Positions 1-64,000 of a stretch of 64,000 bases of DNA are shown piece after piece (position 1 is the first letter of the stretch; each line of letters starts with the position of its first letter). Under the pieces are notes generated by a model, which did no database searches, was not told the DNA's origin, and saw only the letters and a list, made by a program, of their open reading frames with translations. The stretch comes from Camelus ferus. Taxonomy: Eukaryota. A program made the position numbers and the translations under genes. The stretch is from the NCBI RefSeq assembly GCF_009834535.1, contig NC_045696.1, forward strand, positions 88,104,001-88,168,000, read 5' to 3'.

Positions 1-1569
1 GGAGAAATAGTGTTTACTTTGATTTGCTTTCCTTGCAAGTTTGCAGTATGCATTTCAACAAAGTTATCAACATCCAAGGCTATCTGTAGGTCACATGAAC
101 ACACTTAGAACATAACAGAAATTTAATAACACTCAGGTTGCTGAAAATGTCAAATAATAAGCAGCAGGTGTTAAAAAATTTAATAGGAATTCAGGGAAAT
201 ATATGTTATTTTTATAGAATAATTTAGTGCAACAATGTCCTCCAGAATTCTATACCAAAAGACATAGCTGAAAAAAAGGAAAAGGTTTGACTAGCAATGA
301 AGGGAAAAGTTTAACAAGGTGGTGTTAAGGTAACTTCAAACAAGTAAAAGACATGGTGTCAAATACATTGACAGACAAAGTAATAGCAAGAAACCACCAA
401 GGTTAAAGCAAGTTCAACCATACTGTTGATAGGCTATCATTACAGTGGTTCCAAACACTTTGATTTGCAGCATCTTCGCTGAGCAAGTGAAAGATGACAG
501 ATCAAAGCCATGGTACAGAAAGATGCCGTTTCACTCTGACTCAGACCTTCAGCGGCATACCTCACTTTTAATCTCTTGGCCTGCAATTGGCAGTGAAGAT
601 CAAGGCATCTTTCTTTGCTTCTACTGGTTCAACAGCACAGTCCCCTTTAAAATAACCATAGTATTTCACCAGCAGGCAGCCAGATCACGAGGCTGTCAAC
701 AAATCCCCGTTTCCTCACAGTAAAGAGTTTTCTAAATACTTTGGATTAAGTGTGCTTGGAATCAGGACACAGTATGTCTTAAATTCTGAAAAACACACCA
801 GTGACTTATAAGCTTCGTGAGATTTGCCAAGTTACATCTGTCAAGGACCCACCTCAGAGCTCTGGCAGGACTTCAAGGACTTCACATCTATAATTTGAAA
901 ACATATCAGCTGTATTGCTCTGTGTATCCTTCTGGTAACATAAGGACGAAAATCAAGTCTCCTTAGGCTGGACTTAAAATTATTCTAGGGAGTCTAACTC
1001 TTTCAAAAACTTAAAAACTCTTTATACAAAACATCAACAGAAACAGTAATAATGTATATTCTGTATTAAAAAGGTATGGGAAACAGAACACCAAACCTTA
1101 AGGAAAACATACAAAAATAGTTAAATTGATTTGATCACATAAAAGTTAGAAAGAACGCATGTCAAAAAAAACAAAAAACAAAAAAAAAACACCACCACCC
1201 TAGAAAGGCAAAAGATAAGCTGGGGGCATGGAACTTGCATATAATATACCCATCTACATGACTGATACATTTTCAGAGGATGAGAGAATTTACATAACTT
1301 TTCAAGTTTATCCAGCCAATGAATGGCATGGTTACTCAAATCTAGGTCTATCTGATCAAAAAGTCATCTGCTTAAACAAAGGAGGCTACAGAATAACAAG
1401 TCTAGTTATGTAAATAGATATTGGGACATTCATCTGTCTTTATACACCCAATTGTTAAGATTTTAAAAGAACTTTAAATCTCTATGACATATATTTCTGA
1501 ATTGTTTGATTGCTTTTAAATTGGTACACATTATTTTTATAAACAACATTCCTATGTTGAAATAATGTC

Positions 1570-1680
1570 AATTAAAATAATGAGATACCATTTTTCATTT
1601 ATTGAATTTGTTTTCAAAATATATAACAACCAATTGGGCTGAAGGCTTGGGAAAACAGGCATGTTCATACATTACTTTGG
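1570..1680 (+). mobile_element. Old L1 (L1M/L1ME-type) ORF2 3' fragment
   Basis: attaaaataatgagataccattttt...ggaaaacaggcatgttcatacatt resembles the L1 ORF2 C-terminal region. Confidence 0.5.
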
Positions 1681-2344
1681 CATTTTATATGATTATGGAT
1701 GATTTCAATTTAGTATTTTCATTTCTAATTTTCTACTATAAACACATATTTATAATTTAATTTTTCAAATAAAGATATAGGAGAGACTATCAACTTAAAG
1801 TCAATCCAACAACAACGACAAAATAGATTCAAGTGCAAAACTAGGTAACAGCAGCTTTCTTTTCTTTTGGTTAAAAAATTACTGTTTCACTTGGGTAGGG
1901 TTATACCTTCTTTGATTTAGTTAAAAACTTGTGGTACCTCAGGTCTGCATGGCACTCCCAAGCCCGTTGTCTTCTTTCAGAGTATCAGAGGGAAACTGTC
2001 TCTGACTGATAGAGAAATTTTCACTTTTTGACTTACCACATCATTAGCACAGCAACCTGTACCTTCCCAGGACTTCCCCACCTAGAGTGGCATGTGAAGG
2101 TAGTCCACTAACATGCTGCCTCCTCCTAATGCTGATGCTGATGCCGGCTGTGAGAGCCACTGTTCTAAAGTGATGCTGAAGACCTATTTCCTTCCCACAC
2201 TAAAGCGTTCCTCCTCATTTGTCGTACCTGGCCCACAGACATGGTCAATAGGCAGTAGCTTTCTTCATTGTGGCAACCAGCTGACATTGCAGCTTGAGGT
2301 GACTTTACCCTCTATTGTGATAAGCTACCAGTGGTCTACATACC

Positions 2345-2500
2345 TGCTACTCCAACTGTGGTCCTGGGAGCAGGAACATTAGCACCATCTGCAAGCTTGT
2401 TAGAAATGCAGGGTTTTGGTTCCAACCCATACTACTGAACAGAACCTGCATTTTAATCAGATCCCTGGGTTAAATGAGCACACATTAAATTTGAAAGGCA
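2345..2500. mobile_element. MER5A-like hAT-Charlie MITE
   Basis: Diagnostic gcttgttagaaatgcag...aacctgcattttaatcagatccctggg...cacattaaatttgaaag. Confidence 0.75.
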
Positions 2501-2656
2501 TCTCACAACTCCCTTTCCACCTCAGGTCTTAGAACTTTAGTGTGTCAAGGAAGAATTCCTTTGCTGAGTACCCAGTGGTACTTCTAATATGGTGGACCTG
2601 TTTTGTTTGAGTTTGGTTTGGTTTGGTTTGGGTTTTGATTCATGTTAGCGTTGAGT

Positions 2657-2842
2657 AGGAGTCAGAAAATTTTGTATGGAAAAGGCCAGTGGGTAAATAT
2701 TTCAGGATTTATGGACCCACTAGTTTCAAACTACTCAACTCTGCAGCTATAGCAATAGCAAGAAAGTAGCCATAAACAATGCATTCTATAAAACTTTATT
2801 TACAAAAATTGGCTGGAGGCCAGATTGGCCAACAACTCCAGT
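2657..2842. mobile_element. MER58A-like hAT-Charlie MITE
   Basis: aaggccagtgggtaaatatttcagg...aactactcaactctgc...taaaactttatttacaaaaattggctggaggccagattggcc. Confidence 0.75.
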
Positions 2843-2971
2843 CTAGAGGTTACTCCTTTGTCAAACTATATATACTGGTAACACTTGGACTTAATGGTTT
2901 ACATACCAGCTAGGGATTAAAAGATGGTGGAATCCAGGCTGTTGACTTCCTGAGGGGCAGCATGGTATAAG

Positions 2972-3225
2972 ACAGTGGTTTTGAACATTCAAGTAAAATA
3001 ATTCTAGTCCTACCCTAGAGTCACTAAATCAAATTCTTGGGAAGGTAAGACCCAGAAATTCGTATTTTTTAAAAACCCCTGTTGTGATTTTCATGTGCAA
3101 CTGGAAACATCCAATTTTTGCCTTAACTGAGGGGTTTCCAGGCATGTTGAAATTTCCATGCCAAAACCAGGACAGTCCCAGACAAACTGAGCCAGTTGGT
3201 CAGCCCAGGAGTTGAGAAGCACTAG
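2972..3225. mobile_element. MER5-type MITE interrupted by a MER81-like (hAT-Blackjack) element at ~3108-3207
   Basis: cagtggttttgaac...ttgagaagcacta ends flank aactgaggggtttccagg...ggacagtcccagacaaactgagccagttggtcagccc. Confidence 0.55.
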
Positions 3226-3249
3226 TATGTAAAGAATGATCTGAAATTG

Positions 3250-3410
3250 CATTGCTTATAAAACTAGGTTCTTTCTTTTATGGCCTGGAGAAAGTTCGCT
3301 AATGTAACAAGCCTTTGTTTCCTCGCTTTTAAAAGGAAGAAATAACTGTCTAACGTGAAAAGGTTTAAGTGCATTGCACAAAACCTAACACACAGTAGAT
3401 GCTGAACAAA
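3250..3410 (+). mobile_element. MIR SINE fragment
   Basis: MIR core-like aagttcgctaat...gcctttgtttcctc...aaaaggaagaaataa and tail cctaacacacagtagatgct. Confidence 0.5.
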
Positions 3411-3559
3411 AAGTCTTTCACTGCCCTTTCTCTGACTGAATTCCTTTTAAATATAGTCAGAAGTCTTTAGGGCAACTTAAATCTAACTCTACTGTAGTAC
3501 AATCCTTAAAAAAAGAAAAAACTAAATTGCCAGTGAAGGCTTGAACATGATTTTTTTAA

Positions 3560-6500
3560 ATATAAAAGATATAAACCCACAGTGATAATGAGAACAGATG
3601 TGAAGAGATAGCAGACAAGAATTTTCAGTGGAATGGAAGAGTAGGAACTAATACAGTGCAGTACAAAAAGCTACAACCTAAAGCACCTACAGGAGATACC
3701 TCTAAGAAGCAAGTCAATTTGCTTCTGAGAAAGTAGTACTGTGACACAGGGTACCCCAGAGGAGTGGAGAGACTAAGAGCTAAAATACAGGATTGGTTGA
3801 CAACTGTATGTGGAGCAGACAGACTTCCAGTGTCCCTCTCCATCACATGGGGTTGGATAACACCCCCATATAGGTTGGCTTATACAACCCAGTCCACCTC
3901 AGACACGAGATTGCAGCTTTATACTCAGGAGAAATAAAAGGGAAGGAGTTTGAGACTTAAGGATAATCAGGTACAGTAAAGGACAAAATGAAACAGGAGA
4001 TTGAAAAGAAGTCTGCTTATGAATCATGGAAACCCCCATTCCCCTTTTGCTTCCCCAAAATCCTGTAGCCAGGCTATTCCTCCCATGAAAGAAATTGAAA
4101 GGTCCTTTTCTGGAGAAAAGAAATGGTCTTAAAGAAAATATATCTTTCTACATTGACAATTAGGAGTCCCCAAGTAAAGTAAGTTGGTTCTCTGAAGAGC
4201 ACCTTGCCAAGAAGGCACACCCCTCAAATACTCAAGCAATAGCATTCCACTCTCTGGAGGCTCACTCTTAAATATGAAAGGACAGCCAAAAAAGGATCAC
4301 TAATAATTGAGGAAAGACACCAAAATGAAAGGTATAAGCAAACAGTAAAAAGGATCCATGAAGACAAAATAGACAATGAGTGAATAAAAGCTCTAAACAT
4401 AAGTAGGATATATTAAAAGAGAAAAAAAAAGAAAAGTACAATACAAAAAAATGAGAAAAGAATGTTTAAAAGAAAATTTTAAATGTCAGAAGGAACTCTC
4501 GAGGATTAAAATGATGACAGCAAAAAATTCATAAATAAAACAATACAAAATTTAAGAAACTGCTCAGGAATCAAATGCCCAGAAATTATCCAGAAAACAA
4601 AGTAAGTCACACCTACATACACAGACATAAAGTTTTTTAAAGAGGGGAAATGATAAGTCACAGAGAGCCAATCAAAGAAGCTAACACTGAATTAATACTT
4701 GTAAGAAAGAAAAAAAAATATTAGAAGAGTGAAAATTATGGAGGAAATACAAAATTTCCCACAACTACAAGTTGCAAGTCTCTAGATGGAAAGGCCAGGA
4801 AGTTCTACCTACAAGAAGAATAGATATCAAGTTCCATCACTCTAAAGTTTCCAGGCATTGGAGATAAAGACATGATCCTAAAAGCTTCCAGAGGTACATT
4901 TAACTAGAATTAGAATGTAATCAGATTTCCCAACAGACAACACTAGATGCTAAAATACTAATTCCATACTCAGCAAATTATCTCTCAAAAATGAAAGCAA
5001 AATAATAATGCTTTCAGATATATGAAAGCTGAAAGAATTCATTCCTAGTAAACTTAATTACAAAAATCATTAAAGAAATTCCTTCATGGAAGAGGGAAAT
5101 GATAATAAATGGTAATCTGGACCCATGCTAAAGAATGAAGAACACAGGAAATGTTAACTTTCTGGGTAAGTATACAAGCCTTAATCTTATTATTTAAATC
5201 TCTTGTAAAGGTAATCAAGCATTAAACAAAAGGAATAACAATGCATGGTGGAGTTTATAATAAACTAACAGCGAATATACAACAATAGCACAAAGGTCAG
5301 AGAGTGAGAAATGGAAGGACATGATTGTAAGGATCTTCTACTATACATAAGGTGGTATATTATCACTGGACATTAGACTGTAATATACTGTAAACCTTAA
5401 AGTAAGAACTAAAATAACAAAAATTTTAGCAGTTAATAAAGTCAAAAAAGAGGATAAATTAGAATCATGAAAAATCCTCAATTAAATCTAAAGAAGTAAT
5501 AAAAAGAGGAAAGAGGCACCAAAGAACAAATAAAACAATAGAAAATAAATTATGAGATGATAGATTTAAATCTAATCATACGAATAATCACATTAAATAT
5601 ATATATCACCAATTAAAAGTCAGAGATTGCCATATTGGTTAAATAAAGTAAGACTTAATTTATGCTGCCTATAGGAAATACACCTTAAGATCAATAAAAT
5701 TCATAAACCTCTAGCCAGACCAATCAGTAAAAAAGGAGATAAGACACAAATTGCCAATATCAGTAATGAGGGAGGTGACATCACTATAAATTATACAGAT
5801 AGTAAAATAATAACAATGGAATATTATGAATAACTTTATGTAAGTACATTTTAAAACTTAAATGAAATGGAAAAATTCTTTGAATGACATAAACTATTAA
5901 AGATCACCAAGAAGAACTAGATAATATCAGTACCAAATCAATTAAGGAAATTTAATTTCTAATGAAAATTTTTCTCATAAAGACAGCTCCAGATCCAGAT
6001 TGCTTCACTGGTGAAATAATAAACTTGGAGACATATGGAAGGAAAAAATCTAATTCTGTACAAAATTTTCTAGAAAATTGAAAAGAAGATAATATTTTCT
6101 AATTCATTCCATGAAGCCAGCATTACCCTGATCCCAAAACCTAACAGAGATATTACAAGAAAAAAAAAATGCAGGTCAATATCTCTCATGAAAATAGATG
6201 CAAAAATTCTAAACAAAAGTTTAGAAAATTAAATCAACACTACATGAAAAGGACAAATTCATTAAGACCAAGTGATGTGTAGCCCCAGAGTACAAGGCTG
6301 GTTTAGCATTTTTAAACCAAATGTTGCATTTCATCATACTAAAGAACCAAAAAGAAAAACTCTATTATAATTTCAATAGACACTAAGAAAGCATTTTATA
6401 AAATCCAACGTCCATTCCTCATAATAGCTCTAGCATACTAGGAATAGAAGGGCAGTTCCTCAGTCTGACAAAGGATGTCTGTGAAAAACCTATCACTACC

Positions 6501-7760
6501 AAACCTAATGATGACTGAAGGTTCCACCTGTAAGCTTAGAAACAACACAACACAAGGATATTCACTCTCTTTACATCAATTCAATATACTAGCTCTTCTA
6601 GACAGTGCAATAAGGTAAGAAAGGGAGATAAAAGGCATCTAGATTGGAAATTAAGAAAAACTGAATGCTTTTATTCACAGACAATATTAATCATCTCTGT
6701 GTAAAAGTTAATGAAATCTACAAAAATGCTCTTATAACAAATGAGCTTAGCAAGTTGCAAGATGCCAGGAAATCAATTGTATTTCTATATACCAGCAGCA
6801 AACAATTAGAAATTGAAATTTTAAAACAATATCATTTAAATAGCATTAGAGAGAAATCTAGCAAAAAAATGTGTAAGGCATCTATACTGAAAACTACAAA
6901 AAAATACTTAGAGAAATTAAAGGAGACATCATTAATGGAGAGACATACCTTGTCCAGGGATTGGAAGACTTAATATTGTTAAGGTGTCAACACTTCTTAA
7001 AATGATCTATAGATTTAATGCGATCCGAAACAAAATTCTGGCTAGTTTTGGTTTGTTGTTTTTTTAAGAAGTTGACAATTTTTAGCTGATTCTAAAATTT
7101 ATATGGTAATGCAACAGGGGACTTGGACAAAAAATTATTGATAGGTTTATAATACCACAGTATCACATAACTACAGAGTGAATGATGCCACTTGGAATTA
7201 TCCAACTCTATGGTTTTAATGAGAAATCTGACAAAAATTTAAAATGAAGGACAACCAAGGAATAAATTAGATAATTGCTAACTACAGGAAAAGAAATGTG
7301 TAAAAGTGTTAATTACAGGAAAAGCAAAAAGTGGTCTAAGAAATGAAATATAATCATAAGATACTATGTGGCTTTCAGAGAATAACATTTGCAGAGTTAA
7401 GTTAATACAAATGATTATTGTTTTATTATGATGTAACTCTATCAGGAGAAGGGCAGAGGTTTGGAAGAGTGATGTAGAAGAGCTAAATGCTCACCTAACA
7501 TGATAAAAAGTCAAAAGACAGACTCTAGAATTGACAAATCAAGAAACGACAATATAAGCATATTATTCTTTAAAGTTACATGCTGGGGGGGAAAGCTGCT
7601 AAACATTCAAAACTGCAATGGCTGGGAATTGAAAGTTGGCGGAAGGGTGGAGAGAGCAGCAGGGGCAGCTGCTGTTGCTACTTTAAACTTTAGAAGCCTC
7701 TTGGTCCTTAGAAAAAAATGTTTTTAACCTTTGTATGTATTATACTGATAAAAATTAAAA
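3560..7760 (+). mobile_element. Old degenerate LINE-1 (L1M-type): 5' region, ORF1 remnant, internally deleted ORF2
   Basis: A-rich; ORF2 RT motifs readable at 6122-6220 ([26 protein letters not shown]) and in ORF 6665-6973 (LFTDN for LFADD, KSIVFLYTS); many stops and frameshifts; endonuclease region jumps at ~5687. Confidence 0.85.
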
Positions 7761-8286
7761 CAAAGGAATATTTACCTCCTCCCTCCCCCCAAAAAGAAGA
7801 TACACGCCCTTAGCTTCTTCAATGCTTCAGGTAGAGTTCTAGCTGTCATCTCATTTCCTGACCCAGATCTTGCTTCAAAATCCGCATGACTCATCAAGTG
7901 GACACACCACATACAATGAAATTTATCCTCACACTCCCTGTTTATTCTCAAATCGGAGCACTCATGGTACCAACTCCATTGCTTGTCTATTTAAAAACTG
8001 GCTGTAGGTTTATGTAAATAAATAATGACTATAAAATGGTTGTAATGACTTTGAGAGTGTTCTGGAGAGATTTGGCAGGAATCAAAATCAGTGATTCATT
8101 TTTTCAACTGTATTAAAATCAGACCAAATTGTTTTTCACAGAGTAAGTAAAGAGTTACCCTCCTTACTGAAAAAAAAAGAAAGAAAAAAGAACAAAGGAA
8201 GTGAGTTGTGGGAGGGAGGCAGATAGAAATGAGGAAGGGAAAGAAAATAGAAGAACAAAAGAAATGTCACTTGCTTCCCCCTTTTT

Positions 8287-8423
8287 AATTTTCTTAAATT
8301 AAAATATAGTCGATTTACAATGTTAATTTCTGGTGCACAGCACGGTCATTCATTTATATAATATACACAGATATTCCTTTTCATATTCTTTTTCATTATA
8401 GACCATTAAGGCATTAAACATAG
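8287..8423 (-). mobile_element. 5'-truncated camelid-type L1 3' end
   Basis: Reverse complement of the 3'UTR at 30640-30790; near-identical flanking repeat tgct(t)cccc(c)ttttta. Confidence 0.8.
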
Positions 8424-8729
8424 TGCTCCCCTTTTTATACCAAGTTTCATAGAAATAAAGACTGTGAGAGTAAAACAAGAGGCCGCATCCCTCACACCCA
8501 CTCACCACTGTCTTGGGCTAGTCACCTGGAACTGTCACCCTCTGAAGAGGGAGACTCCAGCCACAAATCAAGACAAGCCGGGACTCAACCAGATGAGCCT
8601 CTGCTGGGGACCAACTGTTTGCAGCCTTTGAAATGGCTTCACATCTAATCTCCCATTTAAGCTGAGAAATAATTACTGAATAATTAAAAGTTTAAAAGTA
8701 GTCATTACAGCTAGCATTAATTAAAAGTA

Positions 8730-9020
8730 GCATTTATTCATTTATTCCACAAATGAGCACTGAGTTCTTATTAGGTGCTACGCTTTGTTCTAAGTGCTAG
8801 GGATCTGGCAGTCAGCCGGACAGGTGAGAGCCCTGTCCTAGAGGAGTTTCACGTAACAGTGGGAGGGGTCCAATGATAAAAAATAAATCAATAGAAAATA
8901 TGCCAAGTGCAAAGAAGTGCTATGAATAATAAAGCAGCTTGAGTAAACAGAAAGTTGGAATAGAATTGCTCTATTTTATATGAGATAATCAAGGGAGGCC
9001 TTTCTGACAAGAAGGCATTT
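8730..9020 (-). mobile_element. L2 3' end (probably resumes ~9540-9770)
   Basis: catttattcatttattccacaaat...actgagttcttattaggtgct...gttctaagtgctagggat L2 tail signature. Confidence 0.7.
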
Positions 9021-9036
9021 GAATAGCAACTTACTC

Positions 9037-9291
9037 TTGAGATGTGCAAAGGTTATCCACTATATATTAAAATAGATAAAAAGCAAATTTCTTCTGTATA
9101 GCACAGGGAACTATATTCAATGTCTTGTAATTACCTTTAATGAAAAAGAATATGAGGGCAAATGCATGTGTATAGATGCATGACTGGGACATTGTGCTGT
9201 ACACCAGAAATTGACACACTGTAACTAACTATAATTGAATTGTTTTAAGTAAAAAAAAAAAAAAAAAAAAAAAACTTTAAATAAATAAAAA
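9037..9291 (+). mobile_element. 5'-truncated camelid-type L1 3' end with poly(A)
   Basis: ctgtatagcacagggaactatattcaa 3'UTR motif; A-tail; 17-bp TSD tgaatagcaact(t/c)actc at 9020-9036 and 9292-9308. Confidence 0.9.
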
Positions 9292-9309
9292 TGAATAGCA
9301 ACTCACTCA

Positions 9310-9530
9310 ATTCGGATCAATCCTAGCCCAGACATACTTGCTTCCATCTTAAAACTACCAGATGACTAACTCCAGCCCTGAAAGCCATACAAGTACCCTT
9401 CCCCACATCCCCCTTTTGAGAAGCCCCTAAGGTTTTGTCAGGGTGAGGCTCTCCCGTGCTTAGTAAGTTTAATAAACCCACTCTGCATAATCAGCAAGTT
9501 TCCCTGGGGGTCTCTGTACGGGAGCTCTGG
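9310..9530 (+). mobile_element. ERV-type LTR fragment
   Basis: LTR R/U5-like layout: cccccttttgaga...taagtttaataaaccc (poly(A) signal)...gggggtctc. Confidence 0.4.
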
Positions 9531-10349
9531 CAAGGAAGAGTTTTTAGCATAAAGATGGTATGTAATACAACAGGACTGGATGAGAGCACCTGAAAATCAG
9601 GGCAGATAAAGATAGTACAAGGTCCAAGGAGGGAGTCTGGGGAAGTTCACCATTTCAAGTCCATCCCAAAGATAAGCAGGAACCAGCAAAGGAGATCGAA
9701 AAGCATTGTCAGGGAGGTCGAATGAGAAACGATAGAGGGTGTGCCCCAGAAGCTTAAAAGTGTTTTTAATCATGACTCTTAAAATGGAATCGGCTATAAA
9801 AATTTAACAAGAATTGATTTGAATACCAATAGACTGGCTGAATTGAGAGTAGAAGATTGTTTCCAGAAGTCAATAGGAGACATAAAATAAGTAAAAGTTC
9901 AGTCAGATACCTTTGACCCGTGGTCCTTGACACATAGAAATGGTCTGAGGGAATTTATCCAAATAGTTAATTCTAAACAAAGGGATAAAACACAGAAATA
10001 TCTCCTGAATCAAAAAGGGCTTGAGGCTATGGTTCTCAACCCTCTCTTCCTCCTCTTGTGATTAACTATTTTCTCAGCTTCTACACATTCCTCTTCTTCA
10101 ACCTTATTCATCTTTCTCTTTAATCAATCTTCCTTCTCCTCAGCATGATCTATTTCCATTCCCTTTATGAAGCTGTCAGTGATAGAGTCAAATTTAAAAC
10201 AGGCAGGCACAAAGCAAAGAGACAAACATAAAACCAAAGGAAGCTCTTAAAAGACGAAAGCCTCAAACCAAAAGGACCTCTTCATGCATAGAGAGGACTT
10301 GTTCAGCACGAATCTTTTAGTCATATGTGGGTAAGAGAGAGGAAAATCA

Positions 10350-10510
10350 TACAATGTTAGAATTGGAAGAGATCACCTAGTTCAAAGACACCCATGACAT
10401 TTTAGAAATGAAGAAAGTAAATCACAGATAGATTAACCAAGTTGCCTAAGTCATCGAGCTCACTGGAGATTGATGTGGAATAAGCCTGCCTCCCAGTCTA
10501 CTGCTTTTCT
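10350..10510 (-). mobile_element. MIR-family SINE fragment
   Basis: aatgttagaattggaagagatc...cattttagaaatgaagaaa...gttgcctaagtca. Confidence 0.55.
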
Positions 10511-11819
10511 CTCTCAACTGGTAAGATCAGAAGTATTCATTTCAAATTAAATGAGCAATAGCACACCTTCTCCAGTCCTTGGAAGTGAAATTCATTTTCT
10601 CATATAAACCAAAAAGACATGCTGAAGTGTTTCAGTCTACTTCAATGTTTTCATCATCGTCCATGGCTCAGTTCTTTTCCATTCTAAGGACAGGAAGCAT
10701 CACTGACTCATGTCAGTAGTTTCAGCATGTGAAAAGGATGCTGAAGGAACATAGGTCATTGTTTGAAAATCCAAGCAAAAAAAAAAAAAAAATCAAGGAA
10801 TAGAACTACCAGATTAGTAGCTAGTTATTAGCAAGATGTTTCAGTGGGTTAGAGTCCTTCATCCACTTTTGGGTCATAGGCAAGACTTAGGTTTTTGATT
10901 TTTTCCCCCCAAGTCTAGAAAACTTTTTTTCAAGTATAACTCTAGGATAAAATTTTGTACAAATCAGAATGAATATGCCAAAATGTACATATTTAGATAG
11001 TCTTTTATAACAAGATTTCTTTTTCTAACCAGGTCCAAACTTGATAACATATCTGTAATATTTTTCAGTTCCTAAGTAACATTTCCTGGTTTGTCTTTGA
11101 GTTAATTTTTCCTAGATTCTTAAACCTTGAGAATCCTCGTATTTCCCTTATTTTAATTTTTATCACATTCCAGATCCCTTTCTATTTAATCTTTGTAAAG
11201 CCATAAAAGGGGGAATTTAGGCTTAACTTAAATATGAGATTAAGTAATATGATTATCTCTTTTATAATCTAGATTGTTCTTTAAAAGGATATAACTTTAA
11301 ATCCCATGATAATTACATAAGTATCTTTGGAATTAGCAGTCAAGACAATAAAACAAAGAGAAAGAAATTCTTTTAATTAAAAAAATTTTTTAAATATATT
11401 TTTTAAATTAAAAAAAAAAACAAACAAGATGGAGCCAAGAATAAAGTTAGTACACAAAGTGCATGTAGTAAAATTTATCTACTCACACATTTGGCTCTGA
11501 GCTTCCTATATTAGCCGAAGAGAAAGAATAGGTACAAGTTGTCACACACTTCACAGTGTCCAGACAAAGAAAACCACACAGCTGTATCTATGCATTCAGG
11601 TTTCTAGTACTGAGACCAGAAAAAAATACTGTTGTTTTTTTTCAGGTTATCCTGAAGAGAGGCTACATCATACATGCACAAAATCATCAGCACACTTACA
11701 ATAACTAAACCCAAAAGTTTCATAGGGTTGTTTGCTCTGTTGTCCCTTAAGTACAAAGTAACACAATATAGACAACCATGTAGAAGAGCGTGGGGGAGAC
11801 AGGCAAGACCCTTGCATTC

Positions 11820-12070
11820 TTCCCTCGCTCACACCTCACAGATATCAACAGTCACAACATCCTATAAATTCCACTTTGCTAATTCTCTAACTGGCCACTC
11901 TCCTAGTTTCATGCTTACTGTCTCTCACCTGATTTATTACACAGCTTCCTAATTGTCCTCTCCACCTCTAATTTCTCACTTTTCCCATCCACCTGAAATT
12001 CAGCTTCCGGATAGATTTTTCTGAAGCCACATTCTGGTCATGCCACTCCTTTCCTGAAAAACCATTTTCC
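11820..12070 (+). mobile_element. L2 fragment
   Basis: tctctcacctgatttattacacagcttcctaattg...tctggtcatgccactcct. Confidence 0.6.
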
Positions 12071-12106
12071 ATCAAAAAAAAAAAAAGCTTAATTTACTGG
12101 TTTGTT

Positions 12107-12402
12107 CCAGAAATATACTCACGGACATAGAAAACAAACAGTGGTTACCAGCAGAAAAAGGCAAGGGAAGGGATAGGTTACCAGTTTGGGATTAACAGAT
12201 ACACAGTACTATATACAAAATAGATAAACAACAAGGACCTGCTGTATAGCACAGGGAACTACATTCAATTACTTGTAATGAGCTGTAATGGAAAAGAAAT
12301 TGAATATATATGTATGTATATGTATAACTGAATCACTTTGCTGTACACCTGAAACTAACATGGTAAATTGACTGCACTTCAATAAAAAATAAGAATTTTT
12401 AA
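12107..12402 (+). mobile_element. 5'-truncated camelid-type L1 3' end
   Basis: actcacggacatagaaaacaaa...ctgtatagcacagggaactac...cttcaataaaaaat; 16-bp TSD aat(t/g)tactggtttgtt at 12091-12106 and 12403-12418. Confidence 0.9.
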
Positions 12403-14815
12403 AATGTACTGGTTTGTTTATGTAAGACCCTTCATGATCTGGTCCTAATTTGCTGGTGGGACCTCCAGCCCAACAGAGGTGAGGCAGGTCTTGGGAGAGA
12501 AAAACCAGTGGAGACCATAAGCCCCGTCTGAAGAGGCTGCAGCACCTCAGCTCCAGCTGATCACTGCCATGGATCAGTGTGGGCTTGAGGTCCCAACAGA
12601 AGGCAGAAATCCAGCAAACTATGCAGCCTTTCACAGAATCAATTCTCACATATTTAAGAATTAATTACCTTAAGATTATTAATGGAAGAATTTAAATATG
12701 GAGTTATACCCATTATAGTCCGGACTTTTGTTTTCAATACTTAGAAGTCATATGTTAGACAGATGGCTTTCTTTTCCCCTTCAAAGTAGGTATACATATT
12801 TTAGATAGGGAACTTTCTAGCATAACATCAATTTCCTTAGCACTGAGTTCTTTATTTTCCCATGAAATGAAGGTTTGCACTCCCTCAAGCACATCCTTAA
12901 AATATCTTGACTCTGCATGCAATGTTTAGATGGTTTTATAAACCAATTTTAAGGCCTGTGATATATTTGCACCATTTGTCGGCAAACACAATATTTTCAA
13001 ATTGGTGTAAGCTGACCTGAATATCTTCACAAACTGAGCAGTAACATCATTTCAAATGTACCCAGTAACTATTTTACCGTCCTGGATATTTTCCTAAATT
13101 AAGTTAGTTTATATTGAAATATAGTTTTCAAAAGATTCATATGTTTTAATCCAGAGATTAAGAAAGCAGATTTTTCTAAAAGCCACTACTATACCCCAGC
13201 TTCCCCACCCAGTTGCCCTACATAATGAGGATGCCAATCTTCACATTCATTTATCTGCTGTCTCCGATGTACAACCCACCTCCGGGGGATTCAGAATTTA
13301 TCACTAATCTGTTAGGGAACTTAATCATAATTCACAATTTGGAAACAAGGCAAAAAAAAAAAACCAGAGGGGAAAATGTAGTCCTCCGAATGATGCAGAA
13401 ACTAGACTCTCCTATCCCTCAAGCTGAAGAGCCGGCAGGGCAGAGTTCCCTGAAAGGGACGTAAAGAAAGGAGAGATTGGAGCAGAGCTGAAATACCATG
13501 GGAGTTACAGAGACTTTGGTTGATATTTGAATTTGAGTTGCTGACGTTCGAACTGGCATTTTCACAATTTAAGCTGCATATTTAAAGAAGAAAAAGAAGA
13601 GAAAAGCCAAGTGCTGAAAATTGAAATCCTCTCATGAACAGTCATTCTATTTGAAAAATTAGAGACTTGTCAAAGAACAGCCATAACATTTACAAAAACG
13701 TAGGGACAGAGCAAATTAAATGACAAGACTTGTGAAGAAGTTTTTTTGGTCCTCCCTGCTAAGTGAAACAGACATACAAATGTGCTGTCATGTCCTCAAG
13801 TGTAAGAGTTGCTGAAAGAGCTGCAAGGCTAAATCCGAACCTTCGTGTGAAAGAGCTACTAGGAACTCTGGTGGAACAGGCTTGGACAGTCTTTGGAGAC
13901 ATATAACAACAGAAGACTTTATAATCAGTTGAGGATCAGATGGAAGAGAGACAGCACGGCCCAATTCAAATGGAAGCCCTAGAAAGGCCTACAGCACATG
14001 TTCCTGGATAAACACTGGCTCACCAGGGCCAGGTGGTATCTTGCACTTTGCAAGCACCACCAGATTTCTGACCAATACACGCCCTTCAATCTTTCAAATC
14101 TTTTCCACCTGCATGTAAGCTCTCAATAGAACTCTAGGTACCCAGCCATCTCTGTCACACGTAGTCAGTTGCAAGGTGGGAAGACAGTGAAAAGACATTA
14201 CAAATGAGTGTTCATAAAATATATACATGTGTATGTGTGTTTAAATTAGAGAAATATAAATCTATTCATTTTAAAGCTGACACTTAACCAAGAATGCCCA
14301 TTGCATTTTAATTGTGTTTATCTATGACCTCTTTGTCATAAATATCATACAAAGGATCTGCACTATTTAGAGGTTAAAATGGTGTTGGTGTCAGGAAGTG
14401 CAGTAACCAGGTAGTGAATAAAAACAACTTTGTGATGAGTTTCTCCGGTGAAGCAATAAAAAGTCTGTGCAATGGAATCCTGAAACCTTTGGAAAGAAAT
14501 TGTCAAGTTGAGAAATGCTTTGACATCGAGATAATGCACAAATAAAAGGAAAGAATACTTGAGGAGAGAAAACAATAGAAAGGAAAACCATTTATGTGTA
14601 ATATAGAAGCTTCTATACACATTTAAGTCATAACAGGACTGGTAAAGGTTTCAGAAAATGATGAAATATTTTGTTGATTTCACAGAGCAAAAGAAAAAAA
14701 CCTCACTGAAAAATCACCATTCAAAATGCCAGATTCAAACCGGCTCCTTTTATGTTACCCTGAGTTTTTATAAAAATTAGACTCCAAAGGCAGTTTCCTT
14801 CTAGAAGGAGCACGG

Positions 14816-15385
14816 TGTGGTCGGCAAAATGACACCACACCCGAAGGTGTCCATATCTTCATCCCTAGAACCAGTGAATTTGCTACCTCACATGGCCGAA
14901 GGGGTTTTGCCAATGTGGTTAAGTGAAGGACCTTAGGATAAGGAGGTTATTCTGGATTGTATGAATGATGCTAATCACATGGGTACCTAAAAGCAGGGCA
15001 TTTGACATTAAAATTGTAAACTGACTACACTTCAATAAAAAATAAGAACTTAAAAAAAAAAGAAAAAGCAGAGAACTTCTACCAGCAGGAGTCTCAGGGA
15101 GATGTGAGGACAGAACAGTCAGAGAGATGAGTGCATTGCTGGTTTTGATGGTGGAGGAAGGGGGCCAGGAGTCATGGAAGGGGTGGCCTCCAGAAGCTGG
15201 AAAAGGTAAGGGCACTTCCCCTGAAGCCCCCAAGATCAGAATGCAGTCCTGCTGTCACCTTCATCTTAGCCCAGGGCAACTGTGTCAGACTTCTGACCCA
15301 CAGAACCACAAGCAAATAAACTTGTGTGATTTTAAGCTGCTACGTTTGTGGTAATTTGTTACAGCAGGAATAGAAAGCTAATACA
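14816..15385 (+). mobile_element. MaLR solo LTR (MLT1D-like)
   Basis: tgtggt start, ctaataca end; agaagctggaaaagg, tgtcagacttctgacc...aaataaacttgtgtgattttaagctgct...tgtggtaatttgttacagcag. Confidence 0.85.
14999..15063 (+). mobile_element. Tiny L1 3' tip inserted into the MLT1 LTR
   Basis: ttgtaaactgactacacttcaataaaaaataag plus A-tail; TSD aaaagcag at 14989-14996 and 15064-15071. Confidence 0.8.
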
Positions 15386-16280
15386 GTAAATTCTAGAACC
15401 TAGATTTTAATGCCTAGAATTTCAGAATTTATCTTAAAAAACAAAAAGAATTTTAAAATATCTGTCTCCATTTTTCAGTAGAATGGCTTGTGGCATTGCA
15501 TATAAAACATAAGATAAAAATAACTTAGTGGAAAGAAATATCTAAAGAAACTCAAGTATCTTCAGAAAACAGCCCAGATGCCTATCTCCTCTTAGATGGA
15601 GAGCCTAGTGAAAATGCTTTACTTTGAAAAGCCTGTTTGGATTTCATTTGATGGTTAAGATGTTTAACAATGTCAGTCCCTGCATTTAAGTCTCCACTGT
15701 GTCCCATCTTGTGTGGCACTAAATGCAAACCCCAAACCCTCGCCTGTGGGGCCCCATGTGGTCTGACCTCTGTGATCGCATTTTCTATTCTTCTCCCACT
15801 CCTCATCAAGCCTCAGCCCTACTGGCCTTTTTCCTGATCTTTAAAGATGCAAATCTTATTCCCACCCCACCCCAGAGCCTCTGCATTGCTGATTCCTCTG
15901 CCTGAAATGTGTGGAAAAGCATTGCATAAGGACCCAAACTTGAGACTCAGCACTCAGAGAAATGACCAGGACCCAGAAAGAAACCTGCATAACATCACAA
16001 GCATCTGGGCACCATCAAAAGTAGGCAGATCCCAGAACTCTAGCCCAGCCTGCTGAATTAACTCAGCATGGGCCCCAAAAGCATGTTTTGAAATATGCCC
16101 AGGGAAGGTCAATGGCAGCATCATCACACTTCCGAGACAGAAGCAACACGGGGCACATCAGTCCGGCCCAGAAAAGACAATCTCACTGTAGGATGATGTG
16201 CTGCCTTCTTGACACCCAGCTCTTGGGTTAGCGTAAGTAATCTTGACAGTTAGATTTAATCACATCTTTCAGAAACCAGC

Positions 16281-16522
16281 TGTATGGTATCGTGGTTAGG
16301 AGCACAGACACCTGGGTTTATAATCTCACCTCTGCCACTTGTTAGCTGATGCCGTCAAGCAAGTTACTTAGCCTCGCTGAGCCACGGCTGCCTCATCTGC
16401 AAACTGACAAGGGGTAACAGAAAAAAGCTACCTCAAAGAGGGGTGAGGATTAAATTGTTTAATATCCATAAAGTACTTCGGACAGTGCTTGGCCAATAGT
16501 AAGAGCTCACTAAATGTTGGCC
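16281..16522 (+). mobile_element. MIR SINE, near full length
   Basis: gtggttaggagcacagac...ctctgccacttgttagct...gcaagttacttagcctc...cctcatctgcaaa...gaggattaaat...agtgcttggc. Confidence 0.85.
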
Positions 16523-17069
16523 ATGATTTGTCAAAGGCATTGTTCTGGCCTGTCAACCATCCTTTTATTGTGGTTTTGCTAGTGTTTGAAAAATACTCCC
16601 TTAATGTCTACACGTACCTATTTTTCATCTTTCAAAGCTGTTCCATGAAATAAAGTGAAAAAATCTATGTTCTTCCCATTGTCCTCTCAACTGCTTAATT
16701 AGTGATGGTATTAAGCATGCAGGCCATAAAGTCTCTACAATTATATCAGATAGTTACTATTTCTCTGCTGATATGTACTGGATTATCCAAAGCCACAGAA
16801 GATAGGGATCAATATCAATAAAGTCTCCTTTTTCATCCTCCTGGGATCCCTACTGATTTCTTCTCTCCCCTGGTGGCTAAACTAAAAGCATACAGGTTAC
16901 TGCAAAAACAGCTGCCCACAAAACAAGTAATTAACTAAAATTCAGTAGCACGTGTAGCAAAATAACTAAATTCAAATAGGATTTTACCACTGAGTGTGAG
17001 GCCCTAAATCCATCAGAGATGTGAATGAGTCAGTACTAACCCTTTGGCCTTTACCAACTCAAAAGATAA

Positions 17070-17880
17070 ATGGATGTTTGAGCCAGGAGACTTTGGAGAA
17101 GGAAGGTGTTTATCCCCACCCAGTAGAGGATGGACTTCAACCAGACTAGGCATGAAATTTGGGAGACCTGAAGATGAAGGGTTTGGAAATTCCAGTGGCT
17201 CCCTAGTTCCTACTGGAGTTGGCTAAGGGATCCAGCACACAGATGGGTCCTTTGGTGCTGGGCACTAAGGGAGGGGAACCATGGGGAAATGGCAGCAGGA
17301 CACAACTCAGCGGGAAGAGGTAAGGAAAAACAGGGCCCACGTGCTGGCTGGGTCTGCCCCCTCTCTCCACGTCAGATGTGGAAAGGATCCAGCAGTCTTT
17401 TTGCGGCCAGAGAATCCTCTTTAAAAACCAACAAAAGCATGAATAATGGAGGCACTGAGCCCCACAAGAAGGTGAAAGAATCACACAAGCATGGGCTGTG
17501 GCGTGCACACCATAGAAGCATAGAAGCAAGGCCATCGAGTGTCTCACGATGAACTAATGTGCCCTAGGAGTAGGGTAACTGGGAGAGTCACCTTCCAGGG
17601 CCCTGGTGGTGAGACATGGTCTCCGTTAAAAGTCAAGCCAGAATTTGGACAAGTACATCCCACCCCATCCTCTCCTCCCTGCAGGTATCTTTCTACGGAG
17701 TCATCGATGCTGGGGGATGATGAGGAAAGAGGGATGGAGGGATGGAGGCTCAGAGAGAGAAAGACCTTTCAACCCAAACAGTGACCGGGTGAACTATGCC
17801 CAAACTCATTATAAAAACTTATTTGAATCTAACAGACCTAAGAACAATTAAGTTTTAAACCGGAAGTGACTGAAGTATAT
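17070..17880. mobile_element. Possible ancient LTR (MamGypLTR-like)
   Basis: G-rich block ending aagttttaaaccggaagtgactgaag; family assignment from recollection only. Confidence 0.35.
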
Positions 17881-17951
17881 AGAAATAAACAATGTCCATC
17901 TTCTTTAGATAATAACTTTAAATGAAGGATAATCTATGAAAATTTTGAATT

Positions 17952-18014
17952 ACTATGGTTGTACACCTGAAACTAATATAATACTGTAAATCAACTGTAC
18001 TTCAATTAAAAAAT
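17952..18014 (+). mobile_element. L1 3' tip
   Basis: tgtacacctgaaactaatataatactgtaaatcaactgtacttcaattaaaaaa. Confidence 0.75.
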
Positions 18015-19637
18015 AACTTTTCAGTCTTCTGCTGATGAGCAGTAATGAAGACTCAAAGAGGGAAATCATTTATTAGAAAAGAATAGAGCTCTGTTTTGCA
18101 TATATCTGATATGACCCTATCAAATTTATACATATTACCATTAAATTCTGAAGCCTCTTCTTCCCAAACTAAACTTTCATTTTCCAAACAATAGGCCAAT
18201 ATTTGGGGGAAATTCACAAAAGTCACTTTCAGTTAGATTAAATTTCACCATCAGTGTTTTCCCCATGAAATAAGCACCTTGCACCTTGTAACCTTGGCCA
18301 AGCCATGGTTCCAGTTTTCTCAAGTGTAAAATTAGGACGTTGAACTTAATGGTCTAAATTCTCTTCCAACTCAATAATTTAATGACAAAATAGAAAGTTC
18401 CTCTCAGGTCTTTGTTTAGAATCAAGCATGCATAATTAAAGCACTTAAGAAATAGGGAACCAGCTTCCCTCTGGGAAATTTAACTATTCTAAGGTTCACA
18501 AATGTCCACACACTTTAATATTTCACTGCAAGTTGTTTGTGAAATAATTACTCCATAAATTGATCTAGGTTTACCTACCAATCTTTGTTTGATCCAAGAT
18601 TAACTCATAAATCAGACAAGGATAAATGAGCCCTCACCAATGGTCCTCTTTAAAGAATTAAACTTTAGCATGTCATTAGCCAGCTTCTTTGATGGAATGC
18701 AATGTTAAAGCAACATTTATTCCTTACACAGTATTTTCCTCCTCAAAGCTAAAGCTTCCCTCTGGAAAGATAAAAGGTGTTATTTATTTTTCTTAATAAA
18801 GACTTTTAGAATAGTAATGCTTTCAGTATTAGCAAATTTGAAAACTCTGTAAATCCCCAGAGCTTCTCCCCTTTAAGTCTTCTAAATCAAGAGATTCTAC
18901 ATCTCTTTTAAATCCCACAGAATATGATTCCTGGTGATTTACTATAAACCCCAATGCAGTGAGGAAGCATGAACGCATTTTGTTTGATAAGAATGTCTTA
19001 TGAATGCACAGCCATCATGTTTTCCAATATATGATTCTGTTCACATCTGCTATAGGGCTTGGAGGAGTGGCAGGCATTGGCAATATTGTAAAGTGTTCTC
19101 CAAGCAATAGAAAAGCAAAAAAAAAAGTCATAATTTTCTATGGGGATAATTTCTATGCCACACTGACACTTGTAAATGTTTTCAATAGTGTTGATTTATT
19201 AGAAAGCTTAGAAAGGGAGTGCTTAGAATCAGCTTTCCCCATAAAATCTCAGTGACAGAGAATAACTTTTACATTTTTCAAACTGTCCATTGTGAAAGAT
19301 TTTTTCATCACTTTGAAGGTGTTTAGAGGTTTTTGATTTAATGTAGAATGATAACTCCCTTGAGTTGCAGACTTCTGGAAAGAACAAACAATGAAACATA
19401 CCCTTCCCCTGCCTGAGCTCAATAATGGAACACGTTTGCCCATCCAGGGCCGCACAGTACTTCCCTGACTTGCTTGAGTTCTCTAATGTGAAATTTGGAG
19501 TCTCACAAATTAAAATTAATTTATAAATGTATTACTTTAACCTTGTGTTTCAAAACAAGAGAAGCTGTAACTCCTGTCTGGGTTGGAGGGAGAAGGGGAA
19601 TTACTCTAGGAATTAGGAAAAGTTAAGTAAAAAAGCA

Positions 19638-19794
19638 GGGAGGGTATAGCTCCGTGGTAGATCTCATGCTTTGCACGCACAAGGTATTGGGTTCAATTTC
19701 CAGTACCTCTATTAAAAAAATAATAAAATCAATCAATCAATAAACCTAATTACTTCCCACCCAACACATACACATTAAAAAAAAAAAAAACTTA
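19638..19794 (+). mobile_element. tRNA-Ala-derived SINE (camelid Vic-1 type)
   Basis: gggagggtatagctccgtggtaga (A box)...gggttcaatttcc (B box), A-rich linker, aaacctaattac, poly(A); 12-bp TSD taagtaaaaaag at 19624-19635 and 19795-19806. Confidence 0.88.
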
Positions 19795-20434
19795 TAAGTA
19801 AAAAAGGAAGACTGATAGAAGGAGTTGGGGCCAGGAGGCCCATCCTGGACTTCCACCCCCACTGAGCCCGGCAGCAACTAAACAAATGGGACAGGAAACT
19901 GACCTGGGACCTTCTCTCCGTGGCTGCTTGGTGGGGACCTTGGGGAACTGTTCTTTCAGGCAGTTTCCTGTGTAAATTTTGGAGTGACCAAACTCAAAGG
20001 AAACCCTAGAAGTTTAACATTCTATAAGATACTTTGATAAACTAACTTTAGACTGCTCATCATGTTTTAAAAACATAAAAAAGTTAAGAGAATACACTTG
20101 GGATGCTGCAATATCCTAAAAATAGTTTTAATAACTTTTTCCAGTTAAATTGGAAGGGTTGTTCAAGTACAATTAAAATGTATCACTTTATTTTTCTACC
20201 ACTCCGACATGCCTGGTCAGGAGAACCTCTCAGGCCCCCTGAGAGTGTACATCCTGCATCTCAGCATGTGCTCCCACAGCCTCTCCTGAGGAGGAAGTAA
20301 ACCTGGAATAGAGTAGCCAGCTTCCCTAGTATGTCCTGGGCTGAGGGGTTTCCGGGATGCTGGACTTCCAACGCTCAGACCAGGAGGGAAAGCCAAATGA
20401 GCTGGTGGTCCTATAGAGGTCTCCAAACTTCAGT

Positions 20435-20592
20435 ATGCCTCAGAATTACCCATAGGGCTTGTTAAAATTCAGATTTCTGAGCCCCACCTCCAGAATTTTT
20501 TAATCAGAAGATCTGTGGTATGGCCCCAAAACTTGCATTTCTAACAAATTCCCAGCTGCCTGTCCAAGGGTCGCACTTTGAGAAGCCACTGC
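20435..20592. mobile_element. MER5A-like hAT-Charlie MITE
   Basis: ctccaaacttcagtatgcctcagaattacc...ggcttgttaaaa...ttgcatttctaacaaattccca...cactttgagaagccactg. Confidence 0.85.
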
Positions 20593-20599
20593 CCTATTC

Positions 20600-20958
20600 C
20601 TGGACTCTCCCCAGCCATAAGTGGATTAGTGGAAGGGTCCACAGCTAATTCAAATGATCTTATTTGACTGTCTCTCACAAGAATTTGACATTGGAACTCA
20701 AGGTCTTACATCAATCACCTTGGTCATAAGGAGAGTCTACATTTGACACTAGGTATACAGAATAAAGGGGATGTGAAAGGATTGCTTTCACCGAACATAT
20801 TTCCAGTTCCTGACTCCAGCCCTTCCATGAAGCTCAGCTATACTTGTCACCCTCTCATTCCATGAGGTTTCTCACTGCCTACTGATAAATTACTGTTTTA
20901 TACTTCAGCTACTTTGAATATCTTTTGTTATATCAGCCAACATAACCCTGATTAAGAC
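20600..20958 (+). mobile_element. Old MaLR LTR fragment (MLT1H/J/K-like)
   Basis: ccagttcctgactccagccct...aaattactgtttta...ends ccctgattaagaca. Confidence 0.5.
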
Positions 20959-23429
20959 CAAAATGCTCCAAATAATTGTATGCAACAGAGGACACCATCG
21001 ATCCAAGTCCAGGAAAATACCGTATTGACTCTGAGCCATTTTAGTTTCCTCTGTAACTTTTTAAACTGCCAGAAAAGTTATTCTAATTATTCATATTATG
21101 ATGGAGCTTGAAAATTTGATGCATTTCTTGTATAAATGCCTAACCTAAATATGGAAAAGGCTGGAAGGAGAGAAGTAAAAGGAAAAACTATCAACTCCAG
21201 TTCATTTGGATGTCCTAAGAGGAAATTTTATCACAATACCAGGGCCCATGGAAATCTCATGAGACCCAAAACATTTTGAGTAAATGATGGATTAGACTAA
21301 GTGGATTTGCACTCCATAGAATTTTACAGGCCAGTTCCACAGAGAAAATTGAGAATGTTGTGTATCCTTGATCAGAAATGGAAGCATATTTTAAAGACTG
21401 TTGAAGAGGATGTTAAAAGCGCAGAGCCCATTACAGCCTGGGTAACTCCTCTCTAACAACACAACAGAATTACCATCCTGTTTTTAAAGATCCTTAAAGA
21501 GAATAATCAAAGTCCCTCCCAAAAAGGCTTTTCTCATAATTAACAGGATTCATTGCCTAGAAATATCTTGATGACTTTCCCAAATCTCTCGTGCTCCATC
21601 CACAGTGTGTTTCTTTTAACCTAGGGACTGATCAGGAGCACTGAGTGACAAAAGCATACTCCTGAAGGCCAATGTTAATTTGACTTTTTTTTTCATATTC
21701 CCTTTGACCCTGTGCAGTTGCAACCCTCTGGGACTACATTATTTATCATATTTGTTATAAACCTACCAGTTTCTGAAATTCTTGATTTATTAAGTAGCAC
21801 CCGGTGATCTATTCTCTTAAATACAGTATTTTCTGCTATGAGTCCCTAGTTACTCTTAGTCTCCTTTGCATATTCAGCATCTTTCTAAAATGCTTCTCCT
21901 TGATGCAACCACTGTGCTCCGCTCTGCTCTCTTAACTTAAACCTTTCTGCCTGATTCTAACCAGATTTTCAGGGGTGATACCACCTTCATTTCATCTGAG
22001 TGATGTTGAAGCCCCATTCTGTCATCTAACAGACTACCTACTGTCTCCTCATTCCCACTCCCTGAGTCATCAAAAAACTAATAAATGCTTTCTTTCCCAT
22101 CTTTCAGATAAACACATCACAATTTTCAAAAGTTCTGGGCTTATCATTTCTTCCTAAAATTTGATTTATGATCCACCCGTGACTCCGGATGTCAAGACTC
22201 AGAGATAATGGTCTACAAAGACAGTATTTGTTACCAGATGCACGTAGCATGTAGAGAAAGATTACGCTGCTTTGCTGTTTAAACTATACTGTCTGCTTTA
22301 GCCCCACACTTCTCTCTTTTAGCAGTATTTATCAGAGTAATCCTCATCCAGCTTCATTATGTCCTCGTTAGTATGTGTCTGTTATCTCCTCCCTGCCAAA
22401 TCAAGAGTAAAGATTCTTTCTGTTTTATGATCCCTGTGGGCAAATGTCATTCTTGGCTGAACACATCGAGTGCCCATAAGGTTCTAATAGTTGAAGTGCT
22501 TAAAGCACCTGCCATCCATCAAGGTTTATGATGTGGTTACCATAGCTACCAAAACCCCATGCATTCCAGATAACCTGGGATCTGCTTTGTTAAAAAAAAA
22601 AAAAAAAAAAAAAGTCTGCCAGGGAATTAGCCACATGAAGTCAGTTCCAATTAAACAATTAAAATCAATCAAAAATGATTCAAAACATAAGGAAAACACT
22701 TCAAAACATAACAATAAACTCAGTGTCACTAAGATGAGCTGAGACCAAATCAAGACCATACTGGCTTAAAACTGATGGACAAAAAATTAGACCATATCAT
22801 ATCTCCTTTATGCTGCATCATATCAGCAGATGGCAAGGGGTACAATTTTCAAGGCCTCCTTGGAGATCGCCTTTGGAAAAAAGTACTGGAATACATAACT
22901 TTTAATCAAAAGTTACTGTGGAGGCCTTTTTTCTTTCCCCAAAGAAGTTTGCTTTTAAATAACAGTACTAGAGTTGTGTTTTATACCAAATCGTTCATCC
23001 CAGAGCATCCACATAATGCCGTATAAATGTATTAATTCACACAACCTTCCTGTAAAGCACAGGGGTAGCAAACTCCCCAGATGTGCATACTGAATTTTTA
23101 AAAAGCAGTTTAAGTTGACTAGTCTATTCAGAAAGGAAGGTTAAAAAGGTAGGCCTTGCACTGTGTCTTAATAATCAGAGTCCACTAGGAATTTATTAGA
23201 CTGTGACAAAAGAAAAAGAAAGGAAAAAACTCAAGCTTTTGTACACTGCCTCCTTGGCTTTTTTTAAATGCTCTCTTTCATACTTTCCATAGCACGAGGA
23301 GACAGAGGGTAATTTAATATGACTGACTTCAGAATATTGTGGGCAGTTTGCAAATAGAAACTGAATATCATCCAACCCAAAAATAACTCCCCAGCAGGAA
23401 ACTGGAAAAAAATCTATGATTTCACTATG

Positions 23430-23700
23430 CTATTGTTTAAAAACAAATATTTGCTAAAATTTGGATTAAATTGTAAAGAACATCAAATATTCTGATACAT
23501 ATTTGAGCAATGTGTAGCAAGAATCTTCAAAATATTCACACTCTTTGTCCCAGTAATTCCACTTCTAGGAATTACTTCTATCTATTGGAAAGAATGCAAA
23601 ACTCAAATAAAGATTTATGATACAGTTTACAGAATTATATATAAACAGTAAAGTGAAAATACTCCGAATACCCAAATCAATGAAAAGATTAAATATTTTA
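23430..23700 (+). mobile_element. L1ME-type fragment
   Basis: ctctttgtcccagtaattccacttctaggaatt (ORF2 C-terminal PAIPLLGI-like region). Confidence 0.6.
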
Positions 23701-23709
23701 AGCCCACAG

Positions 23710-24780
23710 CCATTTGCTTATTCATTTCTCACATACTACGTATCTCCTATGTTCCAGGCACAAGAAATACAAAGACAAATAAGACATGCTCTTACACACA
23801 TGATCCCTACCTTACAGTGTGTTATAATCTAACATGGAGGGAAAGACATGTAAACACATTATGATTGTAAGTGCCCTAGAAAAGGAAAGAGTGTTCAACT
23901 TTACATTAAAAAGATGAAGATCAGGAAAAGTTTTATAGGGTTGATCTTTAAATCTTGAAATTCAAGTATGTGCTTGGCAAACAGACTGAAGATCACTAGC
24001 AATAGTGAAAAGGAGGAACAGAGCAGAGGCAGCCAGGAGTACTTGGACTGACAACGTTGCAGACTTGAGTTGAACCAGTGACTTCAGGGAGGGCCGGAGG
24101 AGCAGACATGGGTGACGTGATGCGGGTTCTCTTTCGGGACTTTATGACTTGAACAGAGGGGATGAGATGGGCAGGATGAAGGAGCAAAGATGATTCCCAG
24201 TATTCTGACTCTGGAACCAGGAGGGTAAGAGAGGGAGTCCAAGAGAAAATAAAGCAGAGAGAAAGGGAATAATAGTATTTAGACATGAAGAGTTGGAATT
24301 GTCTGAGGAGCATCTCAGTGATGAGTTCATACAAAGAAAGTTGGATCTGAAGTTTGTACACGAGAGTGATGGATGTAAGGGCTGTGGCAGTAATCACTGC
24401 AGAGGATGAGTGTGTGAAAATTGAAAAGAAGAGCAAGGACAGGGCCCTGGGGCATACCAGTATGCTAAGGGGTTGGCAGAGGAATAGGAAAAAAAAATGT
24501 GACTCAGATAAGATAGCAAAGGAACCAGTGAGTTGAACAAACTCACTGACAAATGGCCATCAGTGGTGCCATTTTCCAGAGCAAGTTGTATAGACCAAAG
24601 GCAGCAGGAGTACCAATAGAATGGTTTTAAAGGGGAATAAGAGGTTGACTCCCAAGAGAAGAAAGGGAAGTAAAATTAGAGCAGGACATAGGATTACAAA
24701 ATGATACGTCTAAGATGAGAGAGACTTGTGTATACTTTCAGAAGATAGAAATTGAAGTGGTGAGAGGAAAAGATTAAAAT
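23710..24780 (-). mobile_element. L2 LINE remnant
   Basis: ttattcatt...ctcctatgttccaggca tail, then aaagatgattcccag..., tttagacatgaagagttgga, agagtgatggatg. Confidence 0.75.
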
Positions 24781-25096
24781 AAGAGAAATGAGAGTAAATG
24801 CTGAAATGATGCAGACTTTTCTAAGCTTTTAATGAACACACTAAAAATAAAATTTAAATAATACTTCAACAAGTTTTTAATAAAACTATTAAGGTACTTG
24901 GCATAAGCAGAAAAGTGAAAGATATAAAACTGAATGTATATTATGTCAACTTTATCAAACAAAATGTTTTTAAAAATTGAAGGAAAATATAGGAAAGGTT
25001 AACGATGGTTGATTTTGAGGAGCGTTATTTCTATGCTACATTTTTCCATTTTTCTTAATTTTTCCAAAATTAACTAATTTTATAATAATTTCTCTA

Positions 25097-25443
25097 AAAT
25101 ACCACATGATATCACTTATCTGTGGAATCTATAAAAAAAGACAAATGAACTTATTTACAAAACAGAAACAGACTCACAGGCATTGAAAACAAACTTATGG
25201 TTACTGAGGGGGGAGGGTGGGAAGGGATAAACTGGGAGTTTAAGATCTGAAGATACTAATATATATACATAATAGATAAACTACAAGTTTATACTGTAGA
25301 GCACAGGGAGCCATATTCAATATCTTGTAGTAGCCTATGGTGAAAAAAATATGAGAATGAATGTTGTATGTTCTTATGTAACTGAAGTTATTGTGCTGTA
25401 CACCAGAAATTGACACACTGTAAACTGACTACAATTTTTAAAA
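25097..25443 (+). mobile_element. 5'-truncated camelid-type L1 3' end
   Basis: Aligns by eye with 30425-30790 (aaatacca...tatcacttat.tgtggaatcta...acagactcacag...ctgtacaccagaaattgacaca). Confidence 0.9.
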
Positions 25444-25451
25444 AGTCTTAA

Positions 25452-25530
25452 AAGAGAAGAAAGTTGAAAAGAAGAGAAAGGAAAGAGGAAAGAAAGAAAG
25501 AAACAGGACAGAGGAAGAGAAAGAAGGTAG
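25452..25530. repeat. Purine-rich (GA/GAAA) low-complexity tract
   Basis: Direct inspection. Confidence 0.7.
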
Positions 25531-25958
25531 GGATGGTGGAAGGCAAGATCTGCCCGCCAGAGTGTGGGAATCACCAATCAAAGCATGTGCACACAGAACC
25601 CAGAACAGGACCTCAATTACAGGAGATTACAGCACTCCAGGCCTCAACTGTTTTCTAGTATTTTACATATGAAAAGTTCTATTTATGTTTGCTCTCTATA
25701 AGCAAAAAAAGTGTTTGTGTTTTTTTAAATAACTAAACAAAAGACATTGCATCTTCACAACTTGTGACACTTGCTACCTCATAAATATTTGTCTTTTCTC
25801 TGGGGTGATGTTACAGTGTGAATGAAAACTCTTCCCTGTGGGAAAGAGAAATCAGAACTTATATTATTAGAAAAGAAAAATGTGGACAGGCTAATGTTTG
25901 CAGACTGGGGATGCCATTAACCATAAACTTTATCTGAAATAAATGTGTGGGGACTTTT

Positions 25959-25967
25959 CAAGATGGC
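25959..25967 (+). promoter_or_regulatory. YY1 motif of the L1 internal promoter
   Basis: CAAGATGGC about 10 nt from the element 5' end, the canonical L1 position. Confidence 0.7.
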
Positions 25968-26849
25968 AGAGTAGAAGGACCCTCTTAGCTCACCCTCTCC
26001 CACAAATACACCAAGAGTGACATCCACGGACCCACCCACCAATCAGAACACCTGCTGAACTTTGACAGAATATTGCCTTCTTCAAAAGATAAAATTTTCC
26101 ACAAATCTGGTAGGAGAAAAGGAGAAAAGAAGAAAAAGGAAAATAGTGCGGGAGTGGTACCATGGGAAGGGAGTGGCAAAGGAGGAATGACACATATACA
26201 CTGGGTCTCCCCCTCTCCAACAAAGAGGTAAGCAGGACGGAAGGGGAACCTCTGAGGCTCAGATCCATACAGAATAGCCCTTGACTGACAGAACTAAGTT
26301 AAAGGGGCACAAAGGGTCCCTGCGACCCCCAGCCTGAGACGTGAACCAGCAGGGGTGGGACAGGACAGGCTGCCTGAGCTGGGCAGAGGACTCGGGTTGA
26401 CTGTACAGAGGCAACCTTGGGGGACTGCAGTACGCTGTGCATACTAGGAGGGTACACAGATCAGAACAGCGTGTGTCCCCGATGAAATACAAAAAAAAAG
26501 CAAAGCAACACTGCCGGTATGCACTGGGGGGAGGGGCGCAGTGACCTTTGTCTCCATAGACCTAAGGCACTGTTATTGGTGCATTTGGGAGGAGAGAGAT
26601 TGGGCTCAGCCACAGCCACCATATTCTCTGGTGTGAGGCTCCCAGGCAGAGGTGGGGTCGAAACCTGAATCCTTACCTAGGGGCTCAGCAACTTCACAGG
26701 CGGGACGGAGATTTGTTTACAGCCCCCGGCAGAGGGAACCATTCTGCCCTGGTGTCTGTGAACTTGTGCCTCTAAGATAAGCAGGAGTGGAGCTCTGGCA
26801 CAGAGCAGGGGGGAGGGCTGATGCGGCTGTTTTCCACAGGCCTGCCTAA

Positions 26850-27260
26850 CAGAGCGCGGACCGTCGCAGGGCCGGAGCGGCATTGAATGGGTGAGCAAGA
26901 CACCCACCTACCTTGCACAAGCCCCGCGGGTAGATGCTGCATTGGGAGAGGCCGCCACCCGCCTGCCTACTGTGTACCATGGCGGCGCCAGAACTTCCGC
27001 ATCAGGGCGGGGGTGTGGTGAGGGGAGCAGCACCCGCCCACCTACTCACCACAAGCGCGGCGCCGGAATGTGACGTCAGGAGGGGCCAGACTAGCCAGCC
27101 TACCAGCACTGGGAGCAACACAGACCAGGGCGCGACGGGAGGGCCTCTGAAACCAGTGAGCGGGATTTCGTGCAGCGGGACAAGGGCAGAAGCAGCGACA
27201 ACCACAGAACAAAAAGGAGGCCCCACTTAATAGCCAGGGCAGGCTCTGGCTGCCACGCAC
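26850..27260. promoter_or_regulatory. CpG-dense segment of outer L1 5'UTR with a full CRE (TGACGTCA, 27071-27078)
   Basis: Many intact CpGs (gagcgcggaccgtcgc, ggcggcgcc, aagcgcggcgccgg, ggcgcgacgg). Confidence 0.55.
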
Positions 27261-29057
27261 TGGTCACACCCTCAACCAAAGGGATAACAGACAAAAGGCA
27301 CAGAAGGAAGACTTGGCAACCACCCATACTTAAAAGGACCTCTTAACAAAATTATTAAGAATGCAGTCTCCACAGGAACACATCCACTTTTTTTTTAATT
27401 TTTAATTTTTAAAAATTTTATAATTTTTTAATCCCTTTTAAAATTTTTTTTAAATTTTTATTAATTTTTAAAATTTGTTTCAATTTGATTTTTATTTCTC
27501 ATTTTGTTCTGTTATTAATTATAGTTTTTAAATCTTTTTTCTTCTTTAAAAAATTTTTTTAGTTTTATTTCCACATCCACTTTCAATAAATAAATAAATA
27601 CGTAAACCCACTCAGAACCACAGTAGATAACTGATACTCCATAATCCATAGTGCCAGAGAGATATAAGTAAAATGAAGTAGAGGAACCACTCCCAATTAA
27701 AAGAACAAGAGGAAAGGAAGCAAGATGGTGGAGTAGAAGGACGCTTGTAGCTCACCCTCTCCCACAAATACACCAAAACTTGTATCTATGGACCTACTCA
27801 GCCAACCAGAGCACCTGCTGAACTTCAACAGAACATCGCCGTCTTCGAAAGACAAATACCCCAAAAACCTGGTAGGAGAAAAGGAAAAAAGAAAGAAGAA
27901 AAAGCAAAACAGTGTGGGACCAAACCCGCGGGGAGGGAGCAGCAAAGGAGAACTGGCGCTCGTTCACTGGGTACCCCCTCTCCAACAGAGAGGCCAGCAG
28001 GACGGAGGGGGAGCTCCGAGGCTCAGATCTGCCCAGAGCACTCCTTGACCAACAGAACTGAGTTAAACAGGCACAAAATGTCCCCGCAACACGCAGCCCG
28101 AGACACGAGCTGGCAGCTGGGGCAGGGACAGGCAGCCTGAGCCAGGCGGAGGACTGGGGCGGCTGCACTGAGACAGCCTCAGGGGACTGCAGGGGGCTGT
28201 ACACCATGGCTGGGAGGGAATATGGAGCAGAACAACCTCAGTCCCCCATAAATTGCAAAAAAAGCAAAGCAGCATGGCTAGTGTGCCCTGGGGCGAGTGG
28301 TGCCATAGCCTTTGTCCCCTCAGACCTGCACCACCATTACTGGTACTTCTCGTGAGAACAGAGGCGGGGTGCAGCCACAGCTGCCATCTCCTCCTGTGTG
28401 CAGCACCTGGGCGGGGGAGGGGCTGAGACCTGAATCCGCACCCGGGGGCTCCGCAACCTCCTAGGCAGGACTGAGACTTGTTTACAACCCAAGGCAGATA
28501 GGATCTTTCTGCCCTGGTCCCTCAGAGAACTTGCTCTGCCAAGACAAACAAGGAGCTGAGAACTGGCATGGAACAGGGGTGGGGCCATTCCATAGTCTTC
28601 TGTGAGCCCGCCTTTGGAGCGCCAACCAGAGGCGGAGTGGGCAGCTGCACAGAGCAGCAGAGCAACTGGAGCCCAGAAAGGGTGAGCAGCCCCCCCCCCC
28701 CCGCCTTCCTGGCAGGAACGCAGCACCTGACCACAGTGCTGGGAGCGGGTGCGATCCGCCCACCTGCCTCGCCCAAGCGCAACATCTGACTGTGGCATCA
28801 GGAGGGGGAGTGACCTGCCCACCCACCAGGTAAGAGCTCGGCACCTGACCCAGTGTTGGGAGGGGGCACAGTCTGCTAGCCAACAGCCACTGGGAGCAGC
28901 ACAGACAAGGGCGCCAACAGAGGGCCTCTGGAAACAGCAAGCTGAGTACGCAAAATGGGGCGAAGACACAAAGACCTCTTGATAAAATCATTAAGAGCAC
29001 ACCATCTCCAGGAGAACTAGATAACTGATACTCCTTAAGCCACAGTGCCAGAGAGAT

Positions 29058-29953
29058 ATGAGCAGTGTGGAGAAGCAGAGGAACCACTCCCAATTAGAAG
29101 ATCAAGAGAAATCCCCTAAGAGCACGATCAAGGAAATAGACATGGATGGACTACTAGATCAAGATTTCAAAAAAGGAGTGATCAAAGTACTGAAGGAACT
29201 AAAAGAAATAGTGTTTAGAGATATAAAATATGTCAAAAATGAAATAGAAACTATAAAGAAGAACCAAGTAGAATTAGTAAACTCGTTTGCTGAGATGAGA
29301 GCTGACCTGAAGGCTGTACAAAACAGTCTGGAAAATGCAGAAGAGCAAATGGGTGACTTGGAGGATGGGACAGCGGAGAGCACCCAATCAGAACAGCTGA
29401 GAGAAAAACAAATAAGAAACAATGAGGGCAAAATAGGGGACCTATGGGATAGTATAGAGCGTGCTGGTCTACGCATGGTGGGGGTTCCAGAGGGGGAGGA
29501 GAGAGCAGAGGGGATTGGGAGAATATTTGGGGAAATCATGACTGAAAACTTCCCAAACCTAAGGAAGTCAGATGTCCAGGTGCAGGAGGCTCAGAGCATC
29601 CCAAACAGGAGGTGCCCAGGCAGACCCACACCAAGACATATCATAATCAAGATGGCCAGATTCAAGGATAAAGAGATGGTCCTGAAGGCAGCAGGAGAAA
29701 GACAATGAGTTACAAGGGAACCCCCATGGGGCTCTCAGCTGATTTCTCTGCACAGACACTGCAGGCCAGAGGAGAGTGGCAAGATGTATTCAAGGTCCTG
29801 AATGAAGAGGGGATGCAGCCTGGGATACTCTATCCGGCAAGGCTATCCTTTGGAATGGAGGGAGGGATAGGGAACTTCACAGACAAGCAAAAACTAAAAG
29901 AGTTTAGCAACACTAAACCCATGCTAAAAGAAATACTGACAGGTCTACTCTAA
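29058..29953 (+). pseudogene. ORF1: L1 ORF1p (RNA-binding/chaperone), frameshifted at ~29705
   Basis: ORFs 29058-29708 and 29705-29953 join into ORF1p: coiled coil, GVPEGEE, ENFPNL, RPTPRHIIIK, LSADFS, LYPARLSF, KLKEF...LKEIL.GLL. Confidence 0.93.
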
Positions 29954-30096
29954 ATAGAAAAGAAGCAGGATGCTACAAAAATGAGAAACTCATAACTGGA
30001 AAGGAGATAACTGCCATGAATTACAAAAAGAATAAACACAAAATTGTAAAAGAAGACATCTAAATCATTAAGAGTGGGAGAGGAAAGCAAGGAAAG

Positions 30097-30459
30097 CCAC
30101 TGTGGAAAACAGTATGGAGATTCCTCAAAAGACTAGGAATAGACTTACCATATGACCCAGGAATCCCACTCCTGGGCATATATCCAGAAGGAACCCTACT
30201 TCAAAATGACACCTGCACCCCAATGTTCATAGCAGCACTGTTTACAATAGCCAAGACATGGAAACAGCCTAAATGTCCATCAACAGATGACTGAACAAAG
30301 AAGATGTGGTATATTTACATGATGGGATACTATTCAGCCACAAAAATCATAACACCATTTGCAGCAACATGGATGTTCCTGGAGAATGTCATTCTAAGTG
30401 AAGTAAGCCAGAAAGAGAAAGAAAAATACCATGTGATATCACTTATATGTGGAATCTAA
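30097..30459 (+). pseudogene. ORF2: L1 ORF2p C-terminal remnant
   Basis: Translates PLWKTVWRFLKRLGIDLPYDPGIPLLGIYP...MFIAALFTIAKTWKQPKCP..., internal TGA at 30292, ends SLICGI-stop. Confidence 0.9.
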
Positions 30460-32351
30460 AAAAAAGACAAATGAACTTATTTACAAAACAGAAACAGACT
30501 CACAGACATAGAAAACAAACTTATGGTTACCAGGGGGGAAGAGGGTGGGAATGGATAAACTGGGAGTTTGAGATTTGCAGATATATATAAAAATATATAT
30601 ATCTGACTAATATATATAAAATAGATAAGCAAGTTTATACTGTATAGCACAGGGAACTATATCAATATCTTGTAGTAGCTTACGGTGAAAATGAATATGA
30701 AAATGAATGTATGTATATTCATGTATGACTGAAGCATTGTGCTGTACATCAGAAATTGACACATTATAAACTGACTATACCTCAATTTAAAAAATGTGAT
30801 ATTGATGAATAAAACAGATGAAAGAAAGCACTTTTGAATTTATGTATTTGTTCTACCCAGAAACTTTTTTTAACCTGCCAATACATTCATGCAGTTGACA
30901 TTTTACAAACCTAGAAAATTAGAAGTCAATGATCCAGCCATGTCATTTCATATTGATTAGTGTGTTCTACACCAGAGATTTCCATCCTTTTTTCCCCCCA
31001 GATCCTTTGACAGAAGCATGGCTACACTGAAGTCACTCCCCAGAAGGCTACACTGTAGAGCCTATAAATAGAGAAAGCATTCCCAGCAAAATGCAGCCAA
31101 AACAAGGCTTCTTTGTATGCGGTCGAGCCAACTGCAGCTCTGTTGCACTACTGGGTTATAAAAATATATTTCATTTTTATTATTTAGCACTGCAGTGCAA
31201 TAGGAGCTTGGGACTACACTCAGCATCATTTAATTTTACTTGAGAACACTTCAGATTGGAATTGGAAAATCACATTCAACTTAATATTTCACCATTTGCT
31301 TGTACTATTTTCATTTTTCCTTTAGGAGAGGAAAAAAACTAAAGTTATATATTCAAATAATTGTAGCAATATCTTTAAAAGTGAGATTAAAAAAAACAAA
31401 GCTGTTTATTGTTCTGCTCAATGTTTTAGGTCGAAGTAGCTTTCTTGATATATAGGGGCATGTTTTTTTTCTATTAAGTATGGGACTTAGATATATTTTT
31501 CTAATCAGCCCTGCCAAGTACTAGATCCTAAACGGGAAAAGTATTAAGGAAATATACAAATGTTTACTATATGACTGATACAGGTAGAGAAAAGCTGAGG
31601 CTGAAGTGAATTATTTAGAATGTATTTAGTTTAAAACACAAGGCCAGCCTAGAGAACAATTTGTTTACAACCAGAATACCACTTAAACTTATCTTACTAT
31701 TTAAAGAAATCCTCCAAAAAGATGTTCTGACTGACTGCATTTTAATAAATGTTACAGTACAAATTTATTAGGAATTTTAAGTCCATGGTGGAGGTGTTCC
31801 AGCTTCTTTAAATTGACATTAAAGGAGACAAGAAAATCCTCCTCTTGGGACCCGGATAGGATTTCAACTCATGGTTGAAAGGTCTAAAACTAAACGAATA
31901 ATAAACTCTCTTGTTGAATCCAGGACCCTATATAATACAGCTTAATATAAAAAGTGGTTTCTCTGTGCAATCAATAAGAAACATTAATCCTTTCCACTTG
32001 AGTGCCAGAAGTTTGCCAAGTCCAAGAAGTGAAAAGAAATTTACTCTAAATAATTAAATTCATTTTTATTCTTCAAGAGATAATATACTAGGTTCATAAT
32101 ATAGAAAAGAATTCTAAATTTGATCACTTGGAACATGCACTGGAGGGAGAGAAGAAAAAGCTAGTTTAAATAACTAAACAGCCCAATAATTGTTTTTTTC
32201 TTCCTCATATAAACCTCATATTGTATTCAACTGATCTTTTCTTTGAGAGAATGGCTAAAAAAAGAAGAAAAGAGATCTTTGTAACATGAATTTTCTTAAC
32301 AAATCAGAATCAGTCTTACAGTCTCCTTTTTCAAGGAAATGTTTTTATTTA

Positions 32352-32570
32352 CAGTTGACCCTTGAACAACATGGCTTTGAACTGCACGGGTCCATTTATA
32401 TGCAGATTTCTTTTCAGTAAATACAGTACTACATGAACTGAAGTTTGTTGACTCGGCTGATGCAGATCCCACAGATACAGAGAACCAACTATGGGACTTG
32501 AGCATCCACGGATTTTGGTATCCAAGGCAGGTCCTGGAACAAAACCTCTGCAGATACTGAGGGACAGCTG
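32352..32570. mobile_element. TcMar-Tigger MITE (Tigger2/MER2-like)
   Basis: TA on both sides; imperfect TIRs cagttgaccct / agggacagctg. Confidence 0.85.
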
Positions 32571-33654
32571 TATGTATCTCTAATGATAGAACATCTAGCA
32601 CATTCCAGATAATGAGAGAATACCTTCCCTCTCTGACTCCTGATAATACCTTCTGAAATTAGCTGAATTTAGCCATGACATCATGTCGATTGCCACCATA
32701 ACATAGCACTTTTTTGAATGATTTCCCTTTCACCTCAACTTTTCAACCTTAGCCATCATTAAGACTCAAACTAAGTATGTTTTCCCTCCATGAAGTTTTC
32801 CAAAATAACTCAAAGTAATACTCATTCTCACTCTCCTGACCTCCTCCATCGATTTCCCTTTGGACCATACACATTAGGAAATATACCATATTATCTTATA
32901 TTCTTTTCTAATTGAAACACACGAAAACTTTGTCTCCTTGTAAGATGATGACATTTTTTAAAGCCAAATCCCTCTTATTTATGTCTTTTATAGGTGTATG
33001 ATGTTTTGCTGCTTCCTTCTGTAAACTGAAGCAATAAAAAAACAAATGATTACAATTTAAGTTAAACTTGCTTTATCTTTGTTTTAAAGGAAACACACAT
33101 TCACTGTAAGAGATTCAGGAGTCTGTCATCTAAAGACCGTGAGGGAACTACACTTAAAGTTAAGTGGTTGATCTTTCCAAACTTTTTAATATTTTTTTCA
33201 TATGATAATATTATACTTGATTTCTTGTAATTTTTTTTCACTCAGTAATAGATGATGGACAAGAACACAGATGCATGTTATAGAACTCCTTTGGATACAT
33301 AAGTTATTGTAGTTCCCTCCTGGTGGATATGCAGGTCTCTTCTTACTTAAAAAAGTTTCTGTGAAAAATTTTATGCATATAACCACTTATTTCCTAAGGA
33401 TAAACTTCCAAAAGTAAGCACCTTAAGTGTATAGATATCTCAGTCCAGTACTTGGTAGACCTCACAACACTGTAAGACCTCAGTAAGTCTTAGCTGGGGT
33501 TATAGTGCTGATATTGTTGGATACAAACAATGGTATATTTTATTAATTGTTTTAAAGGACCACCTATAAAATTGAACCAATTCATTAACACCGTTGGTGT
33601 ACAAAAAATGTCCATATGCTCATAACTCTGTTCATTTTTAATGCTTGATATTTT

Positions 33655-34068
33655 TGGTAAATATTGCTACTGCTCACCAATATTTCCAATTCTCCCCTCC
33701 TTCCAGGTACAGGGGAGGATTACACTTCTCCACCTTCTTGAAGGTAGCTGTAGCCAGATGCCTTGTTTTGACCAATAAAATTGAGTAGGAATGACTTCTG
33801 TCAGTTCTAGATAGAAGCATTCAAGAGCAGGTGCAGAACTCTGCCTGATTTCTCTCCCCTGGCCCCATTATCTAAGGAAGTCAGATCTTCAAGACAGTGC
33901 TTCTATAACATAGCAGATTGGCTGAGTTGCGGCCTAAAGTACAGATACCTCAAAGACCCTCCCAGACCTGCAGAGAACTGCATCCCAAGTAAAAAGTCAT
34001 TTGTGAAGCCTCTAAAATTCAGGGGTTGTCTGTGATCTCAGTAAATCTAGCCTAGCCTAACTGATAGA
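33655..34068 (+). mobile_element. MaLR LTR (MLT1I/J-like)
   Basis: ttgttttgaccaataaaattgagtagga...ttgtgaagcctctaaaattcaggggttgtctg...ctagcctagcctaactgata. Confidence 0.7.
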
Positions 34069-34504
34069 ACTGTCTAGAAGATTCCTACCACATGATTCCT
34101 TTAGTTACTAATAATCTTACACATCCCATCATTTCATTTTTAAATGGGGTTGGGAGGGAACTGCCTATAAATGTTTTTTAGGAAAGCATTTGATTTTTAA
34201 CCATTCACTTTTAGCAACTGCTATTAATCCATCCCTTGCCTCATCCCAGACGCTCAGAAATTCTGTGACACTTGAGCACAGTTAAAGCCTCAGGAGTCTC
34301 TGAGATGTCTATGATCTTGTTCAAAAATCAAAGCACAGCTGCTGCATTATTATCTTGAAATACCTACTAAAATGGCACCTAAGTATGTAAGCATCAGAAT
34401 GTCCTGCTCGTCTCTTGAATATTCTCCACAGCACCTAGCACATTGTTATCTAGTAATAATTCAAAATAATAAAACTCAATAATAATTCTAAAAGGGTTTT
34501 CATA

Positions 34505-34640
34505 AGATGAAAACTATCAGAGACCTTAGAGTGTTTAAGTTCAATGACCTTGTTTTACAAATGAGGACAGCGAGACACCAGTGGAGGAAATAGCACAGCT
34601 TCCAAAGGAATTGGAGCCATCACGGATCTCCCACACTGCA
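34505..34640 (-). mobile_element. MIR-family fragment
   Basis: agagaccttagag...ttgttttacaaatgaggacagcgagacac. Confidence 0.5.
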
Positions 34641-35699
34641 GTGAAGAAAGTGCTCCAAACCCCATCCCTAGAGGTAGTGCGAGCAAATTACATAGTGAGC
34701 TTAAAATGCTGTATTTCATTGTTAGACTATCCTTGAATACTCAAATACAACTCTATGGTTTACTGATTTTGGAAGGGAAAGGGAGAATAAAGAACTCAAA
34801 CTTACTTTTGTTCTCTAGCCAGCTAGCCTTCTATGAGTTTTCAGAATTACTGGGCAGACTACCCCTCACCATCTTATTTCAGAAGAGACTGTTCATCACA
34901 AACAGCAAGAGTTAAGCCAATGACAATTATTTTCCACCACAGTGATTGGTGTTACCACACCTACCAATAAAACCCATCAGCTTCAGGGCATTTTATGAGG
35001 CCAGTTCTCATCTAGGTGTGACAGACTGAATCTTTGAACATCATCATTAAAATCAATGGGAGCTCTAACAGAGTCAGGAGTGTGGAATGGGTTGCACTGG
35101 CTCTGAAACTGCTGATGTTCATTTAAGTCCACTGTTCATTTTGCAAGCAGAAAGATTTATCCCATCTGACAGAGCAATCCAAAGAATCTCTCCAGCCCAG
35201 ACTATTCAGTCCTGATCAGAAAATTACAAAAAAGCCAATAATTGCATGTTAAATTATATTTTCTTGCACTTGTCTGCTCGCTCCTTATGTTACAGTCACT
35301 AGTCTTCACCTGGTTAGGAATAGGGATTCATTACCAAGAACTCACCCCAATATGCCCTGAAGTCAGGACCCCTACAGAAAGAGAACATACCTCCTGGTTA
35401 TCGAGAGAACGGACACTCATGTGGGTTAGATTGTTCCTGAGCTGCTCCAGTGGTTAACCAAGATACTACAGCCAGTCAGAAACTTGAAAGTCACTAGCGG
35501 TCTGTTCCTAGATATGCAGGGATCTCCTTGCAGGGCTAGATTAACCAAAAGGAGCATGTCCTTGGGGACCAGAGGGTCAGAGAGAGCAGGACATCTAGGA
35601 AGAATTTAAGTTTTGTACCATTTCAAAAAATATTTAAAGTTTAGGATTTTTTTAATTGCATTTAGTATGGGGAAATAGCATCCTGTGTTCAGAGCTTGA

Positions 35700-35978
35700 G
35701 TCCTCTCAAGCACTGTTTCTCTAGTGACCAGTGATGGAAGAACAGTTTTGTTGTGTTTTTTCCCCTAATCCATCACGGACTGATGAAGCTTTGAATTTCA
35801 ATAAAAATTAATTACTGTAAAAAATCATTAAAAATTGAGATATATAAAATATAAGCCCAAACTTTTTTCATTGTTAGATTCAAGCTACACAAAATTGCTC
35901 AAACTGCTATAAAGATTTCCAAACACTCACCTCATGGCACACCAGAGTGGCTCTACAGACCCCACTTGGAGTAGGGCA
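35700..35978. mobile_element. hAT-Charlie-derived fragment (MER119-like)
   Basis: aaaatataagcccaaac...attgttagattcaa...gaccccacttggagtag end. Confidence 0.5.
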
Positions 35979-38900
35979 ACTCTAAATGCTTAATTGGGGT
36001 CTGGCCCAGAATTACTACAGCAGTGAGTTGGTTTGGGGTTTGTTTGTTTGGTTGGTTGGTTGATTTTAGTATTTTTTTTTTAAGCATGATTTTACTACCA
36101 GTAGGACTGAAATCCCAAATCACTAATTTTAGCTCTATTTTTCCCAGAATGCACTCAGCAAAGTCGATTTGTTGAACATGCTTGGTGCTTCATATATCCG
36201 GTATTTCTCTCCTTCATTCAGCATTTACTGAACACAACTCTGTGCCACTTGCTGTAAATGTAGCAGTCAATGGCATGGCCGCTGTTCTCATAGGGTGTTA
36301 CCTCTAGACCAGTCAATGGAGGACTGCTAGCTGCTGTTTATGTCTTTCTTTTTGCTAGGAAATTTAAAACCCCAGGTTAAACCTGCACACGTTGAAATTA
36401 GGTCATCGTTAGCTGGTGCTGCATTAACACGGTGTCTGGGTGTCTGTTTCCTTGAAACCGTACTGCAGCTTATTCAGATGCCCCCGGCTCCCTTTCTTCT
36501 AACTTTCCTACTGCATGTCAATGGTTAATTACTCCTCCTCTTCGTGGTATCCACCCAAAGAACTTCTGGACACAATGAAATCATGAATATTAGTGATTCA
36601 GGCTGACTTTTAGGGGAGGGGCCAGATTATCTGCCAACTCCATCAGCCCTGGTCCATTCTATTAGAATTACTTCTACGAAGCTTACTCAAATAACCTTTT
36701 ATGTAATTGGAGTTTCTTAATCTCTTTTTCTATAAGGGGCTAAGATTTCACAAGAATCTTAATTAAATTTGTTATATTCTTCTAAAAATAAAAAGAAAAG
36801 CCCAGTATTTCTTCCAGAATTAAGTGTAATTTGAGGTATTATACAGACCATGTGCTTACAAACCTCATCTCTTTATAAGTTTTACCATAAATCCATCAAG
36901 TTTAACAAATAACGTTTTTCTTAAAGAAAAATAATAACATCTTTCTAGATCAGAGTTACATCTCCAAAACTCTAGGAATTGAAGCCTAAAAAGATAGGGT
37001 TACCAAAAACACTTCTAAACACACTATCATTTTAAAGTTTGTTTTTGCTACAGAACCAAATAAAACACTGATAATAATTTGTTATTTTTTAAGTCCAATA
37101 CACTGTCCAAAGTCTGAAGTGTAAGCACTTGCACCTGGCTTTTTATAACTAATTAACTCAAGAACAAAATACGATAGAAAAAGTTAAACTCCAGTCTCTC
37201 ATAACCACATCGTTGCTCCAAATAATTTCATTTCTGCCATAAATTTACTATCAACATAGATCATTGCTGTATTTTCTTTCTCTTTTAAACTTTTTAATTA
37301 AGGCCAGTTATAAACTCCCTGTCTTCTTTTACCTCATGGATAAATCCAACCATAATCATCCCAGTATCGACTGAAAATGCATTATTCCCAGAAATGCTAA
37401 TGACCTTATTAATGTCCCATTCATGCTTTCCATTACTTCACTTAATTTAAAGCAAGCCCACAAATATTTTTCTCCATTGAAGTTGCATAAACATAGCACA
37501 TATTTCATCAAGTTTAATCACAGGTAAGTCTAATGAGATGCATGGAACTTTTAAGAAATGAAATGTAATATCCAAACCATATTTGCTACTCTCTACAGGT
37601 CCAGAAGGTCAGCCAACCTTTTTAAGTGAATCATAAGCAGAAGAAGAGTAAGTTAAAGCTTCACAGGCAAGATGATTTGGAATTTCAGAGTGTCCACTAC
37701 AAAAGGCCTAGGGAAAACATGTCCAGCTTGTACAGGGAAAACAGACTTCTGTTTTCATTTATTTTTTGTTCACACGGACATCTGTTATTGTATCTCCCAC
37801 ACACATCAAAAACCAAAAACATCCTTTGTATTCCACACTGCCACAAAAATACACCCCCTCCCAATTTTTCATTTTAAATTAAAATTCTCTATGTAGATGA
37901 AGTCACAAGGCTCTCTCTCTTATATTCTTTCTGGCATTGTATTTCCAGTTTTAATTTTCCTGCCATCTGTGGGTTACTACCATTCTGAATACTTCCTATA
38001 CTGCTTCTCCAGATCTGATTAATCTACATCCTCTTTTTATTGATTGGTTTTCATTCATTACACTTCCCCCAGAATCTTCTGTTGAGAAAACGTGACTTAG
38101 CTCAGGTCAAAATTAAATTTCAAGATTTAGTACCACTTCTGAATCAAAACTGTATCTAAGAACTATGGATGAAATTTATTGGACACCAAATGGATGGAGC
38201 AAAAAAACTAAATTGTTTTCCACTAGAAATCTGTTTCTATGATAAAATAATATCACAAGTAATAGTTATGGTTGCTTTAATGTGACAGATATTTTTTGAG
38301 ATGGCTTTATTGTACAGGGGGGACACTTTTCTGTGTTTGATAAGACGGAGCTATTTTGTTTCTGTTATCACCTGTGTTGTAGTAGCTTCTCCCTGTGTCT
38401 CTGTGTGTCTGCCCGCAGACATCCTTTTTATCCTACACCTTGTCATAAATTTTAGGAAGACAGAAACACATAAAAGCATTTCTTACGGAAACACTAGATT
38501 TGCTCTCATACTTATCCTAGAGGAGATAACTTCAAACAGTTTTTACTCATGTAGCATCATGCGATGCTTAGTCACTCCCATTAAACCATCATCGTCTCTC
38601 CAGGGGGGAGGTCTCGTTGTGCCGTGGCTCTGGAGACTCACAGAAGTTCTCAGCCACTCATTCCTCTCCCCTCCCATGGGAAAAAATACACCAAATTTGT
38701 TTTTCTTTCATACATTTACAGTTGTCAGAGATGACCCCATGGCATTGAAACAACACCTCCTTCTTCCACTGGTACTCAGTGTGGCCATAGGCACACTGCC
38801 AGCTTTGAAAAATAAATTTGACATTCCTTCAGAATCCAAAATACACTTTGAAGACTGTTACATTTTGTATGGTTTGTTTATGAACTCAAGGAAACAACAC

Positions 38901-39645
38901 ATACAAACGCATTTCTTTATCCATTAGAAAGAAAGAAATAGCCCTATTGGAACATTTAGTATAGTAAAGCCGAAGTATCAGGGTTACCAGCAATTAAAGT
39001 TCTTTTACTCACTGGATTGCTATCTGTTGAGAAAGTAGGCCTTATTATGATTTTCATACTTAGGAGATACTCCCTTCATAGTTTCAGGGGAAAAAAAGTT
39101 TGACGTCATATTTTCTCCGGTTCTTAATTTTAGATGTAAAAATGCAAATTCTTCAGGGAAATAAAAAGTACTATTCTGGAATACTGCAGAGTCTGCCAAC
39201 CAGCCTCACCACTAAGTCTCTGGCCTTGTTTTTGGGGTCTCTGTCTTGGCCCTTGTCCACAGGGCACCTTCCACAGCTACCCAGTGCACAGCACATCAGT
39301 GCACCATCTGAACAAGTCATCTGGACACACAAAAGGTGTCTCATTCCTTAAAGCAGGAATTATACAGAAATATATTCAGGAGCCTAGAATTACGAATCTC
39401 GAATTACTTTCTAAGCTTCACCAGTGCAATCACAGACTGAGAAAATACCAATTTCCCCTCAGGCAAAATTCTAACCCTCTTCTCGAGGAAATCCTATTCA
39501 TTTTTACATCAATCCTTAAACTGTCAGCCCCTAAAACTTACCACAGTCATGTTCAAATATGTGATCCACCAGGTGTTCAGATGTGAAAATTAGCCATGAT
39601 GCAATAAATAAGAAGCAAATAAAACTATAAATAAATATAGAAAAC

Positions 39646-39770
39646 TACAATGGAAAAGAATCTGAAAAATACGTATGTATGTATACGAATAGCTGAATTG
39701 CTTTGCTGTGCACCTGAAACTAACATTGTAAATCGACTACACTTCAATAAAACAGTAAGAATTAAAAAGA
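39646..39770 (+). mobile_element. Camelid-type L1 3' end
   Basis: aatggaaaagaatctgaaaaa...ctttgctgtgcacctgaaactaacattgtaaatcgactacacttcaataaaa; gaaaact repeated on both flanks. Confidence 0.85.
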
Positions 39771-40315
39771 AATGGAAAACTAAGTCAAATAATTATTTAA
39801 TTAGCCGTGCACTTTTGGGGGTCATTGGTGTTCACCATTATTTCATGAACATCTGGAATATGGTTATAATGTACATGAAAGCATTTTATAAATTGTAAAA
39901 ACTTCATTCAGAGCTTCATAAATGTCTGGTACGTACTTGAACTAATAAATTTGTGGTATATACAGGAAGGGAGAAATACAATGAGTAGATTCTTTTTATC
40001 TTTTTCATGTAACGATTGGAAACCATAATAAAGAATCCACTAGTCATTACAGCTTCACTTTCAAGCTAGTCTCCATTTTGTTTAGACACAAAGATACGAG
40101 TATCAGAAGTGTCATTTTGGCAATCCGACTTCGGGAAATATGAATAAATTCAGGCCAGCCTGAAAAGCCAGTCCAAGATTTCAGTTACAGGATAGAGCCA
40201 ATATAAATTTTTACCTGCCAAGTTTAAGATTAATTTGGGGGCTCATTTCAGAAAAAAAAATGTCAAAGGTATTGATTGAGTGGGGAAAAAAGGCCACTAA
40301 AATTCAACTGTCGTG

Positions 40316-40376
40316 CAGATGAGAAATATTTCTATCTTTACTTACAGATGAGAAATATTTCTATCTTTACTTACAG
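40316..40376. repeat. Perfect 29-bp tandem duplication
   Basis: cagatgagaaatatttctatctttactta twice, followed by cag. Confidence 0.95.
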
Positions 40377-41489
40377 CAATATACCCAAGCACCAACTTTG
40401 CTCTAGAGAGTATTTACATATTTTTAGACACTGCAAAGATACTGCTCACATGATTTTCCCTTCCCTGAGGTATTCATTATTATTGTATATACCTCAATAA
40501 TACAGAAATATATCCTGCTCATGAAGAGAGTACAAGTTTGCAAGGTAGGTCTTGAAAACTAACCGTAAAATATCTTGTACATCCCTAAAGTATAGTGGAG
40601 CCACATTACAGAACTTTTGTAGCAGATGCAACTAGTGAACTTTATTTGCCACCCACAAGGTCATGATGATTTGCAGTACGTCAAAGGACACAATCGGATA
40701 GATAAAATATTAGAAACCATGTATGAATTAATGAGCCATTGTTAGAACACAATTTTACTATTCTTGCTCAATTCTTTCATGGTTATTAGATGAACAGAAG
40801 TCAGCAGGCCCCATTGGGCACAATCTCTTTTTATTTCACTGTAATTCTTACAAAAAGCCCAGATCTATTTAATTTCTATTTCAAGTCATGAAGGTGGTCC
40901 TGGGTTAACTCTAGTAGTTTCCGTCTATCACCAAGACTCAGTCTACAACGGATTTTTTTTTCCTCTTTTGAAAAGCAATTCACCTTTAAACTTTCATTTT
41001 TAAATTAAAGAATTAAAACCCTAGACACTTCTTTAAGACTGCATATGTGGGGAGATCATAGTCAAGCCAAAGGCCACCTGTGGCCATTTATCCTGCCTCT
41101 GCTACAGTGGGGGCCTCACCCAGAGTTCCCCCTTTGTCTTCACCAAGAGGCTAAATGCCAGTGCTCTAGCCACCCGCTTCTGCAGGTGAGGAACAAGGAA
41201 GCTAGTGCAACAGTTAGAAAAGCTAAGATAACCAGATTCGATGCCGCTGCTGCTGCTGCTTCTTAAAAAAGCTTAAGTCTATACTATTGAGCAATAGTGT
41301 CACCCATAAATTAGCAGATTTATACATTACAACAATGGGAAGACAGAAGTAGACGCTGAGTAACACCTCACTTCCCTTCCGTGGTTCTAGTCATGAAAAC
41401 AATGCCAATACTTTGGTAAACTCTGTAGAGGATGGGTCAGCTGACCTCTCACCCTTGTTATTTGAGGTCCCGGGGAGGGCAGCTGCATT

Positions 41490-41670
41490 AGCTGACTACA
41501 ACATGCACTTTAGAATTTCACAAAAGTGGGTTTAAATCCTGCCTCTGAGAGGAAACTTCTCTGATCCCCTGTAAAATGTCACTAGTGTAATATCTACTTC
41601 AGAGTATCGGTGCAAGGATTAAATGAAGTCAGGCATCTAAAAACACTTCATACATGGTAAATGTTTGATG
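41490..41670 (+). mobile_element. MIR fragment
   Basis: gggtttaaatcctgcctct...ctgtaaaatg...aaggattaaatga. Confidence 0.6.
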
Positions 41671-43313
41671 ATAATTTTTATTTCTAGGTGCAAAGTCGCA
41701 AAGTTTAGACTTAATTGAAAGAAAGTAATAGCAACCAATTAATGCTTTTTGAAATAGATATCCCCTGGTCAGCTTGGCAGGAATATCTATAGTGAACATT
41801 TCAGCAAAAGATCCACAAGGCTCCCAATATCTCTTGCAATCTCACAAAAGGTATTTCTGCATCCCCTGCAATTTCAGAAGCTATCTGTTAGCATCGTAGG
41901 CTTAAATCCCCATGAGAAAGCTAATTCTACCTTCATGCTCTGGGCTCTTGGGGCAGCCACTAGGTCTCTGAGCCTGGTCCGACAGCTTCCCATAAAGTCT
42001 GGACTGTCACCTGGGAGCCCTGTACAGTTCCCATGTACACAGAGAGGAAAGCCTCAGCCACGCCTCTCAGGTCACCTGCCATTTCCCTTCTTCTCACTAA
42101 TTCCCAGATGCTCTTCCCCTCCAATATGAACAGATTCCAAGACTCATGCTGCCTTTCCTACCCCCTCACCATGTAACTGACATCCAGAAAGCAGGGGATA
42201 GGCGGGGCCAGCAGCGCCCGGAGCCACGCCCACTCTAGACCCCTCATCAGTGTTTGTTTAATGAATGAGCTTCACTCATGATCACTGGATGAGATCCAGC
42301 CAGCTGTGAATCATGGCCTGGCCCTTTACCTTGTTGGAATTCTGTCAAAGGCAGACTCTAATCCAATTAGCAAATCAATATCCAGAAAATATCAAAGCTG
42401 TTTTAGCCATGGCTTTTTTTGATCAAGGTTATTATTCTGTGGCATTTTAATGCCTTCAAATGGCATAAAAAGAAAGCAAACAAAAAAACCCAAGAGTAAT
42501 AAAAGGAAATAACCTAAAATTAATAAACAGATTGATGTGACATAGTACACCATATACAAAGAGGCTCAGAAAATAACACCATAAAATTAATTTGAAAAGT
42601 TGTTATTGTCTTTTTCTCTTTTTAGACCATAAACTAATGTAAAGAGGACAAAAAGACCTTTAGAAAGGACAACAAAATTTAATATAATTTTGAAAATCCT
42701 CTTTTTGGGGCTCATATCCTTAAAAAATAATAAGATTTAGGTTAAATATAACAAGACCAAAACAACTTGGAAAATTAATGTCCTAATTTGGGCAAAATGA
42801 AATTTGCTTACCTTGGACCCTGATGGGCTCCTCACCTCTCACTGTACGAAGAATGAAATTGTGCGTGCCAAATCAATCTCCCTAATTGCCTTGGTTACCA
42901 TCGCATGGCATTTGGACAGCAGTCCTGTTAAATAGCATCCAAATGCCAAACAAGACATGACATTGAGAGTAACCTAGCCCCGTGACATCTCTCATCCCAG
43001 TAGGATTTGAAGGACAATAGTCTATTTTGTAAACTTTGAAGGAGTAAAAAGTGCCAGAGAATATGAAAACATTCACAAACTTCTAGAATGTTAGAGCTGA
43101 AAGTGACCTGGGAAGGTCATTACTTCTGTCTCTTCATTCTCCAGACAAAAGCAGCGGTCAGTTATGCTCCCTCTCTGTGCAGCAGTAACAAGAGGTGTCT
43201 ACCCTGGGACTCGCAGTTATTGGCCTGCTGTGGTTTTTATAATGCATTTGTCTATACACGGTATGTTACAGTATGATGTACACATCTTTCCTGCCCCCAT
43301 TCTCCCCACCGCT

Positions 43314-43436
43314 CACACACACACCACACACACACCCCTACAGAGTACACCTACATACATACACACACCACACACATACCTCTACATACTCGCCTACATA
43401 CCTACACAACCACACACACACCCTTACATACACAAA
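43314..43436. repeat. Degenerate (CA)-rich low-complexity tract
   Basis: Direct inspection. Confidence 0.85.
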
Positions 43437-43741
43437 CAGCAAACTATTATTTGAAATTTTTTGAAAGCAGCATCCATGCTGTTCATAGATGTGGTTCCAA
43501 ACCTGTCAGAACCTCAAGAAAATGTGACTGAATAAAGTTACAGAAAGCTCAACCGATTCCTACATTTCAAATCCCTGGCAGTCTCAGGGATTCTTTTGGA
43601 TTTTTCCCGGGGCCCTGCGTTCCGTCTCGGTCCAGGCCCTCGTTTTTGTGGGGCAGCTCTCCCCAGGGAGCTGGATCCAGAATCTGGTGGAACTTCTCTA
43701 GTTCTGCACCAGCCTCGCTGCGCGGCCTCTGCAGAGCCACA

Positions 43742-43755
43742 CTGCCCCCTGCTGG
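43742..43755 (-). promoter_or_regulatory. CTCF core motif
   Basis: Minus strand CCAGCAGGGGGCAG matches CCASYAGRKGGCRS and lies in a local CpG-retaining patch (43600-43800). Confidence 0.7.
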
Positions 43756-44774
43756 GCGCATCTGCAAAGTGATTGTGAAAAAGCTGCCAAATACGACGGG
43801 ATGCCTTCGTTCTTCAAAACACAAGTCAAACTACAATTAATCAACATTTATTAAAATTAATTCTAACACGTTCATTAACTTTTAAGGGAATTACAAGGCA
43901 CACGGCATTACTGAATGTCTACATGAAGTGTTCTCTCCAGGAGAGAGAGCGACATTAATACGATGGGAGGCACTGAATCTGGGGAACTGGGATGCTAAAG
44001 CACTAGGTGCCTTACACAGAAAATTATTAACATGCCCTTTAGTCAGGGCTTAGAAACCTCAGACTGAAACCTTGCACATTAGCTGTGAAATGTGTTTATC
44101 CTGCTCCCATGTGCAAATACGTGTTGCCCCTCCCTTTCCCGGAAATGATACTCTGATCAAGACTCAAAATTTCGGTGATCTGAGATGTCATTTAATGTGT
44201 CCTCCAAGGACAAGACCTCAGAGTATTGGTGATTTACAGCTTGATACCACCTTAACCTTATCCATTGAAAAAAACTGATACATATATGTTTAAACTTCCT
44301 TTAGGAGTTGGTCCACAGATTATTCTCCATGCATTTTAAAAACAAGAACCAAACTTCAGAGTTTTCTCCCCTACACATAGAATTCTATTTTTGTAGGCTC
44401 ACAGAATTTATTTCTCTTTCTACTGGGAAGTAAAATATTCAAAGATCTGACCATAAAAGAATAAACGGTTTGGGGTGGACAGAGCAGGAATAGGAAGAAC
44501 AAGGTGGATTTTTCATTGCTTTGGGTTTTTTGATTTTGGAGGCTGCCAGCCTCAGAAGTTATACAACAGCGCCACTCTAGGGCCTTCTGTGAAATAACAG
44601 GCCAGGCTTTCCCAGCCCAATTTCCCCCTTGCTGCACCTTTCCTTCCATAAAGGCATCGTGCAAAGGATTGACCTGGCATGACACATAATGGTATTTTAG
44701 TAGTAGCCTACTTCTTTTAAAGTATGAAGAGTTTAAAAACATTATGCTGAGATAGCAAACAATTAACTATTTTG

Positions 44775-44860
44775 TCAAAAGTTGCCGACTCATCTTCTGG
44801 ATGGCTTGAGCCAGCTACTCACTATATGCTCTTGGGCAAGTTCTGGTAACCTCTCTGGGT
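44775..44860 (+). mobile_element. MIR fragment
   Basis: ctactcactatatgctcttgggcaagttctggtaacctctctggg. Confidence 0.5.
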
Positions 44861-44904
44861 CCCATTTTCCCGTTTCTCTAGTGGATGGGTTGGTCTGTAA
44901 ATTG

Positions 44905-45117
44905 AGACCTTCCGACACAGTAGTCAATAGTCACAAATGGCTATTTGAATTTAAATTTAGATGAATAAAAATTAAATAAAATGTAAAACTCAGTTCCTTA
45001 GACATGTTAGCCATATTTCAAATGCTCCATTGCCACATGGGGCTGGTGGCCACTGAACTGGACAGAGCATCGGGAGGACATCTGCTTCGCAGCAGAAAGT
45101 TCTAATGGGCAGCACTA
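44905..45117. mobile_element. MER3/MER33-like hAT-Charlie MITE
   Basis: tagccatatttcaaatgctccattgccacatggggctggtggc...agaaagttctaatgggcagcact. Confidence 0.8.
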
Positions 45118-45781
45118 GCCTTGCCAATATTTATGCTTTCCTCCACATTGAAGCCACATGCTTCTAGCAAAAAAAGTGTTTTAGAGACCAATTTGATCAA
45201 GGGGAATCACACAAATAAAAACAACTGGGAAAGCCAGAGAGAAGAGGCAGAAGAAGAGAGAAAGAGAAAGAAAGGGAAAGGAAAGGGAAGTGAGATCCCA
45301 GGTCTGGGCATCCTGCCACAGCCCCTGCTGCCATCTGATAACCCCTCCGATTTTCATCCAGCCTTCAAACCAGCTCATCTGCAAAGTGAGGAGAAGTCAA
45401 GGGCCTGTATCCGTCGCCAGCGAGACAAGCAAGGGAGGACCAACATAAATTTCCAATGATGACAGCTCAGGAAAGAATCTGCTGACAATTCTGTGTTCCC
45501 TTGATGAGCACAGCTCACATGACTGGTGGCCTGGCTGTCTTAAGGACATTGAGGTGATTTTCTGGCTTTCTAACACATCAGCTGGGTGCCAGGGGAATCA
45601 CAACCACTCTGGCACAACCTGGCCCACCACAGGGGACCTTGGCCAAGTCCCAGAGGGCAATGTTCTTGGGAATTGATGGCAGGAGGTGGAGGTCTTGCTG
45701 ATGAGACCTGTGTATCCTGTGACTGCAGCCACAGCCAGGCACCTGGGCTGCTGCATAAACCTGCTCAGCTGGTCCTGAAGC

Positions 45782-45811
45782 CATGCGCGCGCGCGCGCGC
45801 ACACACACACA
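45782..45811. repeat. (GC)8(AC)5 alternating purine-pyrimidine tract
   Basis: catgcgcgcgcgcgcgcgcacacacacaca. Confidence 0.95.
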
Positions 45812-48800
45812 GCTCCGGCCAGCACAGGCCTCTGCCAGGGATCTGGCCGGCAAGGAAAGCTGCTGCCATCAGCTTTCCCAAATGTTCCTTTTTGTAAGGG
45901 CAGAAGGTGGGGTGAGAGGGGAAACCACAGCTTCCTGAAAATCTGGGGCTTTTTCCAGAGCATTCAGTACCCTGAGGGAGGCCTGGTGCAAGTGTCCAGC
46001 TCATTTCTCATTCCCTGTTGAAATGCCATCAGGGCCCCACAGTTCTGAGCATGGCGATGGCCCCTCAGAGATTGGGGTGATGTCACTACTGTGGCAGTTT
46101 CCCCACATGTTGTCAAGCCGGCATTTGGGAGGTGACGGAGACTGTGCAGGAGGTCCCCATAGTGGTGGTGTCCCCCTCTGGGAATTGTCCTGTCCTTTCT
46201 GGAATGCAGCCAGGCTAGATACAAAGTTCCCTAACCCTCAGCTGGGCTGGATCTGTCAAGTGTGGACAATGGGGCCAGCAGGGAGGTACTGGTAGGGGAG
46301 GGGCCAGGCAGGTGAGTGGAGCTGTTGAGGGTGGGGACAGCAGAAGAGGTGCTTGGAGGAGCTGGCACAACCCCAGGAACACAGGGTAGAGGAACCTAGA
46401 AGCATCCATCAGCAGGAAGGGGAGAGAGGCTCTTTCTGAGCCAAAGCAGCTGGCCAACTGTGTTTCCTACATGAGGCAGAAGGCAGATGCAGCCGGGCTG
46501 TGGCCAAGCTCTGAGCCCAACAGCTGCCCTACACTGCCCCGCTCCGGGCTTGGGGTGGGGGTGGGGGCCCATCACTTCTACAGACAGCCAAACACAGCCA
46601 GGAGTGGGCATGTTTCTCAGCATGGTCCCCAGCACAAAAGACAACAATAGCCATTTAGACCTTTAAAAATCCTTCCCCTTCTGACTGGCGCAGCTGAAAA
46701 AGCAAACTGCTGAATAGGATACCAAGTTCTTCTGAGGTCTGGTGTTCATCCTTTCTCTTACTGGGTATTCTAAATTCTCCCCATGGAAAAAGATGACCAG
46801 AGTACCCCGTTCCCCATAGACAGATAGTGAGAGCAGGGCAGGTAGTGACCATGAGCTGGACTGAATGTATTCATCAAGGTCAGAGAGCAAGTGCTGGAAA
46901 CTCTCCTCTCTGCCAGCAAGTCATCATTTCTCCAGAGCCACAAAATGCTCTGCTGTTTCCTGGCCCCATGAAGACAGGACATGTGCGCAGGACTAGGATA
47001 TATACACACAGCTGCAGAGCAGAGTTTCAAGCAAAGCCTATCCAGAGCATTTCTCATATTCAGTCATCAGGGACTTGAGGTATTTCCGTTTTCCAAGAAA
47101 AGAGGTAAAGGTGTGAGCTGGGAGAATGTGTACCCAGACAAATACATGCAAAATGGTGCACCTTCTTAATGACAAGAATTATGCCCTGCCTCAGCAGTCA
47201 TGTGAGCCTGGGGGTTAAAGCAGTGCCAGTCACAGCCAGAGATAAAGAGATAAAGGCCCAACGACCCCCTTTGTCCAGGCTGCGAGGGAATTCTGCTGCC
47301 TTGCCTCAGTCTGACATCAGTGGGCAGAGATCATACGGCTGAAAGCTCGTAAAAATAGCCTTCGCTCCTGGCTCTGTTTTCTAATTCAGTGAGAAAAAGA
47401 TAATGCAGGGATGTTTCCAGAGGCTCCATCACTGGCTTATATAACTGGTTTTGACAGAAAACTCTCCTTCAATCCACCAGCTCACTGAACTCTGTGAGAT
47501 TAATACAGAACAGGTAAACACTGATGTTAGATCGCCGAGGATCACTTGCTTTGGCTGGTTGTTTTGTTTTGTTCCCGTGGCTATAGCGTTTCTTTCTTCA
47601 GTTCTCATTTGCTTTTCTTTTCAAAAACCCTAATATGGCATTAGAAAATGCCTCCTAAAAAAACTGTTCTGTTCAAGGAAAACACAAGTCAGTCTTACAT
47701 CATTATAGAACATCTGTGGAAACTCGAAAGTTGGGTAGAAAATGATCTCCCGTTTCTAACCTCATTTTCTCTGTCTTTAAGTTTACCCCTAGTCAGTTGA
47801 GTATCCACCTGGGAGAAAATCCATTGTTAGGTAATAATACTGAGCTGCATGGCATCTGCCCAGAGGACTGTTCAAAGTTGGGTTAAGGGTGAGAAGATCG
47901 GTGAAGTGAGGTGAGACAATTTAGAGCTGGAGGAAATCAAACACAGAAAAGCAGGCATTTCCAGACCTCTCTGGTCCTAATGGACCGAGCAGTGTGGGAA
48001 GGGCATCTTTAACATCAGGAATGAGATTATGGAAAACCAGTCATGATTTCCGAAGCAGAACAGGGAGGCTGGGTTTGGGAAGAAGTGCCAAGAGGTGAAC
48101 ACACCGTCCACGTCTGTTACTAACTTGCATCAGATCCACCTGACGTAGGAGGTTCTAAAAGATTCTCAGCGTCTACTCCAAATTACTGAGCAAGATGTCT
48201 CAAGATCACCATTACAGAACCCTGTTCTAGATGGTAAAAAGAGAAAGGCATGTCTCTTCCTCAAATAAATCTCTAAGCCACGACCCTGACAATCTGAAAT
48301 CATTTCTATTCAAGTAAAGACCAGTTTGGAAAAACTCTATGCTTTTCCACGAAATATATTTAGGTATTAATCTGACATTTTTCCACAAGTCCCCTTTTTA
48401 CACTCTTCTCTATCCAAGTGTCACAGCCACTCCTTGATGTGGTCCTTTCAAGTCAGTCTTCATCTCTCAGCTGTTTATCCCTTCATTTTCCTTAGGCAGA
48501 TAATCAGAGTACCTGTCAATCCACCAGGCGGGAAATCATTCAGAAGAAACACTGAAAATAGAGGTGTTGTCTGCTCTCCCGAGGGATGAGAAGAACAAAG
48601 GTTAAACAACGCCACCCCCGCCGTCCACGCGTCCTGTCTCTGATACAAGTGCAGTGGCTCTAAAAGGCACTCGAGGGGACTTATAAATTGTGGAGTAGGG
48701 CTTCCCCTGACACAGCAAATCCAGCTGCCTTTTCTAACCACAGGGCATCTGTGCTTGTTCGTATCTTAAAAGCTCTCGTCTTCCATAAACAGGTGAATAC

Positions 48801-49814
48801 TTATGATGAATTTAATCTTCTTCATTAGACTAAGTACCAGCAAAGAGATTTACACATCTGTTTTATTCTACAAAGAATGTTACTTAGATGCATGTCCTTT
48901 TGGTTCTCCAGCTCGTTTCTTTATGATTAAATGTGGTGGGCAGGACCAGAGCGGGTGGTAGATAGGGTAGAGAAACGCTGCAAAAGCACTTAATGGGATG
49001 CATTACGTTCTGATCTGAGATGTCCTCCACGGATTTAGAATCTGCCTTTACATCTGCGGGAGGATTCAGGTGCATTCACCGAGTCTGTGCAAACCACCAA
49101 CCTTGGCTTTTCCTCCTGCCAGACTTTCCCCAGGAGCGAAAGTCAGGCAGCAGCCCAGGAGAATAGTGTTAAATTCCCTCCATTGCAAGTTACTGTTATG
49201 CACTCGCCATTTTCCCTCTCCTTTCAGGGACCATGTGAAGACCAAGCACCCCTTCAGTTATGATTGTTTCATCCCACAATTTGGGGCCATGTGTTCTGTG
49301 GGGACCCAGCCGTTTATCAGGGTGAATTTGCACAGAAGACAGCTGTGCCTTGTCTGTAGCTAACAGAATCCAAGTGGGAATCTTGAATGGGGAGCTTGCT
49401 GTGAAACTGCCAAGACGCTCTTGAACTCATTATTTGGGAAAGAACCAGAGTGAAGTGAATAAAAAAGATCCAGAAAAATGTAGCCGACATCCTTATGGTG
49501 ACTTCTCTGTACCCTGTCCTCCACAGGTGACTTGCTTTAAAAGTCAGTGCAGTGGTACTATTTCTCTTTTTCTTCTAGAATTAGGTTACAAGGGGTTTCA
49601 TTGTTAGGGTTTTTCCCCTAAATACAGGTTGGTCAGAGCACTTACATCAAAACAATATTCTCCATAGTTTCCTTGAGTTTATTGGCCTCATTCTAATCCA
49701 AATTATATTGTATAAATGTCACGATGATTCAATGAAAATAAAGCTAGAGTACCCTTTTTCCCTTTAACAGGCTTGTTTCTAGTTTCTAAATCGCAGTGAA
49801 GATCTAGATAATCA

Positions 49815-50050
49815 CATGATTTATTAAGCACATTGTACAGGCCAAGCAATATTCTGGAAAGCATAAGTTTGCAACTGCGTTTAATAGTCACCACAATTCT
49901 CTGAGACAAGAGTGATCACTGCAACTTCACCAGTGGAGAAAGTGAGACTCCTGGGGGTGAAACTGAGTGCTCAGTGCCTCAGAGGTCAAGTGGTGGGTCT
50001 GGACACTGAACCTGATTCCAAGGCACACAGTGAGTCCACTCTTCTATACG
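49815..50050 (-). mobile_element. MIR SINE
   Basis: atttattaagcacatt...gtttaatagtcaccacaattctctgag...gagaaagtgagactc. Confidence 0.65.
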
Positions 50051-52284
50051 ACGCCACTAAAATAGAAAACTTAGACCCCTATGAAGTGTGGTACACCCAC
50101 CGAGATGTCCTTTCCTTCATCTCACAGAGATGGGCAGAGCCAAAAAAAATGACTAGCTGCTTCAAAGATTCTTCACTCAAAAAATTCAGAGAGGTGATAA
50201 ATAGATCAATATTTGCCAAGAAACATACACTCTGCATCATCATCAAGAAGTGTGTGTGTGTGTGTGTTACATACTCATATGAGGATGTGAGCTGATTACA
50301 CCCTCTCACTCTGTGTCCAGGAAGTGTCCAACCAAGAAACACCCAGGCTACTGTTATTTTCTGTTCCTTCCTTTAAATTCCAGTGGAAGAGCAAAAAAAC
50401 TTATTTCAAAGTGCCAGAAGTGAATAGATTACACAGAATTCAGCCCTAAGAGTCTGTCTAATCAATGTACTGGCCCGTATTTTTCACATTTTATGGGACA
50501 GCAGGGAAAATTGTTGAGAAGAGCCAATTTGCAGCTGTGTTCTTAATTACGCCTTCGATGTGAAAGGAGGCGAATTTTTCAGTAAGAGACTGCAGCTGCA
50601 TTCGTAAGGCAGGAAGACCCAGTGTTGACAGCAGATAATTGAATGCCATCATAGTCCCAGATCCCAAGGTGGACGGAGCAGCCGCCTCTCTGTGTGGCCC
50701 GGTCAAGCCACTTGACTCCTTTGTGCCTCTGCGAAGCCTGCTGCCAAAGTGTGTTCAAGCAGCAGGAGCTGCCTGCGAAACAGATGCTCTATGTGGGTAG
50801 AACTGTCCTGGATAATTATATTCCCCCAAGTCACTGTCATTTGCAAAAGAGTGGAGTTCAAAAGTTCCTGCCTGCATTGAGTGCCTCTGAGCTGTCACAC
50901 CGCTGAGTCACAATTGTCTCTCTCTCACATTGGGCTGCTTACTTTGGGCCATCTTTGAAAGAAAAGTATGAAATCCTGGGGTATCTATACTAATTAGTAC
51001 CCAGTTTAGAGGGGAAGAATGGCCATCCCCCACTCCCGGCATGCAAGAAATGGAACTTTCATTTTTCTACAACTGGACTCAACTTCTGTTCAATCCCTCA
51101 CTCCCTGAGGAGAAGGAAGAGGGCAGTTCAAGGATTACCGCCATTTCCCCTGGGACGGCATTTAATTATCAGGCTGTTTCTATTCCCTGCCACAAGGCAG
51201 TGGGATAGCTGCTGCGTCTGGGTCAGCATCTCTATGTGTTGCATCTGCTAAGACACCGTGATTCCTGTCACCTGTTACAGATGGTCATTGTTGAGTTGTC
51301 CCTTATTCCTGAATGCATGGTTCCTGATAATTCCTCCTGGGGCATGAACATACACGGTTCTGTTGTTACAAGCTATTCAGTGAGGCTGTCTGAGGCCGTT
51401 CACCTCTCCTAGGCATCGTTTAGGAACAGGGGGTTCACCCTACTGTTCCACTATCACAGAGTTATGAGGGAAAACTAAGGGTCCCTCTGAGTAAGCAGGC
51501 ACAAGACCCTGCTCCTCTCAGGTTCCCATCCTCTCTGAATTCCTGTCCTGGGTCCTAGCCAGGAAGTGAGGAGGGATGTCAGAGGGCCCAGGGCCTATCT
51601 CTCAGGAACCCACCTAAATCTAATATTATTTCACTTCCCCTCCTATTCTCCCAATCTCTCTAATTCAGGAAAATTTCTCTGAATTAATTTTTCTGTTTCT
51701 GCTATAACATGCTTAACAAAGGTGATGGATAACTCTTGCTCAGATAGCAAGGAATAAGGAACAACAGAAAACACATAAGTTGGTATCTCAAACACTTCCA
51801 TCCTAACATTAAGTTTGTTGGTTTTACCCTGAATATACCTGGGTGGGTGGGTTCATCTATTTCCTTCTTTTCCCAAACCCTGCCAAATTCATGATGGTGC
51901 CTGCCTTAGCAGCTGGAGGCCTGTCCATCCAGTAAGCACTGGACGGGCCATACTGATTGTTACAGTATTAAATTTGTTCCATATTGTTTGGTAAATAGAG
52001 GCTGTCCAAGGCTACAGGTTTTACCACTGCCACCCTGTCAGCCCCCACCTCTCCACTAGAAACCCCCTTAGGAGCTGAAGCATCATGTCAGCAACTTACT
52101 CTGAAAAAGATTAAAGGAAAATAAGTTCATTGATTCCTCAGTTTTTCTCTAAGTTTGAGATTATTTTAAAATAAATAAAGCTTTTAACTAAAAGAGAAAA
52201 ATAAGAATATAAGATATATAATTAAGAAAAATATCCTATGCAGAGGAGAAGGAGAAAGAATTAGAATTGGCCTACAACAGACAC

Positions 52285-52672
52285 AAAAATCTAAAATAGT
52301 CAAACTCATAGAAGAAGAGAGTGGAATGGTTGATGCCGGGGGCAGCGGGGAGGGGGTGTGGGTAGGTTAGATGGGACAAAGTTTCGGTCATACAAGATAA
52401 ATCTGTTATGCAGCATAGTGCCCATGACTAACAATACTCTATGGTTTACTTACAATTTGCTAAGAGGGTAGATCTCATGTTAAGTGTTCTTACCACAAAT
52501 AATAAGAGTAAAGAAGGCAGGAGGAAACTTTAGGAGGTGATGATTATGTTTATGGCCTTGAAGGCAGTGATGGTTTCAAGGGCATATACTTATCCCCAAA
52601 CTCACAGAGTTGCACACATTAAATAGGGACAGCTCCTCACACCTCACTCAATAAAATGGTTACAAAAAAAAA
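52285..52672 (+). mobile_element. L1MA/L1MB-type 3' end
   Basis: aaaatagtcaaactcatagaag...ttgctaagagggtagatctcatgttaagtgttcttaccaca...ggaaactttaggaggtgatg...aataaa. Confidence 0.85.
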
Positions 52673-52796
52673 GAACTAAAACTGACTCACAGTGGCTTCC
52701 AAGCAAATGCATATGATAAGTCATCTGTCCCTTTGCTCTGTCAGGATGGAAAGAGCCCCCAAGGCATGTTGCCTGATCCAACCACACACTAAAACA

Positions 52797-52903
52797 AGAA
52801 GGAAGGGAGGGAGGGAGGAAGGGAGGAAGGGAGGAAGGAAAGAAAGAAAGAAAGAAAGGGAGGGAGGGAGGGAGGAAGGAAGGAAGGAAGGAAGAAAAAA
52901 AGA
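52797..52903. repeat. Pure-purine (GGAA/GGGA/GAAA)n microsatellite
   Basis: About 105 nt without a pyrimidine on the + strand. Confidence 0.95.
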
Positions 52904-53479
52904 ATGAGATCTGGAGAATCAAGGACCGAAGAGAATAAGTTATTAATAGCACTTATAGACATATCACTGTATTATTTTAAATAGTTCTAACCGACTTATC
53001 GAGAATTGTGTATTAGAAATACAAATCATGGAGTTGTATCTTTAAATCTGGAATATTAAAATGTGCTCTAATAATGACTAAAATCATTATCACTGTTAGC
53101 TCTCGACCAGAAACAAAATCAGTTAAAAATGATTTTACTATCTCTCATTTCTTTAGCCAAATAAAAGCAGCAAAATTAGTCATAATGGAGTTAATTACCT
53201 TTTCATCAAAGTACTGGCAGTGGCAATCTGACTTCTACTTCTTTGTAAAACCCCTATGTCTGAAAGATTCCTTAATTACACACGTAGCTTATGCAAGGCA
53301 AAACCCAGCCCAATTCTCACATCTATTACCACAGAAAGAACTTCAAATTACTTTCCTATGGCTGAATAGAGAAACTGCCTGAAAAATGCTGACCCAAAAC
53401 TTTCTCTTTCCTAATGGTAAAGAAATTGAAACAGATCCAGCAGAGTTGTCAAGGAGACAGGAAAATAAATGAACAAAGT

Positions 53480-53750
53480 GTAGTGTAGTGGTTAAGAGCA
53501 CAAAGTCTTGAGTCAGACTTCCCACCTATAAATCCTGGCTCTACCACTATGGAGCTGTGTGATTTGGGGGAAGTTACCTAACCTCTTTGTGCTCCAGGAT
53601 TCTCATTTGTAAAATAAGGATTATAATAGTATCTACTGTGCAAAGCTGTTGCAGGATTTAATGGATAGTTTTATGCAAAGCGCTTCCAGCAGTAACTGGT
53701 TCATGATAAGTGATCGATGGTATCACTCATTATTTAAATTGTTATTATTT
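53480..53750 (+). mobile_element. MIR SINE, near full length
   Basis: tagtgtagtggttaagagcac...aaatcctggctctaccact...agttacctaacctctttgtgc...ctcatttgtaaaataaggattataatagtatctac. Confidence 0.9.
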
Positions 53751-54162
53751 ATTGCTTTCTTATATGCAGAAGCACTGTTCTCAAAACAGAGTCCTAAGAG
53801 TTATTCAGATTCTTCCATATTTCATAGCCAAGTATCCCAGTAGATACAATAAAACGGTATTATACTCAAAGCAGGCTAATTTACTGCCTTAACTGATTTG
53901 ATTAGTTGTGTCAAAGCAAAGAATCCAAGTTACTCTAGCAAAAAAAAATTATAATTATATATATATACTATATATATACATAGTTGTTAGACTGAATCAT
54001 TCAAATTATGTTGCGACTTCCAGATAATCTGACTAGCATCTGACTAGTTTGACCAATAAAGCCAGTAACAATAGACTATTCCACTTGCACACAAAGAAAA
54101 ACAGCAATAGTCTAAGTTTCCCAGAGCATTTTAACATTGATCTCAGATACTGATGAGAACAA

Positions 54163-54231
54163 CTTTTTTTTAATTGAGGTATAGCTAATTTGCAATGTTG
54201 TGTTAGTTTCTGGTGTACAGCAAAGTAATTC

Positions 54232-54309
<78 letters not shown>

Positions 54310-54887
54310 TTTTTCATTATAGGTTATTACAAGTTTCCTGAATATAGTTCCCTGTGCTATACAGTAGGACCTTCTTGTTTACCTATTTTATATATAGTAG
54401 TTTATACATGCTAACCCCAAACTCCTAATTTATCCCTTCCCCCTCTTTCCCCTTTGGTAACCATAAGTTGTTTTTCTAAGTCTAGGAGTCTGTTTCTATT
54501 TTATATATAGATTCATTTGCATTATTTTTTAGATTCCATGTATAAGTGATATGATATTTGTCTTTCTCTGACTCACTTCACTTGGTATGATAATCTCTAG
54601 ATCCATCCATGTTGCTGAAAATGGCATTATTTCATTCTTTCATATGGCTGAGTAATATAACACATTGTATATATATACCATATCTACTTAAACCAGTCGT
54701 TTGTTGATGGGCATTTGGTTTGTTTCCATGTCTTTTCTCTTGTAAGTAGTGCTGCTATGAACATTGGGGTACACAGATATTTTTGAATTAGAATTTGTCT
54801 TTTCTGGATATATGCCTAGGGATAGGATTGCTGGATCATATAGTAGCTCTATTTTTAGTTTTTTAAGGAATCTCTATACCGTTTTCC
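54163..54887 (-). mobile_element. 5'-truncated camelid-type L1 (ORF2 end and 3'UTR)
   Basis: Reverse complement of 30100-30790-type sequence (atatagttccctgtgctatacag; ttttagttttttaaggaatctc...gttttcca). Confidence 0.9.
54235..54306. repeat. (TA)36 perfect microsatellite inside an L1 3'UTR
   Basis: Direct count. Confidence 0.95.
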
Positions 54888-55079
54888 AGAACAGTCATTT
54901 TAAACTCAACACCAGACATGGTCTTTCACAACTACAGAATCTGAACAGGGCTTTCAGAGAGACTGAAAGTAATGACAGAAGCTTTCCTCTTCGTATTAAC
55001 ACAAGACTTCTCTAATAGCAATGTTGTCATCATTTTTTTTTAACTAAGAATGATCCTTAAGGTAAATGAGTCTCTTTTC

Positions 55080-55640
55080 TATGTCAAAATAAAAATGAGA
55101 GGAAACCAAGAAATCAAAGGAAAAAATAGGCATTTCTGACTATATAAGAATTAAAATAATGTTCTAGGTGAAAAAAATCCCATCAAAATGAGCATTAAAA
55201 GAGGAGAAATAAACAGAATAAAAACAACCAAAAACCATAGAATAGGTTAAGGGTCAACTTCAAAGTACAGAGTTCTTGCCAATTTATAACAAAAAGATAA
55301 TTTCGTTTTTTAAAAATGGGCAAAAGTTATGAATAGTCACATAGAGGAAGTTCAAATGACCCATCAATATGTGAAAAGATATTCAATTTCACTAGTCATC
55401 AAGAAATGCAAATTAAAATGAAGTTGAAACACTATTTTTCAGCTGTAAGACCAGAAAAGATAAGAAAATAATAATATATAGTGCCAATGTAATACATGTC
55501 AGTGGAAGTGTGAATTGCTCTATCAGTTTTGGAAAGTGATTTGGAAATATTAATCAAAATTATAAACATATACTTCCTTTGTTCCAGAAATCTCACCTCT
55601 ATAGAAATAAAAGTAACAGCAAGTAAATGAGTGTGTATGG
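55080..55640 (+). mobile_element. L1ME-type ORF2 3' remnant (further pieces ~56420-56865 and ~57530-57900)
   Basis: aaaatgggcaaaag...gtgaaaagatattcaatttcactagtcatcaagaaatgcaaattaaaa. Confidence 0.7.
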
Positions 55641-55687
55641 TATTACTATATACACATATATATACTTAAATATACTACATATATATG

Positions 55688-56361
55688 GTATTCATTTTCT
55701 ATTGCTGTTACAAATTATCAAAAATTTAGTGGCTTAGAACACAAATTTATTACAGCAACACAATTACAACTCTGGAGGTCAGAAGTCTAAAATCAAAGTG
55801 TCAGCAGGTCCGAATTCCTTCTGGAGGCTCCCTTTCCAGCTTCTAGAGACTATTTCCTTGCCTTTTCTAGTTTCTGGAGGCCACCTCCCTACCTCAGGTC
55901 ATGGCCTGTTCCTGCCATCAATCTGAACTCTGCTTCTGTCATCACATTTTTTCTGCCTCTGATCCTCCTGCCTCTCTCTTATGAGGACACTTACGATTAC
56001 AGTGGGCCTACGTGGGTAACCCATGATAATCTCCCACATCCTTAATTTATATTAACTACTATATATAAAAATAGATAAAAAACAAATTTCTTCTGTATAA
56101 CACAGGCAACTATATTTGATATCTTGTAATAATCTTTAATGAAAAAGAATATGAAAGCAAATATATGTCTGTATATGTATGACTGGGACATTGTGCGGTA
56201 CACTGGAAATTGACATATTGTAACTGACTGTACTTCAATTTAAAAAAATCCTTAATTTGATCATGTCCTCACAGTCCCTTTTGCTGGTAAGATAACATAT
56301 TCACAGGTTCCAGGGATTAGGACTTGAGTATCTTTGGGAGGTCACTATCCTGTCTACCACA
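55688..56361 (-). mobile_element. MaLR solo LTR (MLT1C/D-like)
   Basis: tctggaggtcagaagtctaaaatcaaagtgtcagcagg...taacatattcacaggttccagggattaggac...ctaccaca. Confidence 0.85.
56049..56247 (+). mobile_element. Camelid-type L1 3' end nested in the MLT1 LTR
   Basis: Same 3'UTR type as 9037-9291; perfect 11-bp TSD atccttaattt at 56038-56048 and 56248-56258. Confidence 0.92.
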
Positions 56362-56363
56362 TT

Positions 56364-56366
<3 letters not shown>

Positions 56367-56411
<45 letters not shown>
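56367..56411. repeat. (AC)22 microsatellite
   Basis: Direct inspection. Confidence 0.95.
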
Positions 56412-56413
<2 letters not shown>

Positions 56414-56867
56414 GCTATTCAGAAATGACACTGGGGTAATAATCTCCTCCACAAAAGAGAAATTAAAGTGGGGTTCCTACCATGCACCAAAATCAAAAAT
56501 AAATTCTGAAGGAACTAGAGTCTAGGAATGCAAAAAATAAAACTCTGAATCTCTTAGGAAAGGGATAGGGGAATAAAATTTTGTTGAGAGAAATGATCCT
56601 TAATGTAGAGACAACATGCCCTTGCATTTGCACTTCTGAGAATATGTCCCAGGGGAATTCTGATACATGTGTACAAGGAGATATGTACCATTATTTCTAT
56701 TGCAGCAAGATTCATAGTGGCCAAAAATTATAAATAACCTAAATATCCATTAATAGGATGATGGATGAATCAAATGTGAAACAGCACATGACGAAACATT
56801 CTACAGTAATTAAAGTGAAAAAAACTCTATATGACTAATTCTTCAAAAACAGTGTTAAATGAAAAGG

Positions 56868-57430
56868 AAGATGTCATTCTTCTGTTCAAAACCCAGAAAT
56901 GGCTCCTTGTTTCACTCAAAACAGCTAAAGACTCTACAACGACCTATAGGCCCTATGCAAACCAGGTCTCCTATTACTCCTTTGGCCATATTTACCATGT
57001 GTTTCGCTCCAGCCACACAGGCCTCCTGGCCACCCGCAGACACACTCCCACCTTGGATCTTTTGCACTGGATATACCCTCTGCCTGGAATTCTCCTCCCC
57101 CATAATTCCTTCATCTTCAAAATTTTGGTCAAATTCCTTCTAATCAATGAGACCTGTCCTAACCACTCAAATTATAATTGCAACTCACCCCCAAAACTCC
57201 CAAATCCCTTTCCCTGTTCCACTTTTTCTTTTTTCCTTAGTACTTATCACTTTCTAACACATTGTATAATCCAATTTTTATTGTGTTTATTGTTTAATGG
57301 CTGTCTCCTTGGCTGTAAAATATACTCCATGAGGGCTGGGATTTTGTTTTGTCCTCAGGTATTTCCTAAGAGCTGGAATAGTGTCTGACATACAGCAGAT
57401 GCTCAGTAAATATCTACTAAATTAATGAAT
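56868..57430 (+). mobile_element. L2a-type 3' end
   Basis: tgtcattcttctgttcaaaacc...ccctctgcctggaattctc...ctccatgagggctggga...atagtgtctgacatacagcagatgctcagtaaatat...taatgaat. Confidence 0.85.
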
Positions 57431-58209
57431 ACAGGGATATTTATTGGAGTATTGTTGTAGTGGGGAAAAAAAAAAAACCTTGAGAAACACTGAATGCCGA
57501 CTGTAGAGAAATAACAGAATAAATTCCTGATTATAGAATATCATAAGCCTATTTAAAAAGCATGAGATAAATCTGTATCTGCTGACTTCAGAGAGGTTCT
57601 TGATGGAGAAGAAATATAGTGATATATACCAGGCTTGGCACAATGGTTACCTTAAGAAAGAGAAGAGGAAAAATGTTTAATAATAATAAAAGATTAATAA
57701 AATGGAAAAAACTTCTGATGTAATATTAAGTAAAAATAGACTACAAAGTTCTAGCTATATTATTACTGCAGTATGTAAAACTTTTAAGTAGATATAATCA
57801 GTGATTACAAAATAACAGACGTTAAAAATGTTGACTAGTTTTCAATGGACAATTTTTGTCTCAGCTTTGTTATTTTAATAGGTTTTATAAGTAACATTTT
57901 TAAAAGAAAGAATATAAAGAAATCTTGACCTATATATTTTCACACCAAAAAAAAAAAAAAACTTTAAAAAAGAAGGATTATCATTGATTCTTGAAGTAGA
58001 AAGACTCCTTGGTTAATTAATCTTTCTCCCCATGCAAACACATTCAGTCCAGGAGTATATCTCATTCAGTCTTTTCCTAGCATTATCAAAGAAATGAATA
58101 TTTCCCAAAATAAACCTCTTATGTGCAAAATAAATCTGCCACTTAAACCTATTTAGCATTGGAAACAGTGAAAGTAAATTCACTGTTTTCCTCTCAATAA
58201 TATTATGCT

Positions 58210-58440
58210 ATTTTACACAAACAGTATATTTAATAGTTACTTTTCAAATTGCTTTCAAATAATTTTTTCTTATGATCCTTTTTTTTAAAAAAGAAAAGTT
58301 ATAAAAAACTGGAAGAGCAGATATTCTTAGCCTGATCTCATAAATGGAAAGGAGAAAGTTTGAATGACTACTCAAGGTCACTCAGCTAGCTAAGTAGGAA
58401 CAGTGCCCAGTTACCCTGTCTCCTACTTCAGTGTTTTTCC
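58210..58440 (-). mobile_element. MIR fragment
   Basis: gaatgactactcaaggtcactcagctagctaagtagg. Confidence 0.6.
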
Positions 58441-59694
58441 ATTTTTGTCAGTAAAAATCTGACAGTCAAATTTTTACAGCAGTTTTAAAAAGTACTAGTG
58501 AAATATTTTATCAAGACTCTCCTGTCTTCAGCTGAGGTGATCACTCACCAATGGCTTTTCCTTTGGGATAGAAGAAATATTGGATTTTATAACTGCCAAA
58601 TCATAGTCACCTCCCAAGAGTCACCAATGGGAATAAAGATCAGACTATTTAGAATGGCATCCACATCACTGCTTCTAATTTATAACCACCAGGAGAAAGA
58701 AAGTTGATGGCAAACTAAATAAGTCAATAACACAATATATATTCTGAGTAAGTGGGTCAAGATTAGTTCTTTTGATATTAAGGAAAAATCTTCACCAATG
58801 GATCTTAAAGATGTCCAATTGTTTTTTCATTTATTTTTCAATTGACAGGAATAAATATAAATGCAAATCTTTCCTTTTTTCCAGAGGAAACAGAGAACAT
58901 GTCAGGCTAGGAAAGGTCAAGAATAAAAGGATAAGAAAACACAAAAGGAATGAACAAGTATGATCAGAAAGTTTCCCCCTTAGTGTTGTGTCGTCCTGAT
59001 CCACCTAACCTAGTCCTTTGGTTACTTTCCACTTTAGAGGTGACTGACTTGTGCTGATGCTTTGTATTCTCACTTTCCACCAGTGAAGAACTGCCTGCAT
59101 TTGCAAGATGGATGACTTGTCATAGAGTCACTCTCTGTGGCCAAGTAAAGAATGAAGACACCTCCTCTTCCAGTGATAAAACCTTCATCGTCAATTGACT
59201 TCATTATTACTACATGTTCCTATGCCCACAAACTAAGGAGAAGAGATAAAACAGAGAAAGAAGGCAACCAAGAGAACTTTGCCGTACAGAAGGGTGGGTG
59301 CTAGTGGCACCCAGAATTTCTCTTACAATCTTCTACTGAGACCAAATAGAAACACAGCACTTTTCCCGGTGTACATAGCTGATTCCTTGTACTTTTGACA
59401 GCTCTATCATATAAGTTACCTATAGGGACCGTCCCCATCCCACAAAACAAACAAAAATTTCCATCTGGGAAGTTAGAAGAGTTTGTGCTAAATCTTTGGG
59501 GGAGAAAAAAGAGAGAGATGTAGAAATAGAGTACTGAGGTCCTCAGCAAATCAAGAACAATGAAGTGTTAAGATTTCAGCCCCAAGAAAATGTCATAAAA
59601 AGAACTCCTTACCAAACTTGGACTTTTCAAAATGGCTATAACATTGCATATTCCTGCCTACTGATCAATTCCCCTTGGTCCCCCCTGCCCCAGC

Positions 59695-59729
59695 ACACAC
59701 ACACATACACATACACACACACACACACA
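59695..59729. repeat. (CA)n microsatellite, interrupted
   Basis: Direct inspection. Confidence 0.9.
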
Positions 59730-60629
59730 TTCTGAAGTGCTGGGAGCTGTCCATGATGTGGTACTGGTGGTAATGGTGATTGTTTTAGTGGGCTTGGTTT
59801 ATTCTGGTTTTGCTTTCATTTTATATTGAGTTTGAAATTTAAAACACCTTTAGGTTGCCCCTTACATTTTTATGAACAAGATATTTAGGTGGATATATTA
59901 TAAATGTAAAACAAGTATATTGAGTGGCCATGAAAAATAAAATTTATGGATTTTTGGAATATATTCTGACAGTGGTAAATGTTTTCACATTGTATGATTT
60001 TATGGTATGATCTGAAATTCTCCAAAAAGGAATGAGCTAAATAAAATGGGACACCACGCAAAGGTAGCCCCTATTAGAAATTGTTCTGATAATCAGGATG
60101 AATAAAACCAAAATAAAAACTTAATAAGATCAAGAAGATAAAATTACAGTGCTAGAAAATGGCACACATGAAACTGCGTGTGCTGAGACTTGGGAGAGAG
60201 AGGATCCTCTTGTGAGAGAGAGGACACTCCTGCCTGGCTCTGCTCCCACAGGCTTCATACTGTCCTGGCTGAAGGCTAGTGTCTTCACTTGTACAATGAC
60301 AGGGTAACCCAGTATAACTCTTGGGACAGTCATGAGGTTTAAAATAAATTAGTTTGGTAAGAAAGAATTTAGAAATTTATATGTCACTTTATCACTTACT
60401 AATACAATTATCAAAGATAAAAACCATCTTAAGATATGCAGGTTATTAAATACTGGGTGGAAAATGAAACAAAGGAGCAAAGATTGTTATTAAGGGCTAT
60501 GTTTTTGTCATACTATCACTTATTTAAAAACTAAGACAAAGTACTCTGTTTAGCAGTTTCAGGAAGCACAGGAATACCACCAACAACAACAAAAGAGTAA
60601 GCTTTGCATCTGTACACTAACTTACAACT

Positions 60630-60770
60630 GAAACCTCATGTCACCTTTCCAATGTGGCTATTATTATTCCTGTTTTATAATTGGGAGAAATATTAAATGA
60701 CCTGCCCAAGGTATCTCAGCTCTAAACTGCAGAGCCAGGGCTGAAATCCAATCTCCTGACATCTGCTCAT
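60630..60770 (-). mobile_element. MIR fragment
   Basis: tattattattcctgttttata...ttaaatgacctgcccaaggt...gcagagccagggctgaaatcca. Confidence 0.7.
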
Positions 60771-60849
60771 TTGCTCTTTTTAAAAAGTGCTATTTAACAA
60801 GCAAATCTGCTAATGAAGCTAAATGCTGCTATTAAATGACCAAATTCAA

Positions 60850-61530
60850 GTTAAAAATTGTTAAGGATAAAATAACGTGTTGGTGAGGATATAGAAATTA
60901 GAACACTTGTATACTGCTGGTGGAGATGTAATATGGTACAGCCACCATGGAAAACAGTATGGTGTTTACTAAAAATTAAACATAGAATTACCATAGGATC
61001 CAACAATTCCACTTCTGGGTTGAAAAGTTCACTTCTAAATTGAACCCAGGGCTGCCAAAAGGTGGAAGCAACCCAAGTGTCCAACCCAATTCATTGACAG
61101 ATGAATGGATAAACAAAATATGGCATATGCATACAATAGACTATTATACACCCTTAAAAGAAGGCAATTCTAACACACGCTACAACACAGATGAACCCTG
61201 AAGATATTTCACTAGGTGAAATAAACCGGCACAAAAGACCAAATGCTGTATGATTCAACTTATATGAGCTGCCTAGTATAGTCAAACTCATAGACAGAAA
61301 ACAGAATAGTGGTCACTAGAGACTGGGAGGAGGAGAAATAGGAAGTTCTTGTTTAATAAAGACAGTTTCAGTTTGGCAAGATGAAGAGAGACCTGGACAT
61401 AGGTTATGGTGATAGTTGCACAACGTGAACATACATAATGTCACTGAACCGTACACTTTAAAATGGTTAAAATGGTAAACTTTTGTTGTGTAACACATAT
61501 TTTCCATAACTTATAAACAAATAAACATTT
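60850..61530 (+). mobile_element. L1MB-type 3' end
   Basis: gtgttggtgaggatatagaaattagaacact...ggtggaagcaacccaagtgtcc...acagtttcagtttggcaagatgaa...gtacactttaaaatggttaaaatggtaaac. Confidence 0.88.
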
Positions 61531-61558
61531 AAATAACATCCATTATATGGAAAGTATC

Positions 61559-61997
61559 TATGACGGTTAAGTTCATCCATCAACTTGGCTAGACTATAGT
61601 GGCCATTTGGTCAAATACTAGTCTAGGTATTACTGGAAAGGCATTTTTTAGATGTGATTAACATTTCAAATCACTTGACTTTCAGTAAGTTTATGAAAGT
61701 TTATTACCCTCTGTATTGTGAGTGGGCCTTAAGAGCAAAAACTGGTTTCTGGAAGAAAAAAAATCTGCCTCCATACAGCAACACAGAAATTCTGCCTAAG
61801 TTCCAGCCTTCAGACTCAAGACTACAACCTCAACTCTTACCTGCATCTCCAACCTGCAGGTTGTCCTAAGGATTTCACACTTGCCAACCCCCACACTTGT
61901 GTAGACAATTTCTTAAAATAAACTAAATACCATTCTCTGTCTCTCTCTCTCTCATATCCTACTGGTTCTGTTTCTCTGCAAATCCTTGATTAATATA
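61559..61997 (+). mobile_element. ERVL solo LTR (MLT2-like)
   Basis: tgacggttaagttc...tcaacttggctagact...ggtcaaatactagtctagg...ctactggttctgtttctctg...gattaatata. Confidence 0.85.
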
Positions 61998-62049
61998 ATA
62001 TCTAAAAATCTTAAAGAAAAGCAGAGTCTTAAATAAAACCCAATGTGTT

Positions 62050-62995
62050 TAATATTAGTATTCAGCAGAAATGCAAATCAAAATTACAATGAGATATCAT
62101 TACAGATGTATCAGAGTAGCCAAAATGAAAAATAGTGATAACACCAAATGCTGGCACGTATACAGAGAAACTGGATCACTCATACATTGCTGGTGAGAAT
62201 ATAAAATGGCACAACCACTCTAAGAAATAATTTGGCAGTCCCTTTCAAAACTCAAAATGGACTTATTATATGGTCTAGCAATTTGTACTTTGATCTAGAA
62301 ATTGATACTTTGATTATACAGAGAAATAAACATTTATTTTTCACAGAAGAACTGATACACAAATATTTATAGCAGATTCATTCATATTTGCCAAAAACTG
62401 GAAACAACCTAGATGCTTTTCAAAGGATGAATGGTTCAACAAACTGTTGTGCACGCATGCCATGGCATACTACTCAGCAACAAAAAACAATAAACCAATG
62501 AACACAGCAATCCGAATGAACCTCCAAAAATGATGCTGAGGGAACAAAATAAATCTCAAAAGATTTCGTTTTGCAAGATTCCATCTCTATAACAATCATG
62601 AAATGACATAATTATAGAAAAAGAGAACAGATTAGTGGTTGCCTCGGAGGAGGAAAGGGGGAAGAAATGGAGATACTATGAAAGGGAACACAGAAGTAAT
62701 GTGGTGATTGTGCATTTGAGTATCTTGATGTGGTAGTGGTTACACAGGTTACACATGTGATAAAGTTGCATAGAGCTACATACACACACACACACACAAA
62801 TGGTGCATGTGTAACTGATGAAATCTGAATGATCTTTATGGATTGTGCCAATGTCATATTCTTGGTTGTGACATTGTCCTGTGGTTGTGTGGTATACTGG
62901 CATTGGAGGCTTAGGAAGGGTTGTATGGGACATTCTTGTATATTTTTGTAAATTTCTGGAAACTTACAATTACTTCAAATTAAAAGTTAAATAAA
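62050..62995 (+). mobile_element. L1MC-type 3' end
   Basis: gaaatgcaaatcaaaattacaatgagatatca...aaactggatcactcatacattgctggtg...atggattgtgccaatgtcatattcttggttgtgacattgt. Confidence 0.85.
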
Positions 62996-63829
62996 CCAGT
63001 GGAACATCATTTTTTAATATTTATATAACCTCTCTATATATAGGAAATTAGACCTTATTCTAAACAAATTCTTCATTCTAGAGTTTCTTTAATAAATGTG
63101 CATTTTTCCTGATCCACTCTAAAACCAATTGTTTTTGTCCATTTAATTTGCCAACAATTTATTTCCCCAACAATAACTGCCTGTGTAACAAAATAAAATT
63201 ACCAGGAGGCAAACTTACATCTATTAAGACTGTGTACAGGTTCGTGAAATGTAACTACACAAAAGATATCAATCCTAATGAACAAAATGATCATTCCACT
63301 CATACAAATAATGTGATTCTATTATTTTAACAGCTTATGGCCCCCTTTAAGAGAAATAAGCTTCAAGATTAGGAATATCACAGACCATTCCACTACCAGA
63401 TATCTTTATTGGCTAGGTTAGTGTCCTTTCAATACCAAACTGATGAGCAATCATGGCAAACAATCTTATTAAGCTGGTTTGCATATTTATGAAGACCCGA
63501 TAGTTTAATAAACTGTTATAGGGCAATGAAAGTTTATGGAGATCACTAGAAATGTCAGAATAGTACTCCAAAGACACAATAAAATTTAGTAATTCTCATT
63601 TAAATCTCAACTATGTAAAATAGAAACCAGTAGGGTTTTTTTTTAATTAGCCCTGTCTGACTCATAACAAAATCCAGTTTTCTTATGTAGTGTTCTGTAG
63701 CTGACCATATTGAAGTCCTGCCATGGGCTAGAGAAGATGCAATACATTTAAGGGATGAAGGTTTAATTTCATGCAAGTTGACTTCTACTCTCCTTAGCTG
63801 TACATATAAAAGTTGATGGATAGTTAGAG

Positions 63830-63879
63830 AAAAGTGGTATGGTAGCTAAGATGATAAAAGTGGTATGGTAGCTAAGATG
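63830..63879. repeat. 26-bp-period tandem duplication
   Basis: aaaagtggtatggtagctaagatg(at) twice. Confidence 0.95.
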
Positions 63880-64000
63880 CACCATACCAATAAAACTGCA
63901 ACAACTCTACCCCTAAAGGTAAAATATTATGCTATCACATTGTGGTTTGGAACTAGACAATGAATCATATCCTCTTGTTTTAAGCAGAGCATTTATCTGC

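What the first reader, a model, noticed from the sequence alone, without database searches (positions are those of the whole stretch)
25941..30798. Composite L1 with two tandem 5'UTR promoters that appears to have inserted as one unit
Seen: a complete L1 5'UTR (25949) runs ~50 nt into ORF1 and is fused directly at 27710/27711 to the very 5' end of a second, diverged L1. No remainder of the outer element's ORF1 follows the inner 3' end, and no TSD brackets the inner element (aagaacaagag is not repeated after 30791). The whole unit is bracketed by aaatgtg (25941-25947 and 30792-30798; 9/10 if extended to aa(t/a)aaatgtg) at an A-rich L1-endonuclease-like site. Established: L1 lineages repeatedly acquire new 5'UTRs, and L1 RT can switch templates. 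Inference: either an RT template switch between two L1 RNAs, or a copy of a double-promoter non-autonomous family, i.e. a snapshot of 5'UTR recruitment. The TSD is short, so chance is not excluded.
Basis: partly seen in the sequence, partly recalled or inferred. Interest (0 to 1): 0.7.

Follow-up and report, generated by a model that had tools for sequence, protein, structure and literature searches.

The report
Nested, RNA-edited camelid L1 fossil
A dead jumping-gene copy in a camel-family genome is one LINE-1 element inserted just behind the promoter of another, and half a kilobase of it carries a dense one-stranded run of A-to-G changes that looks like the mark of an RNA-editing enzyme acting before the RNA was copied into the genome.

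Summary
The anatomy is as described: a whole L1 5'UTR plus 16 codons of ORF1, then a second L1 from its first base, all inside a 7-nt duplication (chance under 1%). (1) A perfect endonuclease site, TT|AAAA, lies 13 nt before the inner 5' end, which points to ordinary nested insertion rather than a template switch. (2) All of ORF2 but its last ~120 codons is gone. (3) Inner ORF1 29351-29871 is A>G hypermutated: 39 of 135 scoreable A against 0 of 40 T>C, mostly after A or T (34/70 against 5/65), the ADAR pattern. The outer duplication cannot show a single insertion, since it may be the outer L1's own. Read-through of a nested donor with re-retrotransposition (0.42) and nesting here plus one deletion (0.38) are nearly tied; template switch 0.12. 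Copy number and the orthologous site were not tested: no genome is held and no reads were laid. This scan noted an A>G-hypermutated L1 before, on other DNA (e1-8045548); I found none in print in ten open-access searches.

The parts
25941..25947 (+). Left copy of the 7-nt target-site duplication around the whole unit; site reads AT|AAAT, two mismatches from TT|AAAA
   Evidence: chance 0.09-0.76%
25949..27663 (+). Outer L1 5'UTR, complete from its 5' end, GC-rich, CpG o/e 0.40 in 25949-27380
   Evidence: 73-75% to inner UTR
27391..27571 (.). T-rich tract inside the outer UTR, bounded by an exact 12-nt direct repeat at 27379 and 27572; not in the inner UTR
27664..27711 (+). First 16 codons of outer ORF1 (start codon lost, one stop); N-terminus of the P0002/P0003 type (MKK..KEQE)
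   Evidence: 87% to inner ORF1 start
27697..27711 (+). Canonical L1 endonuclease site TT|AAAA (27697-27702); 27699-27711 is the inferred 5' copy of the inner element's own 12-13-nt duplication, whose 3' copy is absent
   Evidence: null; role is inference
27711..29057 (+). Inner L1 5'UTR, complete from its 5' end, another subfamily, CpG o/e 0.33
29058..29953 (+). Inner ORF1, broken by a frameshift near 29705; PF02994 and PF17490; closest relative P0001 (77%)
29351..29871 (+). A>G hypermutated tract on the sense strand, ADAR-like neighbour preference
29954..30096 (+). Start of the ORF1-ORF2 spacer, ending at the deletion junction (AG shared by both sides, inferred)
30097..30459 (+). Last ~120 codons of ORF2 (one stop); 83-87% to four proteins named LINE-1 ORF2 of Camelus dromedarius; not hypermutated (2 of 80)
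30460..30791 (+). 3'UTR and short A tail; 89% to the truncated copy at 25096-25431
30792..30798 (+). Right copy of the 7-nt duplication

Best explanation
A dead camelid L1 built in steps. Step 1 (inferred, about 0.8): a full-length L1 of one subfamily inserted by normal target-primed reverse transcription at TT|AAAA just after the ORF1 start of an L1 of a related subfamily, same strand. Step 2 (pattern shown, enzyme inferred, about 0.85): on an RNA carrying the inner ORF1, about 520 nt were double-stranded and ADAR turned roughly 3 in 10 adenosines into inosine; reverse transcription fixed these as G. Step 3 (inferred, the weak link): the nesting happened at a donor locus elsewhere; the outer promoter read through the inner element to its poly(A) end, and this composite RNA was retrotransposed here as a 5' transduction, so it carries a new 7-nt duplication, the left half of the old one at the internal junction, and nothing of the donor beyond the inner 3' end. 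ORF2 was lost by a short-homology jump during reverse transcription, by splicing, or by later deletion. Editing may date from either round of retrotransposition.
For: Perfect endonuclease site 13 nt upstream of an intact inner 5' end; 7-20 nt is the usual duplication length (PMC13756887 passage); chance 2.5% in the window and 4.3% in the outer part. Whole unit bracketed by a non-random duplication. No inner 3' duplication and no outer remainder. The two UTRs show equal CpG decay (15 against 16 sites), so the outer promoter was not much older than the inner element. 5' transduction of L1 is known though rare (PMC4859970 passage). Editing: 38 of 52 amino-acid differences from the majority of the five closest relatives need only A>G; whole ORF1 43 of 231 A>G against 0 of 82 T>C; tract 39/135 against 0/40, p=1.6e-5, and 24/96 against 0/33 on unanimous columns; 5' neighbour T 11/21, A 23/49, C 0/22, G 5/43, as in the ADAR order U>A>C>G (PMC3113232 passages); the five relatives treated alike show 1-6 such changes against 25 here.
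Against: No donor locus or second copy was seen; none could be sought in camelid DNA (scans gave no camelid L1 DNA). It needs a separate event for ORF2 loss, which the in-place deletion rival gets free. The tail could not be assigned to the inner or the outer subfamily (tree unresolved; no linking protein). The editing counts rest on proteins, not DNA, on five unnamed relatives, with only two covering the part after 29711; the tract limits were chosen. C precedes 0 of 22 edits, fewer than G, which departs from the ADAR order and may partly reflect CpG decay. No complementary partner for the tract lies in the window (best E 0.34). Synonymous third positions shift only modestly (G 47/93 against 22/65, p=0.05). 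Two AATAAA in the outer UTR (27585, 27593) could cut read-through short.
Confidence: 0.42

Rival explanations
1. Nesting at this locus, then deletion. The outer L1 inserted here (its duplication is the 7-mer), the A>G-edited inner L1 inserted into it, and one deletion of roughly 9 kb joined the inner spacer to the outer ORF2 tail; or an already shortened inner copy recombined with the outer tail. One locus, no composite RNA, no promoter recruitment.
For: Same endonuclease site and duplication. One deletion explains the missing ORF2, the missing inner 3' duplication and the missing outer body together. All edits lie left of the deletion junction (tail 2 of 80).
Against: The junction is out of homologous register with about 2 nt of overlap, although two direct L1 copies would favour in-register exchange (inference). 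The unedited tail does not differ from unedited parts of inner ORF1 (4 of 96; p=0.69), so it is no sign of separate origin. A nested target is usually older than the insert, yet CpG decay is equal.
Confidence: 0.38
2. Template switch: the reverse transcriptase reached the 5' end of the inner RNA and jumped to an RNA of the outer subfamily 48 nt into ORF1.
For: Junction at the exact inner 5' end with 1-3 nt of overlap; one duplication around all; similar ages; strand switching is a proposed route of L1 mosaicism (PMC3600994 section 11).
Against: Does not predict TT|AAAA 7-20 nt upstream (2.5-4% strict, 7-9% relaxed). A jump would more readily land in homologous register.
Confidence: 0.12
3. Insertion-mediated deletion: the inner L1 primed in the outer element's A tail and its 5' end joined at the outer ORF1 start, removing the outer body; or one of the junctions is an assembly error.
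For: Insertions with deletions and no duplication are tabulated in PMC4859970. Public runs hold only 58-70% of the stretch's words, and junctions were not checked in reads.
Against: Needs both ends to fall at special points of the outer element and leaves the endonuclease site unexplained; assembly collapse should occur in homologous register, not at a 5' end or a 2-nt overlap.
Confidence: 0.08
4. For the A>G tract only: an error-prone DNA polymerase (pol eta, whose WA-to-WG bias I recall, not checked here) filled the second strand, or the G-rich ORF1 is a trait of an unsampled subfamily.
For: The WA preference fits; only five close relatives were available.
Against: Half of the WA sites changed (34 of 70) while other changes stay at background (6 of 160 codons), too dense and too pure for a polymerase as I recall it; the five closest relatives share 0-1 of the changed residues, many of which hit columns conserved out to pig and horse.
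Confidence: 0.12

Closest known systems
L1 5' transduction (PMC4859970, passages)
   Same: Transcription starts upstream of an L1 and the upstream DNA is carried inside the new duplication.
   Different: Here the upstream DNA is itself a complete L1 promoter of a sister subfamily; donor not found, so not shown.
Nested L1-in-L1 insertion with later deletion (PMC13756887 mentions nested LINE-1 variants; otherwise recalled)
   Same: Endonuclease site and half duplication at the inner 5' end; outer duplication around all.
   Different: Inner 3' duplication and outer body are missing.
L1 5'UTR recruitment and mosaic families (PMC3600994 section 11)
   Same: Two subfamilies joined near the UTR/ORF1 border.
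   Different: The old UTR is kept, the join is out of register, the product is dead; nesting plus read-through is not among the three mechanisms listed there.
HAL1 (half-L1) (PMC5753468, PMC13756887, passages)
   Same: 5'UTR, ORF1 and 3' end without most of ORF2.
   Different: ORF1 is broken and hypermutated, an ORF2 remnant is kept, and no multi-copy family is shown.
ADAR hyperediting of avian retroviral sequences (PMC12925331, passage) and APOBEC DNA editing of LTR elements (PMC4866542, PMC2873906, passages)
   Same: A dense cluster of one substitution on one strand, fixed by reverse transcription.
   Different: A>G rather than G>A; a non-LTR element fixed in the germ line. [quoted passage not shown]

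Membership tests
Mammalian LINE-1 copy | ORF1p domains and ORF2p homology | tested here: met
   PF02994 E 4e-15, PF17490 E 2e-20; tail 83-87% to camel-named ORF2 proteins
Mammalian LINE-1 copy | A tail and target-site duplication | tested here: met
   7-nt duplication, chance under 1%; A tail short
Autonomous L1 | Intact ORF1 and ORF2 | tested here: not met
   ORF1 frameshift, ORF2 reduced to ~120 codons with a stop
Nested TPRT insertion | Endonuclease site 7-20 nt before the inner 5' end | tested here: met
   TTAAAA at 27697; null 2.5-4.3%
Nested TPRT insertion | Second copy of the inner duplication and resumption of the host element | tested here: not met
   both leading models explain its loss
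5' transduction | Upstream sequence inside the new duplication | tested here: met
   also predicted by the deletion rival
5' transduction | Donor locus with the same junction | not testable with these tools
   no genome held; no reads laid
Non-autonomous family (HAL1-like or double-promoter) | Many copies sharing the junctions | tested here: inconclusive
   Protein level only: none of 10 aligned tail hits (of 120 listed, 6323 found) carries the spacer-derived N-terminus; closest ORF1s lack the edits. The library holds few camelid L1 proteins.
HAL1 | Encodes a working ORF1p only | tested here: not met
   ORF1 frameshifted and hypermutated in this copy
ADAR-hyperedited RNA | Cluster of A>G on one strand without the mirror change | tested here: met
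   39/135 against 0/40 T>C; protein-inferred
ADAR-hyperedited RNA | 5' neighbour U or A preferred, G avoided | tested here: met
   34/70 against 5/65, p=1e-7; against G alone 5/43, p=4e-5; same direction at codon positions 1 and 2
ADAR-hyperedited RNA | A double-stranded partner for the tract | tested here: inconclusive
   none in the window; source locus unknown
Template-switch chimera | No genomic donor; junction without endonuclease signature | tested here: inconclusive
   signature present; donor untestable

The most novel reading that the evidence does not exclude
This is the retrotransposed, ADAR-hyperedited RNA of a nested L1 donor. It would show both a fourth route by which an L1 gains an upstream promoter (insert behind another L1's UTR, be read through, move as a unit) and a germ-line fossil of ADAR mutating L1 coding RNA heavily enough to wreck ORF1, one of a class that genome screens for G>A editing did not look for.
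Probability: 0.33. Interest if true: 0.72.

Novelty: new variant of a known kind. Interest (0 to 1): 0.55.

Why it matters
The double promoter alone is a modest curiosity: each route to it uses known L1 behaviour. The A>G tract matters more. A review says a role for ADAR editing in suppressing retrotransposons by mutation had not been determined (for Alu; PMC4982230), and another that editing does not appear to explain ADAR1's inhibition of L1 (PMC12925331). A fixed L1 copy with about 3 in 10 adenosines changed over 520 nt would be direct evidence that edited L1 RNA is reverse transcribed in the germ line, and it defines a simple screen (A>G clusters against family copies, T>C as mirror control) that makes the question testable in any genome. 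If a nested donor is found, the locus also documents a route to promoter acquisition not among the three listed in PMC3600994.

Tried and rejected
No whole genome is held, so no copy counts. Cluster look-up for the five closest ORF1 relatives could not be made; their species is unknown. Scans for camelid L1 DNA found nothing usable: metagenome contigs 2 weak loci at 33-34%, viral contigs 1 at 39% and 0, prokaryote genomes 0. Twenty runs from 9 studies and 4 organism labels hold 58-70% of the words of 25460-31600; none was laid, so this says nothing on junctions, copy number or the empty site. A search for long proteins linking an ORF1 type to an ORF2 type gave 2 hits, neither useful. A tree of the tail with 7 camel-named and 5 other proteins left the camel group unresolved; the ORF1 tree failed on a label error and was not rerun. 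A>G excess was sought and not found in the inner UTR against the outer (52 A>G, 46 G>A), in the tail and before the tract (4 of 77). One of those four (29067) is shared with P0001 and is a family trait. Biased gene conversion rejected: no T>C. APOBEC editing rejected: wrong direction. Splicing as the cause of ORF2 loss is open: the junction reads AAG|CCA and an older copy at 60940 has CAG before the homologous point, but the donor side is unknown. Rfam: 0 matches in the window. Earlier-findings look-ups by sequence, place and composite-structure words gave nothing. The HAL1 paper is not held and the supplements of the camel TE paper PMC8605555, which may hold family sequences, could not be read.
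Full report
Observation. The window holds, on the + strand, a 7-nt repeat at 25941 and 30792 around two homologous L1 5'UTRs starting at 25949 and 27711 (73.7% over 867 nt; 75% of aligned columns). The outer one runs into 16 codons of ORF1 (27664-27711). The 13-mer before the junction does not recur after the element and no outer remainder follows. A flank match as good as the 7-mer arose in 0.09% of random draws, 0.76% given an A-rich left flank. The lineage is camelid on protein evidence: the four best hits of the ORF2 remnant are named Camelus dromedarius, 83-87%; named pig ORF1 hits are 46-48%.

Homologues read LVQ|PLWK there, and an older copy in the window has CAG before that point, so about two letters are shared by both sides. 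Second: TTAAAA at 27697-27702 puts a perfect endonuclease cut 13 nt before the inner 5' end, within the usual 7-20-nt duplication length (PMC13756887, passages). A random point has such a site so placed in 2.5% of the window and 4.3% of the outer part, 7-9% with relaxed motifs. This is what a normal insertion of the inner L1 into the outer one leaves.

Third: the inner ORF1 is hypermutated. Against the majority residue of the five closest of 22 relatives, 270 codons could be scored; 52 differ and 38 of these need only A>G. Over the whole ORF 43 of 231 scoreable A changed and 0 of 82 T. The changes cluster in 29351-29871 (limits chosen after seeing the data): 39 of 135 A>G, 0 of 40 T>C, 3 of 61 G>A, 0 of 48 C>T; before the tract 4 of 77, after it 0 of 19; on unanimous columns 24 of 96; against P0001 alone 26 of 97 and P0002 alone 40 of 135. 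The five relatives, each against the others, show 1-6 changes of this type where the window shows 25, and they share at most 1 of the changed residues; distant relatives share up to 7 of 34. Edited A follow T in 11 of 21, A in 23 of 49, C in 0 of 22 and G in 5 of 43 cases; A/T against C/G p=1e-7, against G alone p=4e-5. Human ADARs prefer U>A>C>G at the 5' side (PMC3113232, passages). The lack after C may partly be CpG decay. No 3' preference is significant. The tail is not edited (2 of 80), nor is there an excess in the inner UTR. I infer that about 520 nt of an L1 RNA were duplexed and deaminated before reverse transcription. No partner strand is in the window.

How the unit arose. The outer duplication does not show a single insertion: if the inner L1 landed in an outer L1 here and a deletion joined inner spacer to outer tail, the outer duplication would remain and relatives lacking the element would still show one clean empty site. 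That model explains ORF2 loss at no extra cost, but needs a long out-of-register deletion. The other model puts the nesting at a donor locus; the outer promoter reads through, and the composite RNA moves as a 5' transduction, a known but rare L1 outcome (PMC4859970, passages). It explains the half duplication at the internal junction, the new outer duplication and the missing remainder, and fits the equal CpG decay of the two UTRs (15 against 16 sites), but needs ORF2 to be lost separately. The outer ORF1 start resembles P0002/P0003 and pig in keeping MKK, the inner resembles P0001, in keeping with a derived subfamily landing in a more ancestral one. Which subfamily owns the tail would decide much; a tree left it unresolved and no protein linked the types. 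I put read-through at 0.42, in-place deletion at 0.38, template switch at 0.12, insertion-mediated deletion or assembly error at 0.08; these are judgements, not computed.

What could not be tested. No genome is held. Twenty public runs from 9 studies hold 58-70% of the stretch's words, but no reads were laid, so copy number, the donor, the orthologous site and the physical continuity of the junctions are open. Scans of metagenome, viral and prokaryote collections gave no camelid L1 DNA.

Comparison with what is known. It works like a nested insertion followed by 5' transduction or deletion; it is not an autonomous L1 and is not shown to be a HAL1 or any family (HAL1 definition from PMC5753468 and PMC13756887, passages). 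PMC3600994 (passages and section 11) lists three routes to mosaic L1s; nesting with read-through is not among them. G>A editing of LTR elements is documented genome-wide (PMC4866542, passages: no mention of ADAR in the main text; PMC2873906, passages). ADAR-type hypermutation is reported for two avian retroviruses, and editing is said not to explain ADAR1's effect on L1 (PMC12925331, passages). PMC8605555 (passages; supplements unavailable) gave no camelid L1 subfamily detail in the passages shown. Ten searches of the open-access library (listings only, apart from the papers named) showed no report of an A>G-hyperedited genomic L1 copy or of a double-promoter camelid L1; subscription papers are not covered, so this is weak evidence of novelty. 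This scan has one earlier, unchecked note of an A>G-hypermutated L1 in another genome (e1-8045548); I had reached that reading before seeing it and did not test that note.

Verdict. A real, dead composite L1. The promoter story is weaker than proposed and undecided; the A>G tract is the stronger and more surprising result. New variant of a known kind; interest 0.55.

Noticed in passing
window 27379-27600: The T-rich tract of the outer UTR is bounded by an exact 12-nt direct repeat (27379, 27572), like an antisense poly(A)-type insertion with its own duplication; the inner UTR lacks it; two AATAAA follow at 27585 and 27593. Unknown whether family-wide.
   Followed up: partly
window 25096-25431: A 5'-truncated 3' end of the same L1 group (89% to the unit's tail) lies about 510 nt upstream on the same strand.
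   Followed up: partly
window 30095-30099: The ORF2-loss junction reads AAG|CCA with CAG expected upstream on the ORF2 side, which would fit a splice junction if the spacer continues with GT.
   Followed up: partly
window 8290-8395(-), 9061-9241, 12108-12390, 54162-54888(-), 56045-56247, 60940-61019: Older L1 3' fragments, 69-79% to the tail.
   Followed up: no
window 45501-47000: GC-rich stretch (0.51-0.57) that does not match the L1 UTRs; possibly a promoter region.
   Followed up: no
window 40316-40376, 43317-43431, 52798-52894, 54235-54307, 63830-63879: Short tandem duplications and microsatellites, two of them exact two-copy repeats of 29 and 26 nt.
   Followed up: no
one search runs X1-X20: Even the best runs hold only 70% of the stretch's words; cause unknown (repeat fragmentation, filtering, a sister species, or a part missing).
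   Followed up: no

Follow-up and report, generated by a model that had tools for sequence, protein, structure and literature searches.

The L1 sequences of the locus lie within a 64,000-nt window of the Camelus ferus genome (the window being the whole stretch of DNA analysed) and include: (i) the 5' part of an older L1, (ii) a young L1-derived segment with a GC-rich 5'UTR, an ORF1, a spacer and a remnant of ORF2, and (iii) an L1 3'UTR that passes from the young to the older type before the element ends. The coordinates of these features, and of the two stretches of ORF1 in which A>G changes are concentrated, are collected in Table 1.

Table 1. Features of the focal L1 copy and of the older L1 around it (numbering starts at the window's first base)
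Feature	Position	Strand	Details
Older L1 5'UTR and about the first 55 nt of its ORF1	25957..27716	+	74-84% identical to the young element
L1-derived element, 3.1 kb	27717-30795	+	GC-rich 5'UTR, ORF1, spacer, ORF2 remnant, L1 3'UTR
Young-L1 5'UTR	27717..29057	+	Opens at the canonical 5' end of the family (GAAGCAAGATGG); of 300 ancestral A, only 5 are A>G
L1 ORF1, broken	29058..29953	+	From translation, ORF list, alignment and Pfam
Minor patch of A>G (putatively edited), ORF1 start	29065..29120	+	5 A>G: 29065, 29067, 29070, 29097, 29120
Main tract of A>G (putatively hyper-edited)	29285..29871	+	68 A>G among 250 ancestral A (27%); 3' edge sharp
ORF2 C-terminus remnant	30094..30285	+	Corresponds to human ORF2p residues 1150-1215 of ~1275, E = 4e-25
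Crossover from young-family to older-type 3' end	30378..30436	+	From diagnostic columns
Older-type L1 3' end	30437..30795	+	Ends ...CAATTTAAAAAATGT; no clean poly(A) tail after

The frame of the focal ORF1 is shifted by a 4-nt deletion near 29704-29706 and meets a stop at 29706-29708. Despite the broken frame, the RRM-like and C-terminal domains remain recognisable, with Pfam matches to Transposase_22 (E = 3.8e-15) and Tnp_22_dsRBD (E = 1.9e-20). A spacer of about 140 nt separates the ORF1 stop from the ORF2 remnant, which was identified by its match to solved ORF2p structures and in which a Pfam search found no domain. Over the 842 nt that run from the ORF1 stop to the 3' end of the element, this stretch of the ORF2p C-terminus is the sole ORF2 match. 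The endonuclease and reverse transcriptase of ORF2 are absent from the element, which is not an autonomous L1.

The near-complete loss of ORF2 is a trait of the family and is not peculiar to the focal copy. In searches of the camel's own 2.09-Gb assembly for paralogs, the junction of ORF1 with the ORF2 remnant (29930-30230) is present at full length and 97-99% identity at at least 39 other loci, drawn from 1843 first-look candidates. Starting at the 5' end, the paralogs of this ORF2-deleted family run collinear to the focal copy; several have clear target-site duplications and A-tails, and ORF1 is still open in 3 of 29. The family is abundant and young, and its units of ~3.1 kb consist of a 5'UTR, ORF1, a spacer of ~140 nt, ORF2 from about residue 1150, and a 3'UTR. 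Elements of the HAL1 ('half-L1') type keep ORF1, are without ORF2 and are mobilised in trans. The camel family looks like a trans-mobilised element of this type in being L1-derived, with ORF1 kept and ORF2 missing. By contrast with HAL1, the camel family retains an L1 5'UTR, the C-terminal remnant of ORF2 and an L1 3'UTR, and it is young, with 97-99% identity between copies.

The ORF1 of the focal copy carries an excess of sense-strand A>G changes that is real and far beyond chance. Private differences were scored where the focal base departs from a state shared by 80% or more of 29 paralogs, in columns where 15 or more were informative; the 29 paralogs are the best own-genome matches and are 86-88% identical to the focal copy. 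In ORF1 (29058-29957), 91 private differences are found in 891 informative columns: A>G makes up 73 of them, G>A 9, C>T 2 and transversions 7, and T>C is absent. The 5'UTR (27717-29057) has 39 differences in 1010 columns, including 5 A>G and 3 T>C, and the sequence downstream (29958-30605) has 28 in 593 columns, including 8 A>G and 3 T>C. When each of the 29 paralogs is scored in turn by leave-one-out, 0-8 A>G and 12-25 differences overall are obtained. The 18 differences of the focal ORF1 that are not A>G are ordinary beside these paralogs; thus, apart from its A>G load, the focal copy is of ordinary age.

A second set of paralogs gives the same picture. Of 65 copies, 57 passed a coverage filter, and 30 copies were picked by the unedited junction of ORF1 and ORF2, a selection that is therefore blind to ORF1. 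Against this set the focal copy has 73 A>G and 1 T>C, and the paralogs have 0-9 A>G. A>G peaks at 19 within 100 columns for the focal copy, and none of the 57 paralogs exceeds 4. The tract pattern is seen in 1 of the 58 copies examined. Within the main tract, A is changed to G 68 times, to T once and never to C, while none of 95 ancestral T is changed to C (Fisher p = 1.9e-11 for T>C against A>G). An earlier note on this DNA had read ORF1 as densely changed from A to G on the sense strand and had reasoned that equally frequent T>C would speak for GC-biased gene conversion instead; the tabulation confirms the density and finds the change to be one-directional.

The A>G changes are confined to bounded stretches of ORF1. 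The main tract covers 587 bp, and A>G there stands at 68 of 250 ancestral A compared to 18 of 704 over the rest of the element (p = 3.5e-27). The minor patch also departs from the background A>G rate (p ~3e-4 by a rough binomial). No A>G site occurs between the two, at 29121-29284, in the comparison with 29 paralogs, and none occurs at 29872-30239, despite roughly 190 ancestral A in that interval (by bins). The base that precedes a changed A has a strong effect: 43 of 101 A are changed after A, 16 of 37 after T, 5 of 52 after C and 4 of 60 after G (chi-square p = 3e-8). A or T precedes 59 of the 68 changed A, and the rate of change is 43% after A or T, 10% after C and 7% after G. The depletion of a preceding G is significant when taken separately (4/60 vs 64/190, p = 1.2e-5). 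Of the bases that follow, G accompanies 27 changes at 70 A, C 9 at 35, A 24 at 100 and T 8 at 45; the enrichment of a following G (27/70 vs 41/180, p = 0.017) is weaker than the effect of the preceding base. The patchiness, the clustering and the 5' T or A bias, all of which the earlier note had put forward from inspection, are thereby placed on counts. Clusters in hyper-edited RNA are described as depleted of G upstream and enriched in G downstream, which is the ADAR motif (PMC4365171), and the neighbour rule of the tract matches this published motif.

Strand-specific mutagenesis of the DNA after integration, whether by polymerase-eta-like WA errors, transcription-associated asymmetry or a DNA adenine deaminase, has two points of contact with these data. 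The first is context, as polymerase eta has a WA motif, with A or T before the A, and 59 of the 68 changed A share it; the second is that the focal copy is without the usual hallmarks of insertion. Spectra of the polymerase-eta type, however, are rich in A>T and A>C and involve the two strands alike, whereas the 68 A>G of the tract are accompanied by 1 A>T, 0 A>C and 0 T>C among 95 T. The preference for a following G and the depletion of a preceding G fit ADAR instead. The L1 sequence that flanks the tract is untouched on both sides, and no comparable tract occurs in the 57 other copies. Mutagenesis of this kind is considered very unlikely as the source of the tract. Infidelity of the reverse transcriptase, for example through an imbalance of dCTP and dTTP in which C is misincorporated opposite template A, would likewise produce A>G on the sense strand, and in the retrotransposed copy only. 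The changes are nevertheless held in two bounded stretches and are neither spread nor graded along the cDNA, and an excess of dCTP should favour sites at which G is the next base of the template, hence a preceding G in the RNA, which is here the least used neighbour (4/60). An unfaithful reverse transcriptase is therefore rated a shade less likely still.

The third alternative, an artefact of assembly or sequencing such as polishing with reads from edited RNA, is given a lower probability again. No error mode would be expected to give 73 one-strand A>G changes that follow an enzyme's neighbour rule within 800 bases and leave the flanks clean. Sequencing runs bear on the same point. Fourteen DNA-type runs (organism codes A in ten, B in two and C in two; nine studies) contain 0.66-0.71 of the sampled words of 29250-31300, shares that do not tell which of the words are present and that leave the artefact some room to this extent. 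The interval is still largely present in runs of three organism codes and nine studies, and 31-mers from the edited part, being unique, are likely among the words present. Six RNA-seq runs contain 0.14-0.35 of the sampled words of the same interval, part of which may be transcribed.

The polarity of the changes is from A to G, with G as the derived state. G is absent from all 29 paralogs at 52 of the 73 sites, present in one of them at 20 sites and in two at 1 site. Human ORF1p (2ykp) aligns with a paralog at 205.9 bits and with the focal copy in two pieces at 84 and 78.4 bits. At the edited codons, human ORF1p has the residue of the paralog 16 times, that of the focal copy 3 times and neither about 17 times (alignments read by eye). 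The older ORF1 start that lies within the window (27661-27715) has A at the equivalents of 29065, 29067, 29070 and 29097 (by eye), as the earlier note had observed in its use of this stretch as a control. The ancestral residues that the note had given (e.g., NIRDLWDNIK, AAREK, PIRLS, QARRE and QPRILYP) agree with the alignment of paralogs, and its concern that G might be the ancestral state in camelid L1s is answered by the paralogs and by human ORF1p alike.

The G alleles are also private to the locus. Among the best 40 candidates scored, the closest other genomic copy is 81-82% identical over 29340-29540 and 88% identical over 29720-29880, compared to the 97-99% found at at least 39 loci over the unedited stretch 29930-30230. 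The best 40 of the 912-10562 candidates per search include neither a sibling nor a source that shares the G alleles or the mosaic junction. In the absence of a close match over the edited stretches among the best 40 scored per search, the G alleles are taken to belong to the focal locus alone, a point that the earlier note had named for checking. A metagenome scan with a 45-nt edited stretch returned no match. Reversed polarity (a G>A-edited, APOBEC-like founder), conversion from a G-rich lineage and GC-biased conversion can draw on the fact that a pairwise comparison alone gives no direction and that a purine follows 51 of the 68 sites. These readings are scarcely credible, as human ORF1p sides with the paralog residues by 16 to 3, A stands at 4 of 4 comparable sites of the older ORF1 start, the A states give conserved ORF1p motifs with ORF1 kept open in 3 of 29 paralogs, the strong effect of the preceding base is unlike the APOBEC rule, the closest genomic copy over the edited core reaches 81-82% (best 40 scored), and T>C at 0 of 95 excludes GC-biased gene conversion.

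The A>G tract also contains seven G>A changes outside CpG (29323, 29342, 29522, 29523, 29565, 29598 and 29773), which slightly exceeds what paralogs show over the whole of ORF1. Four of these changes recur in 1-3 paralogs; thus, some may be lineage markers. At 7 G>A to 68 A>G, the tract is not a G>A cluster of the APOBEC3 type.

The young segment (27717 to ~30400, 2.7 kb) is most likely a copy of duplexed L1 RNA that was hyper-edited by ADAR and then reverse transcribed. This reading of an edited RNA template, which was that of the earlier note, is supported by the one-strand clustering of A>G, the 0 of 95 T>C, the ADAR neighbour rule and the private G alleles. In the proposed mechanism, ORF1 nucleotides ~228-814 and a short stretch at the ORF1 start would have been held in a long duplex; the likeliest partner is an L1 antisense transcript supplied in trans. 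ADAR would then have deaminated about a quarter of the sense-strand adenosines to inosine, the L1 reverse transcriptase would have read inosine as guanosine, and the resulting cDNA, lodged within a resident L1 of older age, would have become fixed in the germline.

No partner for the duplex was found nearby. No inverted repeat of at least 40 nt is found in 20000-40000 and no antisense copy of ORF1 in the 64,000-nt window, and self-complementarity in the focal copy and three paralogs reaches at most 12-28 nt. Since the element family and the locus are without a partner, an antisense L1 transcript in trans is the candidate; with a partner in trans or at the source locus, none would be expected locally. 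Young LINE-1 elements are reported to form sense/antisense duplexes with A-to-I editing in embryonic stem cells (PMC13674447), which supplies the type of duplex needed. In mouse L1, an antisense promoter in ORF1 gives transcripts that start within ORF1 and lowers retrotransposition by a route described as largely Dicer-independent (PMC3985663). A start inside ORF1 would give the duplex one sharp edge, as at 29871, and a hypothetical antisense start near this position would explain why the tract is sharp at its 3' edge and ragged on the 5' side. A reading of the 5' edge as an antisense splice donor was set aside as speculative. Neither of these two reports shows edited L1 RNA completing retrotransposition.

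Several points count against the ADAR reading. A cell-culture study reports that reporter L1 RNA was unedited over more than 2.5 kb and that restriction by ADAR1 was independent of editing (PMC5224506). The tract is seen in only 1 of 58 copies, it also has seven non-CpG G>A changes, slightly above the typical number, and the preferred context overlaps the WA motif. The searches found no duplex partner, and the copy has neither a poly(A) tail nor a target-site duplication of its own. The earlier note had further proposed that editing damaged ORF1p motifs needed for retrotransposition. The altered motif residues are present as described, but because the focal element is without ORF2 and was never autonomous, damaged ORF1p motifs reveal little on whether it could mobilise itself.

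The focal copy is of mosaic make-up and sits within an older L1. The older L1 upstream is in the same orientation, directly adjoins the first base of the young L1 and has a best non-self genome match of 83%. The first base of the young segment is that of 22 paralogs with aligned 5' ends, and is thus the canonical 5' end of the family. At the other side, the young state is found at all 14 diagnostic columns of 30189-30377, with three columns at 30346 that fit neither type, and the older state at nearly all diagnostic columns of 30437-30795; the best non-self genomic match over 30300-30795 is 85% (best 40 candidates scored). Of the hallmarks of a retrotransposed L1, the ORF1p domains and the canonical 5' end are present, and a poly(A) of its own and a target-site duplication are lacking. 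A search of both flank pairs for a target-site duplication gave local alignments with a score of 18, equalled in 58 of 300 and 33 of 300 shuffles. The 5' flank reads AATT|AAAAG (by eye), which fits the L1 endonuclease site and is not evidence on its own.

In the simplest reading, a young L1 copy derived from RNA would have entered the resident old L1. Two routes may be envisaged: an ordinary target-primed insertion followed by deletion between the similar young and old 3' regions, or homology-primed reverse transcription where the old L1 had been broken. The young segment ends at the exact 5' terminus of the L1 RNA, which points to cDNA and not to a DNA donor. DNA-to-DNA conversion would be an unlikely fit, as it would call for homology at either junction and leave behind a donor bearing the G alleles; no such donor is found among the best 40 genomic candidates scored per search. 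As the copy has an older 3' end and no poly(A) or target-site duplication of its own, the view that an edited RNA was integrated is based on its canonical 5' end together with the editing signature. The surroundings hold further L1 sequence. A T-rich low-complexity block of ~190 nt (27370-27560, GC ~0.12-0.2) interrupts the 5'UTR of the older L1. Another L1 3' end (25096-25530), 84% identical to 30423-30777 and followed by an A/G-rich tail, stops ~430 nt upstream of the 5' end of the old L1.

The nearest known counterparts are retroviral. A-to-G hypermutation in BLV proviruses is ascribed to ADAR1, with HTLV-2 and STLV-3 cited likewise (PMC8025556). These proviruses are similar to the focal L1 in that sense-strand A>G clusters reach DNA through reverse transcription. 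They are exogenous and somatic, with at least 7 changes in an LTR stretch of ~70 bp (PMC8025556), whereas the focal L1 is a non-LTR element of the inherited genome with 68 changes in 587 bp of coding region. The hyper-edited RNA of Porath, Carmi and Levanon (2014) shares dense A>G, the same motif and an origin in repeats capable of forming dsRNA (PMC4365171); those clusters are differences between RNA and DNA, and in the focal L1 the DNA itself is changed and no duplex partner is local. The G-to-A fossils of APOBEC3 are likewise a deaminase footprint in a retroelement copy that became integrated in spite of its hypermutation, and are recognised, as here, from polarised, strand-biased clusters (PMC4866542). 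By contrast with the focal tract, they run in the opposite direction (G>A), arise on cDNA and not on RNA, and are made by another enzyme family.

The locus is likely a heritable record of an L1 RNA that was paired over ~600 nt, lost about a quarter of its adenosines there to deamination and was still reverse transcribed into the germline. A full-text literature search turned up no description of an ADAR footprint in a germline copy of L1; two papers outside its scope, Carmi 2011 and Knisbacher and Levanon 2015 (Ann N Y Acad Sci), may bear on novelty. A 2016 review, in a passage on Alu, calls the role of ADAR editing in retrotransposon evolution undetermined (PMC4982230). Whether ADAR restrains L1 by editing is unsettled between the unedited reporter RNA of one study (PMC5224506) and the edited duplexes of another (PMC13674447). 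A germline copy with 73 ADAR-type changes would indicate that such RNA exists where heritable insertions are made, and the focal copy suggests that an inosine-rich template can be copied and kept. If the reading is true, ADAR editing would be a mutagenic brake on non-LTR retrotransposons, an RNA-side counterpart of APOBEC3; fossils of this kind would map the segments of L1 that form dsRNA in germ cells or early embryos, and the abrupt limit at 29871 would be the 5' end of an L1 antisense transcript with its start inside ORF1. As one locus explained by known enzymes and known logic, it would be a clean natural example and not a new principle. The enzymology is that of textbooks; for this class of substrate and in this setting a natural example is informative.

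The same approach may be applied to any mammal, by searching young L1 copies for polarised, strand-aware clusters of A>G with T>C as the control. Among the camel copies tabulated here, two pairs have identical counts of private changes in ORF1: L013 and L014 (C2, ~48 kb apart) and L045 and L046 (C29, ~22 kb apart). Both pairs are probably copies within local segmental duplications.
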